NCBI GenBank assembly: GCA_963662795.1 | Contig: OY759746.1 | Coordinates: 832,001 to 896,000 of the forward strand | DNA length: 64,000 nucleotides | Direction of reading: 5' to 3' | Origin: Spirochaetia bacterium | GTDB lineage: Bacteria; Spirochaetota; Spirochaetia; CADAEX01 | In this document: positions 1 to 64,000 of the stretch, in pieces | Position numbering within the stretch: the stretch's first letter is position 1 | Layout: the number at the start of each line of letters is the position of its first letter | Translations under genes and position numbers: made by a program | The notes under the pieces: model-generated | The model's database searches: none | What the model saw: the letters and a program-made list of their open reading frames with translations, nothing else | Told to the model about the DNA's origin: nothing

Positions 1-794
1 GCCGCAAGCTGAAGGAGGTGATTCTGTACCATATCGCGCATGGCTCCCGCTGAATCATAATAACTTCCCCGTGATTCAATCCCGATTGATTCGGAGGCGG
101 TAATTTCCAGATGGCTTATATAATTTCTGTTCCAGAGAGGTTCAAATATTCCGTTTGCGAAGCGGAAAGCCATTATATTCTGGACAGTTTCCTTTCCAAG
201 ATAATGATCAATCCTGTATACCTGCTTTTCAGAAAAATAAGTATGTATAAACTTATTCAGTTCAAGCGCTGATTTCCAGGAATTGCCGAACGGTTTTTCA
301 ACGACAATCCTTTTCCAGCCCCGTCCTGCAGCTTCAGGAATACTGCCCTCTTCAGGATTGCTATCCACTTCAGGATTGCTATCCACTTCAGGATTGCTAT
401 CCACTTCAGGATTGCCATCCGCTTCAGTGTTAAGCCCGGTTTCTCCTATCCCCTCAATAATGCTCCTGTGCATGGAGGGAGGGACAGCCAGATAGAAAAC
501 AATATTCCCTCCTGAGGCGTATTCAAGGTCAAGTTTGTCTATCCTGTTTTTCAGTTTTATATAGTCGCCGGGATCGGTTGTATTGATCTGCTGGTAGAAA
601 AACCTCTCTTTCAGCAGTACAGGAATTTCCTTCCTGAATTCCACGTCCGGGTGGTATTTTCTGCCGACTCCCAGGAAAATGGTATCCCGGGATACAAGAT
701 TTTTTTCTACAAGCTCTTCAAGCGCGGGATAAAGCTTCCGCCTTGCGAGGTCCCCGGTTGCACCGAAGATTACGATAATTGAATTCTCAGTCAT
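1..794 (-). CDS. zwf: Glucose-6-phosphate 1-dehydrogenase, 5' part (runs off the window start; absent from the ORF track)
   Basis: Manual translation from the ATG at 794 gives MTENSIIVIFGATGDLARRKLYP (Rossmann motif), RIVVEKPFG, YRIDHYLGKETVQN and RDMVQNHLLQ, all G6PDH signatures. Confidence 0.97.
   Translation of the reverse strand, partial: MTENSIIVIFGATGDLARRKLYPALEELVEKNLVSRDTIFLGVGRKYHPDVEFRKEIPVLLKERFFYQQINTTDPGDYIKLKNRIDKLDLEYASGGNIVFYLAVPPSMHRSIIEGIGETGLNTEADGNPEVDSNPEVDSNPEVDSNPEEGSIPEAAGRGWKRIVVEKPFGNSWKSALELNKFIHTYFSEKQVYRIDHYLGKETVQNIMAFRFANGIFEPLWNRNYISHLEITASESIGIESRGSYYDSAGAMRDMVQNHLLQLA
332..427. repeat. 18-bp in-frame tandem repeat (CTTCAGGATTGCTATCCA) inside zwf
   Basis: Three exact copies at 350-403 with degenerate copies at 332-349 and 404-421. 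Encodes EADGNP-EVDSNP-EVDSNP-EVDSNP-EEGSIP on the minus strand. Confidence 0.95.
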
Positions 795-838
795 TTACTA
801 CTTCCCGTATTCCGCATGGTGATACAAAATTAAACTTT

Positions 839-847
839 TGATATACT
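839..847 (+). promoter_or_regulatory. Extended -10 promoter element (TGnTATACT) just upstream of the methionine synthase activation-domain gene
   Basis: TGATATACT at 839-847, five nt before the ATG at 853, with no Shine-Dalgarno. Confidence 0.5.
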
Positions 848-852
848 TCCGT

Positions 853-1557
853 ATGCTGCGATATATTAATAATATAACCACACGAACAGATTATAGCACA
901 ATTTTTTCAGCTCTTGGCTATAAAAGAAAATCAACAGAACTTCCGGATTCATTCAAAAAAGAGATTAAAGGGTGGATAGATGAAGCTTCTCAGGCAGTTA
1001 AGCTTGACGCTGTTACAGCCAGGTGTGAAATATCGTTTCCTGATGATAAGTCAGTTCTTGTTTCGCATGAGGGCAACCCTCCTTTAGGATATAATCCTTT
1101 AGGATATAATCCTTTAGGATATAATCCTTTAGGAAATAATCCTGAAGGGAAACAGCCTGAAACCATACGGATTGAAAGCGCTTCGCTGCGCAAATTCCTT
1201 TCCTCTTCTTCCAAAGCGCTGATTATGGGGATAACGGCCGGCAGCGCCGTCACTGAACTGATAGATAAATACCAGAGAGAAAACATGACTAAAGCTGTAG
1301 TCCTTGACGCCGCGGCAGGAGAGATTGTCGATACAGGTCTTGATTATATTGTTTCACTTTTAAACAGGGAGCTTTTAAGGGAATCGGGCAGGCTCCTGTC
1401 AAAAAGATTTTCACCCGGGTATGGCGACCTGACGCTGAATGCGCAGGGAGAATTTTTCAGGCTGCTTGATATGGAAAAACTTGAGGTAAGCCTTACAGAA
1501 AGCTTTATTCTAAATCCGCGGAAATCAGTGATTGCAATAACGGGGATTGTTTATTAA
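853..1557 (+). CDS. Stand-alone B12-dependent methionine synthase reactivation (AdoMet-binding) domain protein
   Basis: RFSPGYGDL and LNPRKSVIAITG motifs; lies directly upstream of a MetH that lacks this domain. ATG 853 preferred over the TTG at 838. Confidence 0.88.
   Translation: MLRYINNITTRTDYSTIFSALGYKRKSTELPDSFKKEIKGWIDEASQAVKLDAVTARCEISFPDDKSVLVSHEGNPPLGYNPLGYNPLGYNPLGNNPEGKQPETIRIESASLRKFLSSSSKALIMGITAGSAVTELIDKYQRENMTKAVVLDAAAGEIVDTGLDYIVSLLNRELLRESGRLLSKRFSPGYGDLTLNAQGEFFRLLDMEKLEVSLTESFILNPRKSVIAITGIVY
1081..1140. repeat. 15-bp in-frame tandem repeat (CCTTTAGGATATAAT)x4
   Basis: Three exact copies plus one with a single mismatch, encoding PLGYN-PLGYN-PLGYN-PLGNN. Confidence 0.95.
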
Positions 1558-1578
1558 CATCTCTCTTAAGGATAAAAC

Positions 1579-4011
1579 ATGACAGAAAAAAAACACATTT
1601 CAGACATGCTCTCTGATAAAATCATTGTACTTGACGGTGCGACAGGGACAGAACTTCAGAAAAGAGGGATGCCTGCAGGGGTATGCCCTGAATTATGGGC
1701 CATTGAAAACCGTGAAATACAGAAGTCTATATATAAAAGCTATGCCGATGCAGGTTCAGGTATTATTTATACCTGCACTTTCGGAGCGAATCAGCTTAAG
1801 CTGCAGCAGTATGGAAGGGATGATGTTGAAAAGGTAAACAGGACACTGGCGGAAATGGCAAAGGAAGCAGCGGGAGGCAAAACGCTTGTTGCAGGCGACA
1901 TCGGCCCGTGCGGCCATTTCATAAGCCCGTTCGGCGATATTGATTTCGATGATGCTGTCAAAATGTTTAAAAGGCAGGTACGGGGGCTTCTCGACGGAGG
2001 CGCCGACCTTTTTGTTATTGAGACGCAGATGGATATACAGGAGGCACGGGCAGCCCTGATTGCGGTAAAAGAGATTACCGATGCATTTACTATTGTTACC
2101 ATGACATACGAGCCGGACGGGAGAACCCTTAACGGCACAACGCCTGAGGCAGCACTTGTAACACTTCAGAGCCTCGGGGCTGATGCCGCAGGCTGCAACT
2201 GTTCGACCGGACCTGAGGAGATGCTGAATCTTGTAAAACGGCTCAAGGGGATTTCAAGGGTTCCCATTGTCGCAAAACCCAACGCCGGAATGCCGAGGAT
2301 TGAGAACGGAAAAACTGTATTCCCGATGGGGCCTTCCGATTTCGCTTCCTTCGCACTTTCTTTCGCAGAAGCGGGAGTCAATATGATGGGGGGGTGCTGC
2401 GGAACAACACCTGACCATATAAAACTTTTAGCGGATGAAATCTCAAAATATAAACCGCTTCCCGCAGCAGAAAACAATCTGGTTATGCTTTCAAGTCCGA
2501 CAGAAGCTCTTGTATCACAACATGGCAGTTCTCTTCAAATAATCGGGGAAAGGATAAATCCTACAGGCAAGAAAAAGCTGCAGGGAGAGCTTCTGGAGGG
2601 AAAACTCTCTATTGTAAGGGCAATGGCATCCCGGCAGCAGGAAAGCGGGGCACAGCTTCTCGACATAAACGCCGGAATGCCGGGCATTGATGAGAAAGAG
2701 ACTGTAATTAAAATCATAAACATGCTCGCTCCTGTATGCCGCCTTCCTCTTGTAATTGACTCATCCTCGCCTGATGTTGTTGAGGCTGCCCTGCGGATTT
2801 ACCCGGGAAGGGCGCTCATCAATTCAATTTCAGGTGAAAAAAGCAAAATGGAAAAACTCCTGCCGCTTGCAGCGAAATACGGGGCAATGTTTATTCTCCT
2901 GCCGGTTGCAGACAACGAACTGCCCTCCTCTCACAAAAGGAGGGGAGAAATCGCTGGAACTGTTTATGAAAGCGCTAAAAAACTGGGATTTACCAAAAAC
3001 GACATAATAGTTGACGCCCTTGTAATGACAGTGTCTTCAAGCCCTGAAGCTGCCCTCGAGACGCTTAAAACCATAAGGTGGGCATCTGAAAACGGCTTTT
3101 CATCGGTAATAGGACTTTCCAACGTCTCATTCGGACTTCCGCAGAGGGTTATAGTCAATTCATCATTTCTATCTATGGCAGCAGTCTCAGGTCTTACCCA
3201 TGCAATAGCAAATCCTGATGAAACAGCCCTTATGTGGGCAAAACACGCGTCCGCACTGCTTATGGGAAAGGATAAGGATGCATCGGCGTTTCTGGAATTT
3301 GCTTCTGTCCACAGCGAAACCCCGACAGGTCCTAAAACAGCTGAAATGAAAAAAAATTCTTCACGGCCGGCAGAAACTGACGTATCATCTGATACGATAA
3401 GCGAAGGTATTATTTCAGGTGTAAGGGAAGATATTGTAATTCCCTTAAACTGGGCACTTGAAAAAGGGGGGGACCCGGCGAAAATTCTTGAAACAATAAT
3501 GATTCCCGCCATCCTCCATGTCGGAGAACTTTACGACAGCAGAAAATATTTTCTTCCCCAGCTTATAGCAAGCGCAGAAACAATGAAAAAGGGGTTTGAG
3601 ATACTTGAGCCTCTTCTGGGGGAAAACGGCAGAAAATCATGTGGAAAAATACTTTTTGCGACAGTTGAGGGAGATATTCACGACATCGGGAAAAACATAG
3701 TAGTGCTGATGATGCGCAATTACGGTTTTGATGTTATGGATCTCGGGAAAGATGTGGCAACCGATAGAATAATAAATGCCGCTAAGGAGTTTAAGCCTGA
3801 TATTATCGCCCTTTCGGCGCTGATGACAACGACAATGGTTAAAATGCCGGAAATTATCGCCCGAGCGGAAGCTGAAAACATCAAAGTTCCGTTTATGGCA
3901 GGGGGAGCTGTTGTAACCCGGGAATGGTCCGGATCTATCGGCGCCCATTATTCAAAAGACGGGGTAGAAGCTGTAAGAGTTGCATCTTCTCTTATGGTCA
4001 GTAATGTTTAG
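1579..4011 (+). CDS. metH: Cobalamin-dependent methionine synthase (homocysteine-binding, pterin-binding, cap and B12-binding domains; no activation domain)
   Basis: LDGATGT, GCNCSTGP and GGCCGTTP (Zn ligands), IIGERINPTGKK, and the B12 motif EGDIHDIGKNIV...LSALMTTT. Confidence 0.95.
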   Translation: MTEKKHISDMLSDKIIVLDGATGTELQKRGMPAGVCPELWAIENREIQKSIYKSYADAGSGIIYTCTFGANQLKLQQYGRDDVEKVNRTLAEMAKEAAGGKTLVAGDIGPCGHFISPFGDIDFDDAVKMFKRQVRGLLDGGADLFVIETQMDIQEARAALIAVKEITDAFTIVTMTYEPDGRTLNGTTPEAALVTLQSLGADAAGCNCSTGPEEMLNLVKRLKGISRVPIVAKPNAGMPRIENGKTVFPMGPSDFASFALSFAEAGVNMMGGCCGTTPDHIKLLADEISKYKPLPAAENNLVMLSSPTEALVSQHGSSLQIIGERINPTGKKKLQGELLEGKLSIVRAMASRQQESGAQLLDINAGMPGIDEKETVIKIINMLAPVCRLPLVIDSSSPDVVEAALRIYPGRALINSISGEKSKMEKLLPLAAKYGAMFILLPVADNELPSSHKRRGEIAGTVYESAKKLGFTKNDIIVDALVMTVSSSPEAALETLKTIRWASENGFSSVIGLSNVSFGLPQRVIVNSSFLSMAAVSGLTHAIANPDETALMWAKHASALLMGKDKDASAFLEFASVHSETPTGPKTAEMKKNSSRPAETDVSSDTISEGIISGVREDIVIPLNWALEKGGDPAKILETIMIPAILHVGELYDSRKYFLPQLIASAETMKKGFEILEPLLGENGRKSCGKILFATVEGDIHDIGKNIVVLMMRNYGFDVMDLGKDVATDRIINAAKEFKPDIIALSALMTTTMVKMPEIIARAEAENIKVPFMAGGAVVTREWSGSIGAHYSKDGVEAVRVASSLMVSNV

Positions 4012-4014
4012 TTT

Positions 4015-5718
4015 TTAAACTTCCCCTCCACTCTGGGGATCTTCATTCTTTTCAAACATCTTAAGGTTCTGGTACAGATACCTTTTTATTTTTTTTGTAG
4101 GGGTTTTTTCAAACGGGTTTTTCTGCTCAAGCATTAATCCGATTTTTGAAAAATTATTAAGCTGGGCGTTGACGCTTTTTTTAATTTCCGCCAGATGATG
4201 AGAAAAGTAGTCCTGAAGCTGTCTTCCGCTTTCTGCTGCATCTTCCTTCAAGTCCTCGAATTTGTTTTTCAGATCTTCATAGTTAAGCTGAACAAGCGCA
4301 ACAAGCATTCCCTTGTCCTCAACAACAACAGAATCCTCCACAAATGCGCAGCTGTTGATTACGCTTTCAATAGATTCAGGATAGATATTCTCACCGCTCG
4401 GCCCCAGAATCATGTTTTTAATTCTTCCCTTGATATAAAGATAGCCGTCTTCTCCGAAAGAACCGAGATCCCCTGTTCTGAACCATCCATCTTCAGTAAA
4501 CACTTCACTGGTCAGTTTTTCGTCCCTGTAATAGCCTTTCATTACATTCGGCCCCTTTACAAGTATTTCTCCGGAATCCCCTTCTCCGGCAGATTTATCC
4601 AGTTTTACCTCAACACCGGCAAGCAGTCGGCCTGTGGATCTGTACCGGGTACAGACTGCGTTATCACCGGCGATCAGAGGAGATGTTTCTGTTAATCCGT
4701 AGCCTATTGCATAGGGGAAATGAGCTTCCCTGAGGAATTTCTCAACATCAGGGGCAAGAGGTGCTCCTCCCACACCGAAAAAGTATATCCTTCCGCCGAA
4801 CAACTTTTTAAGCTTTATTCCCGCAATCCGGTTAAGTATCCGCCTGAAGAAAGGAATTGCGTAGAGTTTTGCAGTAATTTTTTTTTCAGTGAATGTCTTG
4901 TATATCTTCTGTCTGTAGATTTTTTCAATTAAAAGAGGAACAGAGAGCATTACGCCCGGTTTTATCTTCTTAAGCGCGGGAAGAAGAACATTAGGGACAG
5001 GCGGTCTTCCGAGGTAATAAATAGCCGCTCCTACAGAAAACGGAACAAGCATGCCGATTGTACACTCGTAGGAATGGGAAAGGGGAAGAATTGAGACAAA
5101 TCTTTCCTGTTCAAACATTTCAGGAATTGCGCTTGAAGTTATTGCGTTGGACAGGATGTTTTTATGCGTAAGCATCACACCTTTGGAGTTACCTGTAGTC
5201 CCTGATGTATATATGATTGATGCAACATCATCCTCGTTATGTTCAACATCCTTAAGGTTTATCGTATGGCCGGAAACTACCGGCTGCGGAAATTCAAGCG
5301 TTTCCATCATAACAGAAGTAAGCCCTTCGCTGCATAATTTTGAAACTTTCGGGTAAAGCTTTTCAGAAACAAATATAAGAGCGCACCCGGCATGTTTTAT
5401 GATATTTTCAATTTCTGTATCTTTAAAATCAGGCAGAACAGGGACAGCAGCGGCTCCTGACAGGGCAATTGCAAAATAGGAAACAACCCAGTTGGGCATG
5501 TTTTCTCCGAGGATTGCAACTTTACTCCCTTTACCCATACCGGCCGCCAGAAGGTTTTCTGCTGTTCTTTCAGTCATTTTTTCAACTTCACTGTAAGTCA
5601 AAGGCTCTGAATCAATTAATGCAAGGGCCGCCTGGTCTCCATATCTTTTTGAAGCGCTTCTCAGAAACGCTTCCAGTGTCATCCTGTCGAGTTTCATTAT
5701 TTGTGCTTTTTTTGCCAC
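4015..5718 (-). CDS. Long-chain fatty acid--CoA ligase (AMP-binding family)
   Basis: YTSGTTGNSKG, GYGLTETSP, WFRTGDLG and GRIKNMILGPSGENIYPE motifs. Confidence 0.92.
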   Translation of the reverse strand: MAKKAQIMKLDRMTLEAFLRSASKRYGDQAALALIDSEPLTYSEVEKMTERTAENLLAAGMGKGSKVAILGENMPNWVVSYFAIALSGAAAVPVLPDFKDTEIENIIKHAGCALIFVSEKLYPKVSKLCSEGLTSVMMETLEFPQPVVSGHTINLKDVEHNEDDVASIIYTSGTTGNSKGVMLTHKNILSNAITSSAIPEMFEQERFVSILPLSHSYECTIGMLVPFSVGAAIYYLGRPPVPNVLLPALKKIKPGVMLSVPLLIEKIYRQKIYKTFTEKKITAKLYAIPFFRRILNRIAGIKLKKLFGGRIYFFGVGGAPLAPDVEKFLREAHFPYAIGYGLTETSPLIAGDNAVCTRYRSTGRLLAGVEVKLDKSAGEGDSGEILVKGPNVMKGYYRDEKLTSEVFTEDGWFRTGDLGSFGEDGYLYIKGRIKNMILGPSGENIYPESIESVINSCAFVEDSVVVEDKGMLVALVQLNYEDLKNKFEDLKEDAAESGRQLQDYFSHHLAEIKKSVNAQLNNFSKIGLMLEQKNPFEKTPTKKIKRYLYQNLKMFEKNEDPQSGGEV

Positions 5719-5747
5719 AGCATCACCGCCTTCTTGATTACATTAAA

Positions 5748-5770
5748 CAGGCCGGATTGGAACCGGCCTG
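5748..5770. terminator. Stem-loop CAGGCCGG-N7-CCGGCCTG upstream of the acyl-CoA ligase start
   Basis: Perfect 8-bp stem with only a short T run after it on the minus strand. Could be a terminator, attenuator or operator. Confidence 0.4.
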
Positions 5771-5960
5771 ACTTGAACTGAATAATAACCCTGTTTTATT
5801 GGAATCTCAAGATTTATTCTTATCTGTATATCAACATTACCTTTTAATTATAATACTTGCCGTAAGTGCAGAAATGTAAAACTATTGTAAAACTTTCAGG
5901 CAGCACCGGCAAACCAGACTGTTTTCCTGCATCGCGGGAAGAGCTTCTGCATAAAAGTCT

Positions 5961-7103
5961 TTATTTTGATTTTTCCTGAAGCTCTTTTATAAATTCCCTG
6001 ACTTCTTCCGCCTCAATCCCGCTTTCCTTAAGCTGAAGTTCAAGCTTATCTTCAGTCAAACCGAACCTTTCCATAAAAACCTCCTGGGGCAGGCCGGTCG
6101 CAACAATAATCTCCCTGTAGGTATATTTACCCCTAATGGAATCGGTATCGAATTTCTCAAGATTTTCAGATGTTCCAAGGCTTGCCATTTTCCAGGAGAA
6201 ATCCCCCGTTGCAGTTGTCAGGCCGATAATTCCAAAAAATACCAGGAATGTAATAACAGTGAACCAGGCAGCCTTGATTTTTTTTCTTCCGGACGGGGAT
6301 GCAATAACAAGAGTGTTTTCAACAGGGCATTTATTGACACATTCGTTGCAATTTAAACATTCTGCATCAACAACTTCTTTTGCTTCATGGACTGTGATGT
6401 TTACAGGACATACTTCTGTACAAAGTTCACAGTTGATGCATGTCGCTTCGACCCTTTTAATCCTGAAATATCCTGCTTTACCGAGAATTCCGAGAAATGC
6501 TCCCATTGGACACATATATTTGCAGAAAAACCTGTCATAAAGAAAGGAACCGGCAAACGCAATAAGCAGAACAGCAAATCCTGCCGGAAATTCAATAAAA
6601 AGATCTGCTGACACGATATGGTGATATGCAGCCCACGGGTCATATGGCCTTATTACAAGATAGCCGAGCCTGAATGTTTCTTCCAGAACCAGAACCAGAA
6701 TCAGGTATTTCAGATACCGGAAATATTTATCAGCCTTTTCCGGTATAACAAATCTTTTCTTAAAAAAATTACCCCTCAGTTTTTCAAAAAATTCCTGAAG
6801 AGTTCCAAGCGGACAGATATTGCCGCAGAAAGTCCTTCTGAATGCAAATGCCAGGACAATTGTCGCAATAAGAAGAATAAAACTGCTGAGTGCAATCCTC
6901 TTTAAAAAGCCGCCGGCTGTTATAAAAATGTACAGTGACTCAAGTCCCCCGAACGGGCAGAAAGCATCTATCGGCGCTGCCTTGAAAGAAGTCCCGAACT
7001 GATGCAGCAGCCCCATTACTGTTGAAAGCAGCAGAACAAAAACAAGAACGGAATACCGGATAATTCTTGCTTTTTTATGCTCTGTTTTTAACGTTTTTGC
7101 CAT
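5961..7103 (-). CDS. Membrane 4Fe-4S protein (NapH/MauN/YccM-like polyferredoxin)
   Basis: CPFGG, FCGNICPLG and FCKYMCPMG motifs, two CxxCxxCxxxCP clusters and several TM helices. Confidence 0.88.
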   Translation of the reverse strand: MAKTLKTEHKKARIIRYSVLVFVLLLSTVMGLLHQFGTSFKAAPIDAFCPFGGLESLYIFITAGGFLKRIALSSFILLIATIVLAFAFRRTFCGNICPLGTLQEFFEKLRGNFFKKRFVIPEKADKYFRYLKYLILVLVLEETFRLGYLVIRPYDPWAAYHHIVSADLFIEFPAGFAVLLIAFAGSFLYDRFFCKYMCPMGAFLGILGKAGYFRIKRVEATCINCELCTEVCPVNITVHEAKEVVDAECLNCNECVNKCPVENTLVIASPSGRKKIKAAWFTVITFLVFFGIIGLTTATGDFSWKMASLGTSENLEKFDTDSIRGKYTYREIIVATGLPQEVFMERFGLTEDKLELQLKESGIEAEEVREFIKELQEKSK

Positions 7104-7232
7104 GTTTTTAATCCCTTTTTTATTGAATAATTCAGATCATAACATGATTATTATAATATTTAATTGATTTTTATGTACAGGAAAAGTGAATTTCCTGTGA
7201 AGTCCAGACAGCAGCGTTAAGAGTAATAAAAA

Positions 7233-7258
7233 TCAGGCTGATTCAGGAATCAGCCTGA
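7233..7258 (-). terminator. Rho-independent terminator of trpB
   Basis: TCAGGCTGATT-CAGG-AATCAGCCTGA, an 11-bp perfect stem followed by TTTTT on the minus strand. Confidence 0.8.
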
Positions 7259-7295
7259 CACATCAGAATAAATGGCTAAACAGTTTCAGAGATGA

Positions 7296-8513
7296 TCAGA
7301 TACCGTAATTTTTTCCGTAATTCTCAACTATATAATCGACATCCTTGTCTCCCCTTCCTGAAAGATTAAGAAGTATTGTTTTGTCTTTGGAAAGCTTCGG
7401 GGCAAGTTTAATTGCATATGCGACAGCGTGTGCGCTTTCAAGAGCCGGGATTATCCCCTCAACCCGTGAAAGGGTAAAAAAAGCATCTATAGCTTCCTTA
7501 TCATTGATGCATTCATATTTTACCCTGCCGATATCCTTGAGATAACTATGCTGAGGTCCGACACCGGGATAATCAAGACCGCTTGCCACGGAGTATACAG
7601 GTTTCGGCTCGCCTTTATCGTCCTGAAGCAGATAGCATTTAAAACCGTGAATCATCCCTGGTGTTCCAAGGGTAAGGGTACATGCGTGCTCACCGTCCTT
7701 GAATCCGGTCCCTGCAGGTTCAACTCCGTAAATATCAACATTCTTTTCATCAAGAAAAGCAGTAAAAAGGCCCATCGCATTTGATCCGCCGCCGACACAT
7801 GCAATCAGGTTATCAGGTAGTTTCCCTGTTTTTTCCATAAACTGATCCCTTGCCTCCTCACCCACAATCTTCTGAAAGTCCCGTACCATCATTGGAAAAG
7901 GATGAGGCCCGACTACAGAACCTATGGCATACAACTGATTAACGGGATCCTTGAGATACCCCATAAATGCTTCGTCAACTGCCTCTTTAAGTGTTTTAAG
8001 GCCTGATTTTACAGGTATGACATTGGCGCCGAGTATCTTCATTCTGACGACGTTCGGATGTTCCTTGGCTATATCCACTTCCCCCATATAAATATCACAT
8101 TCAAGTCCGAGCAACGCGGCCGCTGTCGCAAGCGCAACCCCGTGCTGCCCGGCGCCTGTTTCTGCGATTACCTTTTTCTTGCCCATCTTTTTTGCAAGCA
8201 GGGCTTCGCCCAGACAATGATTTATTTTATGTGCTCCGGTATGATTAAGATCCTCTCTTTTCAGATAAATCTGTGCACCTCCGAGACTTGATGAAAGACG
8301 GGATGCGTGAAATACAGGACTTGGACGGCCGACATAATCCCTGTAAAGGGATTTCAGTTCTGACTGGAAATCCCTGTCATCTTTTAATTCAAGATATGCG
8401 TCGGCAATCTGTTTAAGTATATCATTCAGTACATCGGGGACAAATGATCCCCCGTAATTTCCAAAAAAACCCTGCGCATCCGGTAATGTTTTTAAACTTG
8501 TTCCTGCTTCCAT
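7296..8513 (-). CDS. trpB: Tryptophan synthase beta chain (no adjacent trpA)
   Basis: [14 protein letters not shown] (PLP lysine), [28 protein letters not shown] and NLSGRGDKD. Confidence 0.96.
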
Positions 8514-8549
8514 ATTTATATCCTCCTGCTGTTATTTCTATGGATAGTA

Positions 8550-8595
8550 ACGTTTCTTCACAAAGAAACGTATAATATTAATTAAAACGTGTCAA
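8550..8595 (-). promoter_or_regulatory. Probable trpB promoter overlapped by a palindromic operator
   Basis: Minus-strand TTGACA (8590-8595), 17-bp spacer, TACGTT. The inverted repeat ACGTTTCTT-CACA-AAGAAACGT (8550-8571) overlaps the -10/+1 region. Confidence 0.55.
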
Positions 8596-8666
8596 TAAAA
8601 TATTTCAGCGAAGTTGTCCGGAATCTGATATCCGCAACATCGTATTGCTTAAAAATATATAAATCA

Positions 8667-8695
8667 TTGACATAGTATTAAGGTGGGTTTACGAT
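8667..8695 (+). promoter_or_regulatory. Sigma70-type promoter of the cstA operon
   Basis: TTGACA-17 bp-TACGAT, followed by a GGAGGT Shine-Dalgarno before ATG 8727. Confidence 0.75.
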
Positions 8696-8726
8696 TTAAA
8701 TATTAAAATACTTTTGGGAGGTATAA

Positions 8727-10409
8727 ATGAGTACCATTATTTCGTTGGCGGCGCTGGTGATTTTTTTTGGTTTTTATTTTACTTTTGGTAAAAAACTCCA
8801 GAACAATCTGCTTAAATCACATGAAGCACCGGATGCCCCGTCAAAACGGCTGAGCGATGGGGTGGATTATGTTCCAACCAGCAAATTTGTTCTGTTCGGT
8901 CATCATTTCGCGTCAATTGCGGGCGCAGGTCCTATCGTAGGCCCGGCGATGGCTGTTGCGTGGGGATGGCTTCCTGGTCTTTTATGGATATGGTTTGGCA
9001 ATATCTTTATTGGAGCCATTCATGATTATCTTTCACTGACAGCTTCAGTAAGATATGACGGAAGATCTGTACAGTTTGTTGCCCAGGACCTTATCGGTAA
9101 AAAAGCAGGAAAGGCATTCGGCTGGTTTATTCTTTTCCTGTGTATTCTGGTTGTTGCGGCATTCGGAGCAATAGTATCAGGTCAGTTCGCAGCAGGCAAC
9201 GGAGAAGTCGCTTCTACATTCTTTCTCTTCTGTGCAGCTGCAATAATTCTCGGTTTTCTTATGTACAGGACGAAACTCGGCATGCTTGTAAGTACGCTTA
9301 TAGGTCTTGTACTTCTTGTACTGGCATTCTGGATTGGAAGCAATTACGGTATCAAGGCATCATCAAATACATGGTATCTGGTACTTCTCATTTATGTAGT
9401 AGTAGCTTCAGCCCTGCCGGTTAATTTCCTTCTTCAGCCGAGAGATTATCTCAACTCATTCCTTCTTTATTTCGGCCTTCTTGCGGGAGGACTTGCCGCA
9501 GTTATTGCATTCAAGGGATTTGATTCCGTTCCTGTATTTACAAGCTTCAGCGCAAAACTTATTGGCGGTCAGCCTTCACCATTCTGGCCGACAGTACCCC
9601 TTGTAATAGCATGCGGTGCCCTTTCAGGATTTCACTCACTTGTTGCTTCAGGAACAAGTTCAAAACAGCTGAGAGAAGAAAACGACGCACTTTTTGTCGG
9701 ATACGGAGCTATGCTTACTGAAGGTTTTCTTGCGACAATAGTTGTAGTTTCCATAGCCGGATTCGGAACACTTGCACTTGGAGACAAGGTAATGTCAACA
9801 GGCGCTCTACCCCGTTTCACACAGTCATTCGGGGCAATGGTCAACTCGGCCTTCCCATTCATGACAACTAAATTCATGGCACTGTTCGCATCAATCTGGG
9901 TTTCTTCATTTGCCCTTACAACACTTGATACAACAAACAGACTTGGACGCTATATAGTTGGAGAACTCGCGCTTCCACTCAAGGAAAAGTCCCCCGGAGC
10001 ATATTCAATGTTTGCAAATAAATGGGTTGCTTCATTTATTATCGCAATCTGCGGTATAGGACTTGCATGGACAGGAAACTATACAGTACTCTGGCCCGCA
10101 TTCTCGGGAGCCAATCAGCTTATCGCATCTATAGTAATGCTTACTGCAGCACTCTGGGTCAAGAAAAAACTGAACGACAAATATACCAATATTGTTCTTT
10201 ATCCTGCTATTATCCTCTGGATTACAGTAACTGCCGGTCTTATCTGGTATGAATTTGTAATTATACCGCTGCACTTCAAGGATATGGCTAACATAAAGAA
10301 TGTTGTTACAGGTTCTGTTGTCGGGGCAATTACACTTTTCATGCTTGTTATGAATGTTGTAATGATTCTCCAGTTTTCAAAAAATTTAAAAAATGTAAAA
10401 GCAGATTAA
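8727..10409 (+). CDS. cstA: Carbon starvation protein A family transporter (peptide/pyruvate:H+ symporter family)
   Basis: DGVDYVPT, FGHHFASIAGAGPIVGP, LLQPRDYLN, IACGALSGFHSL, GYGAMLTEG and TTLDTTNRLGR. Confidence 0.95.
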   Translation: MSTIISLAALVIFFGFYFTFGKKLQNNLLKSHEAPDAPSKRLSDGVDYVPTSKFVLFGHHFASIAGAGPIVGPAMAVAWGWLPGLLWIWFGNIFIGAIHDYLSLTASVRYDGRSVQFVAQDLIGKKAGKAFGWFILFLCILVVAAFGAIVSGQFAAGNGEVASTFFLFCAAAIILGFLMYRTKLGMLVSTLIGLVLLVLAFWIGSNYGIKASSNTWYLVLLIYVVVASALPVNFLLQPRDYLNSFLLYFGLLAGGLAAVIAFKGFDSVPVFTSFSAKLIGGQPSPFWPTVPLVIACGALSGFHSLVASGTSSKQLREENDALFVGYGAMLTEGFLATIVVVSIAGFGTLALGDKVMSTGALPRFTQSFGAMVNSAFPFMTTKFMALFASIWVSSFALTTLDTTNRLGRYIVGELALPLKEKSPGAYSMFANKWVASFIIAICGIGLAWTGNYTVLWPAFSGANQLIASIVMLTAALWVKKKLNDKYTNIVLYPAIILWITVTAGLIWYEFVIIPLHFKDMANIKNVVTGSVVGAITLFMLVMNVVMILQFSKNLKNVKAD

Positions 10410-10451
10410 TTAAAACAAAATAATATTCTGTTTTTTATAGTAATTAATAAA

Positions 10452-10489
10452 AAAGGAGCCTGCCTTGATTTATCCATGCAGGCTCCTTT
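10452..10489 (+). terminator. Stem-loop after cstA (partial terminator or mRNA stabiliser)
   Basis: AAAGGAGCCTGC-N14-GCAGGCTCCTTT, a 12-bp perfect stem between cstA and the next gene. Confidence 0.7.
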
Positions 10490-10507
10490 CACAATAAAGG
10501 CTGATAA

Positions 10508-10795
10508 ATGATCAATTTCAAAAAAATCCGCAAAGGCATTGGCCTGTTCTGGGATGTTGTGGTACAGGTACAGCGCAATAAAGCTACAGAAATAATAGAA
10601 TTTGAACTTAAAGAGCTGGAAAATATCTTTGTAATTCTTCTTATGGGAAGCTTCATAGGGCTTCCGTCTCCCCCTGCGGCTATGGCTATGGAACTTATTC
10701 CGTATCTTGAAGATGAGATAAGGCTTATGACTGCAAGGTCGGACTTTGCCCAGGATCCAATCGGCGGTCTTGCCGGTATACTGGATATTGGATAG
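10508..10795 (+). CDS. Small CstA-associated protein (resembles the cory-CC-star family but lacks the C-terminal CC)
   Basis: Core ELENIFVILLMGSFIGLPSPP...ELIPYLEDE resembles small proteins found between cstA and arsA-like genes. Confidence 0.7.
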   Translation: MINFKKIRKGIGLFWDVVVQVQRNKATEIIEFELKELENIFVILLMGSFIGLPSPPAAMAMELIPYLEDEIRLMTARSDFAQDPIGGLAGILDIG

Positions 10796-10883
10796 TTTTA
10801 TATTATCGGCAGGTGGAAGGTCTGTACGGCCGGCTGATAATTCAGGAATGAACATAATATCGAGTTAACGTGAGGTAAACTGA

Positions 10884-11816
10884 ATGAAAAAAGTCCTTTT
10901 TTTTATGGGGAAGGGAGGCGTCGGTAAAACAACATTGTCCTCTTCGACAGCATTCCAGCTCAGCCGCAAAGGAAACAAAGTCCTCATTGTTTCACTGGAC
11001 CCGGCACACAATCTCGGCGACGTTTTCTACTGCAATCTGAAAAATGATAAAAGCAGCATCTCCCCCGGCTTAGACGGTATTGAAATCGACCTTGCAAAAT
11101 GGGTTATCAAATACCTTGAAACAAGCAAAGACGAAATCAGGGACACATACAGATACAATGTAAGCATAAATATTGACTCGTATATTAATATTCTGAAATA
11201 TTCTCCCGGGACCGAAGAGTATGCGGTCCTATGGGCAATAGAGTATATCTATACCACCTATCACAGCCAATATGATTACATAATTTTTGACACCCCGCCT
11301 ACAGCACTTACCATGAGGTTTCTTGCCATGCCTTCCATCTCCATGATGTGGATAAATGAACTTAAAAGCATGAGGGAAAAAATCCTGGCCAAAAGGCAGA
11401 CAATTTTAAAACTGAACCCTGATGCTACTGTAATAAAAGGAGTTACAGAAGTAAAAGACGATGCAGTTTCCGGAAAACTGGGGTCAATCCGTACAAGACT
11501 TGAAAAGCTGCATACAATTTTTTCAGAAGAAAGCTATATGTCAATTGTTATAAATAATGATGAATTATCCCTGTCTGAATCACGCAGGATTCTGCAGGAA
11601 CTTGACAAGCTTGATGTAAAAATAAACAGTATATGCCTGAATAAGCTTAATCCTGAAATAACTGATCTTGAGAACTTAAAAAAGAAATTCAATAGTTTTC
11701 CGGTCTTTACATCTTACCAGCTGCCGGAAGGTCTGATAAGAAGAGAAGATCTTGGACGGATTCAAATTGACGAACTTGTAAACAATATAATAGAAACAAC
11801 CAGGGGCAATGAATGA
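10884..11816 (+). CDS. Single-domain ArsA/GET3/TRC40-family ATPase
   Basis: Deviant Walker A GKGGVGKTT, switch I SLDPAHNLGD, PGTEE and switch II FDTPPTALT. Confidence 0.9.
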   Translation: MKKVLFFMGKGGVGKTTLSSSTAFQLSRKGNKVLIVSLDPAHNLGDVFYCNLKNDKSSISPGLDGIEIDLAKWVIKYLETSKDEIRDTYRYNVSINIDSYINILKYSPGTEEYAVLWAIEYIYTTYHSQYDYIIFDTPPTALTMRFLAMPSISMMWINELKSMREKILAKRQTILKLNPDATVIKGVTEVKDDAVSGKLGSIRTRLEKLHTIFSEESYMSIVINNDELSLSESRRILQELDKLDVKINSICLNKLNPEITDLENLKKKFNSFPVFTSYQLPEGLIRREDLGRIQIDELVNNIIETTRGNE

Positions 11817-12463
11817 ACATTTATATTTTTCCGCTGATAGCATTGGCAATTTTTGCGACACTCGGATACTTCAGGGGCAAGAAAAAAAACGCATGGATAT
11901 CTGGATGGATAAGCCGGGAAGCCGAAGAGGCCCTAAAACCTGAAGATACAGACTACGTTAATATAGGCGGAACAATAGGATACAATTTTACCTATAAAAT
12001 GAAAGGACAGTTCCGTGAAGCATCAGGCACCATAACGATGCTCCCCCGCCAGTCAGTATTATATTTTCCCATCTCTCTTCTCACGGCAAAACATGACAGA
12101 GTCTATATCAACCTAAAAGCTAACGGTAAACTTGCCGGGGAAGGGCACATAGTTTCAGAAAAATACATAAGATCCGCGCGCAGCCTTATTTCCGGTTACA
12201 ATAATTTTCACAATACTGAATACTCATCTAACGGATCAAAATTTTATATCCTTTCAAAAACCCGGGCTGTTGAAAAAATGCTTATAAGTTTTGTTGATAA
12301 AACTGAATCAATTATTAATCTTCGCCATTTCTGCTGTTTTCCGGATAATAAAAATTTTTTTATTTTCATTAAACCGGTTCGGGGAGAACTTATGAAATTT
12401 CTGAAATCTGCAATTCCCGAACTTGATGTTTTTTATATTAAAGGTAAAAAAAATGATGAATGA
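11813..12463 (+). CDS. Membrane-anchored hypothetical protein, possibly CCDC47/DUF1682-like
   Basis: N-terminal TM followed by YFRGKKKN..I..W and LPRQSVL...D.V.I; ATGA overlap with the ATPase gene. The ORF is solid, the family call is tentative. Confidence 0.6.
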   Translation: MNIYIFPLIALAIFATLGYFRGKKKNAWISGWISREAEEALKPEDTDYVNIGGTIGYNFTYKMKGQFREASGTITMLPRQSVLYFPISLLTAKHDRVYINLKANGKLAGEGHIVSEKYIRSARSLISGYNNFHNTEYSSNGSKFYILSKTRAVEKMLISFVDKTESIINLRHFCCFPDNKNFFIFIKPVRGELMKFLKSAIPELDVFYIKGKKNDE

Positions 12464-12728
12464 GGAAATGAAGAAAAAGATTGATGCAGTTCTTGATACA
12501 GTAAAAGATCCGGAATCTTTCCGAAGTGTGTCACAGCTTAACCTTGTAAAAAAAGTTACCTACAGCGAAAGTCATAAAAAACTTGTTGTACAGACAGACA
12601 TTGGGGAACCCCGTTCGACCTGCATAGTCTGCGGTGTTGTAAACGAAACACTAAGACAGTCGATAATGAGGAATCTGAAAGAAGAATTTGATAAAAATTT
12701 CCCTGACCTGGATGTTGAAGTTATTTAA
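12453..12728 (+). CDS. DUF59/MIP18-like (Fe-S cluster assembly P domain) small protein with CxxC
   Basis: LDTVKDPE...VSQLNLV motif typical of DUF59, plus TCIVC. ATG 12453/12456 overlaps the upstream stop. Confidence 0.72.
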   Translation: MMNEEMKKKIDAVLDTVKDPESFRSVSQLNLVKKVTYSESHKKLVVQTDIGEPRSTCIVCGVVNETLRQSIMRNLKEEFDKNFPDLDVEVI

Positions 12729-12755
12729 ACAGCAGTAATATCATAAATCCCGGAC

Positions 12756-13145
12756 TTATAAAGTCCTGCCTGTCTTTACCACAAGTTGCGATAATGTAAA
12801 TCCAAGAAATATCAGGCTTATTCCAATTATTGTATTGATAAGTATATTTAAAACTGCAGCACGAATCTCGGCTTTTGCAAAGAGATTGAATGTTTCAAGT
12901 CCGAATGCTGAGAATGTTGTAAACCCGCCCGCAAGACCTGCAAAAATAAAAAGCCTTATATTCGGAGAAATAATCCATTTATCAAAAAATCCTGAAAAAA
13001 AACCAATTAAAAGACATCCCGTAAGGTTGACGGCAAGGGTGCCGACCGGAAAGGATGTTCCGAACAGGCTGTGTGTCCATTTTGAGAGCAGGTACCTGAG
13101 CAAACCGCCCGTCCCGCTTCCGATTGCAATATAAAGATATTCCAT
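12756..13145 (-). CDS. crcB: Fluoride channel FluC/CrcB
   Basis: GGLLRY, FPVGTLAVNLTGC and GGFTTFSAF. True start is ATG 13145 (GGAGGA SD), not 13274. Confidence 0.93.
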   Translation of the reverse strand: MEYLYIAIGSGTGGLLRYLLSKWTHSLFGTSFPVGTLAVNLTGCLLIGFFSGFFDKWIISPNIRLFIFAGLAGGFTTFSAFGLETFNLFAKAEIRAAVLNILINTIIGISLIFLGFTLSQLVVKTGRTL

Positions 13146-13323
13146 ATCCTCCCAGTATATTGATAAAAAATATTTATGGGAATAAGAATCATATTTTTTT
13201 AAAGTCTGAAAGAAAGTTATTTTTTCATTTTCGTTGATTATCAGTATGTGATATGCTATCCTTTTTAACAGCAATAACTATATATAATTATCTTAAGCAG
13301 CTTGACAGGGGAGAATTGCCATT

Positions 13324-14664
13324 ATGAACACTCCGGACTCCGGCCGGTCTTTTTCAGGATCTTCACACAGATTTTTGTCTATGGCAAAAAATTATCTTGT
13401 TAATATTTTTACAGATAAAAGCGGAAGATGGAAAATCTATACGTTGATTTTTTCCCTTACAATATTTATTTTTTCGATAATCACCACACAGGTTGTAGAA
13501 AGCCGCCAAAACAGCAAAAACAGCAATGCAATAAGCTCTGTCAACCATTTTTTCACTGAAATAAACAGGTATGAAAAAGATGTAGTAATTAAAAGCGGGG
13601 AGACTCTTGCATCAATTTTATATGACCTGGGAATAAATAAAATTGATGCCGCAGATATTATTGAAAGCGTAAGCTCACTTTACAATCTCAAATATCTTCA
13701 GCCGGGGAAAAAAATAAGATTCGTAATATTTGAAAACGGCGGGGAAAATCTCCCTGTTGTAGAACTGCTCAAAATGGAAAAAACACCTGGCACAGAACTG
13801 AGGGTCTGCGCCAGGAACGGCAAATATGAGGCAAAACTGGTATCGGTAAAAACAATAAAAGTTCGAACTGCTGCTGAAGGGGTAATAACAAACAGCCTTT
13901 ACAGCGATGCGGCGCTTACAGGGATTCCCGATTCCGCAATTATGGAAATGTTTCAGCTCTTCTCATTCGATGTCGATTTCCAGAGAGATATTTACAGCGG
14001 AGACAGATTCAGGGTCCTTTTTGAAAATATAATAAATATGGACGGAGAAGTTGTCTCAAAAGGGAATATCGTTTTTGCCCAGCTCCAGATGAACAATAAA
14101 GACCACAAGGTGTACAGATTTGTCTGTGATGACGGAAAAACAGACTATTTCAGCGAAACCGGCATTAACATAAGGAAAACCCTGCTTAAAACACCTATCT
14201 ACGGAGCAAGGATTTCTTCCGGTTACGGAAGAAGGGAACACCCGATTTACGGCTATTCACAGTTTCATCAGGCCCTTGATTTTGCAGCTCCAAGGGATAC
14301 ACCGATAATCGCATCAGGTTCCGGAGTTGTAAAACTTGCAGACTGGAACGGCAGCTATGGGAAATGCGTAATAATTCAGCACTCAAATCAGTACCAGACT
14401 CTTTACGCGCACATGAATTCCTTTGCAAATAATATCAGAAGGGGAAAATCTGTAAGACAGGGTGAAATAATCGGCTATGTAGGAACAACAGGCGTTTCTA
14501 CAGGAAACCATCTTCATTATGAAGTGATCTTCAGGGGTCATAGATTAAATCCGTCTACGATAAAAACCCCTCCTGAAAAAAAATTGACGGAAGCTGAACT
14601 GGAACGTTTTCTGAAGGAAGTTGAAAAAATCAATATTGAGTACAGGAATGCATTGAAAATCTGA
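13324..14664 (+). CDS. M23 family peptidoglycan DD-endopeptidase (MepM/Csd3-like, with a LysM-like region)
   Basis: HQALDFAAP (HxxxD), YAHM and STGNHLHYEV (HxH); N-terminal TM. Confidence 0.92.
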   Translation: MNTPDSGRSFSGSSHRFLSMAKNYLVNIFTDKSGRWKIYTLIFSLTIFIFSIITTQVVESRQNSKNSNAISSVNHFFTEINRYEKDVVIKSGETLASILYDLGINKIDAADIIESVSSLYNLKYLQPGKKIRFVIFENGGENLPVVELLKMEKTPGTELRVCARNGKYEAKLVSVKTIKVRTAAEGVITNSLYSDAALTGIPDSAIMEMFQLFSFDVDFQRDIYSGDRFRVLFENIINMDGEVVSKGNIVFAQLQMNNKDHKVYRFVCDDGKTDYFSETGINIRKTLLKTPIYGARISSGYGRREHPIYGYSQFHQALDFAAPRDTPIIASGSGVVKLADWNGSYGKCVIIQHSNQYQTLYAHMNSFANNIRRGKSVRQGEIIGYVGTTGVSTGNHLHYEVIFRGHRLNPSTIKTPPEKKLTEAELERFLKEVEKINIEYRNALKI

Positions 14665-14780
14665 TTTTTTTAAGAATCCCTGATAATAGTAAAGCTATAT
14701 TATCTAACTAATCTTTTCATAAACTGCTAATTATTATATAGTTTGGGTCTAAAAATTTTTATCAGGAGTGTTATGCAATA

Positions 14781-14981
14781 ATGTCATTTTCAGCAAAAAA
14801 AATACTTGGGATAATAATGATTCTTATTGGAGTTGTTTTTTTCCTTTTTGAATTCAAAGCCCTTCCTCACAATCCGGCAGACCCTCAGAAGTGGGATCAG
14901 CTTCATTCTAAATATTTCAGACAGATAAGAATGTCAGGAAGAGTTTTTCTCCTGCTCGGCCTTACCTTTGCTTTAACCTGA
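14781..14981 (+). CDS. Small two-TM hypothetical protein
   Basis: 66 aa with two hydrophobic segments; AGGAG upstream. Confidence 0.55.
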   Translation: MSFSAKKILGIIMILIGVVFFLFEFKALPHNPADPQKWDQLHSKYFRQIRMSGRVFLLLGLTFALT

Positions 14982-15033
14982 GCTTAATAATACTTCAATT
15001 GAAGTAAAAATTAAGCTCTATACAGAAAAGATT

Positions 15034-15510
15034 TTATCCCTTTTTCAAAGGAAAACCCTGTGCAAGTTCATCACTGTAGGAATCACGGATTTCCTTGACC
15101 TTGACATCGAAAAAAAGCGGTTTTCCTGCAAGGGGATGATTCGCGTCAACAAGAACTTTATCCCCATTTACCTCAAGAACTGTCAGTATATAGGGTGTAT
15201 CATTTATTACTGTTTCAAACTCCATGCCTGCTTTTACTTCAGGGCTCTCTGTATCCCTGAAATTCTCAGCAGGTACAGAAAACACCATGTTTTCATCCCT
15301 TTTGCCATATGCTTTTTCAGGGGGAACAGAAGCAGTAAAAGAATCGCCCTGCTTTTTCCCCTCAAGAGCTTCCTCAAGTCCCTGAATTATATTTTTAAAC
15401 CCGTGAAGATAAGTCAGGGGGCCGTTTTTTTCACTTGAATCAATAACCTGATCCTTTTCATTTTTCAGAACATATTCAATTGTAACAACCATTTTCCTTT
15501 TTACTGTCAA
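15034..15510 (-). CDS. slyD: FKBP-type peptidyl-prolyl isomerase SlyD (no His-rich tail)
   Basis: YLHGFKNIIQGLEEAL, PPEKAYG and VDANHPLAGK. Confidence 0.92.
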   Translation of the reverse strand: MTVKRKMVVTIEYVLKNEKDQVIDSSEKNGPLTYLHGFKNIIQGLEEALEGKKQGDSFTASVPPEKAYGKRDENMVFSVPAENFRDTESPEVKAGMEFETVINDTPYILTVLEVNGDKVLVDANHPLAGKPLFFDVKVKEIRDSYSDELAQGFPLKKG

Positions 15511-15594
15511 TTCATTCCCCTGTTATTTATTATTTTATTTTTATAATATGGTAAAAGCTTATTATATTCAAGATTATCACACAAAAGGCTGAAT

Positions 15595-16851
15595 ATGGAA
15601 ATGAAAGGAAAATATCTGCTTATAATTTTAACTGTTCTGGCTCTTGCTTCATGCGCGACAACAGAAAGTAATATCAGGGTAAAAGTAGCGAGCAGGTCGG
15701 AAACTCTGCTTATTTTGAAAAATCAAACCGGGAAAACACCTGTCTGGTCGTCTTACCCTGTTTTTGACTTTAATGGAAATGAGGTACGAAACAGAATGTT
15801 ATCACTCATTGAAAATGCTCAGGATTATATTCTTATCAATTCATATCTCCTGATGTATGACGATTACGGCAGCGTCATTCTCGACGCAATTCTTGAAAAA
15901 CACAAGGCAGGAGTTAAGATTTATATTATAGCAGATTCATCAAATTATTTTGTTCCGGGTGAATCAGGGTTTTCTTTCCTAAGTAAAAACCTTATCCCGT
16001 TTGCAGAATATAATCCTATAAGGCTGCATACATTATTCAGCGGACAGTCGGTAATATACAGGGATCACAGAAAATTCTGGGTCATAGACGGAAAATATAT
16101 TTACATCGGAGGCTGCAATATAATTAGCAGTTCCCTTAAACCGGCAGATGAGGGGGGTAATATTGACGGGATGGTGCTTTTTGAATCACAGGAAACCGCT
16201 GAGCTGCTGATTGATGCATTTACGGGAACCTGGAACAATTTCTCGGAATTGAAACTTGATTCAAAAATGTTCAGGGTCCCCGAACAAAAAAAATTTGACA
16301 CAAAAGTGCTTTTAATAAATCAGGAAATCAACAGTAACAGCCAGAGAATTACAGATATGCTCTCAGGACTTTTTTCTGCGGCGAGGAAAGAGGTGTGGAT
16401 AATTCAGCCTTATACCTTTGTCAATTCAGATATAATAAAATCAATCAAAAAAATGGTAAAAAAAGGAGTAAACGTAAATATTATACTGTCGGAATATTCA
16501 ACAAGCAGTAAATACTATTACGCGTCCTTCTACGGAATAAAAGATCTCATTAAGGCAGGTGCAGATGTGTGGATTTATTCGCCGCCGCTTCTTTCTTCGC
16601 CCCTGCATATTAAAGCTTTTTTTATCGATAATAATTGGGTTTCAATAGGCTCTGCAAACTTTAATCAAAGGTCTTTCAGCTATTCTGACGAGGCCAATAT
16701 AATTTTTTATGATCCTTCTTCTTTCAATGAAATTGCAAAAAGTCTTTATAAAATAAAAAAAACATGCTGGAAAATTGATCTGAATGAAGCTAAAAGGTAC
16801 AGAACCCATCAATACAGGAACTGGAACAGGCTTATGCAGATAGCTGGATAA
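15595..16851 (+). CDS. Phospholipase D superfamily lipoprotein (cardiolipin synthase-like)
   Basis: Two HxKxxxxD motifs (HRKFWVID, HIKAFFID...GSANFN) and the lipobox LASC. Confidence 0.88.
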   Translation: MEMKGKYLLIILTVLALASCATTESNIRVKVASRSETLLILKNQTGKTPVWSSYPVFDFNGNEVRNRMLSLIENAQDYILINSYLLMYDDYGSVILDAILEKHKAGVKIYIIADSSNYFVPGESGFSFLSKNLIPFAEYNPIRLHTLFSGQSVIYRDHRKFWVIDGKYIYIGGCNIISSSLKPADEGGNIDGMVLFESQETAELLIDAFTGTWNNFSELKLDSKMFRVPEQKKFDTKVLLINQEINSNSQRITDMLSGLFSAARKEVWIIQPYTFVNSDIIKSIKKMVKKGVNVNIILSEYSTSSKYYYASFYGIKDLIKAGADVWIYSPPLLSSPLHIKAFFIDNNWVSIGSANFNQRSFSYSDEANIIFYDPSSFNEIAKSLYKIKKTCWKIDLNEAKRYRTHQYRNWNRLMQIAG

Positions 16852-16957
16852 AGAATACAGAGCAGGATATCGGCTGAAAAACCATAGCACACGGATTTTC
16901 CGGATAAAAAGAAAAGCGTTGATTAAACATTTTTCTTCAATTATCATTTATTCAGCT

Positions 16958-17893
16958 ATGAAAAATTACGCAGCTGGAATTGATATCGGCGGGACAAACA
17001 CGAAAATAGGCATAGTTTCGGATGATGGTAAGGTATCAGAGAAAACAATACTTCAAACCAGGGATTACAGTACCCCGTCAATTTTTAAAAAAATGGTCCG
17101 TTCAGAATTGACGGCAATGATTAAATCTATGGGTATTAATATATGCGGAATCGGGATCGGCGCACCCAATGCAAATATATACTCAGGCTGTATCGAATTT
17201 GCGCCCAACCTGCCGTGGAAAGGGATGATAGACCTGAAAGAGAGCCTTAATGATCTTGCTCCGGTTAAGGTAACAAATGATGCCAACGCTGCCGCTCTGG
17301 GAGAAAAGCTGTTTGGAGCCGCGTCCGGTTTCAGCGACTTCATTGCCGTTACTCTTGGGACCGGTGTTGGCGGGGGGATATTCAGCGATTCAAAACTGCT
17401 TTACGGCAAGTTCGGTTTTGCCGGTGAAATAGGGCATATCACTGCAGTACCCGGCGGCAGACAGTGCAACTGCGGAAGAAAGGGGTGTGTTGAAAAATAC
17501 TGTTCGGCGGGGGGGATTGTCTGCACAGCATTAGAGCTGCTTTGTGGGGACAGAAGCAAATCAAAGCTGGATAAATATGATAAAAATACACTTACAACCA
17601 GAATAATATATGAAGCAGCTCTGGAAGGGGATAAAACCGCACTTGAAACCTTTGATATTACAGCCCGCTATCTTGCTTCTTTTTTTAACGATCTTGTAAA
17701 TATTTTTTCCTCCGAAGCAATAATTCTCTCGGGGGGAGTTGCACAGAGCGGCGAAATTCTTTTAAAACCGCTTGAGAAATATTTCAGGCAGGAGCTGATT
17801 GAGTTTTACAGGGACAAGGATATTAAACTTCTGCGCTCTGCCCTTCCACAGCAGGATTCTGCAATTATAGGGGCGGCATCTCTTGTTTTTTAA
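16958..17893 (+). CDS. ROK family sugar kinase (glucokinase-like)
   Basis: GIDIGGT, NDANAAALGE, TLGTGVGGG, GEIGH and CNCGRKGCVE. ATG 16958 preferred. Confidence 0.92.
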   Translation: MKNYAAGIDIGGTNTKIGIVSDDGKVSEKTILQTRDYSTPSIFKKMVRSELTAMIKSMGINICGIGIGAPNANIYSGCIEFAPNLPWKGMIDLKESLNDLAPVKVTNDANAAALGEKLFGAASGFSDFIAVTLGTGVGGGIFSDSKLLYGKFGFAGEIGHITAVPGGRQCNCGRKGCVEKYCSAGGIVCTALELLCGDRSKSKLDKYDKNTLTTRIIYEAALEGDKTALETFDITARYLASFFNDLVNIFSSEAIILSGGVAQSGEILLKPLEKYFRQELIEFYRDKDIKLLRSALPQQDSAIIGAASLVF

Positions 17894-18043
17894 AAAAAAT
17901 CTGCACTAAAGGGACAATTTTAATACAGTCAGAAAGTTCATTATAGATGTTTATGCTGGTTTCATGCATGCAGACATCTGTTTTTTTTACTGTAAAAAAT
18001 GTATTCTTGATTATATATTGAAATAGCGGAGTTAAATAAAAAT

Positions 18044-19108
18044 ATGTTCGACAAAATTGATGAAATTCTGGAAAAATATAAAGAAATTGAAAACAAACTC
18101 TCTGACCCGGATATAGTAAAGGATCAGAAAAAATACAGGGAAATTATGCAGGAGCATTCCCATCTTAAAGAGATAGCTGAAGCTAGCGGGAAATACAAGA
18201 AAATAGTACAGCAGATCGGAGAGGCAAAAAAAATTGCCGCGGAAGAGAAAAATCCTGAATTGAAAGAGATGGCGAAAGAGGAAGCAAGAGAACTTGAAAT
18301 TGAAAAAGAAGAGTATCTGGTCTATCTTAAGCAGCTTCTAATCCCGAAAGATCCCATGGATCAGAAAAACATTATTATGGAGATAAGGGCCGGTACAGGA
18401 GGAGATGAGGCCGCACTTTTTGCCGCAGACCTTTACAGAATGTATTCCAAGTTTGCTGAAGCCAGAAAATGGAAAATAGAGGTCCTGTCAGTTCATGAAA
18501 TTGGTCTTGGAGGATTCAAAGAGATAATTTTCTCAATTTCAGGCAAAAATGTTTATGAAAACATGAGATATGAAAGCGGGGTACACAGAGTACAAAGAGT
18601 ACCTGAAACTGAATCCGGCGGAAGGGTACATACGTCTGCCGTTACAGTTGCGGTTCTGCCTGAAGCGGAAGAAACAGACATAGATATCAGCCCTGAAGAA
18701 CTCAAGATAGATGTTTACAGATCATCCGGTCCCGGAGGACAGAGCGTCAACACGACAGACTCGGCCGTAAGAATTACACACCTTCCGACCGGGCTTGTTG
18801 TGACATGCCAGGATGAAAAATCGCAGATCAAAAACAAGGCAAAAGCACTGAGGGTACTCCGTGCAAGATTATACGAACTGGAAGAAGAAAAAAAACAGAA
18901 GGAGCGGTCTGAAGCACGTAAAACCCAGGTAGGGACTGGCGACAGATCCGAAAGGATAAGAACCTATAACTTCCCCCAGAACAGGCTTACTGACCACAGG
19001 ATTAATCTTACCCTCTACAAGCTTGAAATAATTATGGAAGGTGATCTTACAGAGACTCTCGAAGCGCTGAAATTCAACGCACGTGAAAAAGTACTTCAGA
19101 AAAGCTAA
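18044..19108 (+). CDS. prfA: Peptide chain release factor 1
   Basis: GGQ motif ([10 protein letters not shown]), PET recognition tripeptide and [14 protein letters not shown]. Confidence 0.98.
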
Positions 19109-19129
19109 AAAAGGATTCAGCAGGGTTAT

Positions 19130-19984
19130 ATGACAGTTAAGGAAATACTTGCTCAGACATCAGAAAAGATATCTCACAGATGGCCCTCTACCCCGTTTCT
19201 TGACGCTTCACTCCTTCTGCAGGAATCTTCAGGCATGACAAGAGAGAAGCTTCTTGCATCATATAATCTTGAAATAGCGGAAGATGTCCTGGAAAAGTTT
19301 AATTTGATGGCAGAAAAAAGACTTGCCGGTTATCCTGTAGCCTATATAACCGGTAAAAAAGAATTTTTCAGCAATACATACATTGTTGACAGAAGTGTAC
19401 TTATCCCGCGGCCGGATACAGAGATACTGACGGAAAAAGTTCTGGAAGCAGCAGCTGAGATGATAAAAAAATCAACTGCCCCGGTGAAGATACTTGATCT
19501 CTGTACCGGCAGCGGATGTATCGCCATAACGCTTAAAAAGGAGCTTGGAAGCGGGGCTGAAATTGAAGCATCCGATATTTCTGAAAATGCTGAAAAAACT
19601 TTTAAAAAAAACTGTCAGGCAATACTTGGATACCAGATACCGTTTCACAGATGCAGCCTGTTTGAAGGAATAAAAGGAAAGTATAATTTCATTGTTTCCA
19701 ATCCGCCATACCTTGAAGATGCTCATGTGGAAGAAATGATATCAAAAAACTGGCCCGAGCCGGAATCGGCACTTAGAGGCGGCCCGGACGGGCTTGATCT
19801 GATAAGAGAAATTACTCAAAAGGCTTACCGCTTTATTGAAAACAGGGGAGCGCTGTTTCTCGAAGCAGACCCTGCTCAAATGGCTGAAGTGAAAATGATG
19901 CTTTCAAAGAACAGATTCAGTAATATTGTAATATCAAGGGATTTATCCGGAAAAGAGAGGGTTATAGGCGCATGGCAGAAATAA
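19130..19984 (+). CDS. prmC: Release factor glutamine methyltransferase
   Basis: VLIPRPDTE, LDLCTGSG and SNPPY; follows prfA. Confidence 0.95.
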   Translation: MTVKEILAQTSEKISHRWPSTPFLDASLLLQESSGMTREKLLASYNLEIAEDVLEKFNLMAEKRLAGYPVAYITGKKEFFSNTYIVDRSVLIPRPDTEILTEKVLEAAAEMIKKSTAPVKILDLCTGSGCIAITLKKELGSGAEIEASDISENAEKTFKKNCQAILGYQIPFHRCSLFEGIKGKYNFIVSNPPYLEDAHVEEMISKNWPEPESALRGGPDGLDLIREITQKAYRFIENRGALFLEADPAQMAEVKMMLSKNRFSNIVISRDLSGKERVIGAWQK

Positions 19985-22014
19985 TCTCTCTCGAAAATGA
20001 TATTCAGGCACTGAAGAAAAAACTCACCGCCAATAAATACTCAAGTGAGGACATCCAGGCCATTATGGAAGCGGTCCGCTTCGGCGAGAAGATTCACGGA
20101 GAACAGAAAAGGGCAAGCGGTGAACCTTTCTTTATACATCCCCTTACAGTCGCGGAAATACTCATAGACCTTAATCTTGACAGAAATGCGATTATTGCAT
20201 CACTTCTGCACGATACAGTTGAAGATACAGAGATAGAAAGTCCGCTTATAGAATCCAGATTCGGTTCTGAAGTCTCTCAGCTTGTTGAAGGTGTAACAAA
20301 GATAAGCATAGTAAAGGCAAAAAACAAATCAGTTCAGGAAATAGAAACTCTCAGAAAAATGCTTCTTGCCATGGTCAAGGATATAAGGGTAATTCTTATA
20401 AAACTGGCAGACAAACTGCACAACATGAGAACACTTTCCTATCTTTCAGAAGAAAAACAGCAGGCAATTGCAGAGGAATGTCTTGAAATTTATGCCCCGC
20501 TTGCAGGGCAGCTTGGCATTTCCTGGATCAAGGCGGAACTTGAAGATCTCGCGCTCAAATATATTAATCCTGATGTATATGAACAGATCAAGCAGTTTCT
20601 CGCGCTAAAGCGGAAGGAAAGGGCGGAATACCTCAAAAATGTAGAAGATAAGATAACCCTTGCCTGCAGGGAAGAAGGAATCAGTATAGATATATCGACA
20701 AGGGCAAAGCATTTTTATTCAATTTATAGAAAAATGACAAAAACAGGCAAGGAACTCGGGGAAATATATGATCTTCTCGGAATCAGGATTTTGTGCACCA
20801 GTGTAAATGAATGCTACACAATTCTCGGGCTTGTCCACAAACTCTGGATTCCGATAGAAAGAAGATTCAAGGATTACATCGCAGTTCCCAAATCCAACAG
20901 GTACCAGAGTCTGCACACAACAGTAATGACTGATAACGGTAAAATACTTGAGGTGCAGATACGCACCTATGAAATGCACAGGATGGCAGAATACGGTATA
21001 GCTTCCCACTGGCTTTATAAAACCGGTAAAACAACAGACAGCATAAATCCAAAGGATATTTCACTTGTAAACAAGCTGATGAACTGGAACAACCTTGAAA
21101 ACGGGAAAACAGATTTTTTAAGCGATCTTAAAAAAGAGATACTTAAGGATACAATTTATGTTTTTACTCCGGCAGGTGATGTATTTGAAATGCCTACGGG
21201 AGCAACAGCAATTGATTTCGCCTATCACATCCATACCGAGGTAGGGAACCACTGTTCTGCGGCCAAGGCAGACGGCTATATCATTACACTGCATAAGGAA
21301 CTAAAGAATACCCAGGTTGTAGAGATTATTACAAGCAATACTGCACACCCCAATCTTCAGTGGCTGAGGATGGCAAAAACAAACAGGGCAAGAACAAAAA
21401 TAAGACAGTGGCTGAACAAGAATGACGATTCACTGATAATAAAGAAAAATGTTGTAGTAAAGCAAAAAAAAGCAGAGCTTCCCGATGATGCTAAAAGCCA
21501 TAAGGAGCAGAAACCACTTACCGAGACTGAGGAAAAACCTGACAAGGAAGTAATAAAGGAGGTAATGGACAGGAACAGGATAAGCTTCAAGGTAGGCGGA
21601 GAGAAAAACATGATGATCAGCTTTGCCAAATGCTGTTCACCGGTCCCCGGAGATCCGATTATCGGGTACATTTCTGTAGGCAGAGGTATAATTGTCCATA
21701 AAAACGACTGTCAGAATGTTAAGCATATAAAAAATTTTTCGACCCGCTCAATAGATGTTGAATGGGAAGCTGTGTCTCCGAAATCCACAAGACGGTTCAA
21801 GGTAACCTCTAAGATAACTCACGATCTTTTTTCAGAAATTGAGGGGGCAATACGAAAATACCACGGGCATCTTATAGAAGGGAGACTTATCGAAGATGAC
21901 AAAGACAGGCTGAGCGGTTTTTTTACCATAGAGATTGATAAAAAAGATGACTTCGGAAAGGTAGTAAAAAGTATAAGAACAATCCCCTCAATAATAAACA
22001 TCTACGCTGTTTAG
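19972..22014 (+). CDS. relA: Bifunctional (p)ppGpp synthetase/hydrolase Rel (RelA/SpoT)
   Basis: Intact HD motif (LLHDTVED), synthetase RFKD/YQSLHT/EVQIRT, TGS domain, CCSPVPGD and a C-terminal ACT-like domain. Confidence 0.95.
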   Translation: MAEIISLENDIQALKKKLTANKYSSEDIQAIMEAVRFGEKIHGEQKRASGEPFFIHPLTVAEILIDLNLDRNAIIASLLHDTVEDTEIESPLIESRFGSEVSQLVEGVTKISIVKAKNKSVQEIETLRKMLLAMVKDIRVILIKLADKLHNMRTLSYLSEEKQQAIAEECLEIYAPLAGQLGISWIKAELEDLALKYINPDVYEQIKQFLALKRKERAEYLKNVEDKITLACREEGISIDISTRAKHFYSIYRKMTKTGKELGEIYDLLGIRILCTSVNECYTILGLVHKLWIPIERRFKDYIAVPKSNRYQSLHTTVMTDNGKILEVQIRTYEMHRMAEYGIASHWLYKTGKTTDSINPKDISLVNKLMNWNNLENGKTDFLSDLKKEILKDTIYVFTPAGDVFEMPTGATAIDFAYHIHTEVGNHCSAAKADGYIITLHKELKNTQVVEIITSNTAHPNLQWLRMAKTNRARTKIRQWLNKNDDSLIIKKNVVVKQKKAELPDDAKSHKEQKPLTETEEKPDKEVIKEVMDRNRISFKVGGEKNMMISFAKCCSPVPGDPIIGYISVGRGIIVHKNDCQNVKHIKNFSTRSIDVEWEAVSPKSTRRFKVTSKITHDLFSEIEGAIRKYHGHLIEGRLIEDDKDRLSGFFTIEIDKKDDFGKVVKSIRTIPSIINIYAV

Positions 22015-22090
22015 ACGTAATATAGTGTAAATTTAATCCAATCCATGTTACTATTTAGTTCCAGAAAATACTGTCACAGGAGATCAACAG

Positions 22091-23227
22091 ATGAAATTCG
22101 ACTGCCTTGTTGTAGGCGCAGGTATTTCCGGCAGCACCGCGGCAAGGACGCTGGCAGAAGCCGGCAAAAAAGTCCTTGTAATGGAACAGCTTAAGCACAT
22201 TGCCGGACACTGCCACGATTATCTTTCGCCGGAAGGTATTACTGTTCATACCTACGGCCCTCATATCTTTCATACAAACAACCGCGAAGCATGGAAATAC
22301 CTTAGCAGATTTACGGAATTCAGGCATTTCCAGCACAGGGTTTTAAGCTATGCTGACGGACTTTTAATACCATTTCCCATAAATATGGATACAATAAACA
22401 TGGTATACGGCACATCGATTACAGCAGAAGAAGTCGCTGGATTTCTTGAGAATGAGGTAAAAAAATCAGTATATAAAGATCCTCCAGGGAATTTCCGCGA
22501 TGCGGTAGTATCCCAGGTGGGAGAGAGGCTTTATAACCTTTTCTTTAAAAACTACACAATAAAGCAGTGGGAAAGAAACCCCGAAGAACTGTCCCCGGAA
22601 GTAGCCAGACGCATTCCTGTAAGGGCAAACAGGGACAACCGCTATTTTTCCGACCAGTACCAGGGTATTCCGTCAGGCGGGTACACAAAGATGATAGAAA
22701 ATATGCTTGATCATGAAAATATCTCACTGATGACAGGTGCTGATTACTTCAGACTGGGAGATACTGTTTCAGCCCTTCTTGATGAAAAGAACAGCCTGAC
22801 AGTCTACACAGGCGAGCTTGACAGATTTTTTAATTATAAATACGGGGAACTTGAATACAGATCTCTTGATATCAAATTTAAAACTGTTGATATGGAGCAG
22901 TACCAGGATGCTGCTGTTGTAAACTATCCTAACGATTATGATTTTACAAGGATAACAGAATTCAAACACATGACAGGTGAAAAATCCGGGAAAACAGTAA
23001 TCTGTATGGAATATCCCATGGAAAAAGGGGAACCCTATTATGTTGTTTTAACAGAGACAAATATGGAAAAAAGAGAGAAGTATATAAAAGATACCGCCCT
23101 CCTTGAAAAAAGCGGTAAATTTATATTTACAGGAAGACTTGCAGAATACAAATATTACAATATGGACCAGGCGGTGACAGCCGGGCTTGAAAAAATCAGG
23201 AAATACCTAAATGACAAAGAAATCTGA
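22091..23227 (+). CDS. glf: UDP-galactopyranose mutase
   Basis: GAGISG FAD motif, HTYGPHIFHT, RITEFKH and GRLAEYKYYNMDQ. Confidence 0.96.
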   Translation: MKFDCLVVGAGISGSTAARTLAEAGKKVLVMEQLKHIAGHCHDYLSPEGITVHTYGPHIFHTNNREAWKYLSRFTEFRHFQHRVLSYADGLLIPFPINMDTINMVYGTSITAEEVAGFLENEVKKSVYKDPPGNFRDAVVSQVGERLYNLFFKNYTIKQWERNPEELSPEVARRIPVRANRDNRYFSDQYQGIPSGGYTKMIENMLDHENISLMTGADYFRLGDTVSALLDEKNSLTVYTGELDRFFNYKYGELEYRSLDIKFKTVDMEQYQDAAVVNYPNDYDFTRITEFKHMTGEKSGKTVICMEYPMEKGEPYYVVLTETNMEKREKYIKDTALLEKSGKFIFTGRLAEYKYYNMDQAVTAGLEKIRKYLNDKEI

Positions 23228-24923
23228 AAAAACCGCTAAAAACAAAACTATCGGCGCAGCAGTTTTTTGCGTTTTAATCCTGCTCTTTTCCGCGTCAGCG
23301 CATTTAAGCGCCCAGACCCTTAAAAACACATCATACAGCGATCCGGTATATCTGTTCCTTGACAGGGCATACGCGAGGAAATGGATTGATTATCTTCCCG
23401 CAGTGCAGCCTTATACTGAAAAAAAGGTATACTCCCTTCTTAAGGAAGTACTTTCCAGCTATAAAACTTTTCCTGAAAGTTTCACATCCCGTGATTATGA
23501 TGAGCTTATGAGCCATATAAACCGCTTTGAAGGAGACAGGTTTTCGCTGTACCGGAATGAGGGGGAGAATTTCACAGTTGAAGCCGGCTTATCTCCATAT
23601 ACAGACTTCAATATGGCATTAAGCTCTCCTTCTGACTCAGCAACAGTGCTTGGGACAGATTTTTCCCTTGACCTTACAGCCGGGGAAAATCTTTATATGG
23701 GATTCATTACCGACCAGTATCTCATATTAGAGACAGGGGATGATTCGCCATACAGAAATTTCAGTACTCCTGACAAACCTGATTTTAATACATATACCTA
23801 TAATCTTTCGACAGGGGATGCGGGGTTCAATAACAATGCAGTAAGGTCTGAAGGCGATACAGAACTTTCAGTCAGAATGAACCAGCTGAACCAGATGACA
23901 ATCGACCTCGGGCTCTCTACGCTTTCATTCGGAAGGGATGCCCTCTCGTGGGGAGAAAGCAGGTTTTCAAACCTTGCCCTTTCAAATACTTCAAAACCCT
24001 ATGAATATTTTTCATTTGACATTCCGTTTGGAGAAAGAATCTATTTTATCTGGATGACTGGCTTTTTAAAGGACTGGAATGATTTAAAAAGCGACGTTGA
24101 CGGCAGCAAGATTATCACTGCCCACAGGTTTGAATGGCAGCTCACAGACTGGTTCATGTTTTCAATTTATGAGTCAGTGGTCTATTCCGAGCGTTTTGAG
24201 CTTGCATACCTTAATCCATTTTCACTTTACTACATCAGCGAAGTTACACAGGGCGATTACGACAACAAGCTTGGAGGATTTGACCTTGTTTTCCGCATCC
24301 CGTCAGCAATGGTATATTTTTCATTCTTCGCTGATGACTGGGACTTCGGCGAACTCTTAAAGCCTTCATACTATCATAACGAAATGGGGATAACGCTTGG
24401 GATCAGACACTATGATTTCATCCCCGGCCTGACAATGACAATTGAATATTCACACCTTAATCAGTGGATGTATACACACAAGAAAGTAAACGGAGAGACG
24501 AACAATTATGCCCATTACGGATCACACCTTGGGCACCTGCTTGAACCCAATTCCCACATTATCTTTCTTGATTTCAGATATGATTATTCAATAAAAAACA
24601 CCTGGGGACTTACTTTCTGGTTCACACAGGATAGTTACGGGAATATTTCCACAAGTCCTTCTGATGACGGTATAGGATGGGATATGGAAGGGTATTACGA
24701 TCCCTGGGATGGATATTATAACTACCTTGACTATGGAATTGACGGAATTGTAAGGGAAACAAATTACGACATTACCCTTTACACTGAATACAGGATTCCA
24801 TACTACGGAGTCAGTTTATATGCAGGATGGTCGGTTGAATACACACATAACAAGGATCGAATAAAAGGAGATAACGAATGGGCCAATTATCTTTCCCTTT
24901 CCGCAAAATGGCAGGCGTATTAA
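23211..24923 (+). CDS. Outer-membrane beta-barrel protein, capsule assembly Wzi-like
   Basis: Signal peptide, N-terminal helical VYLFLDR...PYT segment, GRD..SWG, AHRFEW, YLNPF and a C-terminal aromatic residue. Confidence 0.65.
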   Translation: MTKKSEKTAKNKTIGAAVFCVLILLFSASAHLSAQTLKNTSYSDPVYLFLDRAYARKWIDYLPAVQPYTEKKVYSLLKEVLSSYKTFPESFTSRDYDELMSHINRFEGDRFSLYRNEGENFTVEAGLSPYTDFNMALSSPSDSATVLGTDFSLDLTAGENLYMGFITDQYLILETGDDSPYRNFSTPDKPDFNTYTYNLSTGDAGFNNNAVRSEGDTELSVRMNQLNQMTIDLGLSTLSFGRDALSWGESRFSNLALSNTSKPYEYFSFDIPFGERIYFIWMTGFLKDWNDLKSDVDGSKIITAHRFEWQLTDWFMFSIYESVVYSERFELAYLNPFSLYYISEVTQGDYDNKLGGFDLVFRIPSAMVYFSFFADDWDFGELLKPSYYHNEMGITLGIRHYDFIPGLTMTIEYSHLNQWMYTHKKVNGETNNYAHYGSHLGHLLEPNSHIIFLDFRYDYSIKNTWGLTFWFTQDSYGNISTSPSDDGIGWDMEGYYDPWDGYYNYLDYGIDGIVRETNYDITLYTEYRIPYYGVSLYAGWSVEYTHNKDRIKGDNEWANYLSLSAKWQAY

Positions 24924-26674
24924 AAATATTTTCAATAGCTGCGGCGATCTCCTTTTGCATGCTGTTTGCAGCGCTGCCGGCTTCTGCGCAGACACAAAGT
25001 ACCGCCGGCTCCGGCGGCGGTGAAAACGGAACTGAACCGGCCGCTCAGACCCGGAACAGCGAAGCTTCCGGCAAAAACACTGAAAAAAACAAAACAAAAA
25101 ACCTGCAGCGGATAATTCCGCTCTCATCCCCCCTTTATGAAGAACTTGACAGGCTTTATCTGCTTACTGGGAAAAGCCGGCCGTCGGCCGCACGGCCATG
25201 GTCGGCTGATGAAGCGGAGAAAATATTAACGGCCCTTCCGGATGATGATTTAAACGGAACTGAAAAAACCTCATTTTCAATTGTAAGATCTGAAATTTTA
25301 TCCGGTGCTGAAGATACGGGACCCGGGCGGGCCGCCGGAAGAGTTACAAAAAGTATTAATATCGAAGGGTACTTCAAGACAGACAGCGACAGGGAAGAAT
25401 GGGAACACGGCTATGAAGAAAGGAAGCCTCTTTTATACATTCCCTTTGAGGGCTGGTTTTTTCAGAACCTTTACTCGACTTTAGACCTGTCAATAAAAGA
25501 GGAATACGCCGCAATTACAGGCAGTGATGACAACTATACAAACATTCCCTCCGCACTTACAGATCTTGACTGGTATTTCCCTTTCAGGGCTTTTATTTCA
25601 CTCGGGGGTGAACACTGGAACATTCAGGCAGGACGTGACAAGGCAAGCTGGGGTTCAGGCGTTACAGGGAATATGCTGCTTTCCGATTACTCTGATTTTT
25701 ATAATCTTATAAAATTTACAACATACTGGGACAGGTTCAAGTTTACTTCGGTTTTCATAGGACTTGACCCATGGCTTACAAACGAAGAAAAGGAAATAGA
25801 CAGCGTTGAGGCTGATGATAACGGACTTGCGGGAGGATATGAGAATTTCGGGGAACTCTACAAGGCTTTCTTCGGTCATAGAATAGAATACAGGGTAAAG
25901 GACAATCTTACCCTTGCACTGTCTGAGGCAATAATGTTCGGAAATAAATACATAAACCCGGCAGAGCTCAACCCGGTTTTCGTACTTCACAATCTCTTTA
26001 TACCTGAGTATTCAAATGCTATAGCATCCTTTGAGGCAGACTACACATTGATCAGAGGATTAAATTTCTATATGCAGTTTGTAATGGATGAATTCCAGGT
26101 TCCGGGATACGAGACTGATGATTCAAGGCCGGGGGCCAACGGTCTTCTTACCGGGCTTACATTTATAAAACCGATGGAGAAAGGCTACCTGACATTCAAA
26201 GGGGAAGCGGCAAAAACAGATCCCTACCTTTACAACAGGTGGCATCCCCTTACAAGATTCACAAACAGGAGAAGGATCTGGTCAACGTATCTTGATAAAT
26301 ACGAATATATAAATAAACCGATGGGTTACCGGGAAGGCCCTGACGCTGTAATTCTCTATGGGTCTGCCGGTTTTGACAGGCCCGGCAAATTTTCTGCTTC
26401 TCTTGACGGAAAATACAGCATGAAAGGAGAGTTAAACAGCTCTCTTGACGACCCTCTCTCCTACGATACAGGAAAAGATGCCTCAAATCTGGAGATCCTC
26501 TCAGGTACAGTTGAAAAGGAACTTGTTACAGGGATTCACGGGACTATAAAACCTGTCACTGACATTTCATTGTCAACAGATATCTATTGGGTTCATATAA
26601 GTGACATGGACAACATTTCAGGGGAAACAGTAAATGATCTTGAAATTTCTTTCTCTGTGGGGCTGGTTTTTTAA
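24908..26674 (+). CDS. Second Wzi-like outer-membrane beta-barrel paralog (start 24878 or 24908)
   Basis: Signal peptide, LYEELDRLY...RPWS, GRDKASWG, GHRIEY, ELNPV and a C-terminal F. Confidence 0.65.
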   Translation: MAGVLKIFSIAAAISFCMLFAALPASAQTQSTAGSGGGENGTEPAAQTRNSEASGKNTEKNKTKNLQRIIPLSSPLYEELDRLYLLTGKSRPSAARPWSADEAEKILTALPDDDLNGTEKTSFSIVRSEILSGAEDTGPGRAAGRVTKSINIEGYFKTDSDREEWEHGYEERKPLLYIPFEGWFFQNLYSTLDLSIKEEYAAITGSDDNYTNIPSALTDLDWYFPFRAFISLGGEHWNIQAGRDKASWGSGVTGNMLLSDYSDFYNLIKFTTYWDRFKFTSVFIGLDPWLTNEEKEIDSVEADDNGLAGGYENFGELYKAFFGHRIEYRVKDNLTLALSEAIMFGNKYINPAELNPVFVLHNLFIPEYSNAIASFEADYTLIRGLNFYMQFVMDEFQVPGYETDDSRPGANGLLTGLTFIKPMEKGYLTFKGEAAKTDPYLYNRWHPLTRFTNRRRIWSTYLDKYEYINKPMGYREGPDAVILYGSAGFDRPGKFSASLDGKYSMKGELNSSLDDPLSYDTGKDASNLEILSGTVEKELVTGIHGTIKPVTDISLSTDIYWVHISDMDNISGETVNDLEISFSVGLVF

Positions 26675-26725
26675 GATAACGGTATTTCCAAGGGCTGCCG
26701 GAATAAATCAATCAGTTATACGACA

Positions 26726-27829
26726 TCAGTCAATTGGTCTTATGTTATCAGGATCATTAATAACATTTTCGTAGAGAGATCTGTATTTATCGCCAAAGGT
26801 TTTAAGAGTATGCCTCTGCAGGATGTATTCCCTTCCCTTCGCCCCCATGTCCCAGAGCTTCGGAATCTCGGCCTTTTTAAGCATCTCATAAAGCTCTTTA
26901 TATTTGCCGGATGTAAACAGAAGACCGGTTTCCCCTTCCTGGATAGCTTCCATGTTGCCTCCGCACCTGGATGCAATTACAGCAGTTCCGCTTGAAAGCG
27001 ATTCTATCGGGATATAGGAAAATGCCTCATCCCACCTGGTTGGAAGAACTGTGACATCAGATTTTGCGTAAAACTCACCCACTTTAGCCGGACTGTCAAG
27101 AAAACCGGCCCAGTTTATCACAGGGTTGCCCTTTGTCCTTTTCATCAGTATGGGTTTAAGTGTTCCGTTTCCGACAATGTTTAGTCTGATTTTTCTCTCT
27201 TCACTCAGTCTGAGGACAACGTTTATAAGTTTATCAATCCCTTTTTCCGGCGTTATCTGCCCTACAAATGTTACCTCAAGTGTATCGTGAGGCTCATAGG
27301 GAACAGGCTTGAAAACCTCAGGATTAACCCCGGCATAAAGAAGGACTATTTTCCCCTTCGGAACACCTCCGATCTCCTCAAGCTGGGCTTTTACAAATTT
27401 GCTTATTGCAACATAACATTTTGCGTCTGTAAAATTTCGTCTGGATGCCAGAAAAAATGCATTCATCCATTTATCAATCATATATTTTCGTGATCCTACA
27501 GACATGTGAAATGTACAGATCAGCGGCGCTTTCAGGGAGGTGCGGAATCTTGAAATGTTAAAATCAAGCCGACCTGAAGGGTGATGATGATGAAGTATAT
27601 CCGGGCTGAATTCAAGCAGCTTTTCTTCTACTTCGGTAACACTCCTTGCCCAGGGTATTATTCCGCCTATAAGATATGATTTCGGCTCATATACCGGGAT
27701 TCTCTGCTTGGTCCATTTTGCTTCACTTACTATTAAAGTTTCATCGCCGGTTTTGTCAAAAGAGTTATATAAATTCAAGGCGTAAGAAGCAATACCTCTT
27801 ACGCCGCTGTGAATATGCGCAATTTTCAT
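26726..27829 (-). CDS. Glycosyltransferase family 4
   Basis: FVGQITPEKG, EAFSYIPIE (EX7E) and GT-B fold pattern. Confidence 0.9.
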   Translation of the reverse strand: MKIAHIHSGVRGIASYALNLYNSFDKTGDETLIVSEAKWTKQRIPVYEPKSYLIGGIIPWARSVTEVEEKLLEFSPDILHHHHPSGRLDFNISRFRTSLKAPLICTFHMSVGSRKYMIDKWMNAFFLASRRNFTDAKCYVAISKFVKAQLEEIGGVPKGKIVLLYAGVNPEVFKPVPYEPHDTLEVTFVGQITPEKGIDKLINVVLRLSEERKIRLNIVGNGTLKPILMKRTKGNPVINWAGFLDSPAKVGEFYAKSDVTVLPTRWDEAFSYIPIESLSSGTAVIASRCGGNMEAIQEGETGLLFTSGKYKELYEMLKKAEIPKLWDMGAKGREYILQRHTLKTFGDKYRSLYENVINDPDNIRPID

Positions 27830-27854
27830 GCCTTAAATTATCAGAAAAAGCAGT

Positions 27855-28928
27855 TCACGTCAACAAATAGTGAACAATCTCGTTGTGAAGTTCGAGGTCA
27901 ATTATTGATCCCGGATCATACATCCTCATCCTGTCGGGATGGGTTTCGCTGAATGTCAGGGGCTGTCCTCCTGCCTCAATTTCATACTCAATCGCGTTCC
28001 CGAGATAAAGAGAGCGTTTCACTTTGGCTTTCAGAGTTCCTGTACCATTCACGGCAATCGACAAAAGCTCCGGCCGCAAAACCAGTGTTACTTTTTTCCC
28101 CGCGTCAAGTTTATCTTTGGTGTTTATTTCAACACTGCTGCCGAGGCAGTCTACTGTTGCCCGCCCCCCGCTGCTTTTTGATACTTTTCCCTCAACAAAA
28201 TTCGCCCGGCCGATAAAGTTGGCGACAAACCTTGAATTGGGGTAGCGGTAAATTTCCTGCGGCGGACCGATCTGCTCTATGACACCCTTATTCATTACAA
28301 CTACCTGATCAGACAAAGTCATCGCCTCAATCTGATCATGAGTAACATATATACTTGTGATTCCGAGAGTCTGCTGTATTCTTCTGATCTCTGTTCTCAT
28401 CTGCTCCCTGAGCTTTGCGTCAAGGTTGGAAAGAGGCTCATCAAGAAGAAGAACTTTAGGTTCAAGAACAAGCGCCCTTGCAAGTGCGACACGCTGCTGC
28501 TGGCCGCCTGAAAGCTGGTTAGGAGCTCTTGTCGCAAATCCTGTCAGGTCTACAAGCTCAAGGACCTTACCTACTCTTCTTTCAATTTCACTTTTGGATG
28601 CTTTCTGGACATTAAGACCGTACGCAATATTTTCAAACACATTAAGGTGCGGAAATATTGCGTAACTCTGAAATACCATCGACATCCCCCTCATATGGGT
28701 AGGAAGTTCTGTAATATCAGTTCCGTCAAGTATTATTTTTCCCGCTGACGGGACTTCAAATCCGCCGATAAGACGGAGTGTGGTTGTTTTTCCGCAGCCG
28801 GAAGGGCCGAGCAAAGTTACAAGCTCGCCCTTTTTTATATTCAGTGTTACATCATTAACCGCAGTAACCTCTGAGACTCCCCCCCGGGGTGGAAATACTT
28901 TCATTACATTTTCAAGGTTAAGATACAT
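27855..28928 (-). CDS. ABC transporter ATP-binding protein (FbpC/AfuC/PotA-like, TOBE domain)
   Basis: GPSGCGKT, LSGGQQQR, LLLDEPLSNLD and VTHDQ. Confidence 0.93.
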   Translation of the reverse strand: MYLNLENVMKVFPPRGGVSEVTAVNDVTLNIKKGELVTLLGPSGCGKTTTLRLIGGFEVPSAGKIILDGTDITELPTHMRGMSMVFQSYAIFPHLNVFENIAYGLNVQKASKSEIERRVGKVLELVDLTGFATRAPNQLSGGQQQRVALARALVLEPKVLLLDEPLSNLDAKLREQMRTEIRRIQQTLGITSIYVTHDQIEAMTLSDQVVVMNKGVIEQIGPPQEIYRYPNSRFVANFIGRANFVEGKVSKSSGGRATVDCLGSSVEINTKDKLDAGKKVTLVLRPELLSIAVNGTGTLKAKVKRSLYLGNAIEYEIEAGGQPLTFSETHPDRMRMYDPGSIIDLELHNEIVHYLLT

Positions 28929-28938
28929 TATTTACCTC

Positions 28939-31212
28939 CTATGCGCCCCAGGTGATATCTATACCACCACGCCGCCTGATCATTTTTCCTGTTATAAAAT
29001 AAAGAATACTTATTGCGATAAGTACAAAGAAAATTATTAGAGTTGAGTATGCCGCGGCCATGCTTATTCCCCCCTGCTCCCACTCGCTTAAAATAGATGC
29101 TGTTACTATTCTCCACTTGGGACTGACGAGAAACAGGATCGCGGAAAGGCTGGTCATATGTCTTGTAAAACTGAAAATCATCCCCGCGACCATGGCAGGC
29201 ATAATAAGAGGGAGAGTTACCTTGCGGAATGTATACCTTGCGTCCGCACCCATTATGGAAGAAGCTTCTTCCATGGAAGGGTCAATCTGCTGCAAAGAAG
29301 CTATACCCGATCTTACAGAAGCAGGAAGGCTTCTTACTGCGAATGCTGCAAGAATAATATAAGGGGAACCGACAAGTGCAAGCGGTTTGCCCGCAAAAAT
29401 AAGCGCGACTGAGCAGCCTGTCATTACAGCAAGGTTAACGCTGACCCCTTTACCCCTAGATCTTTTTTCAACCGCTATCATAACAGCCATAATCATTAAG
29501 ATACATCCCAGAATCGGGTGAGGCAGCTGGAAGAACAGTTTTATGTAATCCGGAAGCTGGGTCATGGCATTCTTAAATACCCCTGACGGTATGGTTTTAT
29601 TCATGTCTACGATCGGATAAATTACATATTCGATAAGACCGTAAGTTGAAAGGTACAGGCCCATAAACACATACCTTAATCCGGCTTTTCTGTTTTTCCG
29701 GACAAGTTCGGCAATCCCTGAAAGCAGCACTATGGCGGCTACTACATAAACCATCAGCAGTGTTACACTCATAAGTTCAAGATAATGAAGAGCATATGCT
29801 ATCAGAATACCGGCAGCCCCGGTTATGAGCCGCTTCTTTGTGTCAGAAAGCGATACACCCAGAGCAAACAGCAGCATGACTACGAAAAGAAGGTATACCA
29901 GCAGCCTTGGAGAGGTACTGAACGCAAGGACAAAGCCTATACCGAGAATTGTTCCCGGTACTGCACCGCCGAGATTTGAAGTAAAATCAACAACTTCCTT
30001 TCCCATGAACTTTTTACGTACAACAAGAAATGCGACAACCATTCCGAGAAGGACCGCAATAGGAGTCGCTATAATACTCAGGAAGGTCGTATCAAGGATT
30101 GATTCAATTCCGCGGGCGAACATCTGTTTCCACCACTCAAGGCTGAATGAATAATCAAGCCCCCATGCCTTGCTGAAAGAACCGTAAATAATCGCTATAT
30201 AGAGTATCAGAATCAGGATACAGACAATATATGTTGTAACTATAAAAGGCCACCTGATCCACCCTTCCTTTTCCTCCATTATTCCGCCGGTCGGTTTTCC
30301 TGTTACAGATACATATGACCTTCTTGAAACATAATATCTCTGTACCAGAAAAATTATCAGTGTAGGGATAAGAAGGACAACAGATAATGCTGATGCCTTC
30401 TGGTAATCATATTCACCTGCTATGGCAAGGAATATCTGGGCTGAGAGGACAGTAGTATTGCCCGATATAAACAGAGGGTTTCCAAGGTCTGCAAGCGATT
30501 CAACAAAAAGGAGAAGAAACGCCCCTGCGATTCCCGGGATAAGCAGCGGTATGGTTACTGTCCTGAAAATATGTATTTTCCCTGCTCCCATGCTCCGTGC
30601 GGCCTCTTCCATGGAAGGATCAAGCCGTTCAAGCATTGCCCGCATGATAAGATACGCGACAGAAAAGAATGTAATAATCTGGACAAAAACAAGACCGTCC
30701 ATTCCATAAAGATCGTTTGATCCCTGGGGAAACTGCATACCAAGCAGGCCCCTTGAGATAAGCCCGTTTCTCCCGAACAGAAGGATGGAACTCAGCGCCA
30801 ACGCAAAAGGGGGCGATACAGTAGGGACAAGAGCAAGGATATGGACAAACTTTTTCCCCGGTACACGGCATCTGACAATAGTATAGGCAAATATAAATCC
30901 GAGAAGTGTTCCTCCGGAAGCAGTCAGAAGGCCCATTCGGAGAGTATCGGCAAAGATTCTTCTTGCAGTAGGTCCGTAATAAGAGTCAAAATATCTGTAA
31001 AAAAATTGCAGATTAAAATTACCCTGAGTATCGACAAAACCGTTAATGGCGGTCTTCATTATCGGATAAACAATAAATGCTATAAGAAAAAGCGAGCTTA
31101 AAAGCAGACTGAGAGCCAGGATATGATCCCGGAAAATCAGACTGAATTCCTGTATTCTCTGCTTAAGAGGGGAAACCCTTCTCATCCGGTTCTGCTGAAC
31201 ATCTGATGACAT
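28939..31212 (-). CDS. Fe3+/sugar-phosphate-type ABC transporter permease (AfuB/FbpB-like, two BPD_transp_1 modules, extra TM insertion)
   Basis: Two EAA loops (MEEAARSMGA, MEEASSIMGA) and ADLGNP. ATG 31212 has a GGAGG SD. Confidence 0.88.
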   Translation of the reverse strand: MSSDVQQNRMRRVSPLKQRIQEFSLIFRDHILALSLLLSSLFLIAFIVYPIMKTAINGFVDTQGNFNLQFFYRYFDSYYGPTARRIFADTLRMGLLTASGGTLLGFIFAYTIVRCRVPGKKFVHILALVPTVSPPFALALSSILLFGRNGLISRGLLGMQFPQGSNDLYGMDGLVFVQIITFFSVAYLIMRAMLERLDPSMEEAARSMGAGKIHIFRTVTIPLLIPGIAGAFLLLFVESLADLGNPLFISGNTTVLSAQIFLAIAGEYDYQKASALSVVLLIPTLIIFLVQRYYVSRRSYVSVTGKPTGGIMEEKEGWIRWPFIVTTYIVCILILILYIAIIYGSFSKAWGLDYSFSLEWWKQMFARGIESILDTTFLSIIATPIAVLLGMVVAFLVVRKKFMGKEVVDFTSNLGGAVPGTILGIGFVLAFSTSPRLLVYLLFVVMLLFALGVSLSDTKKRLITGAAGILIAYALHYLELMSVTLLMVYVVAAIVLLSGIAELVRKNRKAGLRYVFMGLYLSTYGLIEYVIYPIVDMNKTIPSGVFKNAMTQLPDYIKLFFQLPHPILGCILMIMAVMIAVEKRSRGKGVSVNLAVMTGCSVALIFAGKPLALVGSPYIILAAFAVRSLPASVRSGIASLQQIDPSMEEASSIMGADARYTFRKVTLPLIMPAMVAGMIFSFTRHMTSLSAILFLVSPKWRIVTASILSEWEQGGISMAAAYSTLIIFFVLIAISILYFITGKMIRRRGGIDITWGA

Positions 31213-31250
31213 AAAATCCTCCATGTACATATAATAAAACTCATGGCAGT

Positions 31251-31310
31251 AAAAAAAGCCTGTTCACCGGAGCACTTGATAATTGAGTGTTATCCGCATG
31301 AACAGGCCTT
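31251..31310 (-). terminator. Long stem-loop with U-tract between the binding-protein and permease genes
   Basis: GCCTGTTCA...TGAACAGGC outer stem with inner pairing, followed by T7 on the minus strand. Typical stoichiometry-setting element of ABC operons. Confidence 0.7.
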
Positions 31311-31324
31311 TCATTCAGCAGCTA

Positions 31325-32371
31325 CTATTTTTTAAGGTTATCAGCACCTGCAAGTTCGTTGGAAAATTTATCTATAAATTCTTTTTTATGATCGCCTGCC
31401 CACTGAAAATCGTAGGGGATGAGTTTTACCTGAAGAAGTTCAGGATGTGAAAGTTCAACACCTTTTACAGTTGGAGCCTGGTATGCCTTGTATTTCGGCC
31501 CGAGAGACTGTGCTTCAGCTGTAAGGGCCCAGTCAAACCATTTTTTCGCATTGGCAATATTTTTGCCGTTTGCAAGAATGCCCATTCCGCCGATCTCGTA
31601 GCCTGTCCCTTCTTTCGGGAAAGTAAGTTCAAGAGGAAGTTTATTATCGTCAATTTCGTGTACAATATCATGTGAGAAAACTATACCGACAGCGGCTTCG
31701 CCCTGTCCTACAAATTTGGCAGGAGCTGCGCCTGACTTTGTAAACTGGTGGACCTGACCGGCATATTTGCGGAGGTATTCCCATCCTTTTTCCTCTCCCC
31801 GGATCTGGAGTACTGTCGCAAGCGCTGTATAGGATGTTCCTGAAGTTGAAGGATGGGCAACAAGGATCTGTCCTTTCAGTTTCGGATCAAGAAGATCATC
31901 CCATGATGTAGGAGCTTTTGCTCCCGGGTTAGCTGCAAGCCAGTTTTTGTTTGTACAGAAAGCAAGTGATCCTACATAGATTCCTACATAATAATCGTCT
32001 TTGTCTTTATACTTTTTGCTGTCAAGAAGATTTTTGTAGCTGGGTGATTTGTATGCGGCAAGAAGGCCTTCATTCTTTGCAGCGACAAAGCTGTCCATGG
32101 GACCGCCCCACCATATATCAAACTGCGGATTGTCTTTTTCCGCCCTGATTCTGGCAAGAGATTCGCCGCTTGACATTCTTACATAGTTGACTGTAATGCC
32201 GTATTTTTTTTCAAATTCCTGCTTCATTCCCTGACACCATTCTTCCTGCGGTGTCGCAAGTACGTTAAGCTCTGTTGTTTCCGCTTCAGCTTCTGTCTTG
32301 CCCATGGCAAAAATGCCGGGTGCAAGGAAAGAAATAATGATTAAAACAAATAACACTTTTTTCATATTCAA
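31325..32371 (-). CDS. ABC transporter substrate-binding protein (AfuA-like, SBP_bac_6)
   Basis: RMSSGE, DIWWGGP, HPSTSGTSY, FTKSGAAP and EGTGYEIGG. Confidence 0.9.
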   Translation of the reverse strand: MNMKKVLFVLIIISFLAPGIFAMGKTEAEAETTELNVLATPQEEWCQGMKQEFEKKYGITVNYVRMSSGESLARIRAEKDNPQFDIWWGGPMDSFVAAKNEGLLAAYKSPSYKNLLDSKKYKDKDDYYVGIYVGSLAFCTNKNWLAANPGAKAPTSWDDLLDPKLKGQILVAHPSTSGTSYTALATVLQIRGEEKGWEYLRKYAGQVHQFTKSGAAPAKFVGQGEAAVGIVFSHDIVHEIDDNKLPLELTFPKEGTGYEIGGMGILANGKNIANAKKWFDWALTAEAQSLGPKYKAYQAPTVKGVELSHPELLQVKLIPYDFQWAGDHKKEFIDKFSNELAGADNLKK

Positions 32372-32478
32372 ATTCCTCCTTTAGAAATCCAAAACTGATT
32401 ATAACACCTAGGTATCATTTAAGCAAATTATTTGAAGCAATTTGCCATTGTGCATATCAGAATGCTCTTCCGAGGGTT

Positions 32479-33798
32479 TTACAACGGCTGTTTTCCCAGA
32501 ATCTTGAGAATATACTCTCCGATTGACCGGGATGTAAGACGGACTGCCTTTACAGCAGCCTCATCCGCAATTATCTTCAATTCAGATTCTTTTTTAAGGC
32601 GGATATCCCCAATCATTTTTTCGATACTTTCAAGCATATCCAAGATCTTTTCAGGATCACCTGAAAGGGATTGCTTACCTGTCCCGACGGGCGCTCCTGT
32701 AAATTCTCCCATAAAATTTTCACCGAACCCCTCAGGCAAACCATATCCTGACGGGGAAACGCTCTCATTTTTTTCAAGTTTTTCAGCAGTTTCAGCTGAT
32801 TTTAGAAGCAGTTCAGTAATCTCATCGCCACGGTCATGCTCATCATAGCCTTCCCCGTTAACCCTTCTGGCCTCTTCCCTTAAAAGCATATAGTCTTCCG
32901 CGTCAAACGAATCATTTATAAGCTGCACAATCCTCATGTCTTTGGCAAAGATATACCCGATATAAAATATTATCAGAACAAGAATGGAAATAAGGGTCAA
33001 AACAAGAACAAGCATTATTTTGTCATGCTGTCTCATAATATCTGCTCCGTCTGCGAGCACACCCTCAACCGGAAGGGATGACCCGCCGGCAGAAGCAGTC
33101 TGCTTAGTCAGATTAACCTCTATATACCAGCCGGTGCTTTCCAGTTTTTCCCTGTAACCGGCGTAATCAGTACTTTCTTTTCCGTCCCTGCCGAACAGTA
33201 CAGAGTTATCTGTATAATAAATTATTCTCGGGTCTCTTTCAGCCGTCATTCTCACCCTGTTTCTGGATAAATCATATACAGTTTCGTAATAAGCGGTTCT
33301 GTTGGTAATCAGATAATCCGTAAGCATTATGTCGACAACAGCAAGTCCCGAGACAAAAACAAGAACTATTGTTACCCCTATCTTCATCACCCTTTCCTGA
33401 ATAAAGACGGAATCGCCTTTCATCTTCTTCAGAAAGCTGAAAATACGCAAGAATCTGAGCACCCGGATTATCTTGAAAAACCTGCCTATCCGCATAACCT
33501 TGAAAAGCCCGAAATACTGGCCGAACTGCATGAAAGCGGCAAGCCCCGGTATACATGCGAGAAAATCCACCCATCCATAAGCTTTGAAAAAATATTTCTT
33601 TGATGGAAATGAAATAAGGCGCAGGGTAAAATCCAGCAGGAAAAGAAGATCAATGATCTTGTTGATTTCAGTGATGTACTCCTTAAAGGCTGTATATTCA
33701 AGGACAAGTCCTGCTATAGAGGCAATAACGATGTAGGGATTGAAAAAATCTATCAGGAAAACAAGTTTTTCAAATCTCCTGTCGGGTTTTAAATTCAT
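32479..33798 (-). CDS. Ion_trans-type voltage-sensor domain protein without a pore, fused to a TM-periplasmic-TM-HAMP-like module
   Basis: S2 LFLLDFTLR, S3 GWVDFLACIP and S4 KVMRIGRFFKIIRVLRFLR. No GYG or P-loop; two further TMs flank a ~100-aa loop. Confidence 0.75.
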   Translation of the reverse strand: MNLKPDRRFEKLVFLIDFFNPYIVIASIAGLVLEYTAFKEYITEINKIIDLLFLLDFTLRLISFPSKKYFFKAYGWVDFLACIPGLAAFMQFGQYFGLFKVMRIGRFFKIIRVLRFLRIFSFLKKMKGDSVFIQERVMKIGVTIVLVFVSGLAVVDIMLTDYLITNRTAYYETVYDLSRNRVRMTAERDPRIIYYTDNSVLFGRDGKESTDYAGYREKLESTGWYIEVNLTKQTASAGGSSLPVEGVLADGADIMRQHDKIMLVLVLTLISILVLIIFYIGYIFAKDMRIVQLINDSFDAEDYMLLREEARRVNGEGYDEHDRGDEITELLLKSAETAEKLEKNESVSPSGYGLPEGFGENFMGEFTGAPVGTGKQSLSGDPEKILDMLESIEKMIGDIRLKKESELKIIADEAAVKAVRLTSRSIGEYILKILGKQPL

Positions 33799-33813
33799 TG
33801 TTTTCTCCTGTCT

Positions 33814-35049
33814 TCAGAAATTATAGCGTGTCATAAACATGTCGGAAGGTTGTATAATATTTTTATTTTTTGTCAGATATTTTTTCATACTTGAAATTAT
33901 TTCCCGTGATTCAGCCTTGAAATGTGTTATTTTACCTGACGCGATATTAAAAGCGTTATTGACCAGCATATTAATACGCTCGTCTGAATCATAAAGTTTT
34001 CGGAGTTTTTCCCGCTGATTTTCCTTGATTGAAAAATACCTTCCTGATATCTCCATCACCTGCATTATCAGGATATAGGTAAAAACCGAGATAAACAGTA
34101 TGGCGCAATAAAATACCGGATGAATTCTTCCCAGGTTATCGTTTGCAAAGTTTTTAAGGCTTACAGAAAGATGCATACTTTCCAGAGTCTCAGGTTTTGC
34201 GGAATTGAGCAGCTGATAGAGTACAAAATATGAAAGGATTTCCTCATAATCACCGCCCCATCTGGATGCAATAATCTTAAGATATTCCTTAATGAAAATT
34301 GAATACCTGTCAATTTCATATCCGCACATAAGACAGTAAACTCTCGGGTTGTAAATACTCTTTGAAATTTTGCTGCCGAAAGCTTCAATCAGAAACTCTT
34401 TTTCAGGGATCTTCCTCTCATTTACCATCGCAAGTTTTTCAACCGACAGAAAACTATGTTCAATTATTTCCATTATTTTTTCAGCGTATCTGAACGGGCC
34501 CTGACCGACAATTGTGACATCGGATGAGACTATTACCTCATCAGGGTCAAGCCCTGCCGAAACCGGCCTGTCTGCGAGCCTGGAAAGGGCATCAAACCGG
34601 AGAAGGCTGTAATAAATAAATACCTCCTGATCTGTAAGCCCGATAGCCTCTGTCCTCAGTTCCTCAAGCAGTTTCTTTTCAATCTGCGGATTCATCCGCG
34701 TAAAATCCGCATTTTCAATTTTTTTATGGAATATTGATTTATTAATAAGGATTTTCTCTTCAGGAAAATAAAATTTAAGGCTTTCCCCGTCTTCAGCGCT
34801 TCCTGCGCCCCTGGTAAGGATAAGCGGGGCGGATATGTCCCTTACCGTAACTTTATTTTGAGAAGAGTTCTGCTGCAGCGCATCCTCTCCCATTTTTTTC
34901 CATTCTTTCAATATATCCGCTATTGAATCGTTTGAGAGGCCGGGGATAAGCTTCAGGAGCCCGGCAACAGCCTGCAGCGGGATTATTGATTCCGAATTAA
35001 AGAATTTAAAAAGATAAGATGCGATTGCTGCTGCATGATTTTCTGCCAT
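33814..35049 (-). CDS. Hypothetical protein (411 aa)
   Basis: Long ORF with SD, 15-20 bp from both neighbours, with no recognisable motif. Confidence 0.8.
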   Translation of the reverse strand: MAENHAAAIASYLFKFFNSESIIPLQAVAGLLKLIPGLSNDSIADILKEWKKMGEDALQQNSSQNKVTVRDISAPLILTRGAGSAEDGESLKFYFPEEKILINKSIFHKKIENADFTRMNPQIEKKLLEELRTEAIGLTDQEVFIYYSLLRFDALSRLADRPVSAGLDPDEVIVSSDVTIVGQGPFRYAEKIMEIIEHSFLSVEKLAMVNERKIPEKEFLIEAFGSKISKSIYNPRVYCLMCGYEIDRYSIFIKEYLKIIASRWGGDYEEILSYFVLYQLLNSAKPETLESMHLSVSLKNFANDNLGRIHPVFYCAILFISVFTYILIMQVMEISGRYFSIKENQREKLRKLYDSDERINMLVNNAFNIASGKITHFKAESREIISSMKKYLTKNKNIIQPSDMFMTRYNF

Positions 35050-35069
35050 AACATAACCTGTCCTTTAAA

Positions 35070-36401
35070 TTATTTACTTGATTTAATTTCCATATTCCTT
35101 TTCTCAGCCATATCTTTTATCTTTTCCGCAAAAACCGGATAACGTTCAAGTACCCTGTCGAAAATATCCTTATTGAGCCTGTAAAGGTCGCAGTATTCCC
35201 TGGTTTTTATTGTCGCTGTCCGGGGGGTGCTCAAAAGCAGTGCAATTTCTCCGAAAAAATGTCCTGCGGACAGTGTCGCGTAAACAATTTTTTCATCCTC
35301 TGAAACAACATCAACAGTTCCGCGGCTTATAAAAAACATGTCGTATCCTATTTCCCCTTTTTTAACCACATAATCATCAGGAGTATAAACAACAGGCTCA
35401 AGATTAAGAATTATATCACGGATAAGGGCATCTCCGGCACCCCGGAAAAGAGGAACCTTTTCTATCATCTCCTTGTTCAGAAAAATGGAAACATTGGTTT
35501 TAAGTGAAACCGGCAGCTCATGAAGAACAGATGTTTCATCATACCCCCGTCTTGTTTCCCAGATATAATTATAGTAGTCATTTACCTTTTTCTGTAAATC
35601 TGAAGGAAGATTCCTGTACTGCATGAAGGTATTTATCTTTTCAATTTTTTCCCTCTGCTGGGCCCGTGCTATATCAAGATTGGCGATAAGGTTTGCAATA
35701 TTACCGATAATAAAACCGTAAAGTCCTGCTCCGATAATCTCAACACATATTGTATACAGCATCTGGATAGTTTCCTTTGGAGTAATATCGCCATACCCTA
35801 TTGTTGTCAGTGTCGTTATAGTCCAGTAAAAAGCCATAATATACTGTTTTACGTTACTGATATCCGCAAGGTCCCCCTCAATGTAAATCCATCCGCAGGC
35901 GACAAGATGGGCTGTGACAAGTATCCAGAAAACAAGCAAGACCATTCTCACTATATTTGGATTAAGAAGAATTGAGGTCCTTGCCCTCCTCAAGGTCTGA
36001 ACTGCCCTGAAAAGTTTAAGAAGCCTTGCAAGTCTTAATAAATTAAGGGTCTGAAGCGTTACTGCGAATCCTGATCCCCCGAGGATAAACCAGAATGGAA
36101 TAGTAGCAGCAAGATCTATCCAGAACCACCCCCGAAGATATATCTTTAAAACTTCCATTCTGCTTGTAATCAGTTTTCTTTTTACGATAACAGCAGTATT
36201 AAAGCGGATAAGAATATCGATTAAAAATATAAAGGTAAGAATAAGTTCTGTAATATCAGCGGAATGCTCAGCGCTTCCGTTAAAAAAAACAACATAGACA
36301 GGTATATTTATTATTGTCCAGATTATTACAAAGAGAACAAATATTTCCCATGCAAATCTGATTCTATTGTCAGGCCTGACCATTTTAATTCCTGTAAGCA
36401 T
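35070..36401 (-). CDS. Cyclic nucleotide-gated potassium channel (SthK-like)
   Basis: S1-S4, pore YWTITTLTTIGYGDITP, C-linker and CNBD FFGEIALL...PRTATI. Confidence 0.93.
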   Translation of the reverse strand: MLTGIKMVRPDNRIRFAWEIFVLFVIIWTIINIPVYVVFFNGSAEHSADITELILTFIFLIDILIRFNTAVIVKRKLITSRMEVLKIYLRGWFWIDLAATIPFWFILGGSGFAVTLQTLNLLRLARLLKLFRAVQTLRRARTSILLNPNIVRMVLLVFWILVTAHLVACGWIYIEGDLADISNVKQYIMAFYWTITTLTTIGYGDITPKETIQMLYTICVEIIGAGLYGFIIGNIANLIANLDIARAQQREKIEKINTFMQYRNLPSDLQKKVNDYYNYIWETRRGYDETSVLHELPVSLKTNVSIFLNKEMIEKVPLFRGAGDALIRDIILNLEPVVYTPDDYVVKKGEIGYDMFFISRGTVDVVSEDEKIVYATLSAGHFFGEIALLLSTPRTATIKTREYCDLYRLNKDIFDRVLERYPVFAEKIKDMAEKRNMEIKSSK

Positions 36402-36525
36402 ATATATTTATATCCAGTAAAAAGTATTTTGCTTCTATTATCGATATACATGGCTTTAAAAATTAGGACGTATTTGCGTTATAATGCATTTCCTGCCGGC
36501 AGCCGGGGATGTAAAATACGGCAGA

Positions 36526-39500
36526 TCAGGCAATCTTATCGGGATTTTCAATCTCCCTGGCGTTGATAATAAGCATCTGAAGTCTGTTTTCGACATTTCC
36601 GATACTTGTATCCGGGTCATAGTCAAGCGCTATAATCTGGGATCCGGGACAAAGTTTTTTTAATGTCTTGATCATACCCCTGCCTGTTATATGATTGGGA
36701 AGGCATCCGAAAGGCTGCATTATTACAAATGAGTTTACGCCGGAGGCAAACATCTCCATAATCTCTCCAGGGAGTTTCCACCCTTCAGCGCCGATATATG
36801 TCACATCCATAAAAGGCTTAATATTGTCGACCAGGTTATAGATATTACCCCGGTGTTCATGAAACCGGAATTCCCTTTTTATAACACCCCAGATTTTTGT
36901 ATGAACAAAATCGTATATCCTGTCTGTGATGTCGTGAACCAGGTAATGGAAAAATGAATTGGGCGCCATTTTCCGTCTGCCGAGCTCTTTTTCTATTATC
37001 GCGGTTTTCCTGAAAAAATCGTGCATCGCCGGCTGAACAACTTCCATACCGTTAAGCTCAAGGTAGGACTCAATGTAGCAGTTTGCGGCAGGATGGTAGT
37101 TGACAAGTATTTCACCGACTATACCTACTCTGGGCTTTCTTTTGTCTGCAAATATTTCGATTCTGTTAAAATCCATTACAGCATCCCGTAAAAGACCAAG
37201 AAGCACATTTCTGCCCCTGTGGATATTTTCGCCGAGTCTTTTAATGTGCCGGTTGAATATAATGTCTGTGAGCCCCTTGTTTGTTTCGTACGGCCTTATC
37301 CTCCTGAGCATCATTTCATAGGTATCGACAATAGTCAGTCCCCAAAGCATTCTTGTCTGATCCTTTAAGGTCATTTTAAATCCCGGGTGAATCCCTTTAG
37401 TATCCTTTCCGGTTGTCACAATGGGAACTTCAGGATAGCCTGCCTCATCAAGCGCTTTCCTCGCGAGAGCCGCGTATTGGCCGGCCCTGCATGCTTCGCA
37501 GTTTTTGGCAACACCAAGGGCAAACCTTGTTTTTGCGCCCTCTGCCTTTTCAAGATAAGCCAGTGCCTCTCCTATATTTATCTGGGCGGGATAGCATATA
37601 TCGTTGTGAACATATTTTTTCCCCAGCTCTATTGCCCTTTTGTCCGCGACAGGCAGCGGCTTGATGCTGATTCCGTTTTTTCGCATAACGGAAGAAAAAA
37701 TAAGGGAAAATGCCGGGGAGAGATTCGGAGCAAGAACTATCTTTTCCTTTCTGTCCTTCTTTGTGTATATAACCTTTTTTTCACATATAAACGGGACGGC
37801 TTTCACGGAAGCGCCATCAGCATTTTCCTTCTTTCTCCTCGCCCTTATTGTCTCTATAAAAGACTTGATCCTGATGTTAAGCGGGCCGGCAGATTCACCT
37901 TCATCAAGCTTCAGGATCAGCATCTCCTTACTGCTCCGTTTCTTAAGTTCCCTGGCCATTTCATCTGAAATAATCGCGTCATGACCGCATCCGAAACTTA
38001 CAATCTGGACTATCTCAAGGTTGGGATGAAGAGCCGCTTCTATCGCAGCCCCGTCCATTCTGGTATGAAAGGTAATTGTAGTTTCCATCCTGACATCGGA
38101 AAGATCATGCTTATCAAGACCGGGGAGGGAATCGAGCGTAAGAACCGGAATGCCCAGTGATGTAAAATAGCGGGAAATGCTGTGATTAACAAGCAGATCT
38201 GAATGGTATGGCCTTCCCGCAAGCAGTACCGCGAAATTACTGCTTCCTTCAAGACCTGAAAGAACACGCGAGCCTTCTTCCCTCATTTTTGCCTTGAATA
38301 ATGCCATCGCACAGTTACCCTGCTCAATCGCATTTTTTACGGCACCCCCTTTAAGGGAAAACTCACTGGAAAACCAGGAGGTAATCTGCCTGTTCTTGAG
38401 TTTTTCATTATACCAGTGAAAAATCGGGGTATCAATTTTAATACCGGTTCTCGTAAAAAGATCGCTGCTTTTTTCAACAACCATCGGATACCCCTGAAGC
38501 ATAACGCAAGTGTGGTTTCCCTCAGCCGTGTTGTTTTCCCTCGGCAGCCGCACCATCATGGGAAGAAATATCCTGTCAACGCCTTTCGAAGCAAGCTCCT
38601 CTACATGCCCGTGAACAAGCTTTGCGGGAAAACAGGCGGTATCTGAAGGAATATACTGAAGTCCTTTCTCATAAATGTCATAGCTCGAAGGGGAGGAGAC
38701 AACTACATCAAACCCGAGGGCGGTAAAAAGCGTTCTCCAGAACGGAAGGCTGTTCCAGAATTCGAGTGTTCTCGGAATGCCGATCCTCAGCGGTCTTAAT
38801 GCATTACCCGGATCAGAAATATTTACAAGGGTACGTGATTTTCCCCTTCCTGCAGATCTGCCGCGGTAATTACTTTTTAAAAGTTCCTGTGAAAATACCC
38901 TTTTTACCGGATACTCTTTCATTAAAAGGGTGTTGTGAAGCTTAACCATGTCGGGTACGGAATCAAGCCTCTCGCGGGTATCTTTAAGTCTTTTTTTAAT
39001 GTCCGGGCTTTCCTGATTTCCGACTATCTCCCCTTTCTCGCATCTGTTTCCTGTAATGTGGTTATTGCCGTTGGTAAAAGATATTATGGTTCTGCTGCAG
39101 TGATTCGCGCAGAAACTGCAGATCATGGACGGCTGTTTAATATAATCAAGATCCTTGAGGGCCTCAAATCCCGCGAAACGGCTTAAAGGGACAGCCTGGC
39201 CGGCGGAGACGGCTTTTTCCTCCATCTGTTTCTTCACAAGGAGCGCAATTCCGAAGGCCCCCATTTCGCCCGGATACGGGGCCCTTACGACATTTCTGCC
39301 TGTATACTGTTCAAAAGCCCTTAAAACCGCGTCATTTCTGAAAGTTCCGCCCTGTACAACTATTTTTTCTCCCAGATCATTGAAGTTGGATATCCTCACT
39401 ACTTTTGTAAAGACATTTTCAATTATCGATCTGCTTATCCCGGCCAGGATATCTTCTGTTTTCTTGCCGTTTTTCTGTTCAGTGATTATTGAGCTGTTCA

Positions 39501-41034
39501 TGAAAACCGTGCATCTTGATCCAAGGTGTGACGGATTTTCCGAGAGGAAGGCAAGTTCCGCAATCCTTTCAACAGCAACACCGAGCGACTTGGCGTAGGT
39601 TTCGACAAAAGAGCCGCACCCGGCCGAGCACGCTTCGTTAAGGACAATGCCTGTAACAATCCCCTTTTTCAGGCTGATGGCTTTCATATCCTGACCGCCG
39701 ATATCAAGGATAAAAGTTACATCAGGAACAAAAAACTGAGCCGCTTCTGCATGGGCAACTGTCTCGACAGTGTGATAATCAGCAAGAAAGCCTCTTGCGA
39801 AAAGCATCTCCCCGTAACCGGTTGTTCCAAGTCCTAAAACATTAAGGGTAATCCCCCTGCTTTGGTATTTTTCATAAAGTCTTAAAAGAGCATATTTAAT
39901 TACTTTAAGCGGTTCGCCGTGGTTACCGGAATAAAAACTGTCTACCAGGCGACATTCCTTATCAATAAGAACAAATTTGGATGTTGTAGAGCCTGCGTCA
40001 AGTCCGATATAAACATCAAGAGATGCGGTACCTTCAGGAATTTCATATAATTCCCTCCCCTTTTCACTGTTATGACGGGTGAAAAAAGCTTCTTTTTCCT
40101 CATCATTCTCAAAAAAAAGCAATCCCGGGCCGGAATGCTGCGTATCCCCGTTCACTCCTTTTGTGTTCAGTTTTGATACTATACCAGAAACAGGGAGGCC
40201 TTCCCCGGCAGAGGAGAACATAAAATCTATCGAAAGCGCTGCCCCGTAGGCGACAAGAATTTCAGGTTTTTCAGGTATAACAACATCATCCTCACCAAGT
40301 GAAAGCCTTTCCTTGAAAACACTTACAAGTCTCCTGTTAAAGGTCAGCGGGCCGCCGACAAAAATGACTTTCGGCTTTATCTCCATACCCTGGGCAAGGC
40401 CGCCTATGGTCTGCTTGACTATTGCGTGAAAAGTGGAAAGGGCGATATCTTCTACTGAAACTCCGTGATTCAGAAGGGGCTGTATATCTGTTTTGGCAAA
40501 TACACCGCACCTTCCTGAAATGTCATAAACTGTTTTTCCTTTTTCGGAAAGTGCTGCAAATTCCTCTGTCCTGATTGACACCAGTTCAGCCACCTGGTCT
40601 ATAAATGCACCTGTCCCCCCTGCACAGCTTCCGTTCATCCTCATGTCGGAGGCTATAAGCTGATTTGTGTCCTCATCCATAGTAAAAAAAATAACCTTGG
40701 CATCCTGTCCGCCAAGTTCTATGGAAACCCGCACATCTTTATAGTATTTTCTTATCACAAGTGAATTGGCGACAACCTCCTGTATATAGAAAGCGTCAAG
40801 TTTTTTTGATATCGCCATCCCTCCGCTGCCGCATACCGCAATAACAAGTCTTGCATCCGGAAAGATGCGGCCGAAATCTTCAAGCATCAGGCTTAGTGTC
40901 CCGGAAAGGTCTGCATTATGCCTTCTGTAATCAGAGTAAATGAGATTATTTGTATTTGGATCTGCTATTGCGATTTTTACTGTAGTTGATCCGATATCTA
41001 TTCCGGCGTAAAGCTTATCGCTCTCTTTTTTCAT
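36526..41034 (-). CDS. Fused 2-hydroxyacyl-CoA dehydratase activase/reductase family protein (two BadF/BadG ATPase domains, DUF2229, HgdD-like); PlsA/Ger-like
   Basis: GIDIGSTT...MNGSCAGGTG...RCGVF, GLDAGSTT...NEACSAGCG...RCTVF, CFPAK, SFGCGHDA, DICYPA and QPFGCLPNH. Confidence 0.85.
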   Translation of the reverse strand: MKKESDKLYAGIDIGSTTVKIAIADPNTNNLIYSDYRRHNADLSGTLSLMLEDFGRIFPDARLVIAVCGSGGMAISKKLDAFYIQEVVANSLVIRKYYKDVRVSIELGGQDAKVIFFTMDEDTNQLIASDMRMNGSCAGGTGAFIDQVAELVSIRTEEFAALSEKGKTVYDISGRCGVFAKTDIQPLLNHGVSVEDIALSTFHAIVKQTIGGLAQGMEIKPKVIFVGGPLTFNRRLVSVFKERLSLGEDDVVIPEKPEILVAYGAALSIDFMFSSAGEGLPVSGIVSKLNTKGVNGDTQHSGPGLLFFENDEEKEAFFTRHNSEKGRELYEIPEGTASLDVYIGLDAGSTTSKFVLIDKECRLVDSFYSGNHGEPLKVIKYALLRLYEKYQSRGITLNVLGLGTTGYGEMLFARGFLADYHTVETVAHAEAAQFFVPDVTFILDIGGQDMKAISLKKGIVTGIVLNEACSAGCGSFVETYAKSLGVAVERIAELAFLSENPSHLGSRCTVFMNSSIITEQKNGKKTEDILAGISRSIIENVFTKVVRISNFNDLGEKIVVQGGTFRNDAVLRAFEQYTGRNVVRAPYPGEMGAFGIALLVKKQMEEKAVSAGQAVPLSRFAGFEALKDLDYIKQPSMICSFCANHCSRTIISFTNGNNHITGNRCEKGEIVGNQESPDIKKRLKDTRERLDSVPDMVKLHNTLLMKEYPVKRVFSQELLKSNYRGRSAGRGKSRTLVNISDPGNALRPLRIGIPRTLEFWNSLPFWRTLFTALGFDVVVSSPSSYDIYEKGLQYIPSDTACFPAKLVHGHVEELASKGVDRIFLPMMVRLPRENNTAEGNHTCVMLQGYPMVVEKSSDLFTRTGIKIDTPIFHWYNEKLKNRQITSWFSSEFSLKGGAVKNAIEQGNCAMALFKAKMREEGSRVLSGLEGSSNFAVLLAGRPYHSDLLVNHSISRYFTSLGIPVLTLDSLPGLDKHDLSDVRMETTITFHTRMDGAAIEAALHPNLEIVQIVSFGCGHDAIISDEMARELKKRSSKEMLILKLDEGESAGPLNIRIKSFIETIRARRKKENADGASVKAVPFICEKKVIYTKKDRKEKIVLAPNLSPAFSLIFSSVMRKNGISIKPLPVADKRAIELGKKYVHNDICYPAQINIGEALAYLEKAEGAKTRFALGVAKNCEACRAGQYAALARKALDEAGYPEVPIVTTGKDTKGIHPGFKMTLKDQTRMLWGLTIVDTYEMMLRRIRPYETNKGLTDIIFNRHIKRLGENIHRGRNVLLGLLRDAVMDFNRIEIFADKRKPRVGIVGEILVNYHPAANCYIESYLELNGMEVVQPAMHDFFRKTAIIEKELGRRKMAPNSFFHYLVHDITDRIYDFVHTKIWGVIKREFRFHEHRGNIYNLVDNIKPFMDVTYIGAEGWKLPGEIMEMFASGVNSFVIMQPFGCLPNHITGRGMIKTLKKLCPGSQIIALDYDPDTSIGNVENRLQMLIINAREIENPDKIA

Positions 41035-42091
41035 CTTCCAGAAACACCTCTTCTATATGCTCTGCAAGGTCTGTGATATTTTCTTCCTGCTTAAACTGCT
41101 TTTTATTGTACATTTCGCTGTCAACTTTTGAAAGAACCTCTTCAGCTGTTTCCCCTTCCGCTTCACTGCATCCGATTGCAAGAGTAACTTTAATATCTGA
41201 TCCGCTGTTAAGCTTATCCATCTGTTCATTTATCCTGTCAATAATTTTGCAGGCATCATCACGGCCTGAATGAGGAAGTAGCACAAAAAACTCATCCCCT
41301 CCGAAGCGGAACACCATATCAGAGTCGCGGACGGATGAAAGCAGTATTTTAGAAACCGAGATCAGTACTTTATCACCTTCCACATGCCCATAGCTGTCAT
41401 TTATTTTTTTAAAGCCGTCAATATCGATAAATAAAAGGGAAAGCTCCGCCCCTTCTCTTTTTTTTCTTTTCAGTTCCTTGTCAAGATAAAAAAAGAGAAA
41501 CCTTCGGTTGTAAACGCCGGTAAGAGGATCGACATTTACCATCTTCCTTAAGCTGGAAAGATAATATGCTTTTTCTATCGCAATGGCTGCGAAGTCGGCA
41601 ATTGTTGTAAGAATTTTCAGATCATGGGCCGTAAACTGACTGCCGTCCAGCTTATTGATCAGCTCAATAACCCCAAAAACCTTTCCATTGGTTTTAAGCG
41701 GAACACCTATAATAGATTTAGTCTCGAATCCGCTCATTTTATCAAGTGAATTGTCAAATCTTTGATCTTTTTTTACATCCTCAATTATGATAGGCAGGGC
41801 ATTATCAGCTATCCAGCCCGTAATTCCCTTTCCCTTCTGTAGTTCTACCCCTGTAAGGGTGTCCGCGGCCTCGCCAACTACAATCACAAATTTGAGGTTG
41901 CCGGTTTTTCTGTTTACAAGAAGAAGCGACCAGTTATAAGGGGTAAAAATCATTCCTATATGATTCATTACCTGATTAAGTGTTTCCTTGATTGACCTGG
42001 AAGCGGCTATTGATTTACCTATATCCGTAAAAAAAGAAAGCCTTACAAGATCTTCTGTTATTTCTTTATCGATATTGAAAATATTGTTCAT
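41015..42091 (-). CDS. GAF-GGDEF diguanylate cyclase
   Basis: GAF domain, DPLTGVYNRR, intact GGDEF and an RDSD I-site. The stop overlaps the downstream start by 20 bp. Confidence 0.93.
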   Translation of the reverse strand: MNNIFNIDKEITEDLVRLSFFTDIGKSIAASRSIKETLNQVMNHIGMIFTPYNWSLLLVNRKTGNLKFVIVVGEAADTLTGVELQKGKGITGWIADNALPIIIEDVKKDQRFDNSLDKMSGFETKSIIGVPLKTNGKVFGVIELINKLDGSQFTAHDLKILTTIADFAAIAIEKAYYLSSLRKMVNVDPLTGVYNRRFLFFYLDKELKRKKREGAELSLLFIDIDGFKKINDSYGHVEGDKVLISVSKILLSSVRDSDMVFRFGGDEFFVLLPHSGRDDACKIIDRINEQMDKLNSGSDIKVTLAIGCSEAEGETAEEVLSKVDSEMYNKKQFKQEENITDLAEHIEEVFLEDEKRER

Positions 42092-42095
42092 GGAT

Positions 42096-42392
42096 TTAAT
42101 TCCCCTGACTGGATGAACCGGAAGTCAAATTCCGCTTCAACTCTTTTTTCATTCTTTTTATCTCCCTCTCCCTCACCGTAGCCTCTCCCCTGCCGTGCCT
42201 TTCTTCGTGATACACAATCTTCACCGGCCTTCTGCTCCTCGTATACCTGGCCCCTTTAATATCTGATGTATTATGCTCTTTTTCCCGTCTTTCGATATTA
42301 TTGGTAATACCTGTATAGTATGTCCCGTCAGAACATTCTGCGATATAAACATACCATAATTCTTTTCCCGATTCCAGATTGTCCCTCTTTAT
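42096..42392 (-). CDS. GIY-YIG nuclease family protein (UPF0213/YazA-like) with a non-canonical start (ATA 42392 or CTG 42377); absent from the ORF track
   Basis: Manual translation: WYVYIAECSDGTYYTGITNNIERREKEHN...KGARYTRSRRPVKIVYHEE...EATVREREIKRMKK. An in-frame TAA lies just upstream and no ATG/GTG/TTG precedes the motif. Confidence 0.85.
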   Translation of the reverse strand: MKRDNLESGKELWYVYIAECSDGTYYTGITNNIERREKEHNTSDIKGARYTRSRRPVKIVYHEERHGRGEATVREREIKRMKKELKRNLTSGSSSQGN

Positions 42393-42438
42393 ACTTGTTC
42401 CCCTGTTTGTTTATAATATAACTGAATTCGGAGAAATT

Positions 42439-42927
42439 ATGCCATTAAATATTGTTCTTGTCGAACCTGAAATACCCCAGAATACCGGGAATATCGCCCG
42501 AACATGCGCCGCCGCCGGAGCAGTCCTCCACCTGATTGAACCGCTCAGGTTCTCCATAGAAGACAGATACTTAAAACGCGCAGGGCTTGATTACTGGAGC
42601 CTTGTTGATATTCACCTTTACGGCAGCCTCGGGGAGTTTTTTTCCAGATGCAGGAGCGGTGACTTTTTTTATATAACAACAAAAGCTGAAAAATCATATG
42701 CAGAAGCAGAAATACCGGATGGCAGCTACCTTCTCTTCGGTAAAGAGACCAAAGGGCTGCCGGAAGAGCTTTTAAAGGCCAACTACGACAGGTGCATAAG
42801 GATACCTATGAAATCGGAGGCAAGGTCTCTCAACATCTCAAACGCGGCAGCCATAGTCCTTTATGATGCCCTTCGGAAACTGGAATTCCCCGGACTCAAG
42901 GCTGACGGAAAGCCCGGGCATTTTTAA
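42439..42927 (+). CDS. trmL: tRNA (cytidine/uridine-2'-O)-methyltransferase TrmL
   Basis: EPEIPQNTGNIAR, RAGLDYW, FGKETKGL and RSLNISN. ATG 42439 has a GGAG SD. Confidence 0.93.
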   Translation: MPLNIVLVEPEIPQNTGNIARTCAAAGAVLHLIEPLRFSIEDRYLKRAGLDYWSLVDIHLYGSLGEFFSRCRSGDFFYITTKAEKSYAEAEIPDGSYLLFGKETKGLPEELLKANYDRCIRIPMKSEARSLNISNAAAIVLYDALRKLEFPGLKADGKPGHF

Positions 42928-43026
42928 AGCTGATATTTTTTGCAAAAACCAGAGTTTAAATTACATTCAGCCGGGTCCCTTTTGATCATGCCTGGCTGCA
43001 TGCAGTACCGCTTTTAAAGTAACGTC

Positions 43027-43055
43027 TTTACTAATGGCAAAAAAAAATTTAACAT
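43027..43055 (+). promoter_or_regulatory. Putative promoter placing +1 on the azlC ATG
   Basis: TTTACT-17 bp-TAACAT, then 6 nt to ATG 43062; no SD. Confidence 0.45.
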
Positions 43056-43061
43056 GCCGAA

Positions 43062-43763
43062 ATGAATAAAATTCAGCAGACGACAGCTTTTCAGGCATTT
43101 AAGACAACCATTCCCGTCATGTTCGGCTATGTTCCCATCGGGATGGCATACGGCTTTCTTCTTGTAAAAACCGGGTTGCCCTGGTATTGGGCTCCGATTA
43201 TGTGCATCATCATCTTCGCGGGAGCTGCGCAGTTTCTGGCCCTCTCCCTGTTTGCTCAGCAGAAAAGCATAGCAGAGATGGCCCTTGCTGTTTTCCTCAT
43301 CAATTCAAGGCACATGGTTTACGGAATTTCACTGCTTGAAAGATTTTCACTGTTCAAATGGGCAAAACCCTATCTTATATACGGACTCACCGATGAAACA
43401 TACGCTCTTCTTACAACTGTAAATCCTCCGGAAGGATGCGACAGGGAAAGGTTTGATTTCCTGATTACGCTTTTCAACCAGTCCTACTGGACGCTTGGAA
43501 GCACTCTTGGAGCGCTTTTGGGGTCAGTAATTATGTGGGACGCGCCCGGTCTTGATTTTGCCCTTACCGCGCTTTTTATAGTGCTCCTTGTCGAACAGAT
43601 AAAGGCAATAAAACGCCCGGGCCCTTTTATTGCGGCCGCCACCGGCGTATTGATGTTTAATCTTCTGGGTTTTCCGGGACAGGCCCTGACAGGCGGGATA
43701 GTACTTGGATCGGCATCCTGTTTTTTCATGGTTAAAATGGTTAACAGTGGAGTAAAAAAGTGA
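43062..43763 (+). CDS. azlC: Branched-chain amino acid exporter subunit AzlC
   Basis: PVMFGY, FAGAAQF, INSRHMVYG, LTDETYA and DFALTALF. Confidence 0.92.
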   Translation: MNKIQQTTAFQAFKTTIPVMFGYVPIGMAYGFLLVKTGLPWYWAPIMCIIIFAGAAQFLALSLFAQQKSIAEMALAVFLINSRHMVYGISLLERFSLFKWAKPYLIYGLTDETYALLTTVNPPEGCDRERFDFLITLFNQSYWTLGSTLGALLGSVIMWDAPGLDFALTALFIVLLVEQIKAIKRPGPFIAAATGVLMFNLLGFPGQALTGGIVLGSASCFFMVKMVNSGVKK

Positions 43764-44077
43764 ATAAAGTATTAATTGCCGCGGCAGCAATGGGGTTTGT
43801 AACACTTTTGACAAGGGCATTTCCTTTTCTCCTCTTCTCCAGAAAGCATCCCCCTGAGAGGTTTCTCAAAGGGGCGCGTCTTATTCCGGGCGCGGTAATG
43901 ACAGTACTTGTTCTGACAAGCCTTCCGCTAAAAACCGGCGTTACGGATCCTGCGGTAATTATTCCATGGACCGCGGGATTATCTGTTGTCATTTTTCATT
44001 TCCTCTGGAAAAACGCGCTCCTGAGCATTTTCGGGGGGACAGCTTTTTATATGGCGCTGCTCCATTTTTTCACCTGA
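43760..44077 (+). CDS. azlD: Branched-chain amino acid exporter subunit AzlD
   Basis: TRAFPF and WKNALLSIFGGT; GTGA overlap with azlC. Confidence 0.88.
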   Translation: MNKVLIAAAAMGFVTLLTRAFPFLLFSRKHPPERFLKGARLIPGAVMTVLVLTSLPLKTGVTDPAVIIPWTAGLSVVIFHFLWKNALLSIFGGTAFYMALLHFFT

Positions 44078-44192
44078 AACACTTAAGCTTTAATATAAGG
44101 GAAACAATGCTGTATCAGGGAATATCCCCGCGGGTGACAGTTCCCGTCAACTATACTATACTGCATCCAAAAAACAGAAGGAGCCGGCATTT

Positions 44193-44606
44193 ATGGAAGA
44201 TAAAAAAATACTGATAACAAAAGAGGATGCGACGAAAGGGGTCCTGCACGGCAATGCAGGGACTTTCAGAATTTATATTGACGGGCCTAACTGCGGAGCC
44301 AGGAATTTCTCATTGCTGCAGAATACGATAAAGGCGGGAGCCACAGGCAGCAGCCATAAGCATGATGAGGAACACTGCTTCTATGTTCTTTCCGGAACCG
44401 GGACAATGAATATAGACGGTAAAGCCTATGAGATGCGGCCGGGCAGCGCTATATTCGTGCCGCCTAACGCAATGCATCAGCCTGTTGTCGATGAAGGTTC
44501 AGACCTTAACGTTATTGTAATCTACTCGCCCCCGGGCCCTGAGCAGAAGCTGCGCCATAAGCAGGCAAATGCCTTTGATGATACGGCAGCAGACAATTCA
44601 AAATAA
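44193..44606 (+). CDS. Cupin domain protein (paralog A)
   Basis: HKHDEEH..YVLSG and P..AMH cupin metal motifs. Confidence 0.88.
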   Translation: MEDKKILITKEDATKGVLHGNAGTFRIYIDGPNCGARNFSLLQNTIKAGATGSSHKHDEEHCFYVLSGTGTMNIDGKAYEMRPGSAIFVPPNAMHQPVVDEGSDLNVIVIYSPPGPEQKLRHKQANAFDDTAADNSK

Positions 44607-44627
44607 CCGGGCCGGTTAACTGCGGAG

Positions 44628-44659
44628 AAAAAAAAGGGGCCTCCTGACGGGGGCCCCTT
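44628..44659 (-). terminator. Rho-independent terminator between the convergent cupin genes
   Basis: AAGGGGCCTCC-TGAC-GGGGGCCCCTT hairpin with an A8 tract (U-tract for the minus strand). Confidence 0.82.
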
Positions 44660-44683
44660 AAAAATTCAATTAATTATGTAAAT

Positions 44684-45076
44684 CTATTTAGAATCGAAAG
44701 CGTGCGCCTGGTTTTCCTTAAGCTGCTGCTCAGGTCCCGGAGGAGCATAAATAACAACATAGGTCATATCCTCTTCAGGGTCTATATCCATCCTGTGGGG
44801 TACGCCTTTAGGGGTGAAGATGGCCATATTAGGCCCGATCCTGTGGGGCTCGCCGTTCATGTAGAAGGTGGCCTTTCCTGACAGTATATACCAGCAGTGT
44901 TCCACATCATGGAAATGTTCCTTTCCCGAAGCACCTGCCCTGCTGGTATTAACCAGCAGGGAGAAGTGCTCGGCGCCTCCCAGATCTTTATCAATAAGGA
45001 CCCTGAATATACCAGCACCCCCGTGCAGGACTCCGGTATGGGCCTCATCCAAAGAATATATCAGTTTTCTGTTCAA
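44684..45076 (-). CDS. Cupin domain protein (paralog B), last gene of the TAXI-TRAP operon
   Basis: HFHDVEH..YILSG and P.GVPH; TTG start with an AGGAG SD. Confidence 0.88.
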   Translation of the reverse strand: MNRKLIYSLDEAHTGVLHGGAGIFRVLIDKDLGGAEHFSLLVNTSRAGASGKEHFHDVEHCWYILSGKATFYMNGEPHRIGPNMAIFTPKGVPHRMDIDPEEDMTYVVIYAPPGPEQQLKENQAHAFDSK

Positions 45077-45097
45077 ATCCTTCTCCTTATTTTATGC

Positions 45098-47035
45098 CTA
45101 CCACACCTGCGGGGCAGCTTCGGTTTCTTTTACTCTGTAGTTGATAATACTAAGCCCTGCAAGAAGAACAATACCTGCAATATCTGTAGCAGGCATAGGA
45201 AGAAACAGCAGAAGAGCTGAAATTCCCAGGATAACCCGGTGTATTACGCTTGCCCTTTTAAGCCAGTATCCCTGCATCATTCCGGCAAAAGCGACAATTC
45301 CGATAGTACTGGTTATTACTGTTGCCCAGACTGCTCCAGCCGGCCCGTTAAGAAGAATCGGGGTATAGACGAAAAGCAGAGGAATTATAAACAGGGGAGA
45401 AGCAAGTCTCAGCGCGGCCCAGCCGGCGTCAAGAGGTTTGCAGTCGGCGATCGCAGAGGCTGCAAACGCAACCAGGCATACAGGGGGTGTAATTCCGCCG
45501 ACATTGCAGAACCAGAAAACCAGAAGGTGGGCGGCAATCATGTCTACGCCAAGGTTAACCAGGGCAGGCACTGCGAGTACTGCAAGCAGAATATAGGTAG
45601 CCGTTACAGTAACTCCCATGCCGATAATGTATCCAGCGACAGCTATCAGCAGTATTGTCGCGGGTAATAATCCGCCGGAAAGGGATATTATGAACTGGGA
45701 GAACTTCATTCCGAGGCCGGTCATTGAAACAATTCCCACGATTATCCCGATTACTCCGGCAGTTGCGCCGACAGTAAGTGAACTTTTTGCTGATTTATAG
45801 AAAGCTTCCATAATTCTTTTCGGCGTCATCCTGTTTTCCGGTGTAATCCAGCTTAGGGCTATGGCCGCGATAATTGACCAGAACGCTGCCAGCTGCGGAG
45901 AAAAACCCATCAGTATCATGGTAAAAATAATCAGGATGGGAAGAAGCAGATACCCTTCTCTCTTTAAGGTTTTACCAAGAGGGGGAATATCTTTTTTGGG
46001 AAGCCCCTTGATTCCTCTTCTTGCCGCGATAAAGTGAACCATCATCCCCACACCCAGGAAATAGAGAAATGCCGGAATAATGGATATTCTTACTATCTCT
46101 GTATACGGCGTTCTGGTAAAAGCCGCGATAAGAAACGCGGCAGCGCCCATGATCGGAGGCATAAACTGTCCTCCGGTAGAGGCTGCAGCCTCAATACCGG
46201 CAGCCGTATGCGCACGGTATCCAAGATTTTTCATGATAGGAATTGTGTAGGAACCGGTTATTACCGCATTGGCAGCGGATGAGCCGGTTACCGAGCCGAT
46301 AAGGCCGCTTGAGATAACAGCAACCTTGGCAGGACCTCCGCGGGCGCCGCCTGCAAGGGCGGTTGATATTTTCTCAATTGCCTTTCCGCCGCCTGCTGAA
46401 TCAATGAAAGAGGCAAAAATTATAAAAGGGAAAATATAGGTGGCGTAAGTGTTCATAACAACGCCCCAGATGCCTTCCATGCTGAAACCGACAAACTCGG
46501 ATATCCTGTCCAGTCCGAAACCGTAGTGTCCAAGCATACCCGGGACATACGGCCCGAAATAGGCATAAAGCAGGAATACAAGAGCCATGGCAGGAAGTAC
46601 ATAACCTACAACCCTCCTTGCCAGCTCAAGCGACAGGAGGATGACGAGCGCGCCGACAACAAGATGAATTGTGTCCGGATTGCCGATTTTTTTTATGGCA
46701 TAATTCGGATATATTACGATCCAGACAACGACAACAGCAATAGCCGCAAGAGCGAGCAGTATATCAAAAACTGATGGATTTTTATTCTTGTTTTTAATCG
46801 AGGACCTGTACATTAAAAAAGTCATTACCATCGTAAGGATATAGTAGATTCCCCGATGACTTTCTGTAGAGTACGAGCCGGTACCGCATGTGAACCAGTA
46901 AATAAAAGAGAAAAGCGCCCCTGTTCCAAACAGCAGATAAAACAGAGCCCTGTTCGCAGGCTCAACAGGCCTTCTGCGTTCAACCAGGGATTCTGCCAGC
47001 TTTTCCTTTTTCTTGTCTTTAATTTCATTTTCCAT
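45098..47035 (-). CDS. TRAP transporter fused permease (4TM/12TM, TAXI-type)
   Basis: RGGPAKVAV, GSSAAN, EAAASTGGQFMPPIMGAAAF and ITPPVCL. Confidence 0.93.
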   Translation of the reverse strand: MENEIKDKKKEKLAESLVERRRPVEPANRALFYLLFGTGALFSFIYWFTCGTGSYSTESHRGIYYILTMVMTFLMYRSSIKNKNKNPSVFDILLALAAIAVVVVWIVIYPNYAIKKIGNPDTIHLVVGALVILLSLELARRVVGYVLPAMALVFLLYAYFGPYVPGMLGHYGFGLDRISEFVGFSMEGIWGVVMNTYATYIFPFIIFASFIDSAGGGKAIEKISTALAGGARGGPAKVAVISSGLIGSVTGSSAANAVITGSYTIPIMKNLGYRAHTAAGIEAAASTGGQFMPPIMGAAAFLIAAFTRTPYTEIVRISIIPAFLYFLGVGMMVHFIAARRGIKGLPKKDIPPLGKTLKREGYLLLPILIIFTMILMGFSPQLAAFWSIIAAIALSWITPENRMTPKRIMEAFYKSAKSSLTVGATAGVIGIIVGIVSMTGLGMKFSQFIISLSGGLLPATILLIAVAGYIIGMGVTVTATYILLAVLAVPALVNLGVDMIAAHLLVFWFCNVGGITPPVCLVAFAASAIADCKPLDAGWAALRLASPLFIIPLLFVYTPILLNGPAGAVWATVITSTIGIVAFAGMMQGYWLKRASVIHRVILGISALLLFLPMPATDIAGIVLLAGLSIINYRVKETEAAPQVW

Positions 47036-47103
47036 AAAACGTTGATCCTTTTGAATATGATTTTAACAGGACATAATCAGGGTTTTAATTTCATGATAGA
47101 AAT

Positions 47104-47133
47104 AAACCCCGGAAATTAACATTTCCAGGGTTT
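47104..47133. terminator. Stem-loop between the TAXI binding-protein and permease genes
   Basis: AAACCCCGGAAAT-TAAC-ATTTCCAGGGTTT imperfect inverted repeat. Confidence 0.6.
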
Positions 47134-47159
47134 TCATGTTTAATTTGTTTTTATTCGGG

Positions 47160-48173
47160 TTATTTCATCTCAGGCGGAATGAGTGATTCAGGAACTGTCA
47201 AGCCCTTCTCACGGTAGTATTTAACAGCACCTGGATGAAGGGGAACTGGAAAAGTACTCATCTGATCAAGATATGGGCCGATTGTTTTAAGATTATGATG
47301 AATACTTGAAAGTTCCTTAAGGTTGGCAGGATCAAGTCCTATAACCATCATATCATAAACAGCCTTTTCTGAAAGATCCTTCTGAGCTGCCCAGTATACA
47401 AGGAAAGAGATACAGGGAGAATCCTCTTTTACAGAACTGTATGTTCCCGCTTTGATAACTGATTTTGAGTAGGATGGATATGCCGCAATAATTTTGGCAA
47501 AATCCGCATTTGACGGCGCAATCAGCTTGATCGGTCTCTGCGCATCAAGAGTTACTACAGCTGATGCCGGAGCGCTGCTTGCGCCAGCCGCATCTATTCT
47601 GCCGTCCTGCAATGCTCTTCCCGCATCTTCCCATCCCATGTAGCGGACATCAACTTTATCAAAAATTCCAAGAGCCTTTAGAATGTTCTCAGAGTTAATG
47701 GCTCCTCCGCTTCCTGTATTGCCCATTACTACCGATTTTCCTGCAAAATCCTGAAGCGTGTTAATATCGGTTTTACTTGCAAGTGTTACAAAGTGGTGGT
47801 GGCTTTCATAAACACCTGAAATGAGGCGGAAATTCTTGTAGGGGGTTTCTCCCTTGAATTCGCCTGCTCCTGTCCAGAGGTCTAGTGCTGTCATGGCATG
47901 GGTCAGCCATGTATCAAGCTGTCCTCTTGCCGCCTGCCTGTTGTTGTCTGCAGATCCGCCGGTTGAAACAGCGGTAATATTCAGATTAGGGTTTGCGCTG
48001 CTGATATATGAGGCAAATCCGCCTACAGTTGCGAACCATGATCCGCCCGGCGCGCCTCCGCCAAACCTGATAAATTCTCTTTTAGCTCCCTCTTTCTGTC
48101 CGCCTGCAAAGGCAAAAGATGATACAAGCAGCAGAATCAGAATTGAAACTGCAGTTTTCCCAAAAAATTTCAT
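47160..48173 (-). CDS. TAXI family TRAP transporter solute-binding protein
   Basis: GGGAPGGSW, STGGSADN, GNTGSGG and PLHPGAVKYY. Confidence 0.92.
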   Translation of the reverse strand: MKFFGKTAVSILILLLVSSFAFAGGQKEGAKREFIRFGGGAPGGSWFATVGGFASYISSANPNLNITAVSTGGSADNNRQAARGQLDTWLTHAMTALDLWTGAGEFKGETPYKNFRLISGVYESHHHFVTLASKTDINTLQDFAGKSVVMGNTGSGGAINSENILKALGIFDKVDVRYMGWEDAGRALQDGRIDAAGASSAPASAVVTLDAQRPIKLIAPSNADFAKIIAAYPSYSKSVIKAGTYSSVKEDSPCISFLVYWAAQKDLSEKAVYDMMVIGLDPANLKELSSIHHNLKTIGPYLDQMSTFPVPLHPGAVKYYREKGLTVPESLIPPEMK

Positions 48174-48197
48174 GAGATCTCCTTCAAATTGATTTGT

Positions 48198-48224
48198 ATT
48201 ACAATGCTATTGTAACATTGTAAT
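48198..48224. promoter_or_regulatory. Operator-like palindrome ATTACAATG-N9-CATTGTAAT upstream of the TAXI-TRAP operon
   Basis: Perfect 9-bp inverted repeat about 25 bp upstream of the start codon; the spacer holds an extra ATTGTAA half-site. Confidence 0.6.
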
Positions 48225-48565
48225 CAGAATCTGTCTATTTTTTTCATACGAAAAAGATATTATTAAAAGGCTATAATATTTTCAAATCAGGTGCCGGCCG
48301 GAAAGACAAGCTGCCAGGAATGAAGTTTCAAATGCATACTGTCCGGGGGATGATGAAGTCATAAGTCTGGAAAGTATCAGCTGTCAATATGCAGGACAAG
48401 ATGGCAGAAATATAAAGGCTTTAAATTATTACAGGTCCCGGTGTAATAATTAATAGAAATATTTATTTGGGGAAGTAAATTTCCTGCTGAAATAATCGGA
48501 ATCTGAAAAATCCACAGGAAGCCCTGACTGCAGAGAGCGGAACCGGTTCTCTGATGAAAGAATTT

Positions 48566-49162
48566 TTATTTTGCCCTGAACAGAAAATAACCGAGAATTA
48601 AATACGGTATTGTTACCGTCATCAAAAATGTAAACCCAGTATCTGCATCTTTCTGATTGAAAAAGATAAATCCAATGATGAAAAAATATAAAACCATAAA
48701 CAAATACATCCTGATAACCTGGGGAAAAAACAATCCCGGACTCTCGAATACACTGAAGTCTGTTGATTCTGATATTATATATCCCTGAAAGCTTGACCTG
48801 CTCCCCCCACGGCTTACCCTGTATGACTGAATGGGCAGTAATGGAATATAAAGAAAAGTAAACCATACTGTGGAAATAAAGGAACCGTCATTCTGACGTT
48901 TTGATGCTCCGTAAAATGCAGTACCGCATCCGATATAACGTACCGGATTGGATATATAATCAAGGTCAAGCTTATATGGTTTGGCAATGAAAAATCCTGT
49001 CAAAGCGATCAAAACAGGAAGAAAAGGAACTAAAAAAGATACATAGATTACTATTGCGAGAGTTTTATGATTTTTTCGCCAGGCATGAATTCCCACCCAT
49101 AAGGGAAACAGAAAATGAAAGACAACTGCAACCGATGTAATTATTATTTCAAACAGGTTCAT
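48566..49162 (-). CDS. Hypothetical membrane protein (AT-rich)
   Basis: 198 aa with several TMs, a GCGTAFYG...TVWFTFLYIPLLPIQSYRV segment and a GGAGG SD. Confidence 0.75.
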   Translation of the reverse strand: MNLFEIIITSVAVVFHFLFPLWVGIHAWRKNHKTLAIVIYVSFLVPFLPVLIALTGFFIAKPYKLDLDYISNPVRYIGCGTAFYGASKRQNDGSFISTVWFTFLYIPLLPIQSYRVSRGGSRSSFQGYIISESTDFSVFESPGLFFPQVIRMYLFMVLYFFIIGFIFFNQKDADTGFTFLMTVTIPYLILGYFLFRAK

Positions 49163-49378
49163 TTAAATAATACCTCCAGTAACATAAAAATATTTATTAA
49201 TAAGTTAAAGCAAGTAAAATTATTTATTCGACTCGTTAAGATATAATTGTATATCGTAAATACCGGTTTGTATATGTGCAAAAAACGTTAAAAATCAATA
49301 ACGCTTAACAGATTTGCGCGCTGGAGAAATTATATTTTTATTTCAGGAAGCTGATATCCGGTAGCAGCCATACACTTC

Positions 49379-50587
49379 TCACCCGGTCAGCATCAGCCAG
49401 AGAGCACCGGCGGCTGTTGTTATAATTGTTACCGGAAATCCTGCCGCAAGATATGATGAAAAAGAGAGATTTATATTCTGTCTGTGCGCTGTTTCAGAGA
49501 CTATCAGATTTGCAACAGAACCCATCAGGGTAAGATTGCCCGCATAGGTGGAAGAAAGGGCCAGGGCGCTCCACATGACATCCGGTTTTACCGCAAGCTC
49601 TACGACAGGCCGCAGAAGCATAACAGCCGGAACATTCGAAACAATATTGCTCAGCACAAGTGAGAAAGCGCTGAACAGGGGGATACTGTCTGAAATTGCC
49701 GTGCCGTATGCAGTTACAGCTTTCTGATAGAAATCGAGCCGGGTAAGCGCCCCTGTTATTACAAAGAGCCCTGAAAAAAAGACAAGTATGCTGAAATCAA
49801 TATCTGCAAAGACCCGCTCCGGATTTATCCTCCTGGTTATTACAAGAAATGATGCGGCTGCCAGAGCGGCTGGCGTTATCGGAAATCCTGCGGCTATTGA
49901 TAATGCCAGTATCAGGACAGAGAAAAAACTTTTATACAGAAGCGGTTTATAGATAAATACGGATGAAGAAACACTGATAATGAACCTTGATCTGTCAAAT
50001 TCCTTTCTGAAAACAAGAACAATTACCAGCCAGGATACAGCAAGGCCGAAAACTGAAGGGACAAGAGCCTTCAATGTGTATGAAAAAAAAGGGATGCCTG
50101 AAAGGGCTCCTATCATGATATTCTGCGGATTGCCGATGAAAGTCGCAGCTGACCCTATATTTGCGGAAACAGCAAGAGCTGCCAGGTACGGAACCGGATT
50201 CCGGGAAGCAATCAGAGCAGTTTCAATAACAAGGGGAGTCATCATCAGCACTATTGTATCGTTCAGAAAAAGCGCTGAAAGCAGCGCGGAAGTGAGGATT
50301 ATCCAGGCGAGAAGGGCCTCAGGCGTATCGGCTTTTCTGGCGATAAGCCTGCCTGCCAGTCTGAAGAAACCGCTTAATTTGAGGTTTGCATTGATTATCA
50401 TCATCGCGAAAATCAGTACTATGGTATTAAGGTCCACGCTTGCAAGCGCGTCACTGTAAGTAAGTGAACCGGTCAGTATAAGAAGAGCTGCGCCTGTAAA
50501 CGCGATTGTTGCCCGGTTCATCCGAAGGGAAGGAATTTTCCCCGCAGCAATACCGATAAGCGATGCGGCAATTATTACAACTGTCAT
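49379..50587 (-). CDS. Ion transporter (IT) superfamily anion permease (YbiR/ArsB-NhaD/CitMHS-like)
   Basis: SALFLND, ANIGSAATFIGNPQN, SNIVSNVPA and GNLTLMGSVANLIV. Confidence 0.88.
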   Translation of the reverse strand: MTVVIIAASLIGIAAGKIPSLRMNRATIAFTGAALLILTGSLTYSDALASVDLNTIVLIFAMMIINANLKLSGFFRLAGRLIARKADTPEALLAWIILTSALLSALFLNDTIVLMMTPLVIETALIASRNPVPYLAALAVSANIGSAATFIGNPQNIMIGALSGIPFFSYTLKALVPSVFGLAVSWLVIVLVFRKEFDRSRFIISVSSSVFIYKPLLYKSFFSVLILALSIAAGFPITPAALAAASFLVITRRINPERVFADIDFSILVFFSGLFVITGALTRLDFYQKAVTAYGTAISDSIPLFSAFSLVLSNIVSNVPAVMLLRPVVELAVKPDVMWSALALSSTYAGNLTLMGSVANLIVSETAHRQNINLSFSSYLAAGFPVTIITTAAGALWLMLTG

Positions 50588-50686
50588 ATCTTAAAAGATA
50601 TAGCATAAAAAAAAACACCAATCCATAGCAGTACCTGCAATATAATAATTGCACAACTTTACCTCTTGCTTTAGTATAAAAAAGTT

Positions 50687-51520
50687 GTGTGGTGGATAAA
50701 CCCTTTACTGCTTTTTGTAATCTCTTTTTTTCTCGGGATTGTCTCCGTCCTCGCGGGGATAGGAGGGGGTTCGATATATGTTCCTGTAGTAGCCGCCTTT
50801 TTCCCTTTCAATTTTGACCTGATAAGGGGAGCGGGGTTGTTCCTGACACTTGGAAGTTCACTGTCTGCCGCGCCCCGGCTTTTAAAACAGGGATTTGCCG
50901 ATATACGGCTTTCGCTCCCGTTTGCCCTGTCAGGCGCTGTGTTTTCCGTAATCGGGGCAAAGGCAGGGCTTGCGGCGGACGAAAGGTTATTAAAAATCAC
51001 GCTCGGAGTGATTATGGTTGCGGTCTCTGCTTTCATGATTTTAAACAGATCACGCTCATCATCAAAACTCCCCCTGAAAAAAGATTTTATCGCCTCAATG
51101 CTTCATATCGGAGGAGTATTCAAAAATAACGGAGTTGAAAAGGGGACTGAATGGTCCATAAAAAATTCCCTCACAGGAATGGTCCTTTTTGCGTTTATCG
51201 GGATAATTTCCGGGATGTTCGGGATAGGCGGCGGCTGGGCAGGCGTTCCTGTTTTAAATCTTGTCCTTGGAGTTCCCCTTAAACTTGCGGCAGGAACAAG
51301 CAGCATTATAATATCAGCCAATTCATCATCCGCGATCTGGGTCTATATTTCACACAATGCGGTTTTCCCCCTGATTGCCCTCCCCTCTTTTCTCGGTGTC
51401 GCGCTTGGTTCAAAACTGGGGGCCAGGTTTATGGGAAAAGCAAGCCCGCGCCTGATCAGGACCCTTATAATTGCGTTTCTGGTATTTTCAGGCATAAGGC
51501 TTATAGCAGGCAACCTATGA
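50687..51520 (+). CDS. TauE/SafE (TSUP) family sulfite/organosulfur exporter
   Basis: Duplicated GIGGG motifs (LAGIGGGSIYVP, MFGIGGGWAGVP) and LKLAAGTS. Confidence 0.9.
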   Translation: MWWINPLLLFVISFFLGIVSVLAGIGGGSIYVPVVAAFFPFNFDLIRGAGLFLTLGSSLSAAPRLLKQGFADIRLSLPFALSGAVFSVIGAKAGLAADERLLKITLGVIMVAVSAFMILNRSRSSSKLPLKKDFIASMLHIGGVFKNNGVEKGTEWSIKNSLTGMVLFAFIGIISGMFGIGGGWAGVPVLNLVLGVPLKLAAGTSSIIISANSSSAIWVYISHNAVFPLIALPSFLGVALGSKLGARFMGKASPRLIRTLIIAFLVFSGIRLIAGNL

Positions 51521-51903
51521 AAGATATGAATAAAAAATACGGCAGAATCTGCTCCTGGATAGACAGGTCATTTCTCTTTATCCTGGTCACCGGGTTTATA
51601 CTGTTTCTCATTGAACTTTATTCCCATCCGGAATACGGGGGGGAAATTGCCGCGCTGTGGAAAATGAATGGAGAGCAGATTGCAAGGCTTTCCTCTGATT
51701 CCGGAATGAACGGACTGCTCCTCGCACCGTCATACCGGCTCCTTTATTTTTCCATCATTCTTTTCGCCTCCGCTGTTGGAATAAGCCTGCTTGCCCTTTC
51801 AATCCTGTTTTTCCTTGACAGGGAATATGCAGCTTTTATATTCTCGTTTTTAACTGTACTTTCCATCCTGGCTGCAGCATCCGGCAGTTTCATATCCGGG
51901 TAG
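51517..51903 (+). CDS. Small membrane partner of TauE (DUF1634-like)
   Basis: Three TMs, ATGA overlap with tauE and C-terminal F..DREY...F pattern. Confidence 0.6.
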   Translation: MKDMNKKYGRICSWIDRSFLFILVTGFILFLIELYSHPEYGGEIAALWKMNGEQIARLSSDSGMNGLLLAPSYRLLYFSIILFASAVGISLLALSILFFLDREYAAFIFSFLTVLSILAAASGSFISG

Positions 51904-52053
51904 AAAACCAGGGGAAGTCCAGAAAGTGCAATTTTTTTTCTTTAATATATCTGCCTTTGCCGGAAGTATTCTTATTTTTGCATATATTCAAATAAAAAAA
52001 GCGATGCTATAATTCACAAAATATAAATCGGCACAGGAACAGCAGGTGGCAAA

Positions 52054-55000
52054 ATGATCCGCACAATTATAGAGTACTTCGCAAAAAGACATCTCCTGGC
52101 AAATTTCATAGCAGCAGGTATAATAATTACAGCAATTTTTGCATGGCAGAAAACCGGCAAGGAATCCATGCCTGATGTTACCTTTGATATAGTAAGGATC
52201 AACACAACCTATAAAAACACTTCCCCTGCCGATGTTGAATATTTTATAACAAAACCTATTGAAGATTCACTTAACGGCATTAACGGGATATCGACAGTTT
52301 CAAGCACATCAGGCTCTTCCTCAAGCTCGATAACTGTAGAACTTGAGGATAATCCATCCGAGAGAGACAATATAATAAATGAGATAAGAAGCAGCGTCCT
52401 TGAGGAAGATTTTCCGGACGACGCGGGAACACCGCGGATACGGGAGATAAAGACATCAGAGAGGTCTGTACTCGATATCGCGCTTATAGACCTGGATCAG
52501 AAAATACTGACTGCCGAGGGGAGAAAAAGGCTGCAGGATTATGCTGAAACACTGAAAAAGAGAATTGAAAGACTCAGCACAGTAAGGGAAGTATCAGTTT
52601 CAGGCTCTCTTGATAATGAAATCGTTATCCGTCTTGATCCGGATAAACTCTTGTACTACAACATGGCAGTTACAGATGTAATAGATATACTCTCCGCAAA
52701 CAGTTTCAGACTGCCGGCAGGAGTAATAAAGGATAAGGATGAAATCAAGGTTTCAATCGTTTCAGAACTCGACACGCCGGATAAAATAAGGAAATTGATT
52801 GTCCGCGGCACATTTGACGGCGCTACAGTCAGAATATCTGATCTCGGCACGGTTGATGAAACCTTTGAGGAATATGTAACAATAACAAAATACAACAGCC
52901 ACGAAGGGGTAAGACTGAATATTGTTAAAAAATCATCTGCAGGGATTATAGAAGCAAATGACATGATAATGGCAGAAGTCAACAGATTCAAAAACAATGT
53001 TCTTAAAGAGGCAGGCATAGATACCGTACTCATGGATGATGAATCAACCGCTGTAAGGGAAAGGCTATCTCTTATTTCCATAAACGGTTTAATCGGCTTT
53101 GTATTCGTAATTCTGACACTTTTTATATTTCTTGACTTTACAAGCGGATTCTGGGTAGCGGCCGGTATTCCGTTCAGTATGTGTTTCACCGTTATTTTTG
53201 TCTACCTCTCAGGCTACACCATCAACAACATGACAATGGCCGCGGTTATTCTTGTTATGGGTATGGTTGTGGATGACGCAATAATTGTCGCAGAAAATGT
53301 GGGAAGGCTGAGGCATAACGGAACAGACAGGCGGACAGCAGTCATAGACGGCACAGTCTATGTCCTTAAACCGGTAATAGCCAGTATTATTACAACATGC
53401 GTAGCCTTTACTCCGCTTTACTTCTTCGGAGGAAGGTTCGGCAAATTCGTTTCATTTATTCCGCTTCTTATTTTTCTTATGCTCTGTGGAAGCCTCCTTG
53501 AAGCATTATTAATTCTTCCATCCCACCTATCCATTGCACTGCCTGATTTCTTTAAAAGAAAAAAGAAAAAACTCAACGGGAAAGGACACTGGTTTGAAAT
53601 AGTTGAAGACAAATACGGAAAAATTCTGGAAAAACTGCTTGGAATCAAGACAATCCTTTATATTCTGCTGATCGCGCTTTTATACACCGCATTCAGCATA
53701 GTTTCAAATAAAATGAGTTTTGTGCTGTTCCCCCGCGAAGAAGTAACCAGGGTGGATTTTGAAGGGGCCGCACCGAAAGGAACAGATAAATTCATGACGG
53801 CGGAACTGGCACAGCAGGTAGAGGAAATATTTCAGCCGTACATCGGCCGGGAAGTCATTGCGGTGAGAACTGATATCGCCCGGAGCAGAAGAGGCGCGGC
53901 TGTTGAGGAGAACAGGTTTACAATCGATGTCCAGCTTGTAAGCCGCGACAAAAGGGAGAAATCCTCATCCCAGCTCACTAAAGAGTGGGAGGGAAAATTC
54001 CCGGCAGTAAAAGGCCTTGAAAGCCTTAAGATAAGACGGGGATGGTTCGGCCAGTCAAGCGGAAGCCCTATTGAAATTCTGGTGCAGGAAAACAATGATA
54101 CAACCAGAAACAGGCTTGCAGAAGAACTTTCAGAGGAACTCAGGAAAATACCCGGGATATCATCATCAGAAGTACAGGAGCAGAAACGTTTTTCAGAGTA
54201 TGTCATTGATTATAAAAAGGAAGTAATGCAGCGGTTAAACATAAGTGTTTCAAACGTAACCAGGACTATTAAAGCGATACTTAACAGATACGAAGTATAT
54301 ACGATAGACAGGGATGATGAGACAGAGCTCCCCGTCCAGGTGACAATACCTGACAACAGAAAAAAAACAATAGAACAGGTGTTTTCCGTTCCTGTCAAGA
54401 ATTCAGGCGGATATCTTGTGCCGCTTAAAACTGTCCTTGAATATAAGGAAATAGATTCCCCCGAAACAATATTCAGGGAGGATTTTGCCAGGACCATCAG
54501 GGTTTACGCTGATATCAGGGAAGGTTCCAAAATGACCCCGGCAGAAGCTGGTGTTATAATTGAAAACAGCATATTCCCGGAGTTATATGCAAAATATCCT
54601 TCGTCCAAACTGAAGTTCGGAGGTGAAATAAGAGACACAAGGGAATCGGGAAATGATATATTTTACTCAACAATCGCAGTTATTATAATCATTTATGTCG
54701 TCCTTTCCCTGCTGTTCAACTCCATGGTCAAGCCTTTAATCATAATGCTTTCAATCCCGTTCGGGGCGGCAGGCGTTGTTTTTGCCCTGTATTTTCACGG
54801 GATTACAGTATACGGTTTTTTCTCGGCTATCGGACTCATAGGGCTTTCAGGGGTCGTAGTCAATGATGCAATTGTAATGCTTGATAAACTTGAAAAGGAA
54901 TACTCAAGAACTGAAGGGCCTTCTGTCAAGGCAAAGGTAGCGTCAATTGCCAAAACAAGACTTCGGGCAGTTTTCCTCACAACAATAACAACAGTAGCGG

Positions 55001-55179
55001 GGCTGATTCCCACAGCGTATGGATTTGCGGGTTATGATTCCATGCTGTCTGACATGATGCTTGTTATGGCATGGGGGCTGATCTTCGGGACAATTATCAC
55101 GCTTCTGCTTATCCCGATGCTTTACTGTTCGCTTATGTCACTGAAATATTTCCGGAGGAAAGATGAAGCAGGCATATAG
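52054..55179 (+). CDS. RND efflux transporter permease (AcrB/AcrD/AcrF family)
   Basis: 1041 aa with TM4 GMVVDDAIIVAEN, TM10 VVVNDAIV and TM11 RLRAVFLTTITT. Confidence 0.93.
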   Translation: MIRTIIEYFAKRHLLANFIAAGIIITAIFAWQKTGKESMPDVTFDIVRINTTYKNTSPADVEYFITKPIEDSLNGINGISTVSSTSGSSSSSITVELEDNPSERDNIINEIRSSVLEEDFPDDAGTPRIREIKTSERSVLDIALIDLDQKILTAEGRKRLQDYAETLKKRIERLSTVREVSVSGSLDNEIVIRLDPDKLLYYNMAVTDVIDILSANSFRLPAGVIKDKDEIKVSIVSELDTPDKIRKLIVRGTFDGATVRISDLGTVDETFEEYVTITKYNSHEGVRLNIVKKSSAGIIEANDMIMAEVNRFKNNVLKEAGIDTVLMDDESTAVRERLSLISINGLIGFVFVILTLFIFLDFTSGFWVAAGIPFSMCFTVIFVYLSGYTINNMTMAAVILVMGMVVDDAIIVAENVGRLRHNGTDRRTAVIDGTVYVLKPVIASIITTCVAFTPLYFFGGRFGKFVSFIPLLIFLMLCGSLLEALLILPSHLSIALPDFFKRKKKKLNGKGHWFEIVEDKYGKILEKLLGIKTILYILLIALLYTAFSIVSNKMSFVLFPREEVTRVDFEGAAPKGTDKFMTAELAQQVEEIFQPYIGREVIAVRTDIARSRRGAAVEENRFTIDVQLVSRDKREKSSSQLTKEWEGKFPAVKGLESLKIRRGWFGQSSGSPIEILVQENNDTTRNRLAEELSEELRKIPGISSSEVQEQKRFSEYVIDYKKEVMQRLNISVSNVTRTIKAILNRYEVYTIDRDDETELPVQVTIPDNRKKTIEQVFSVPVKNSGGYLVPLKTVLEYKEIDSPETIFREDFARTIRVYADIREGSKMTPAEAGVIIENSIFPELYAKYPSSKLKFGGEIRDTRESGNDIFYSTIAVIIIIYVVLSLLFNSMVKPLIIMLSIPFGAAGVVFALYFHGITVYGFFSAIGLIGLSGVVVNDAIVMLDKLEKEYSRTEGPSVKAKVASIAKTRLRAVFLTTITTVAGLIPTAYGFAGYDSMLSDMMLVMAWGLIFGTIITLLLIPMLYCSLMSLKYFRRKDEAGI

Positions 55180-56572
55180 AAAAACATTTTTTCCCGCAGC
55201 TTCCACTGTCTATTTTCTTTTACTTGCTGCAGCTCAGTCATGCTTTGCGCTGGAGGAACAGGTCCTTGATACGGAATTGTTTGTTGAAAAATCCTGCGCG
55301 GCAAATCCTGTATTCAGCAGGATACTTACTGATTCACTTTATCTTAAGTATAAAGAGGCACTGGAAATGCCGCTTGATAATTACACACTTGATTTTGAAT
55401 TCTCCTATGATTACAAGCCGGATACTGACAACGGGGGAACCGGATCAAAAATAAGCCTGTCCCGGCTTTTCCCCGCAACCGGAACAGAGGGAAGCATCAA
55501 TTACCAGTATACCCCCGGAATGGCTGATCCATCCTCATCAGTCTCCTTTGAAATTTCCCAGGATATTGCGGAAAACGCTTTCGGGAAAGCATACAGTCTG
55601 GAAGGAATAGGAATAGACTCACAAAAAAAAATAGCACAATACCAGATTGCCGAAGCATATGAAGAATACCTGTCAGTTCTGATACAGGAGTATTACAGGT
55701 GGGTATCTGTATCTGAAAATCTGAAAACCGCTGAAAACGGTTATAAAGAAGGACTGAAGCTGCTTGAAAATACAGAGAAAAGGCGGGCAAGTATGATCGC
55801 AAGCAGCCTTGATGTCAGCCAGATGAAGCTCACAGTTCTCGATAAAAAAGAAAATCTGCTTAAAATAAGATCCGAGTATGATAAAACAGTAAGAAAAATA
55901 AAAGATTTCATGAAAGATAAATCTGAAACAGTCATAAAGCCCGGCTCCAGGTCCATTAATCTCAAACTTGATGATGATTTCGATACTGCCTTTGAAAAAA
56001 TAAAAACCGGCGCAAGAACTTTTTTTATCCTTGACGAGCTTGAGAAATCAGGTCTCAATTCAATTGAAATAAAGAAAAGAGCCCTTATGCCGTCTGCAGA
56101 ACTTTTTTCAGCCTACAGGTATGGGGGGACCGGATACCTTCCTGAAGCCGATCCGGTAAGGTCCCTTTCTTTCGGTGTCAGGATCAGTACAGGATTTCCC
56201 GATAAAAAGCAGAAAGCAGCTCTTGAAACAGCATCAATTGATTACAGCAAAACCCTTTTGAGCAGAGAAATAAGCACAGACAGCCTCCGTCTCGCGCTTT
56301 ACGAACTTTATCAGCAGATTAAGGATACTGATGTCCTATCCGAACTGTATAATGAGAAGCTCTCTGCAGCGGAAATGATTCTGAAAGATGAAGAGCAGAA
56401 CTTTAAAATCGGTAAAAGCACTCTGAAGGATTATACAGATGCAATCAATAGACTGGATTCAATCAGATACGGCATTCAGTCGCTCAAAGCGCAAAAAAAT
56501 ATTTATAATATTGAATGGATGAGGCTTTCAGATACTCTTGCAGAGGGTAAACTTCCTGATTTGATAAATTAA
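55163..56572 (+). CDS. TolC-family outer membrane efflux protein
   Basis: Signal peptide, two helical/beta repeats and the NFKIGKST motif; overlaps the RND gene. Confidence 0.8.
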   Translation: MKQAYRKTFFPAASTVYFLLLAAAQSCFALEEQVLDTELFVEKSCAANPVFSRILTDSLYLKYKEALEMPLDNYTLDFEFSYDYKPDTDNGGTGSKISLSRLFPATGTEGSINYQYTPGMADPSSSVSFEISQDIAENAFGKAYSLEGIGIDSQKKIAQYQIAEAYEEYLSVLIQEYYRWVSVSENLKTAENGYKEGLKLLENTEKRRASMIASSLDVSQMKLTVLDKKENLLKIRSEYDKTVRKIKDFMKDKSETVIKPGSRSINLKLDDDFDTAFEKIKTGARTFFILDELEKSGLNSIEIKKRALMPSAELFSAYRYGGTGYLPEADPVRSLSFGVRISTGFPDKKQKAALETASIDYSKTLLSREISTDSLRLALYELYQQIKDTDVLSELYNEKLSAAEMILKDEEQNFKIGKSTLKDYTDAINRLDSIRYGIQSLKAQKNIYNIEWMRLSDTLAEGKLPDLIN

Positions 56573-56682
56573 TATAATCAAACTATAATTATAATTATGA
56601 TTTATTCCTTCCTGACAGACAGGGGATAGCCCGTATATGCTGCAGCAGTCTTAAATACAGTCGAAAATTATAATGCAATAAA

Positions 56683-57456
56683 TCAGCTATACAGACTGGA
56701 GCCGGAATATCCCATTTCTTTTGAAATATTTAATGCAGTATCCACCACACAATCAGCCATTTCTTTATATTTTTTATCTGTCAGTGTATATTTTATTGTA
56801 ACAAGACTGATTGCAGCTATAGGGTTGGAAAGATGATCATACACAGGTGCTGCCAAACAATAAATCCCTTCTTCGTTCTCTTCATTATCAATAGAAAACC
56901 CTCGTTCTCTAATTAATTGCAGCTCTTTTTTAAAATCTGTCTTTTTTGTTATTGTGTGAGGTGTTCTGGCGAAAAGGCCATGTGATTTAATTATTGCATC
57001 ACTTATTTTTGTTTTATAAGAAGCTAACAAAGCTTTTCCCAATCCTGTGCAATACATTGGGGCTTGCATCCCTATTCCGAATACAGGCTGTAAAGTCGCC
57101 CCTGTATGTACACTTTTATCCAAATAAATAATGTTACCATTGTTCTCAACTGCTAAAAATCCAATACTGTTAGTAACTTTTGAAGCATTATCAAGATGCT
57201 GATGTGCAATTTTTCTCAAATTTATACTATCCAGACATTTTGTCCCGATAACAAGCAATTTGATCCCGAGTGAATATAGTTTATTATCATCATCAGATAC
57301 ATTCAGAATACCCAATTCTGTTAAAGTCTGCAGAATTTCAAAAGTTGTTGTTTTTGGAACATCAATAATTACTTTTATTTCGGAAAGGGGTAAAGACCTT
57401 CCTTCTTTTGCAATTAATTCGATAACTTTAAAGGCTCTATTTATTGATTTATTCAT
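56683..57456 (-). CDS. IclR family transcriptional regulator
   Basis: N-terminal HTH (KSINRAF...PKTTTFEILQTL), YCTGLGKALL and RGFSIDNEE...CLAAPV. Confidence 0.93.
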   Translation of the reverse strand: MNKSINRAFKVIELIAKEGRSLPLSEIKVIIDVPKTTTFEILQTLTELGILNVSDDDNKLYSLGIKLLVIGTKCLDSINLRKIAHQHLDNASKVTNSIGFLAVENNGNIIYLDKSVHTGATLQPVFGIGMQAPMYCTGLGKALLASYKTKISDAIIKSHGLFARTPHTITKKTDFKKELQLIRERGFSIDNEENEEGIYCLAAPVYDHLSNPIAAISLVTIKYTLTDKKYKEMADCVVDTALNISKEMGYSGSSLYS

Positions 57457-57824
57457 CTTCTCTTTTCCCCTAAATAACTTATCTTGTAAATAGATATATT
57501 AGAACAACTTCATCATAGATATCTTTTTTAACCATCATAGTATACACCAAACAGGATGTATTTGTGATAGTCTCTTAACGTTTTTTGACAATTTAATTTA
57601 AAACAATCTGCACAACAGCAACAGCTTTTTTTAAGAGATGACCACACTAACGCCGTTTTGGTATGAATATTATAAAATGGTTACCCCCATTAAGGAAATA
57701 GTCCCGACTATATCGGTGTACATATATTATATACCCTGCCTTGCAATCGGCACAGAGAAAAAATCACATATCAAAAGAGGCTGGTTGAATTTCGCGATCA
57801 TCCTATTTTCATTGATTTTAAAAA

Positions 57825-59348
57825 TCAATAGTCGCCGTTATAACTCGTGCCATGAGGAGTCGTCCAACTGTAATCCTTTAATATTTCCGCCTTGGTGAGC
57901 TTGCCGTTTGCAACATCAATTAAAAGTCTATACAGTTCCATTCCACTTTCCTGTATCGTCTTTTCACCGTATAATACGGGTTTTGCCGAAAAATCGATCA
58001 TATCAGAAAGAACTTCAGCAGTCCGCGGATTCCCCGTGATTTTAATGGTGGTCATGCATGCATTGCCAATCGGATTGCCTCTGCCCGTAGTAAACATGCA
58101 GATATGGCAGTCGCTCATAGCTAACGTTGTCGTCGCATAAGCGTCGTTCGCACCTTGTGCCTGATTAATGCCCCACGCACCGCGTCCGGGTGCTCGTTCC
58201 CCGCATTCAAGAATCCCCTTGATCTTATTGTGTCCAGCTGTCTTAAAGCTGCCAAGGTTTTTCTCTGTCATTGTCGTTAGACCGCCAGCTTTGTTTCCGG
58301 GAGTCGGATTGACCTGCGAGAGGCCCTTCCCTCCGCGGCGCTTGCAGTCCTCGTTAAAAAAATCACCGATTTCCATAAGCCGCATACCAACTTCGTATGA
58401 TCCGGCTTGCGTCGGATAACCGCCGCGGCCAACAACGTGAACAATTGTACCACCTATGGAAGAATGAATATCGATCACTTCACCTACAAGAGGGTTGGCT
58501 GAAAGCCCGCTCGTCCAGTCGGAACCGCCATTGTATCCACTGATTATCAATCCACTCAACGGGCATGGTACACGTTTCTGAGAAGCAGCTTGATTCTTGA
58601 GTTCATTTACAGCTGTAACTCCATCACTGATCCCTTTACCTACGCCTCCGTCGGACTGAAGGCTGATACTGACAACCGGACGACCTGTTTTCTGTATTTC
58701 TTCCACAATATCTTCCGGATTAGTCTGTTGGCAGCCGAGAGAAAGCAGGACAACACCGTAGGTGTTTGGATGAGTCCCGGCAGTTATGAATCCTTTACGT
58801 GTACGTGCAAACCGGTCTGGGAATTCGCCGCACGCTGCATCTACAAAAGTCGCACCTACATCACAGGTATTAGCAATTTGCTGAGCAGCATTATTCGAAC
58901 ATTGTACAAGGGAAATGACGAGCACATTATTTCGTATACCGAACGTACCATCTTTTCGCGAATAGCCCATGATCATTTCAGGAACTTCCAGATCTTTTTT
59001 CTTATAGCGATTCTTGATTATATAATCCATATCTTTGGGCGCCATGGTACGATAATAAGCGCGCTTTTCACGATTAATTTCTTCAAAATCGTCATACACA
59101 TTATGATCATGTACCCAATCTCCCTTTTTGATCGGAGCAGTTGAAACGCCAATATGAACCCCGTATTTAATTATTTCCACGCCCTTAGGGATATCAACAC
59201 GTGCGATTTTGTGGCCTTCTTTGATAAATTCATTAGCGACAATTACTTCGCCGGCGACCATTGAACTCTCACCCTTTTCAATAGGTTCTATTGCAACCGC
59301 AACGTTGTCTTCGACTTCAATCAGCATCGAATTTTTTAAAGTAAACAT
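57825..59348 (-). CDS. UxaA/GarD/SuyAB-family dehydratase or lyase (fused SAF and GD_AH_C domains), divergent
   Basis: DNVAVA...GHKIAR...KYG (SAF), GY.RKDG.FGIRN, GGSD, NPTPGNKAGGLTT and FTTGRG. ATG 59348 has a GGAG SD. Confidence 0.88.
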   Translation of the reverse strand: MFTLKNSMLIEVEDNVAVAIEPIEKGESSMVAGEVIVANEFIKEGHKIARVDIPKGVEIIKYGVHIGVSTAPIKKGDWVHDHNVYDDFEEINREKRAYYRTMAPKDMDYIIKNRYKKKDLEVPEMIMGYSRKDGTFGIRNNVLVISLVQCSNNAAQQIANTCDVGATFVDAACGEFPDRFARTRKGFITAGTHPNTYGVVLLSLGCQQTNPEDIVEEIQKTGRPVVSISLQSDGGVGKGISDGVTAVNELKNQAASQKRVPCPLSGLIISGYNGGSDWTSGLSANPLVGEVIDIHSSIGGTIVHVVGRGGYPTQAGSYEVGMRLMEIGDFFNEDCKRRGGKGLSQVNPTPGNKAGGLTTMTEKNLGSFKTAGHNKIKGILECGERAPGRGAWGINQAQGANDAYATTTLAMSDCHICMFTTGRGNPIGNACMTTIKITGNPRTAEVLSDMIDFSAKPVLYGEKTIQESGMELYRLLIDVANGKLTKAEILKDYSWTTPHGTSYNGDY

Positions 59349-59372
59349 TTTAAAAATCTCCATCAAGTAGTT

Positions 59373-60563
59373 TTATTTCCGATTCGCGAACGCAACAGCA
59401 ATTCGCTCCATCAATTCCTGAATCATTGAACGCGGCGCCGCCAGATTGATACGTTCAAAGCCTTTGCCCTCCGGTCCAAAGATATACCCCTCATCCAGCG
59501 CAACCCTCGCTTGTTCATGCATCAGCTTCTCAAGTTGATGAGGCTCAGATTCGAGATGATTAAAGTCTATCCAAAGCAGATATGTGCCTTCCAGAGGATA
59601 TACAGTCACCACATCTCCCCATGTCTTTTCAACAAAGTGTTTAACAAAAAGATAATTTTCATGAATATATATCATACAGTGTTTTAGCCAGTCTTCTCCA
59701 TGTTGCCAAGCTGCCTTAGCAGCCACTGGCGCAAAATAATTCGGATGTGCTCTGCAATAGCGCTGAAAGACTTCATCATAACGTTCTCGAATTTTCTCAT
59801 CGGGAATCATGATACAGGAAAGGGCAAGCCCCGCTAGATTGAAAGTCTTGGAAGGAGCATGACATACGGCGCAATTCAATGCGAATTCTTCGCTGATCTT
59901 TGCAAAAACGGTGTGCTTGTATCCGTTAAAAATCAGATCGCTGTGAATCTCGTCAGCAATTACAAACAGTCCGTTTTTTGAGCAGATCTCACCCATTTTA
60001 CACAGCTCTTTCTCTGTAAATACCCTGCCTACAGGGTTGTGTGGATTGCTCATGAGAAAAGCCTTGCATCTCGATGAGGAAGCTTTCTTTTCGAAATCTT
60101 CAAAATTTATCTCAGCCCTGCCGCCTTTGAAGACAAGCGAATTGCTGACTACAACTCGTCTCTGCGTCTCGATAGTGGCAGTAAACGGATAATAAACCGG
60201 ACGCTGGATGAGAATTTCATCGCCCTCGTTTGTAACCGACTGGATAAGCATGTTGATTGCGCTGACAACACCAGGGCTGAACCGGAACCATTCCTTCATT
60301 GCATTCCAGCCATTCCGCCGCTTTTGCCAATATAGATACGCATCGATCATATCGTCATTGATATCTGTGTATCCTATCACACCATGCTTCGCAGCTTCTA
60401 CGAGCGCCTCAACCACCACAGGAGGCGTTTTGAAGTCCATATCTGCAATCCAAAATGAAAGAAGATCATCACGTCCAAATCGCTTTTTCAGTATCGAGGG
60501 CTCCCACTTTAATTGTCCTCGGCCTATACGTCTAACCACTGTGTCAAAATTATATTTATCCAT
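59373..60563 (-). CDS. MalY/PatB family PLP-dependent C-S lyase (cystathionine beta-lyase-like)
   Basis: WIADMDF, SNPHNPVGR, ADEIHSD, APSKTFNLAG and EGTYLLW. Confidence 0.92.
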   Translation of the reverse strand: MDKYNFDTVVRRIGRGQLKWEPSILKKRFGRDDLLSFWIADMDFKTPPVVVEALVEAAKHGVIGYTDINDDMIDAYLYWQKRRNGWNAMKEWFRFSPGVVSAINMLIQSVTNEGDEILIQRPVYYPFTATIETQRRVVVSNSLVFKGGRAEINFEDFEKKASSSRCKAFLMSNPHNPVGRVFTEKELCKMGEICSKNGLFVIADEIHSDLIFNGYKHTVFAKISEEFALNCAVCHAPSKTFNLAGLALSCIMIPDEKIRERYDEVFQRYCRAHPNYFAPVAAKAAWQHGEDWLKHCMIYIHENYLFVKHFVEKTWGDVVTVYPLEGTYLLWIDFNHLESEPHQLEKLMHEQARVALDEGYIFGPEGKGFERINLAAPRSMIQELMERIAVAFANRK

Positions 60564-60667
60564 ATATTAAACTCTTTTCTCCCAACTTCGAAACAAGATT
60601 CAGATACTTTTACTTTACGGCACTCTGCTTCACAGAATTTTCCCACGTCATTTGCAATTAAAACATA

Positions 60668-61630
60668 TTACAGGTTGTTTATTTCCCGTACATAGTGACA
60701 TTTAACAAAATGATTGGGGCTAACTTCCTCAAGTTCCGGTTCTTGATTAAAGCATTCCAGCTTTGCATAAACGCAGCGCGGAGCAAATCTGCAAGATTTT
60801 CCGACGTTAATCGGGGAAGTAATTTCTCCTTTTAAAATAATCTGTTTGTCTGGCGCGTTATACTTCGGAAGCGGAATCGCAGAAATCAACGCCTTTGTAT
60901 AGGGATGGTACTGGTTTTTGAAAATTTCATTTGAGTCCGTCTTCTCGACCATTTGCCCTAGGTACATAACCGTAATATTCTTGGAAATATGCTTTATAAC
61001 GGACAAGTCATGCGTAATAAATAAATAAGTAAGACCGCGTTCCTGTTGCAACTGCATCATCAAGTTCAGGATTTGTGCTTGAATAGAAACATCAAGAGCT
61101 GAAACCGGTTCATCGCAAACAATCAGTTTCGGATCCAGTATCAGTGCACGCGCTATGCCAATACGTTGCCGTCGCCCGCCATCCAGTTCATGAGGATAGA
61201 AATTCATCGTCCTCTCAGTCAAGCCAACGACATCCATTGTTTCCTTCACTTTTTTCTTGTATTCATCATAGCTGCTGGTAAGCTTATATATTTTCAGTGG
61301 CTCACCAATTATATCTGCTACCGTCTTTCTCGGATTAAGTGAGGCGTATGGATCTTGAAAAATAATCTGCATATCCTTGCGCAGTTTTTTAAGTTTTGCT
61401 CTGCTGACATCTGAAATGTTTTCACCGTTGAAGAAAATCTTGCCTTCTGTGCGTTCATGTAGATGCAGTATCACACGACCAAGCGTTGATTTGCCACAGC
61501 CAGATTCACCTACGATTCCAAGCGTCTCACCGGTGTTAACGCTAAAGGTTACATTTTCTACTGCCTGAAGCATACCCTGACGTGTTTCAAAATACTTTTT
61601 CAAATTTTCAACTCTCAGTATTTCAGACAT
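60668..61630 (-). CDS. Oligopeptide/dipeptide ABC transporter ATP-binding protein (OppF/DppF-like)
   Basis: GESGCGKST, YPHELDGGRRQR, CDEPVSALD and C-terminal CRFAPRC. ATG 61630 has a GGAGG SD. Confidence 0.92.
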   Translation of the reverse strand: MSEILRVENLKKYFETRQGMLQAVENVTFSVNTGETLGIVGESGCGKSTLGRVILHLHERTEGKIFFNGENISDVSRAKLKKLRKDMQIIFQDPYASLNPRKTVADIIGEPLKIYKLTSSYDEYKKKVKETMDVVGLTERTMNFYPHELDGGRRQRIGIARALILDPKLIVCDEPVSALDVSIQAQILNLMMQLQQERGLTYLFITHDLSVIKHISKNITVMYLGQMVEKTDSNEIFKNQYHPYTKALISAIPLPKYNAPDKQIILKGEITSPINVGKSCRFAPRCVYAKLECFNQEPELEEVSPNHFVKCHYVREINNL

Positions 61631-62606
61631 CCTGCACCTCCGGATAAGCATCCTTGTTGCAAAGGACCATGTGCCCCGGGGTTACCTCATAAAAACTCAC
61701 TTCGCCCTTTTTACATGCATCGTTCCTGTAAGAACACCTGGGATAAAACTTGCAGCCGTTGGGTAGATGAGCTGGATCAGGCATCATACCCGGGATTACA
61801 TTCAACACCTTCGATTCCTTTTCAATGTCAGGCAGCGAATTGAACAATCCTATGGTATAGGGATGCCTCATATCTGTATAGATATCCTTTAATGATCCCG
61901 ATTCCACAATTTCACCTGCATACACGATGGCTACATTATCACAGATCTTAGCAACGACACCGAGATCGTGCGTTATCATAATCATTGCAGTATCATACTC
62001 CTTTTTCAAGTTTCTCATGAGTTCCAGCACCTGTGCCTGTATTGTTACATCAAGAGCAGTAGTGGGCTCATCAGCGATAAGCAGGCTCGGGCTGCACGCC
62101 AGAGCAATTGCAATAACCACGCGCTGCTTCATACCTCCGGAAAACTGATGCGGATAATCAGAGTGTCTCTCACCCTGAATACCAACCATCTCCAACATTT
62201 CGATTGCCTTCTTCTTTGCTTCAGTTTTTGTAACATCATTGTGAAGAAGAATCACTTCTTCAATCTGATCGCCGATGGTAAGTACAGGGTTTAAGGACGT
62301 CATGGGGTCCTGAAATACCATTGATATTTTGTTACCACGTATATTCTGGAGCTGCTTTTCACTCATTTTTAGAATATTCTGGCCTTCAAACATAATTGAT
62401 CCCCCGACAATCTCCCCCGGCGGATCGGGGACCAATCCCATAATGCCAAGAGCTGTCGTCGTTTTACCAGCACCTGTTTCACCTACCAAACCAATGGTCT
62501 TACCTTTTTCAAGAGAGAAACTAATGCCGTTTACAGCACATATAGTCTCTTCATCCGTCACATAACGTATTTGAATATTTTTAACTTCCAGTAATTTTTC
62601 GCTCAT
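61623..62606 (-). CDS. Oligopeptide/dipeptide ABC transporter ATP-binding protein (OppD/DppD-like)
   Basis: GETGAGKT, YPHQFSGGMKQR, ADEPTTALDV and GCKFYPRC. Confidence 0.92.
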   Translation of the reverse strand: MSEKLLEVKNIQIRYVTDEETICAVNGISFSLEKGKTIGLVGETGAGKTTTALGIMGLVPDPPGEIVGGSIMFEGQNILKMSEKQLQNIRGNKISMVFQDPMTSLNPVLTIGDQIEEVILLHNDVTKTEAKKKAIEMLEMVGIQGERHSDYPHQFSGGMKQRVVIAIALACSPSLLIADEPTTALDVTIQAQVLELMRNLKKEYDTAMIMITHDLGVVAKICDNVAIVYAGEIVESGSLKDIYTDMRHPYTIGLFNSLPDIEKESKVLNVIPGMMPDPAHLPNGCKFYPRCSYRNDACKKGEVSFYEVTPGHMVLCNKDAYPEVQDV

Positions 62607-62626
62607 TCTAAACACCTACTCTGCAA

Positions 62627-63493
62627 TTATTTCTTCAGTCGAGGATCAAGACAATCACGAAGTCCATCCCCCACAACATTCAGGCTGTAAACAACCGCCA
62701 TGATTGCCAGTCCGGGAATCACTGTCAAATACCATTGTGTACGGATAAACATACGCCCGGCCGACAACATTGCACCCCATTCAGGTTCTGGAGGCTGAAT
62801 TCCAAATCCGAGAAAACTGAGAGCGGAAACTGCGATTATCGCTCCGGCCATGCTCAGAGTAGCTTGTACAATTAACGGTGCCAGCGAATTAGGAAGAATG
62901 TGATTTATTATGATTCTAACATCATTAGCGCCAATAGCGCGTGCCGCTTCTATAAACTCCTGTTCCTTGGTTGTCAAAACAGATGCTCTTACTACGCGAG
63001 CAAATTTTGGCGTTGATGACAAACCGACTGCAAGCATCAGATTAAACAATCCTGGCCCCAACGCTGTAATGATACATATAGCCAGCAGCATCTGAGGAAT
63101 TGCCATGAACAAGTCCATCGTCCGCATAATGATATTATCCAGCTTCCGATAATAAGCTGCAAGTACGCCTAACAGGAGGCCAAATAGGACGGAAATGCCT
63201 ACCGCAAAAAATCCTATCATAAGCGAATAGCGGCTACCGTAAATAAGCCTACTCAGTACGTCTCTGCCAAGATTATCTGTGCCGAAAATAAAGTCGTTGG
63301 ACGGAAACATCATTGCTCTGCTGGCATCTTGATCATCATATCCGTAAGGTGCAATTACTTTTGCAAAAATAGCAATTAAGACAAATATGCCCAAAATTAC
63401 AAGTCCGAACATAGCTAACTTATTCTTTTTAAAGCGACGCCAAATCTCATAAAACATTCTCACATGTTCAATCCGATTTTTATTCTTAACCAT
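62627..63493 (-). CDS. Oligopeptide/dipeptide ABC transporter permease (OppC/DppC-like)
   Basis: FGTDNLGRD, FIEAARAIGA, PPEPEWG and GDGLRD..DPR. Confidence 0.92.
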   Translation of the reverse strand: MVKNKNRIEHVRMFYEIWRRFKKNKLAMFGLVILGIFVLIAIFAKVIAPYGYDDQDASRAMMFPSNDFIFGTDNLGRDVLSRLIYGSRYSLMIGFFAVGISVLFGLLLGVLAAYYRKLDNIIMRTMDLFMAIPQMLLAICIITALGPGLFNLMLAVGLSSTPKFARVVRASVLTTKEQEFIEAARAIGANDVRIIINHILPNSLAPLIVQATLSMAGAIIAVSALSFLGFGIQPPEPEWGAMLSAGRMFIRTQWYLTVIPGLAIMAVVYSLNVVGDGLRDCLDPRLKK

Positions 63494-64000
63494 TACTTTG
63501 TTACCTCGCACTTTTTTTGACTTTTCCGGTTTCTCTTATTTTCATACAGGGTTTTCATTCTCGGATCAATATAAGAATATATGAGATCAACAAGTAAAGT
63601 CAAAATAGCAGAAACAAATGCGATGAGAAGAACACATCCCTGTACCGCAGCATAGTCTCTGCCGTTGATAGAATCCACAAGATATTTTCCGACGCCTGCA
63701 ATTGAGAAGATCACTTCGGTGATTATAGAACCAGCAAGCAATACGTTCAGTTGTAGACCGATAACCGTGATGATTGGAATCATCGCATTTCTTAACGCAT
63801 GCTTGATTACTATAACATGGTAAGTTTGGCCCTTTGCTTTAGCTGTCCTGATGTAGTCCTGACGAAGGACTTCAAGCATACAGGACCGAGTTGTCCGCAT
63901 GATCGTTGCAGAGGAGTTTACACCCAGTGCGATAACCGGCATAATCATCTGCTTCCATGAATTACCGTAGCCTGATGCAGGCAACCAGTGCAACACGACC
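63493..64000 (-). CDS. Oligopeptide/dipeptide ABC transporter permease (OppB/DppB-like), 3' part (5' end outside the window)
   Basis: QDYIRTAKAKG, HALRNA and VDLIYSYIDPR. Confidence 0.92.
   Translation of the reverse strand, partial: VVLHWLPASGYGNSWKQMIMPVIALGVNSSATIMRTTRSCMLEVLRQDYIRTAKAKGQTYHVIVIKHALRNAMIPIITVIGLQLNVLLAGSIITEVIFSIAGVGKYLVDSINGRDYAAVQGCVLLIAFVSAILTLLVDLIYSYIDPRMKTLYENKRNRKSQKKCEVTK

Follow-up and report, generated by a model that had tools for sequence, protein, structure and literature searches.

The cstA operon of a spirochaete encodes a small single-pass membrane protein, CstY, whose structural model supports its assignment as a prokaryotic homologue of eukaryotic CCDC47, containing the transmembrane (TM) helix and the globular domain, but lacking the C-terminal latch helices. 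The gene lies in a stretch of 64,000 nucleotides (contig OY759746.1, positions 832,001 to 896,000, Spirochaetia bacterium), the whole of which is referred to here as the window. The cstA-cstX-arsA-cstY operon as such has been known since 2010, and it is the CCDC47 fold of CstY that is the addition. Common ancestry of CstY and CCDC47 is, in our judgement, very probable, mainly on account of the structure, to which an N-terminal sequence motif contributes.

The AlphaFold2 model of CstY, calculated from 130 sequences without templates, is of high quality (pLDDT 96.5, pTM 0.91). A Foldseek search with such a model had been named beforehand as a test of the original prediction, which had compared this reading frame with CCDC47 by eye. 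Against the PDB it returned exactly three matches at E ≤ 0.001, all of them CCDC47 chains and covering the globular domain (7tm3_4, E 2.4e-9, TMq 0.71; 9i78_4, E 3.4e-8; 6w6l_7, E 1.3e-5), followed by TtfA (6t84) at E 2.5e-3. In a VIA-align fold search of the model against 48,161 representative chains, mammalian CCDC47 aligned with 210 of the 216 residues (Z 17.2, rmsd 2.9 Å; residues 1-211 of the model corresponding to 135-397 of the chain) and Chaetomium CCDC47 with 207 (Z 16.0, rmsd 2.8, chain residues 76-366); below these came TtfA (Z 9.7, rmsd 4.1, 152 aligned) and then matches at Z 6.5-6.6 and lower. At the level of the fold, the proposed resemblance has thus been borne out. Even the CCDC47 chain without a TM (6w6l_7) gave Z 11.6 over 186 residues, and the fold match is therefore independent of the membrane helix. 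Structural identity between CstY and CCDC47 amounts to 10-12%. Among the weaker matches of the model (Z 4.3-6.6), folds of the type III secretion chaperone or YbjN-like kind predominate.

The CCDC47 alignments stop at residue 397 in the mammalian and at residue 366 in the Chaetomium chain. According to the available part of the structural report, Chaetomium CCDC47 was docked as segments 76-370, 371-417 and 417-447, and its C-terminal latch helices sit between the ribosome and Sec61 (PMC12572126). Compared with these segments, the end of the alignment indicates that CstY corresponds to the TM and globular unit, stopping where the latch begins. As far as the available accounts go, the CCDC47 coordinates come from predicted models that had been fitted into cryo-EM maps. 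Release dates of the matched structures lie between 2019 and 2025 and the training set of AlphaFold2 ends in 2018, so memorisation of the CCDC47 fold is an unlikely source of the match.

The cstY gene (11813-12463, + strand) encodes 216 amino acids, its ATG overlapping the stop codon of the preceding ATPase gene (ATGA) and its own stop overlapping the start of a downstream MIP18-like gene; it is single-copy in the source genome. A single hydrophobic segment (residues 2-20, positions 11816-11872, +; KD19 1.81, runner-up 1.02) forms the predicted N-terminal membrane helix, which runs on into a basic juxtamembrane helix (helix 5-41 in the model), and residues 42-211 (11936-12445, +) constitute, according to the AlphaFold2 model and the alignment, the predicted cytoplasmic alpha/beta domain. 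Exactly one segment above 1.6 is found in 137 of 150 family members, none in 10 and two in 3 (alignment A8). Because Lys and Arg are commoner after the TM than before it in all 150 members (mean 3.9 vs 0.09), the positive-inside rule predicts an N-out topology with the C-terminal domain in the cytoplasm. Members are 199-236 amino acids long with at most 18 residues past the last helix (150/150), which leaves no C-terminal coiled coil; no longer or fused form turned up in a dedicated search, which is weak evidence in itself. The original prediction had described this reading frame, one TM followed by a cytosolic alpha/beta domain, and the missing coiled coil; the frame is real, the three window motifs quoted there begin at residues 19, 57 and 73, and the topology agrees with the single hydrophobic segment observed, with the domain present in the model and with the cytoplasmic side predicted from the basic residues. 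Among the 150 members, G22 and N26 of the juxtamembrane helix are conserved in 94-96%, and G52, G56, P78, R79, P86, D95 and H112 of the domain are near-invariant.

By its size, topology and gene order, the protein is a member of the CstY family of Castillo and Saier (2010), whose paper reports, in the part available, cstA-cstX-arsA operons with a single-TM CstY of ~210 amino acids in five archaea (PMC2963123), with the same cstA, cstX and single-domain ArsA-homologue partners as here, and a cstY operon without arsA in Hyperthermus (PMC2963123, section 3.2). That part of the paper is confined to the five archaea and assigns neither a fold nor a homologue to CstY (PMC2963123), whereas here the family also includes Spirochaetota, Cloacimonadota and WOR-3/TA06, a MIP18-like CxxC gene lies alongside, and cstY persists in genomes without the ATPase. 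Among the openly accessible papers searched, we found no experimental test of the cstA-cstX-arsA-cstY operon and none linking CstY or TtfA to CCDC47.

In the window, cstY is the fourth of five co-oriented genes. The first, cstA (8727-10409, +), encodes a 560-aa nutrient transporter of the CstA family (PF02554, E 1.4e-126), the putative partner of CstY, and the second, cstX (10508-10795, +), a helical protein of 95 amino acids, which is DUF7990/PF25952-like in the Atlas and matches cory-CC-star (NF041419) weakly. They are followed by a single-domain ATPase of the Get3/ArsA family (10884-11816, +; TIGR00345, 183 bits vs a cut-off of 135), having intact P-loop, switch I and switch II motifs and no C-terminal CxxC. 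Overlapping the cstY stop, the last gene (12453-12728, +) encodes a MIP18/FeS_assembly_P-like (DUF59) CxxC protein of ~90 amino acids, its true start probably being the ATG at 12453 or 12456; PF01883 is matched at E ≤ 0.01 by 20 of 42 members of this MIP18-like group. A zinc-binding CxxC is typical of eukaryotic Get3; in the loci studied here, CxxC occurs in 39 of the 42 MIP18-like members, while of 53 Get3-like ATPases only one has a late CxxC. The scan for promoters and terminators remained at chance level (13 sites found, 13.2 expected); a sigma-70-like site (8667-8695, +; 10/12) lies ~30 bases before cstA, such sites being overall at chance level. A CrcB/Fluc fluoride channel gene (12756-13274, -; PF02537, E 1.9e-25, residues 47-159), the true start of which probably is downstream of the listed TTG, converges on the end of the operon, and the divergent upstream genes (7296-8513 and 5961-7103, both -) appear by eye to encode a tryptophan synthase beta-type protein and a 4Fe-4S membrane protein.

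At E ≤ 0.001 the CstY family comprises 233 clusters at 50% identity, with named members in Spirochaetota, Cloacimonadota and WOR-3/TA06 bacteria as well as in archaea, the archaeal homologues including some labelled Sulfolobales, Desulfurococcaceae, Zestosphaera, Nezhaarchaeales and Nitrososphaerales. Its distribution is patchy: of the genomes searched, cstY was present in 18 of 401 from Spirochaetota and in 6 of 201 from Cloacimonadota. After removal of 24 of 78 GTDB loci with less than 3.3 kb of upstream flank, cstA, cstX and the ATPase gene were all present in 54 of 54 loci, which are close relatives retrieved with a spirochaete alignment, and the MIP18-like gene in 46. Metagenome loci, mostly of archaeal type, numbered 42, from which 15 with short flanks (<3.3 kb upstream) were dropped; the remaining 27 contain cstA in 22, cstX in 24 and the ATPase gene in 25 cases. 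In five of the 27, cstA is missing nearby, and two of these five are without any operon gene (judged on the flanks only); L135, L140 and L157 carry the ATPase gene beside cstY and no cstA in the flank. Orphan cstY copies are found in L128, L134 and the f52 genomes. Gene order also varies: three loci (L068, L069, L070) contain two cstY paralogues each, between which the MIP18-like gene and cstA have been rearranged, cstY is divergent from cstA-cstX-ATPase in L151 and L158, and in L153 cstA is inverted between the ATPase gene and cstY. In L166-L169 an orphan cstY lies between a folK-like gene and an mcsA/mcsB-like cluster, which adjoins cstY directly in three of them and is separated by one gene in L169; in three of the four a clpC-like gene follows the cluster (all names by eye).

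Co-retention points to CstA as the probable partner of CstY. In the same 401 Spirochaetota genomes cstA was found in 201, cstX in 20 and cstY in 18, and all genomes with an intact cstY also contain cstA (17/17, at a base rate of 201/401). In the eighteenth genome (G192, 100% complete), where no match to cstA was found, cstY is interrupted by one stop and one frameshift. Eight of the 17 genomes with intact cstY, 60-96% complete, have no CstX match and only P-loop fragments matching the Get3 ATPase profile; in four of them (G113, G022, G155, G162) cstY stands head-to-head with cstA, and in the other four (G271, G111, G160, G226) it lies apart, with cstA elsewhere in the genome. As these eight form two lineages, they should be counted as about two events and not as eight. 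We regard CstA as the likely partner because of the 17/17 co-retention, the eight genomes without ATPase and CstX, and the broken cstY of G192.

In a FastTree phylogeny of 49 CstA proteins (from 50 selected loci after exclusion of the partial L170; drawn at the midpoint, without an outgroup), the three CstAs with detached cstY that were placed nest among operon CstAs, and four CstAs accompanied by cstY only are sister (support 98) to four with cstX and ATPase and no cstY found, two of the latter loci ending at contig edges. Operons of cstA-cstX-ATPase without cstY are present in G188 and G298. Altogether, 184 of the 201 cstA genomes have no intact cstY, including G241 and G276, whose CstA shares the clade, and CstA therefore does not require CstY. 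The data suggest two accessory sub-modules, CstY on the one hand and CstX with the ATPase on the other, both retained with CstA but subject to independent loss. The CstAs of G111, G160 and G226 (L199:4474-6546, L200:4930-7002, L201:2833-4911), where cstY is detached and the ATPase missing, are 691-693 amino acids long and carry an insertion of ~100-130 residues near profile position 205-216. A complex prediction of CstA, CstX and CstY, run without controls, gave no answer (score 0.00) and is no evidence either way.

What CstY may do for CstA can be approached from the known carriers of its fold. With CCDC47/DUF1682 (PF07946; PDB 7TM3/7TUT, 9I78, 6W6L), the PAT-complex subunit of the multipass translocon, it shares one TM and the same alpha/beta domain (Z 16-17, 207-210 residues aligned), the basic juxtamembrane helix and the predicted C-in topology. 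Unlike CCDC47, CstY has no luminal domain, signal peptide or latch helices with coiled coil, its domain is more compact (~210 residues spanning ~260-290 in CCDC47), it scores below the Pfam cut-off, no Asterix was found with it, and it is tied to one transporter instead of the translocon. TtfA (MSMEG_0736/Rv0383c; PDB 6T84; PF28092), an accessory protein of MmpL3, is bacterial like CstY and consists of an N-terminal TM and a domain of ~180 residues with a related fold (Z 9.7 over 152 aligned residues); it is, however, structurally more distant than CCDC47 (rmsd 4.1, 7-11% identity), essential, confined to mycolate producers and paired with an RND transporter, and its family was absent among the Pfam matches listed for CstY. 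TtfA is the only non-CCDC47 match above Z 8 with the CstY model, implying kinship of CCDC47 and TtfA.

Our favoured, still tentative reading, to which we would give slightly less than an even chance, is that CstY acts as a dedicated helper in the folding, assembly or stability of CstA. CstY would be anchored N-out by its single TM, with the domain laid on the cytoplasmic face of the membrane; there it would bind CstA and, once bound, may help it to fold, assemble or persist, while the Get3-like ATPase and CstX would form the second, separately losable accessory sub-module. This role is proposed by analogy with CCDC47 and TtfA, the two known carriers of the fold: CCDC47 binds Asterix through its TM and sits beside nascent multipass proteins, as the available accounts describe, and TtfA binds one specific multipass transporter, MmpL3, with residues 1-205 including the TM being needed (PMC6593404, available part). 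The preference for an assembly or stability role over a regulatory one is an inference, and it should be noted that a shared CCDC47 fold does not show a shared function.

The same co-retention with cstA would also be expected of a permanent regulatory subunit of the mature transporter, which would gate or tune transport and perhaps sense a cytoplasmic ligand via a surface formed by R79, D95 and H112. These near-invariant polar residues could form a binding site, and TtfA, according to the available part of the report, stays complexed with MmpL3, for which substrate delivery has been proposed (PMC6593404). We nevertheless consider a regulatory subunit rather unlikely: CCDC47 resembles CstY in fold far more (Z 17) than TtfA does (Z 9.7), and the co-occurrence fits an assembly helper equally.

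CstY might also be the membrane receptor or coupler of the Get3-like ATPase, linking, together with CstX, ATP hydrolysis to transport by CstA or delivering CstA segments to the membrane, which is close to the proposal of Castillo and Saier in the available text (PMC2963123). The ATPase gene and cstX adjoin cstY in all 54 GTDB loci and in 25 and 24, respectively, of the 27 metagenome loci, the ATPase and cstY genes overlap at ATGA, and in three of the metagenome loci the ATPase gene has stayed next to cstY in a flank that contains no cstA. The 54/54 count, however, stems from close relatives retrieved with the spirochaete alignment, intact cstY occurs without a full-length ATPase or CstX match in eight of 17 genomes, and cstA-cstX-ATPase occurs without cstY in G188 and G298, making such a coupler unlikely.

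The dedicated helper that we favour must further be distinguished from a general prokaryotic equivalent of the PAT complex, serving many multipass proteins at SecYEG. The agreement in fold, over the full length, with the CCDC47 TM and globular domain, the occurrence of CstY in both bacteria and archaea and the few orphan copies would be compatible with it. It is nonetheless very unlikely, as CstY has none of the latch helices by which CCDC47 contacts Sec61 and the ribosome, the family is patchily distributed, and cstY is present in one copy tied to one transporter gene. The TM of CCDC47 binds Asterix, as stated in the available part of the report (PMC12572126); in the source genome, the best match to Asterix (PF03669) has an E of 0.197 with a stop inside, and none exceeds the cut-off. 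The CstX model (pLDDT 77.8) yielded no Foldseek match at E ≤ 0.001 and nothing Asterix-like. CstX as an Asterix counterpart is not supported, the Atlas assigning it to DUF7990 and the model displaying a long helix and a short hydrophobic hairpin instead of three TMs. With the latch missing, no Asterix found in the genome and the CstX model unmatched, CstY is best taken as a CCDC47 homologue and not as a sign of a PAT complex, although a very remote Asterix homologue remains conceivable; the label of PAT-complex subunit in the original prediction is not supported, the protein being the operon member named CstY in 2010. In the available parts of the PAT-complex literature, prokaryotes are stated to be without PAT components.

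In sequence, the likeness of CstY to CCDC47 is real but weak. Within the family, 46 of 130 members match PF07946 at E ≤ 1 (best 6.2e-5), compared with 5 for the next family, and among 104 distant members 14 match at E ≤ 0.01, the best at 22.7 bits, none of the 104 reaching the Pfam gathering score of 27.7 bits. The matches mostly cover profile positions 7-49, and a few stretches reach 97-157. When the TM and juxtamembrane region was removed from the best full-length scorers, none of six still matched, and the PF07946 signal therefore depends on this helix; with 131 TM-less members derived from the loci, a set different from the 130 full-length sequences, CCDC47 was absent from the best 25 families. 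The CstY query itself has no Pfam CCDC47 match, single-sequence Pfam and NCBIfam scans being uninformative, and a whole-genome search with PF07946 in five genomes failed to detect cstY in four, the fifth giving it at E 1.9. PDB sequences, searched by sequence and by profile with the query and alignments A1, A2 and A3 (A3 having been assembled on purpose from the query and its 14 relatives scoring highest against PF07946), gave no CCDC47 at E ≤ 10. In the ESM Atlas, the nearest named clusters are CCDC47 and TtfA (each 0.77), which is a lead only. The PF07946 matches seen in the family are TM-dependent and stay below the cut-off. A convergent likeness, produced by attaching a TM helix to an alpha/beta fold of the common type III secretion chaperone/YbjN-like kind, which the 10-12% identity, the lack of HMM signal outside the TM region and the Z 4.3-6.6 matches to such chaperones (indicating a core arrangement that is not rare) would permit, is hardly credible against Z 17.2 and rmsd 2.9 over 210/216 residues including the TM-to-domain geometry, ~10 Z units above background folds, and against PF07946 enrichment at matching N-terminal profile positions with some stretches to positions 123-157.

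CstY, which occurs in bacteria and archaea, thus comprises the TM and globular portion of CCDC47 in full, and the fold search that revealed this also ties mycobacterial TtfA to the fold. In the available parts of the literature, functions are assigned to the latch helices and to Asterix, and the globular domain of CCDC47 is described only through its ribosome contacts; a version without latch and Asterix, with a single probable client, makes the job of this domain directly testable in a simple system. CstY further offers a handle on the origin of the eukaryotic multipass translocon. It is conceivable, although the balance is against it, that the ancestor of CCDC47 was a prokaryotic membrane-protein chaperone dedicated to its client, that CstY, TtfA and CCDC47 form one superfamily, and that the general translocon factor of eukaryotes arose from an archaeal protein of the CstY type through the addition of latch helices and Asterix. 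If true, the cstA operon would represent a private biogenesis line for one transporter, in which Get3 and CCDC47, both biogenesis factors of the eukaryotic ER, have homologues.

Follow-up and report, generated by a model that had tools for sequence, protein, structure and literature searches.

A predicted two-gene voltage-sensing cassette of the Spirochaetota beside an SthK-type potassium channel

In a 64,000-nucleotide stretch of DNA from a Spirochaetia bacterium (the window), three consecutive genes encode an SthK-type cyclic-nucleotide-gated K+ channel (gene 1), a helical protein (gene 2) and a pore-less voltage-sensor protein (gene 3). We found that the conserved unit within this locus consists of genes 2 and 3, not of all three genes. 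This pair, a pore-less voltage sensor with a helical partner of its own, is undescribed. On balance, we favor the reading that the two genes form an autonomous voltage-sensing pair of the Spirochaetota that here lies beside an SthK-type channel, and that any wiring to the channel is lineage-specific. The preliminary description of this DNA had proposed a three-part electrical signaling module: its gene calls, its annotations and the partnership of genes 2 and 3 stand, but the module as an obligatory unit of three does not.

That description had reported three co-directional genes separated by 20 and 15 bp, and the ORF listing reproduced their coordinates on the minus strand exactly (Table 1). 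The gaps between genes 1 and 2 (20 nt, 35050-35069) and between genes 2 and 3 (15 nt, 33799-33813) are exceeded by those at the flanks, where 124 nt (36402-36525) separate gene 1 from an upstream 1502-aa ORF and 107 nt (32372-32478) separate gene 3 from a downstream solute-binding-protein ORF. The sequence reads AAGGA ahead of the start codon of gene 2 and AGGAG ahead of that of gene 3. Because the homologs of all three in other genomes keep open frames, we consider them real genes rather than chance ORFs. In a second strain, from another study, the entire 5.7-kb stretch lies on one DNA contig and differs by 73 substitutions and no indel. Past gene 3 we noted by eye a possible promoter of the downstream ABC-transporter operon, and a similar promoter-like element precedes the same transporter gene in a congener, G002; the promoter scan did not list the element in the window, and its first hexamer has only 3/6 matches. 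If this candidate is a promoter, the three-gene unit would stop at gene 3.

Table 1. Features of the locus, in window coordinates.
Feature	Position	Strand	Basis
Gene 1: SthK-type cyclic-nucleotide-gated K+ channel, 443 aa	35070..36401	-	Pfam and phmmer against PDB
Gene 1, K+ selectivity filter TIGYGD, aa 200-205	35787..35804	-	pattern match in translation
Gene 1, cyclic-nucleotide-binding domain, aa 337-421, phosphate-binding cassette FGEIALLLSTPRTAT	35139..35393	-	Pfam cNMP_binding
Gene 2 ('unk'): 411 aa, predicted all-helical, constant partner of gene 3	33814..35049	-	co-occurrence and AF2
Gene 2, motif PEEKILIN, aa 96-103	34741..34764	-	invariant in 16/16 aligned sequences
Gene 2, predicted C-terminal helical domain, aa 180-404	33838..34512	-	kept by every family member
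Gene 3 ('vsd'): 439 aa, six predicted TM, no pore, no enzymatic domain	32479..33798	-	Pfam, AF2, Foldseek, VIA
Gene 3, predicted voltage-sensor domain S1-S4, aa 4-125	33424..33789	-	VIA-align and profile match to Kv2.1
Gene 3, predicted S4 helix, aa 98-127	33418..33507	-	basic at 100, 103, 106, 109, 112, 115, 118
Gene 3, predicted periplasmic alpha/beta domain between TM5 and TM6, aa 161-255	33034..33318	-	AF2 secondary structure
Gene 3, juxtamembrane cytoplasmic motif DMRIVQLINDSFDAEDYMLL, aa 287-306, after TM6	32881..32940	-	24/24 locus-derived proteins
Two-gene cassette (genes 2 and 3) without counterpart in congener G002	32444..35068	-	blastn
Possible promoter of downstream ABC-transporter operon: TTGCTT, 17 nt, TATAAT, TG upstream	32398..32426	-	by eye

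The product of gene 1 is clearly a genuine SthK-type K+ channel, predicted to be gated by cAMP or cGMP, as the earlier annotation of an SthK-like CNG channel had it. Pfam places Ion_trans (3.1e-26, aa 16-242), Ion_trans_2 (2.8e-12) and cNMP_binding (1.1e-17) on the protein, and phmmer against the PDB matched it to solved SthK with an E value of 1.2e-111 over aa 16-441 and to the LliK entry 5v4s with 7.3e-99. It thus carries the six-TM Ion_trans core and TxGYGD filter of the CNBD-family K+ channels, followed by a C-linker and a CNBD whose phosphate-binding cassette contains the Glu and Arg residues. Compared with SthK of S. thermophila (PDB 6cjq and others), gene 1 matches at full length, with the same TIGYGD filter, C-linker and FGE...PRTAT cassette, and the two CNBDs align residue for residue; however, it is an orthologue-level relative rather than the same protein, about half of the printed alignment being identical. 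The PADLOC matches of gene 1 are those of its CNBD to Pycsar effector models only.

By its sequence and its AF2 model (mean pLDDT 78.6), gene 3 encodes a complete S1-S4 sensor domain without a pore, and voltage sensing would be its predicted function. Pfam Ion_trans (1.4e-11) covers only model positions 11-134 of 241, which upholds the earlier reading of a pore-less voltage-sensor receptor. In VIA-align, the best match was the voltage sensor of Ci-VSP (4g7v_S, Z 10.1, rmsd 3.2 A, 118 aligned residues), followed by Nav, Cav and Kv sensors; 32 chains scored Z>=8, and the matches listed are nearly all channel voltage sensors. Similarly, a gene 3 profile matched S2-S4 of Kv2.1 (E 1.7e-5), such that F53, D56 and D78 line up with the charge-transfer-centre residues of Kv2.1, namely the aromatic and acidic residues of S2 and the acidic residue of S3; all three are invariant in 23/23 sequences. 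S4, where conservation along the protein peaks (0.76), bears a basic residue at every third position (K100, R103, R106, K109, R112, R115, R118). Arg or Lys fills all seven of these sites in 23/23 aligned homologs and in 22/24 locus-derived proteins. In the two exceptions, from a single genus (G613 and G631), S4 is degenerate, with 2-3 of the 7 positions basic, and D56 is lost; the pair is nevertheless present, which suggests that something besides voltage sensing can maintain it.

The second half of the gene 3 model follows the order TM, alpha-beta domain, TM, helices. The periplasmic domain occupies the site of a channel's pore loop and is modeled with helices and with six strands at aa 182-250; it is the least conserved of the folded parts (0.18) and in two loci (L047, L059) has shrunk to a short loop. 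After TM6 comes the juxtamembrane motif DMRIVQLINDSFDAEDYMLL, which is retained even in both proteins with a degenerate S4 and within which D287, D296 and D302 are invariant in 23/23 sequences. The C-terminus is modeled as a low-complexity linker and one long helix. The best Foldseek match of the model was a WalK model (9a5d_A, E 9.2e-4, probability 1.00, TM-score 0.20 over 267 columns), followed by Kv channels; Pfam gave no HAMP, PAS or Cache match at E<=1. We rejected a sensor histidine kinase as the identity of gene 3, as Pfam gave no HisKA, HATPase_c or other output-domain match. A full 6TM channel was likewise rejected: Ion_trans ends at position 134 of 241, there is no Ion_trans_2 match, and about 90 aa of alpha/beta domain are predicted between TM5 and TM6.

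Could gene 3 itself conduct, either through an Hv1-like proton or ion path or through a new TM5/TM6 pore, with gene 2 as a regulatory subunit? Voltage sensors such as Hv1 are able to conduct alone, and in gene 3 the acidic D156 at the outer end of TM5 is invariant and E34 in S1 nearly so. However, with its seven gating charges and with F53 as an intact hydrophobic plug, the sensor follows the Kv/VSP pattern and not that of Hv1, whose S4 carries three arginines. TM5 and TM6 consist almost entirely of hydrophobic residues and are accompanied by no P-loop or filter, and the segment between them is the alpha/beta domain, which some members lack. We therefore regard conduction by gene 3 as very improbable.

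Gene 2, which the preliminary description had left as a protein of no known type, indeed has no match in Pfam or NCBIfam. To judge from sequence searches, it belongs to a small, undescribed family restricted to the Spirochaetota, which comprises 58 clusters among 1.84 billion representatives and has no relative in Pfam, PDB or the Atlas. Conservation is highest at aa 93-110 (mean pairwise identity 0.76), around the PEEKILIN motif. Three short forms (L057, L058, G631) lack this motif and retain the C-terminal domain only. That domain is mostly modeled at pLDDT 85-96 (AF2; mean for the protein 81.4) and contains a hydrophobic helix at aa 309-336, whose Kyte-Doolittle peak is 2.26 here and <=1.74 in distant members. 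A Foldseek search with the gene 2 model returned no match at E<=0.001. The likeness of the C-terminal domain to PDE/HD folds is weak: around twelve PDE catalytic domains aligned with aa 180-406 at Z 5.3-6.3 and rmsd 5.2-6.9 A over some 167-190 residues, below the stated noise level for helical models. We also rejected an HD/PDE enzyme with an H...HD...D metal site, as a 16-sequence alignment has 0 histidines among its 46 invariant and 25 nearly invariant columns. Since gene 2 thus has no recognisable fold or catalytic motif, the output role that we propose for it below is reached by elimination.

Strong evidence that genes 2 and 3 belong together comes from their distribution. Among 301 genomes sampled from the class, the gene 2 profile matched 9, the same 9 that encode a full-length gene 3 (E<=5e-32; the next best match was 2.4e-11). 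Among 401 genomes of the phylum, gene 3 occurs in 9 and gene 2 in those 9 and, as a fragment at the edge of a contig, once more. In 23 of the 25 testable distinct loci the two genes lie next to each other in the same orientation; the other two loci belong to one family (f105), in which both genes are present on different contigs. The two protein trees resolve the same well-supported clades. These 25 loci represent perhaps 10-12 lineages, and adjacency among relatives is not independent. Together, co-occurrence and adjacency strongly support the earlier proposal that the 411-aa protein is the partner of the sensor.

The pair can also be absent as a unit. Using blastn, we found that positions 730-4453 of a G002 contig correspond to window positions 35069-38784 and positions 1-634 to 31809-32443, with no G002 match to the window between 32443 and 35069. 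G002 retains a channel 87% identical to gene 1 and has only about 175 nt from the channel stop to the transporter gene start: exactly the two downstream genes are missing. Such a difference between congeners, along with the patchy spread of the pair (9 of 301 and 9-10 of 401 genomes), could be taken to mean that the pair is a mobile element-like cassette, for instance an anti-phage or stress module that senses depolarization and is unrelated to normal signaling. We consider this extremely improbable: PADLOC gave 0 families at E<=0.1 for the proteins of genes 2 and 3, the neighbors of the pair are housekeeping or signaling genes and not defence islands, and in the protein trees sequences cluster by lineage, without signs of recent transfer.

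Channel and pair are linked in one bacterial family only, and the channel is not obligatory. It flanks the pair in only 4 of the 25 testable loci, all from this family, so that the neighborhood of the proposed three-gene module is conserved no further. At E<=1e-10, three pair-bearing genomes lack such a channel, and in two others (G207, G216) the channel lies on a different contig from the pair. Conversely, and in answer to a check suggested in the preliminary description, sthK orthologs do not as a rule keep both neighbors. Of the 69 genomes with a channel in the class sample, 63 are without the pair, and genome G024, whose channel is near-identical to solved SthK (E 5.6e-266), encodes FeoB, an iron repressor, a DUF998-like protein and DJ-1 around it and has no pair.

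These data bear on the proposal that, for the source organism and the sister genus, channel and pair constitute a single operon and a single circuit, in which cAMP would open the channel, the potential would shift, gene 3 would read the shift and gene 2 would relay it or feed back. The inner gaps are tight relative to the flanks, and 3/3 sister-genus genomes, as well as the second strain, share the order 1502-aa gene, channel, gene 2, gene 3. With 10 class III cyclase domains encoded in the genome, cAMP signaling is plausible. Voltage matters to SthK-type channels, since SthK activity increases on depolarization, as stated in the abstract of PMC9663499. In addition, the channel is present in 6/9 pair-bearing genomes of the class versus 63/292 others, although this enrichment is one family counted four times. 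The separations described above, G002 with its channel and no pair among them, argue against a single circuit, as does a channel-gene 2 gap of about 146 nt in 2/3 sister-genus genomes, where the gene 2-gene 3 gap remains 12-14 nt. Moreover, these genomes share the 1502-aa gene too, and the common order may therefore be simple synteny among relatives. A functional, lineage-specific tie between channel and pair may exist in the source organism, given its tight gaps and a gene order common to two genera; the full circuit strikes us as unlikely.

Upstream neighbors elsewhere suggest a different arrangement, in which the pair is an accessory voltage-input subunit that would dock in the membrane and confer voltage dependence on whichever membrane transducer is encoded just upstream, comparable to the action of YycH/YycI on WalK. 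In 9 of the 25 testable loci, the co-directional upstream gene encodes a polytopic membrane signaling protein at tight or overlapping spacing: the channel in 4 and a histidine kinase in 5, where three loci encode a MASE6-Hpt-HATPase_c kinase alongside CheY and CheX and two a 5TMR-LYT-PAS-HisKA_2-HATPase_c kinase. Gene 3 lacks an output domain, and its second half may resemble the WalK input module. However, these 9 loci represent only 3 lineages, and in the other 16 the upstream gene is unrelated or on the opposite strand (MaoC, DM13, PfkB, WD40, MscS-like, HflX-like GTPase and others). An accessory role of this kind is, in our judgment, improbable.

Several known systems share parts of this design. 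Like the eukaryotic voltage-sensing phosphatases Ci-VSP/TPTE, gene 3 has a free-standing S1-S4 without a pore, here presumably coupled to an output other than conduction, and the Ci-VSP sensor is the best match to its aa 4-122; in contrast to them, it is bacterial and has no phosphatase or other enzymatic domain in cis, its S4 is followed by two more TM segments, a periplasmic domain and a short helical tail, and its presumed effector is a separate protein. Hv1 and TMEM266 are likewise sensors without a pore domain. Hv1 has a C-terminal coiled coil, and the C-terminal helix of gene 3 (H382-435) could dimerise; gene 3 differs in its seven S4 charges versus three, its TM5/TM6 and its periplasmic domain. 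In the sperm Na+/H+ exchanger SLC9C1 (8pcz_A, Z 8.2 to gene 3), a voltage sensor controls a membrane protein that is not a channel, but that sensor shares one polypeptide with a transporter and a CNBD, whereas gene 3 comes without a transporter and cyclic-nucleotide sensing would fall to a separate, dispensable neighbor. Finally, aa 131-345 of gene 3 resemble WalK with YycH/YycI in their predicted succession of TM, extracytoplasmic alpha-beta domain, TM and helical hairpin, the WalK-YycH model being the best Foldseek match, and both would signal via a separately encoded partner. Unlike WalK, gene 3 has no DHp or ATPase domains and its module is preceded by a voltage sensor; the gene 2 protein, largely cytoplasmic, has no relation to YycH/YycI.

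Under the autonomous-pair reading, a change in membrane potential would shift S4 of gene 3, which is predicted to lead not into a pore but into a sensor-kinase-like array of TM5, periplasmic domain and TM6 and then into the conserved juxtamembrane cytoplasmic helix. The shift would pass through the S4-TM5 linker to the TM5/TM6 pair and on to the juxtamembrane helix, and the change in that helix would alter the state of the bound partner. This partner would be gene 2, which we propose docks on gene 3 at its cytoplasmic or membrane face and provides the output. In the source family, where the pair lies behind the channel, probably on one transcript, it may thus read the K+-dependent potential or feed back on it.

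The preliminary description of this DNA had proposed that three adjacent genes form an electrical signalling module: an SthK-like CNG K+ channel (gene 1), an unknown protein (gene 2) and a voltage-sensor protein (gene 3). We found all three as co-directional, minus-strand ORFs, in exact agreement with that description. The spacing is 20 nt between genes 1 and 2 and 15 nt between genes 2 and 3, and wider at the flanks: 124 nt to the upstream gene for a 1502-aa protein and 107 nt to the downstream solute-binding-protein gene, both of which are co-directional with the three. Inspection of the sequence revealed AAGGA before the start codon of gene 2 and AGGAG before that of gene 3. A promoter scan returned 23 promoter-like sites, against 13.9 expected, with no site obviously placed, and the sole terminator-like site falls within the coding sequence of the channel. 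No RNA element was matched in a search of Rfam with positions 31000-37500 (E ≤ 0.1). In a second strain, examined in a separate study, the entire 5.7-kb stretch lies on one DNA contig and differs by 73 substitutions and 0 indels.

Features of the locus, and the related loci in which the pair of genes 2 and 3 has other neighbours or is unlinked
Feature	Positions	Strand	Description
Gene 1, channel	35070-36401	-	ORF, 443 aa
Gene 2, unknown protein	33814-35049	-	ORF, 411 aa
Gene 3, voltage-sensor protein	32479-33798	-	ORF, 439 aa
1502-aa protein	36526-41034	-	Two BcrAD_BadFG ATPase stretches and a DUF2229 'CoA enzyme activase' domain
ABC-transporter cluster	26726-32371	-	Co-directional, just downstream of gene 3
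CheY / CheX / MASE6-Hpt-HATPase_c kinase / gene 2 / gene 3 / FliG cluster			Loci L029, L030 and L042/L044 (genomes G282, G145 and one MAG)
Unlinked pair			Loci L069 and L070 (genomes G513 and G532), with L060 and L061; both homologues well conserved

As for the surroundings, the gene for the 1502-aa protein stands directly upstream of the channel in 6/6 genomes examined from two genera. The ABC-transporter cluster comprises the solute-binding protein (SBP_bac_6/8), a 763-aa double-length permease and two ORFs of ~360 aa; an extended -10 promoter of its own is predicted for it at 32398-32426.

The label given to gene 1 was correct. The protein matches Ion_trans (3.1e-26) and cNMP_binding (1.1e-17) in Pfam, and contains both the selectivity filter TIGYGD and the CNBD cassette FGEIALLLSTPRTAT. 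Among solved structures, the SthK entries are the best matches (1.2e-111 over aa 16-441), followed by the LliK entry 5v4s (7.3e-99), with HCN, CNG and KCNH channels ranking below these. The genome also encodes 10 class III cyclase domains.

Gene 3 encodes a voltage-sensor domain that is not followed by a pore. Its Pfam Ion_trans match covers model positions 11-134 of 241, that is, S1-S4 only, and a profile built from 23 homologues aligns with S2-S4 of Kv2.1 (1.7e-5). Residues F53, D56 and D78 are invariant in the 23-homologue alignment and align with the Kv residues that make up the gating-charge transfer centre. All 23 sequences carry a basic residue at each of K100, R103, R106, K109, R112, R115 and R118, and in a wider set drawn from genomic loci, 22 of 24 gene 3 proteins keep all seven charges together with the charge-transfer centre. 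In the AF2 model (pLDDT 78.6), aa 4-125 form a four-helix bundle. The Ci-VSP sensor resembles this bundle most closely (Z 10.1 and rmsd 3.2 A over 118 residues), and the sensors of Nav, Cav and Kv channels rank next. Downstream of S4 the pore is missing from the model: TM5, a long helix (131-177), enters a helix-and-strand domain (182-250), from which TM6 leads back into a cytoplasmic helix (252-299). The chain then continues as a short helical hairpin and a disordered linker and ends in a long helix (382-435). When the whole model was used in Foldseek, a WalK sensor-kinase model was the top match (E 9.2e-4), with Kv channels below it. Pfam searches with gene 3 revealed no output domain, such as a kinase or a cyclase.

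Within gene 3, S4 is the most conserved part (0.76); TM5, TM6 and the juxtamembrane helix also score high (0.49-0.58), whereas the periplasmic domain has the lowest value (0.18). C-terminal to TM6, the motif D-x5-L-I-x-D-S-x-D/E-A-x-D/E-x-x-L-L/I is present in 24/24 proteins. Selection thus concentrates on S4 with the charge-transfer centre and on TM5/TM6 with the juxtamembrane helix, which suggests a working sensor whose movement is relayed to the cytoplasmic face. Two homologues of ~330 aa (L047, 1627-2616, and L059, 5816-6817) carry a short loop instead of the periplasmic domain between TM5 and TM6, and are a natural minimal form of the sensor. In one genus, represented by L066 (7708-9384; genome G631) and L067 (7708-9321; genome G613), S4 is degenerate, with 2-3 of the seven basic positions retained, and the S2 acidic residue is gone; the juxtamembrane motif and the pair are still there, and the gene 2 homologue is shortened to a 239-aa C-terminal domain.

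Gene 2 encodes a protein that neither Pfam nor NCBIfam matched. In a per-member Pfam scan of 16 family members at E ≤ 5, no family recurred; the gene 2 profile found no match among PDB sequences (the best reached only 0.17), and the ESM Atlas yielded no usable match to the whole protein or to aa 175-411. A profile search of 1.84 billion representatives retrieved 58 clusters only. The alignment of the 16 family members contains strong motifs, including an invariant PEEKILIN. The AF2 model (pLDDT 81.4) is all-helical: a small bundle at the N-terminus is joined by a disordered stretch to a large C-terminal domain. Foldseek searches with this model were empty at E ≤ 0.001. In short forms of gene 2, all that remains is the C-terminal domain, in some of them together with the first 55-60 residues, which marks this domain as the family core. 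A hydrophobic helix at aa 309-336, flanked on both sides by basic residues, scores 2.26 here and 1.6-1.74 or less in distant members; judged from its sequence, it might be a membrane anchor.

Two structural resemblances of gene 2 were considered. VIA-align matched aa 180-406 to phosphodiesterase/HD catalytic domains at Z 5.3-6.3 and rmsd ~6 A, which is below the tool's noise level for helical models. An enzyme of this type, an idea suggested by the cAMP-gated neighbour, was rejected, since the family lacks any conserved histidine. Homeodomain/FF-like three-helix matches to aa 92-165 (Z 4.7-6.6) were taken to reflect a generic small helical bundle.

We found that genes 2 and 3 are inherited together. 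The gene 2 profile matched 9 genomes in a class sample of 301, and these were exactly the genomes with full-length gene 3 matches (E ≤ 5e-32; next best 2.4e-11). In a phylum sample of 401 genomes, gene 3 (E ≤ 1e-20) was present in 9 and gene 2 in those same 9, with one extra gene 2 fragment at a contig edge of an 80%-complete assembly; the pair therefore reaches other classes of the phylum. We then pooled the loci of our catalogued genomes with 15 from a scan of species representatives (all Spirochaetota MAGs) and 4 from metagenomes and merged duplicates, which gave 28 distinct loci, 25 of them judgeable for adjacency. Gene 3 directly follows gene 2 on the same strand in 23 of the 25. The two exceptions are genomes of one family of another class, in which both genes are present on different contigs and gene 3 follows a gene for an HflX-like GTPase (4-nt overlap or 24-nt gap). 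If anything, genes that co-occur without being linked point more strongly to a functional tie than syntenic genes do. No fusion of gene 2 to gene 3, or of gene 3 to an output domain, turned up among proteins 770-2195 aa long, which is weak evidence. Trees of the two proteins, from which L049 and L057 (one gene cut in each) were omitted, have the same supported clades in common; in the gene 3 tree, the row for L059 is a truncated ORF pick of 238 aa, the placement of which is to be disregarded. Such agreement is what joint vertical inheritance would produce, and it speaks to co-inheritance, not to interaction.

The channel has a different distribution. It was found (E ≤ 1e-40) in 69 of the 301 class-sample genomes. 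Channel and pair are both present in six, and lie side by side only in the four genomes of the window's family; three pair-bearing class genomes have no channel at E ≤ 1e-10, and in two others it is on a separate contig. In 3/3 genomes of the sister genus, the 1502-aa gene is followed by the channel and then by genes 2 and 3, as in the window. Beyond the window's family, the channel is gone from the locus and the pair is still together. In one pair-bearing genome with channel and pair on separate contigs (G207; L054, 3738-5816), the channel is flanked by an opposite-strand gene for a TPR-GAF-GGDEF diguanylate cyclase.

The reverse separation was found in the congener G002, whose channel is 87% identical to gene 1. 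Its contig aligns with window positions 35069-38784 and 31809-32443, and the interval between has no G002 match: the missing piece, 32444-35068, is exactly genes 2 and 3, and the transporter gene lies ~175 nt from the channel stop. Neither gene was found elsewhere in the G002 assembly (95% complete). Since the sister genus has the pair at the same place, loss from G002 is the simpler reading. In the closest relative, G001 (L035; channel 98% identical), contig C24 stops 7 nt past the channel stop codon, a contig end that coincides exactly with the start of the pair in the window and with the deletion point in G002.

Does SthK itself keep the two neighbours, as the preliminary description had asked? 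It does not. Over 427 residues, the G024 channel aligns with the solved SthK sequence at E 5.6e-266, and it is flanked by genes for FeoB, an iron-dependent repressor, a DUF998-like protein and a DJ-1/PfpI protein; in the G024 genome gene 2 went unmatched, and gene 3 was not matched over its full length. A real functional link between channel and pair in the window's organism, as first proposed, would account for the tight gaps and for the gene order common to two genera. We consider such a link a fair possibility, though less likely than not. However, two of the three genomes from the sister genus have a gap of ~146 nt between channel and gene 2, yet genes 2 and 3 remain 12-14 nt apart. In one of these genomes (G005), promoter and terminator scans of the 146-nt gap were empty.

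Other lineages place other genes before the pair. At three loci of one lineage it is preceded by CheY, CheX and a MASE6-Hpt-HATPase_c kinase (1-nt overlap or 24-nt gap) and followed by FliG; this kinase combines a membrane MASE6 domain with an Hpt domain, and its Pfam matches include no CheW-like domain. At two metagenome loci, a 5TMR-LYT-PAS-HisKA_2-HATPase_c kinase gene extends into the 5' end of a short gene 2. Taking the channel, MASE6-kinase and 5TMR-LYT-kinase loci together, the gene immediately before the pair encodes a polytopic membrane signalling protein in 9 of 25 loci, which come from three lineages. At the remaining loci the neighbours are unrelated. One could read the pair as a portable spirochaete voltage-input module for membrane-embedded transducers, the cAMP-gated K+ channel here and histidine kinases elsewhere, a proposal to which we assign little probability. 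Because one lineage builds the pair into a CheY/CheX/MASE6-Hpt-kinase/FliG cluster, it is also conceivable that the pair could be a missing molecular link from membrane potential to chemotaxis or motor control in spirochaetes; two old papers on Spirochaeta aurantia reportedly suggest that membrane potential is tied to one or the other.

The best-supported interpretation is that genes 2 and 3 form an autonomous voltage-sensing module, with the channel as a lineage-specific neighbour. As gene 3 lacks an output domain and its partner is always present, we infer that gene 2 is the output or adaptor of gene 3. Against an autonomous module stand the genus that keeps the pair despite a degenerate S4, the family in which the two genes are unlinked, and the lack of a recognisable activity in gene 2.

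Voltage sensors coupled to non-pore outputs are known from a few eukaryotic proteins, namely VSP, Hv1, TMEM266 and SLC9C1. Gene 3 has the same principle as these pore-less sensors, and both Ci-VSP and SLC9C1 are among its fold matches. In contrast to Ci-VSP, SLC9C1, Hv1 and TMEM266, however, its second half appears sensor-kinase-like, it is without any output in cis, and it has a putative dedicated partner in trans. Signalling by membrane potential in bacteria is an active field that, to our knowledge, has so far been channel-based. Our literature search, which mostly covered sources other than subscription journals, turned up no account of a comparable voltage-sensor protein without a pore in bacteria, and none of SthK partners. 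In the portion of the VSD review PMC13661669 considered here, prokaryotes are mentioned only as channels. What is new is the obligatory partner gene of a pore-less sensor, and an SthK-type channel that stands outside the conserved unit.

For SthK biology, these findings offer a concrete but lineage-restricted candidate for a physiological neighbour, and correct the tempting idea that the sensor module accompanies SthK-type channels in general. The pair itself is a compact bacterial case of a textbook-quality sensor with an always co-inherited partner of unknown fold. Natural variants already dissect it, through loss of the periplasmic domain, a degenerate S4, truncated partners and unlinked loci, making the pair a tractable system for how bacteria convert voltage into a biochemical signal.
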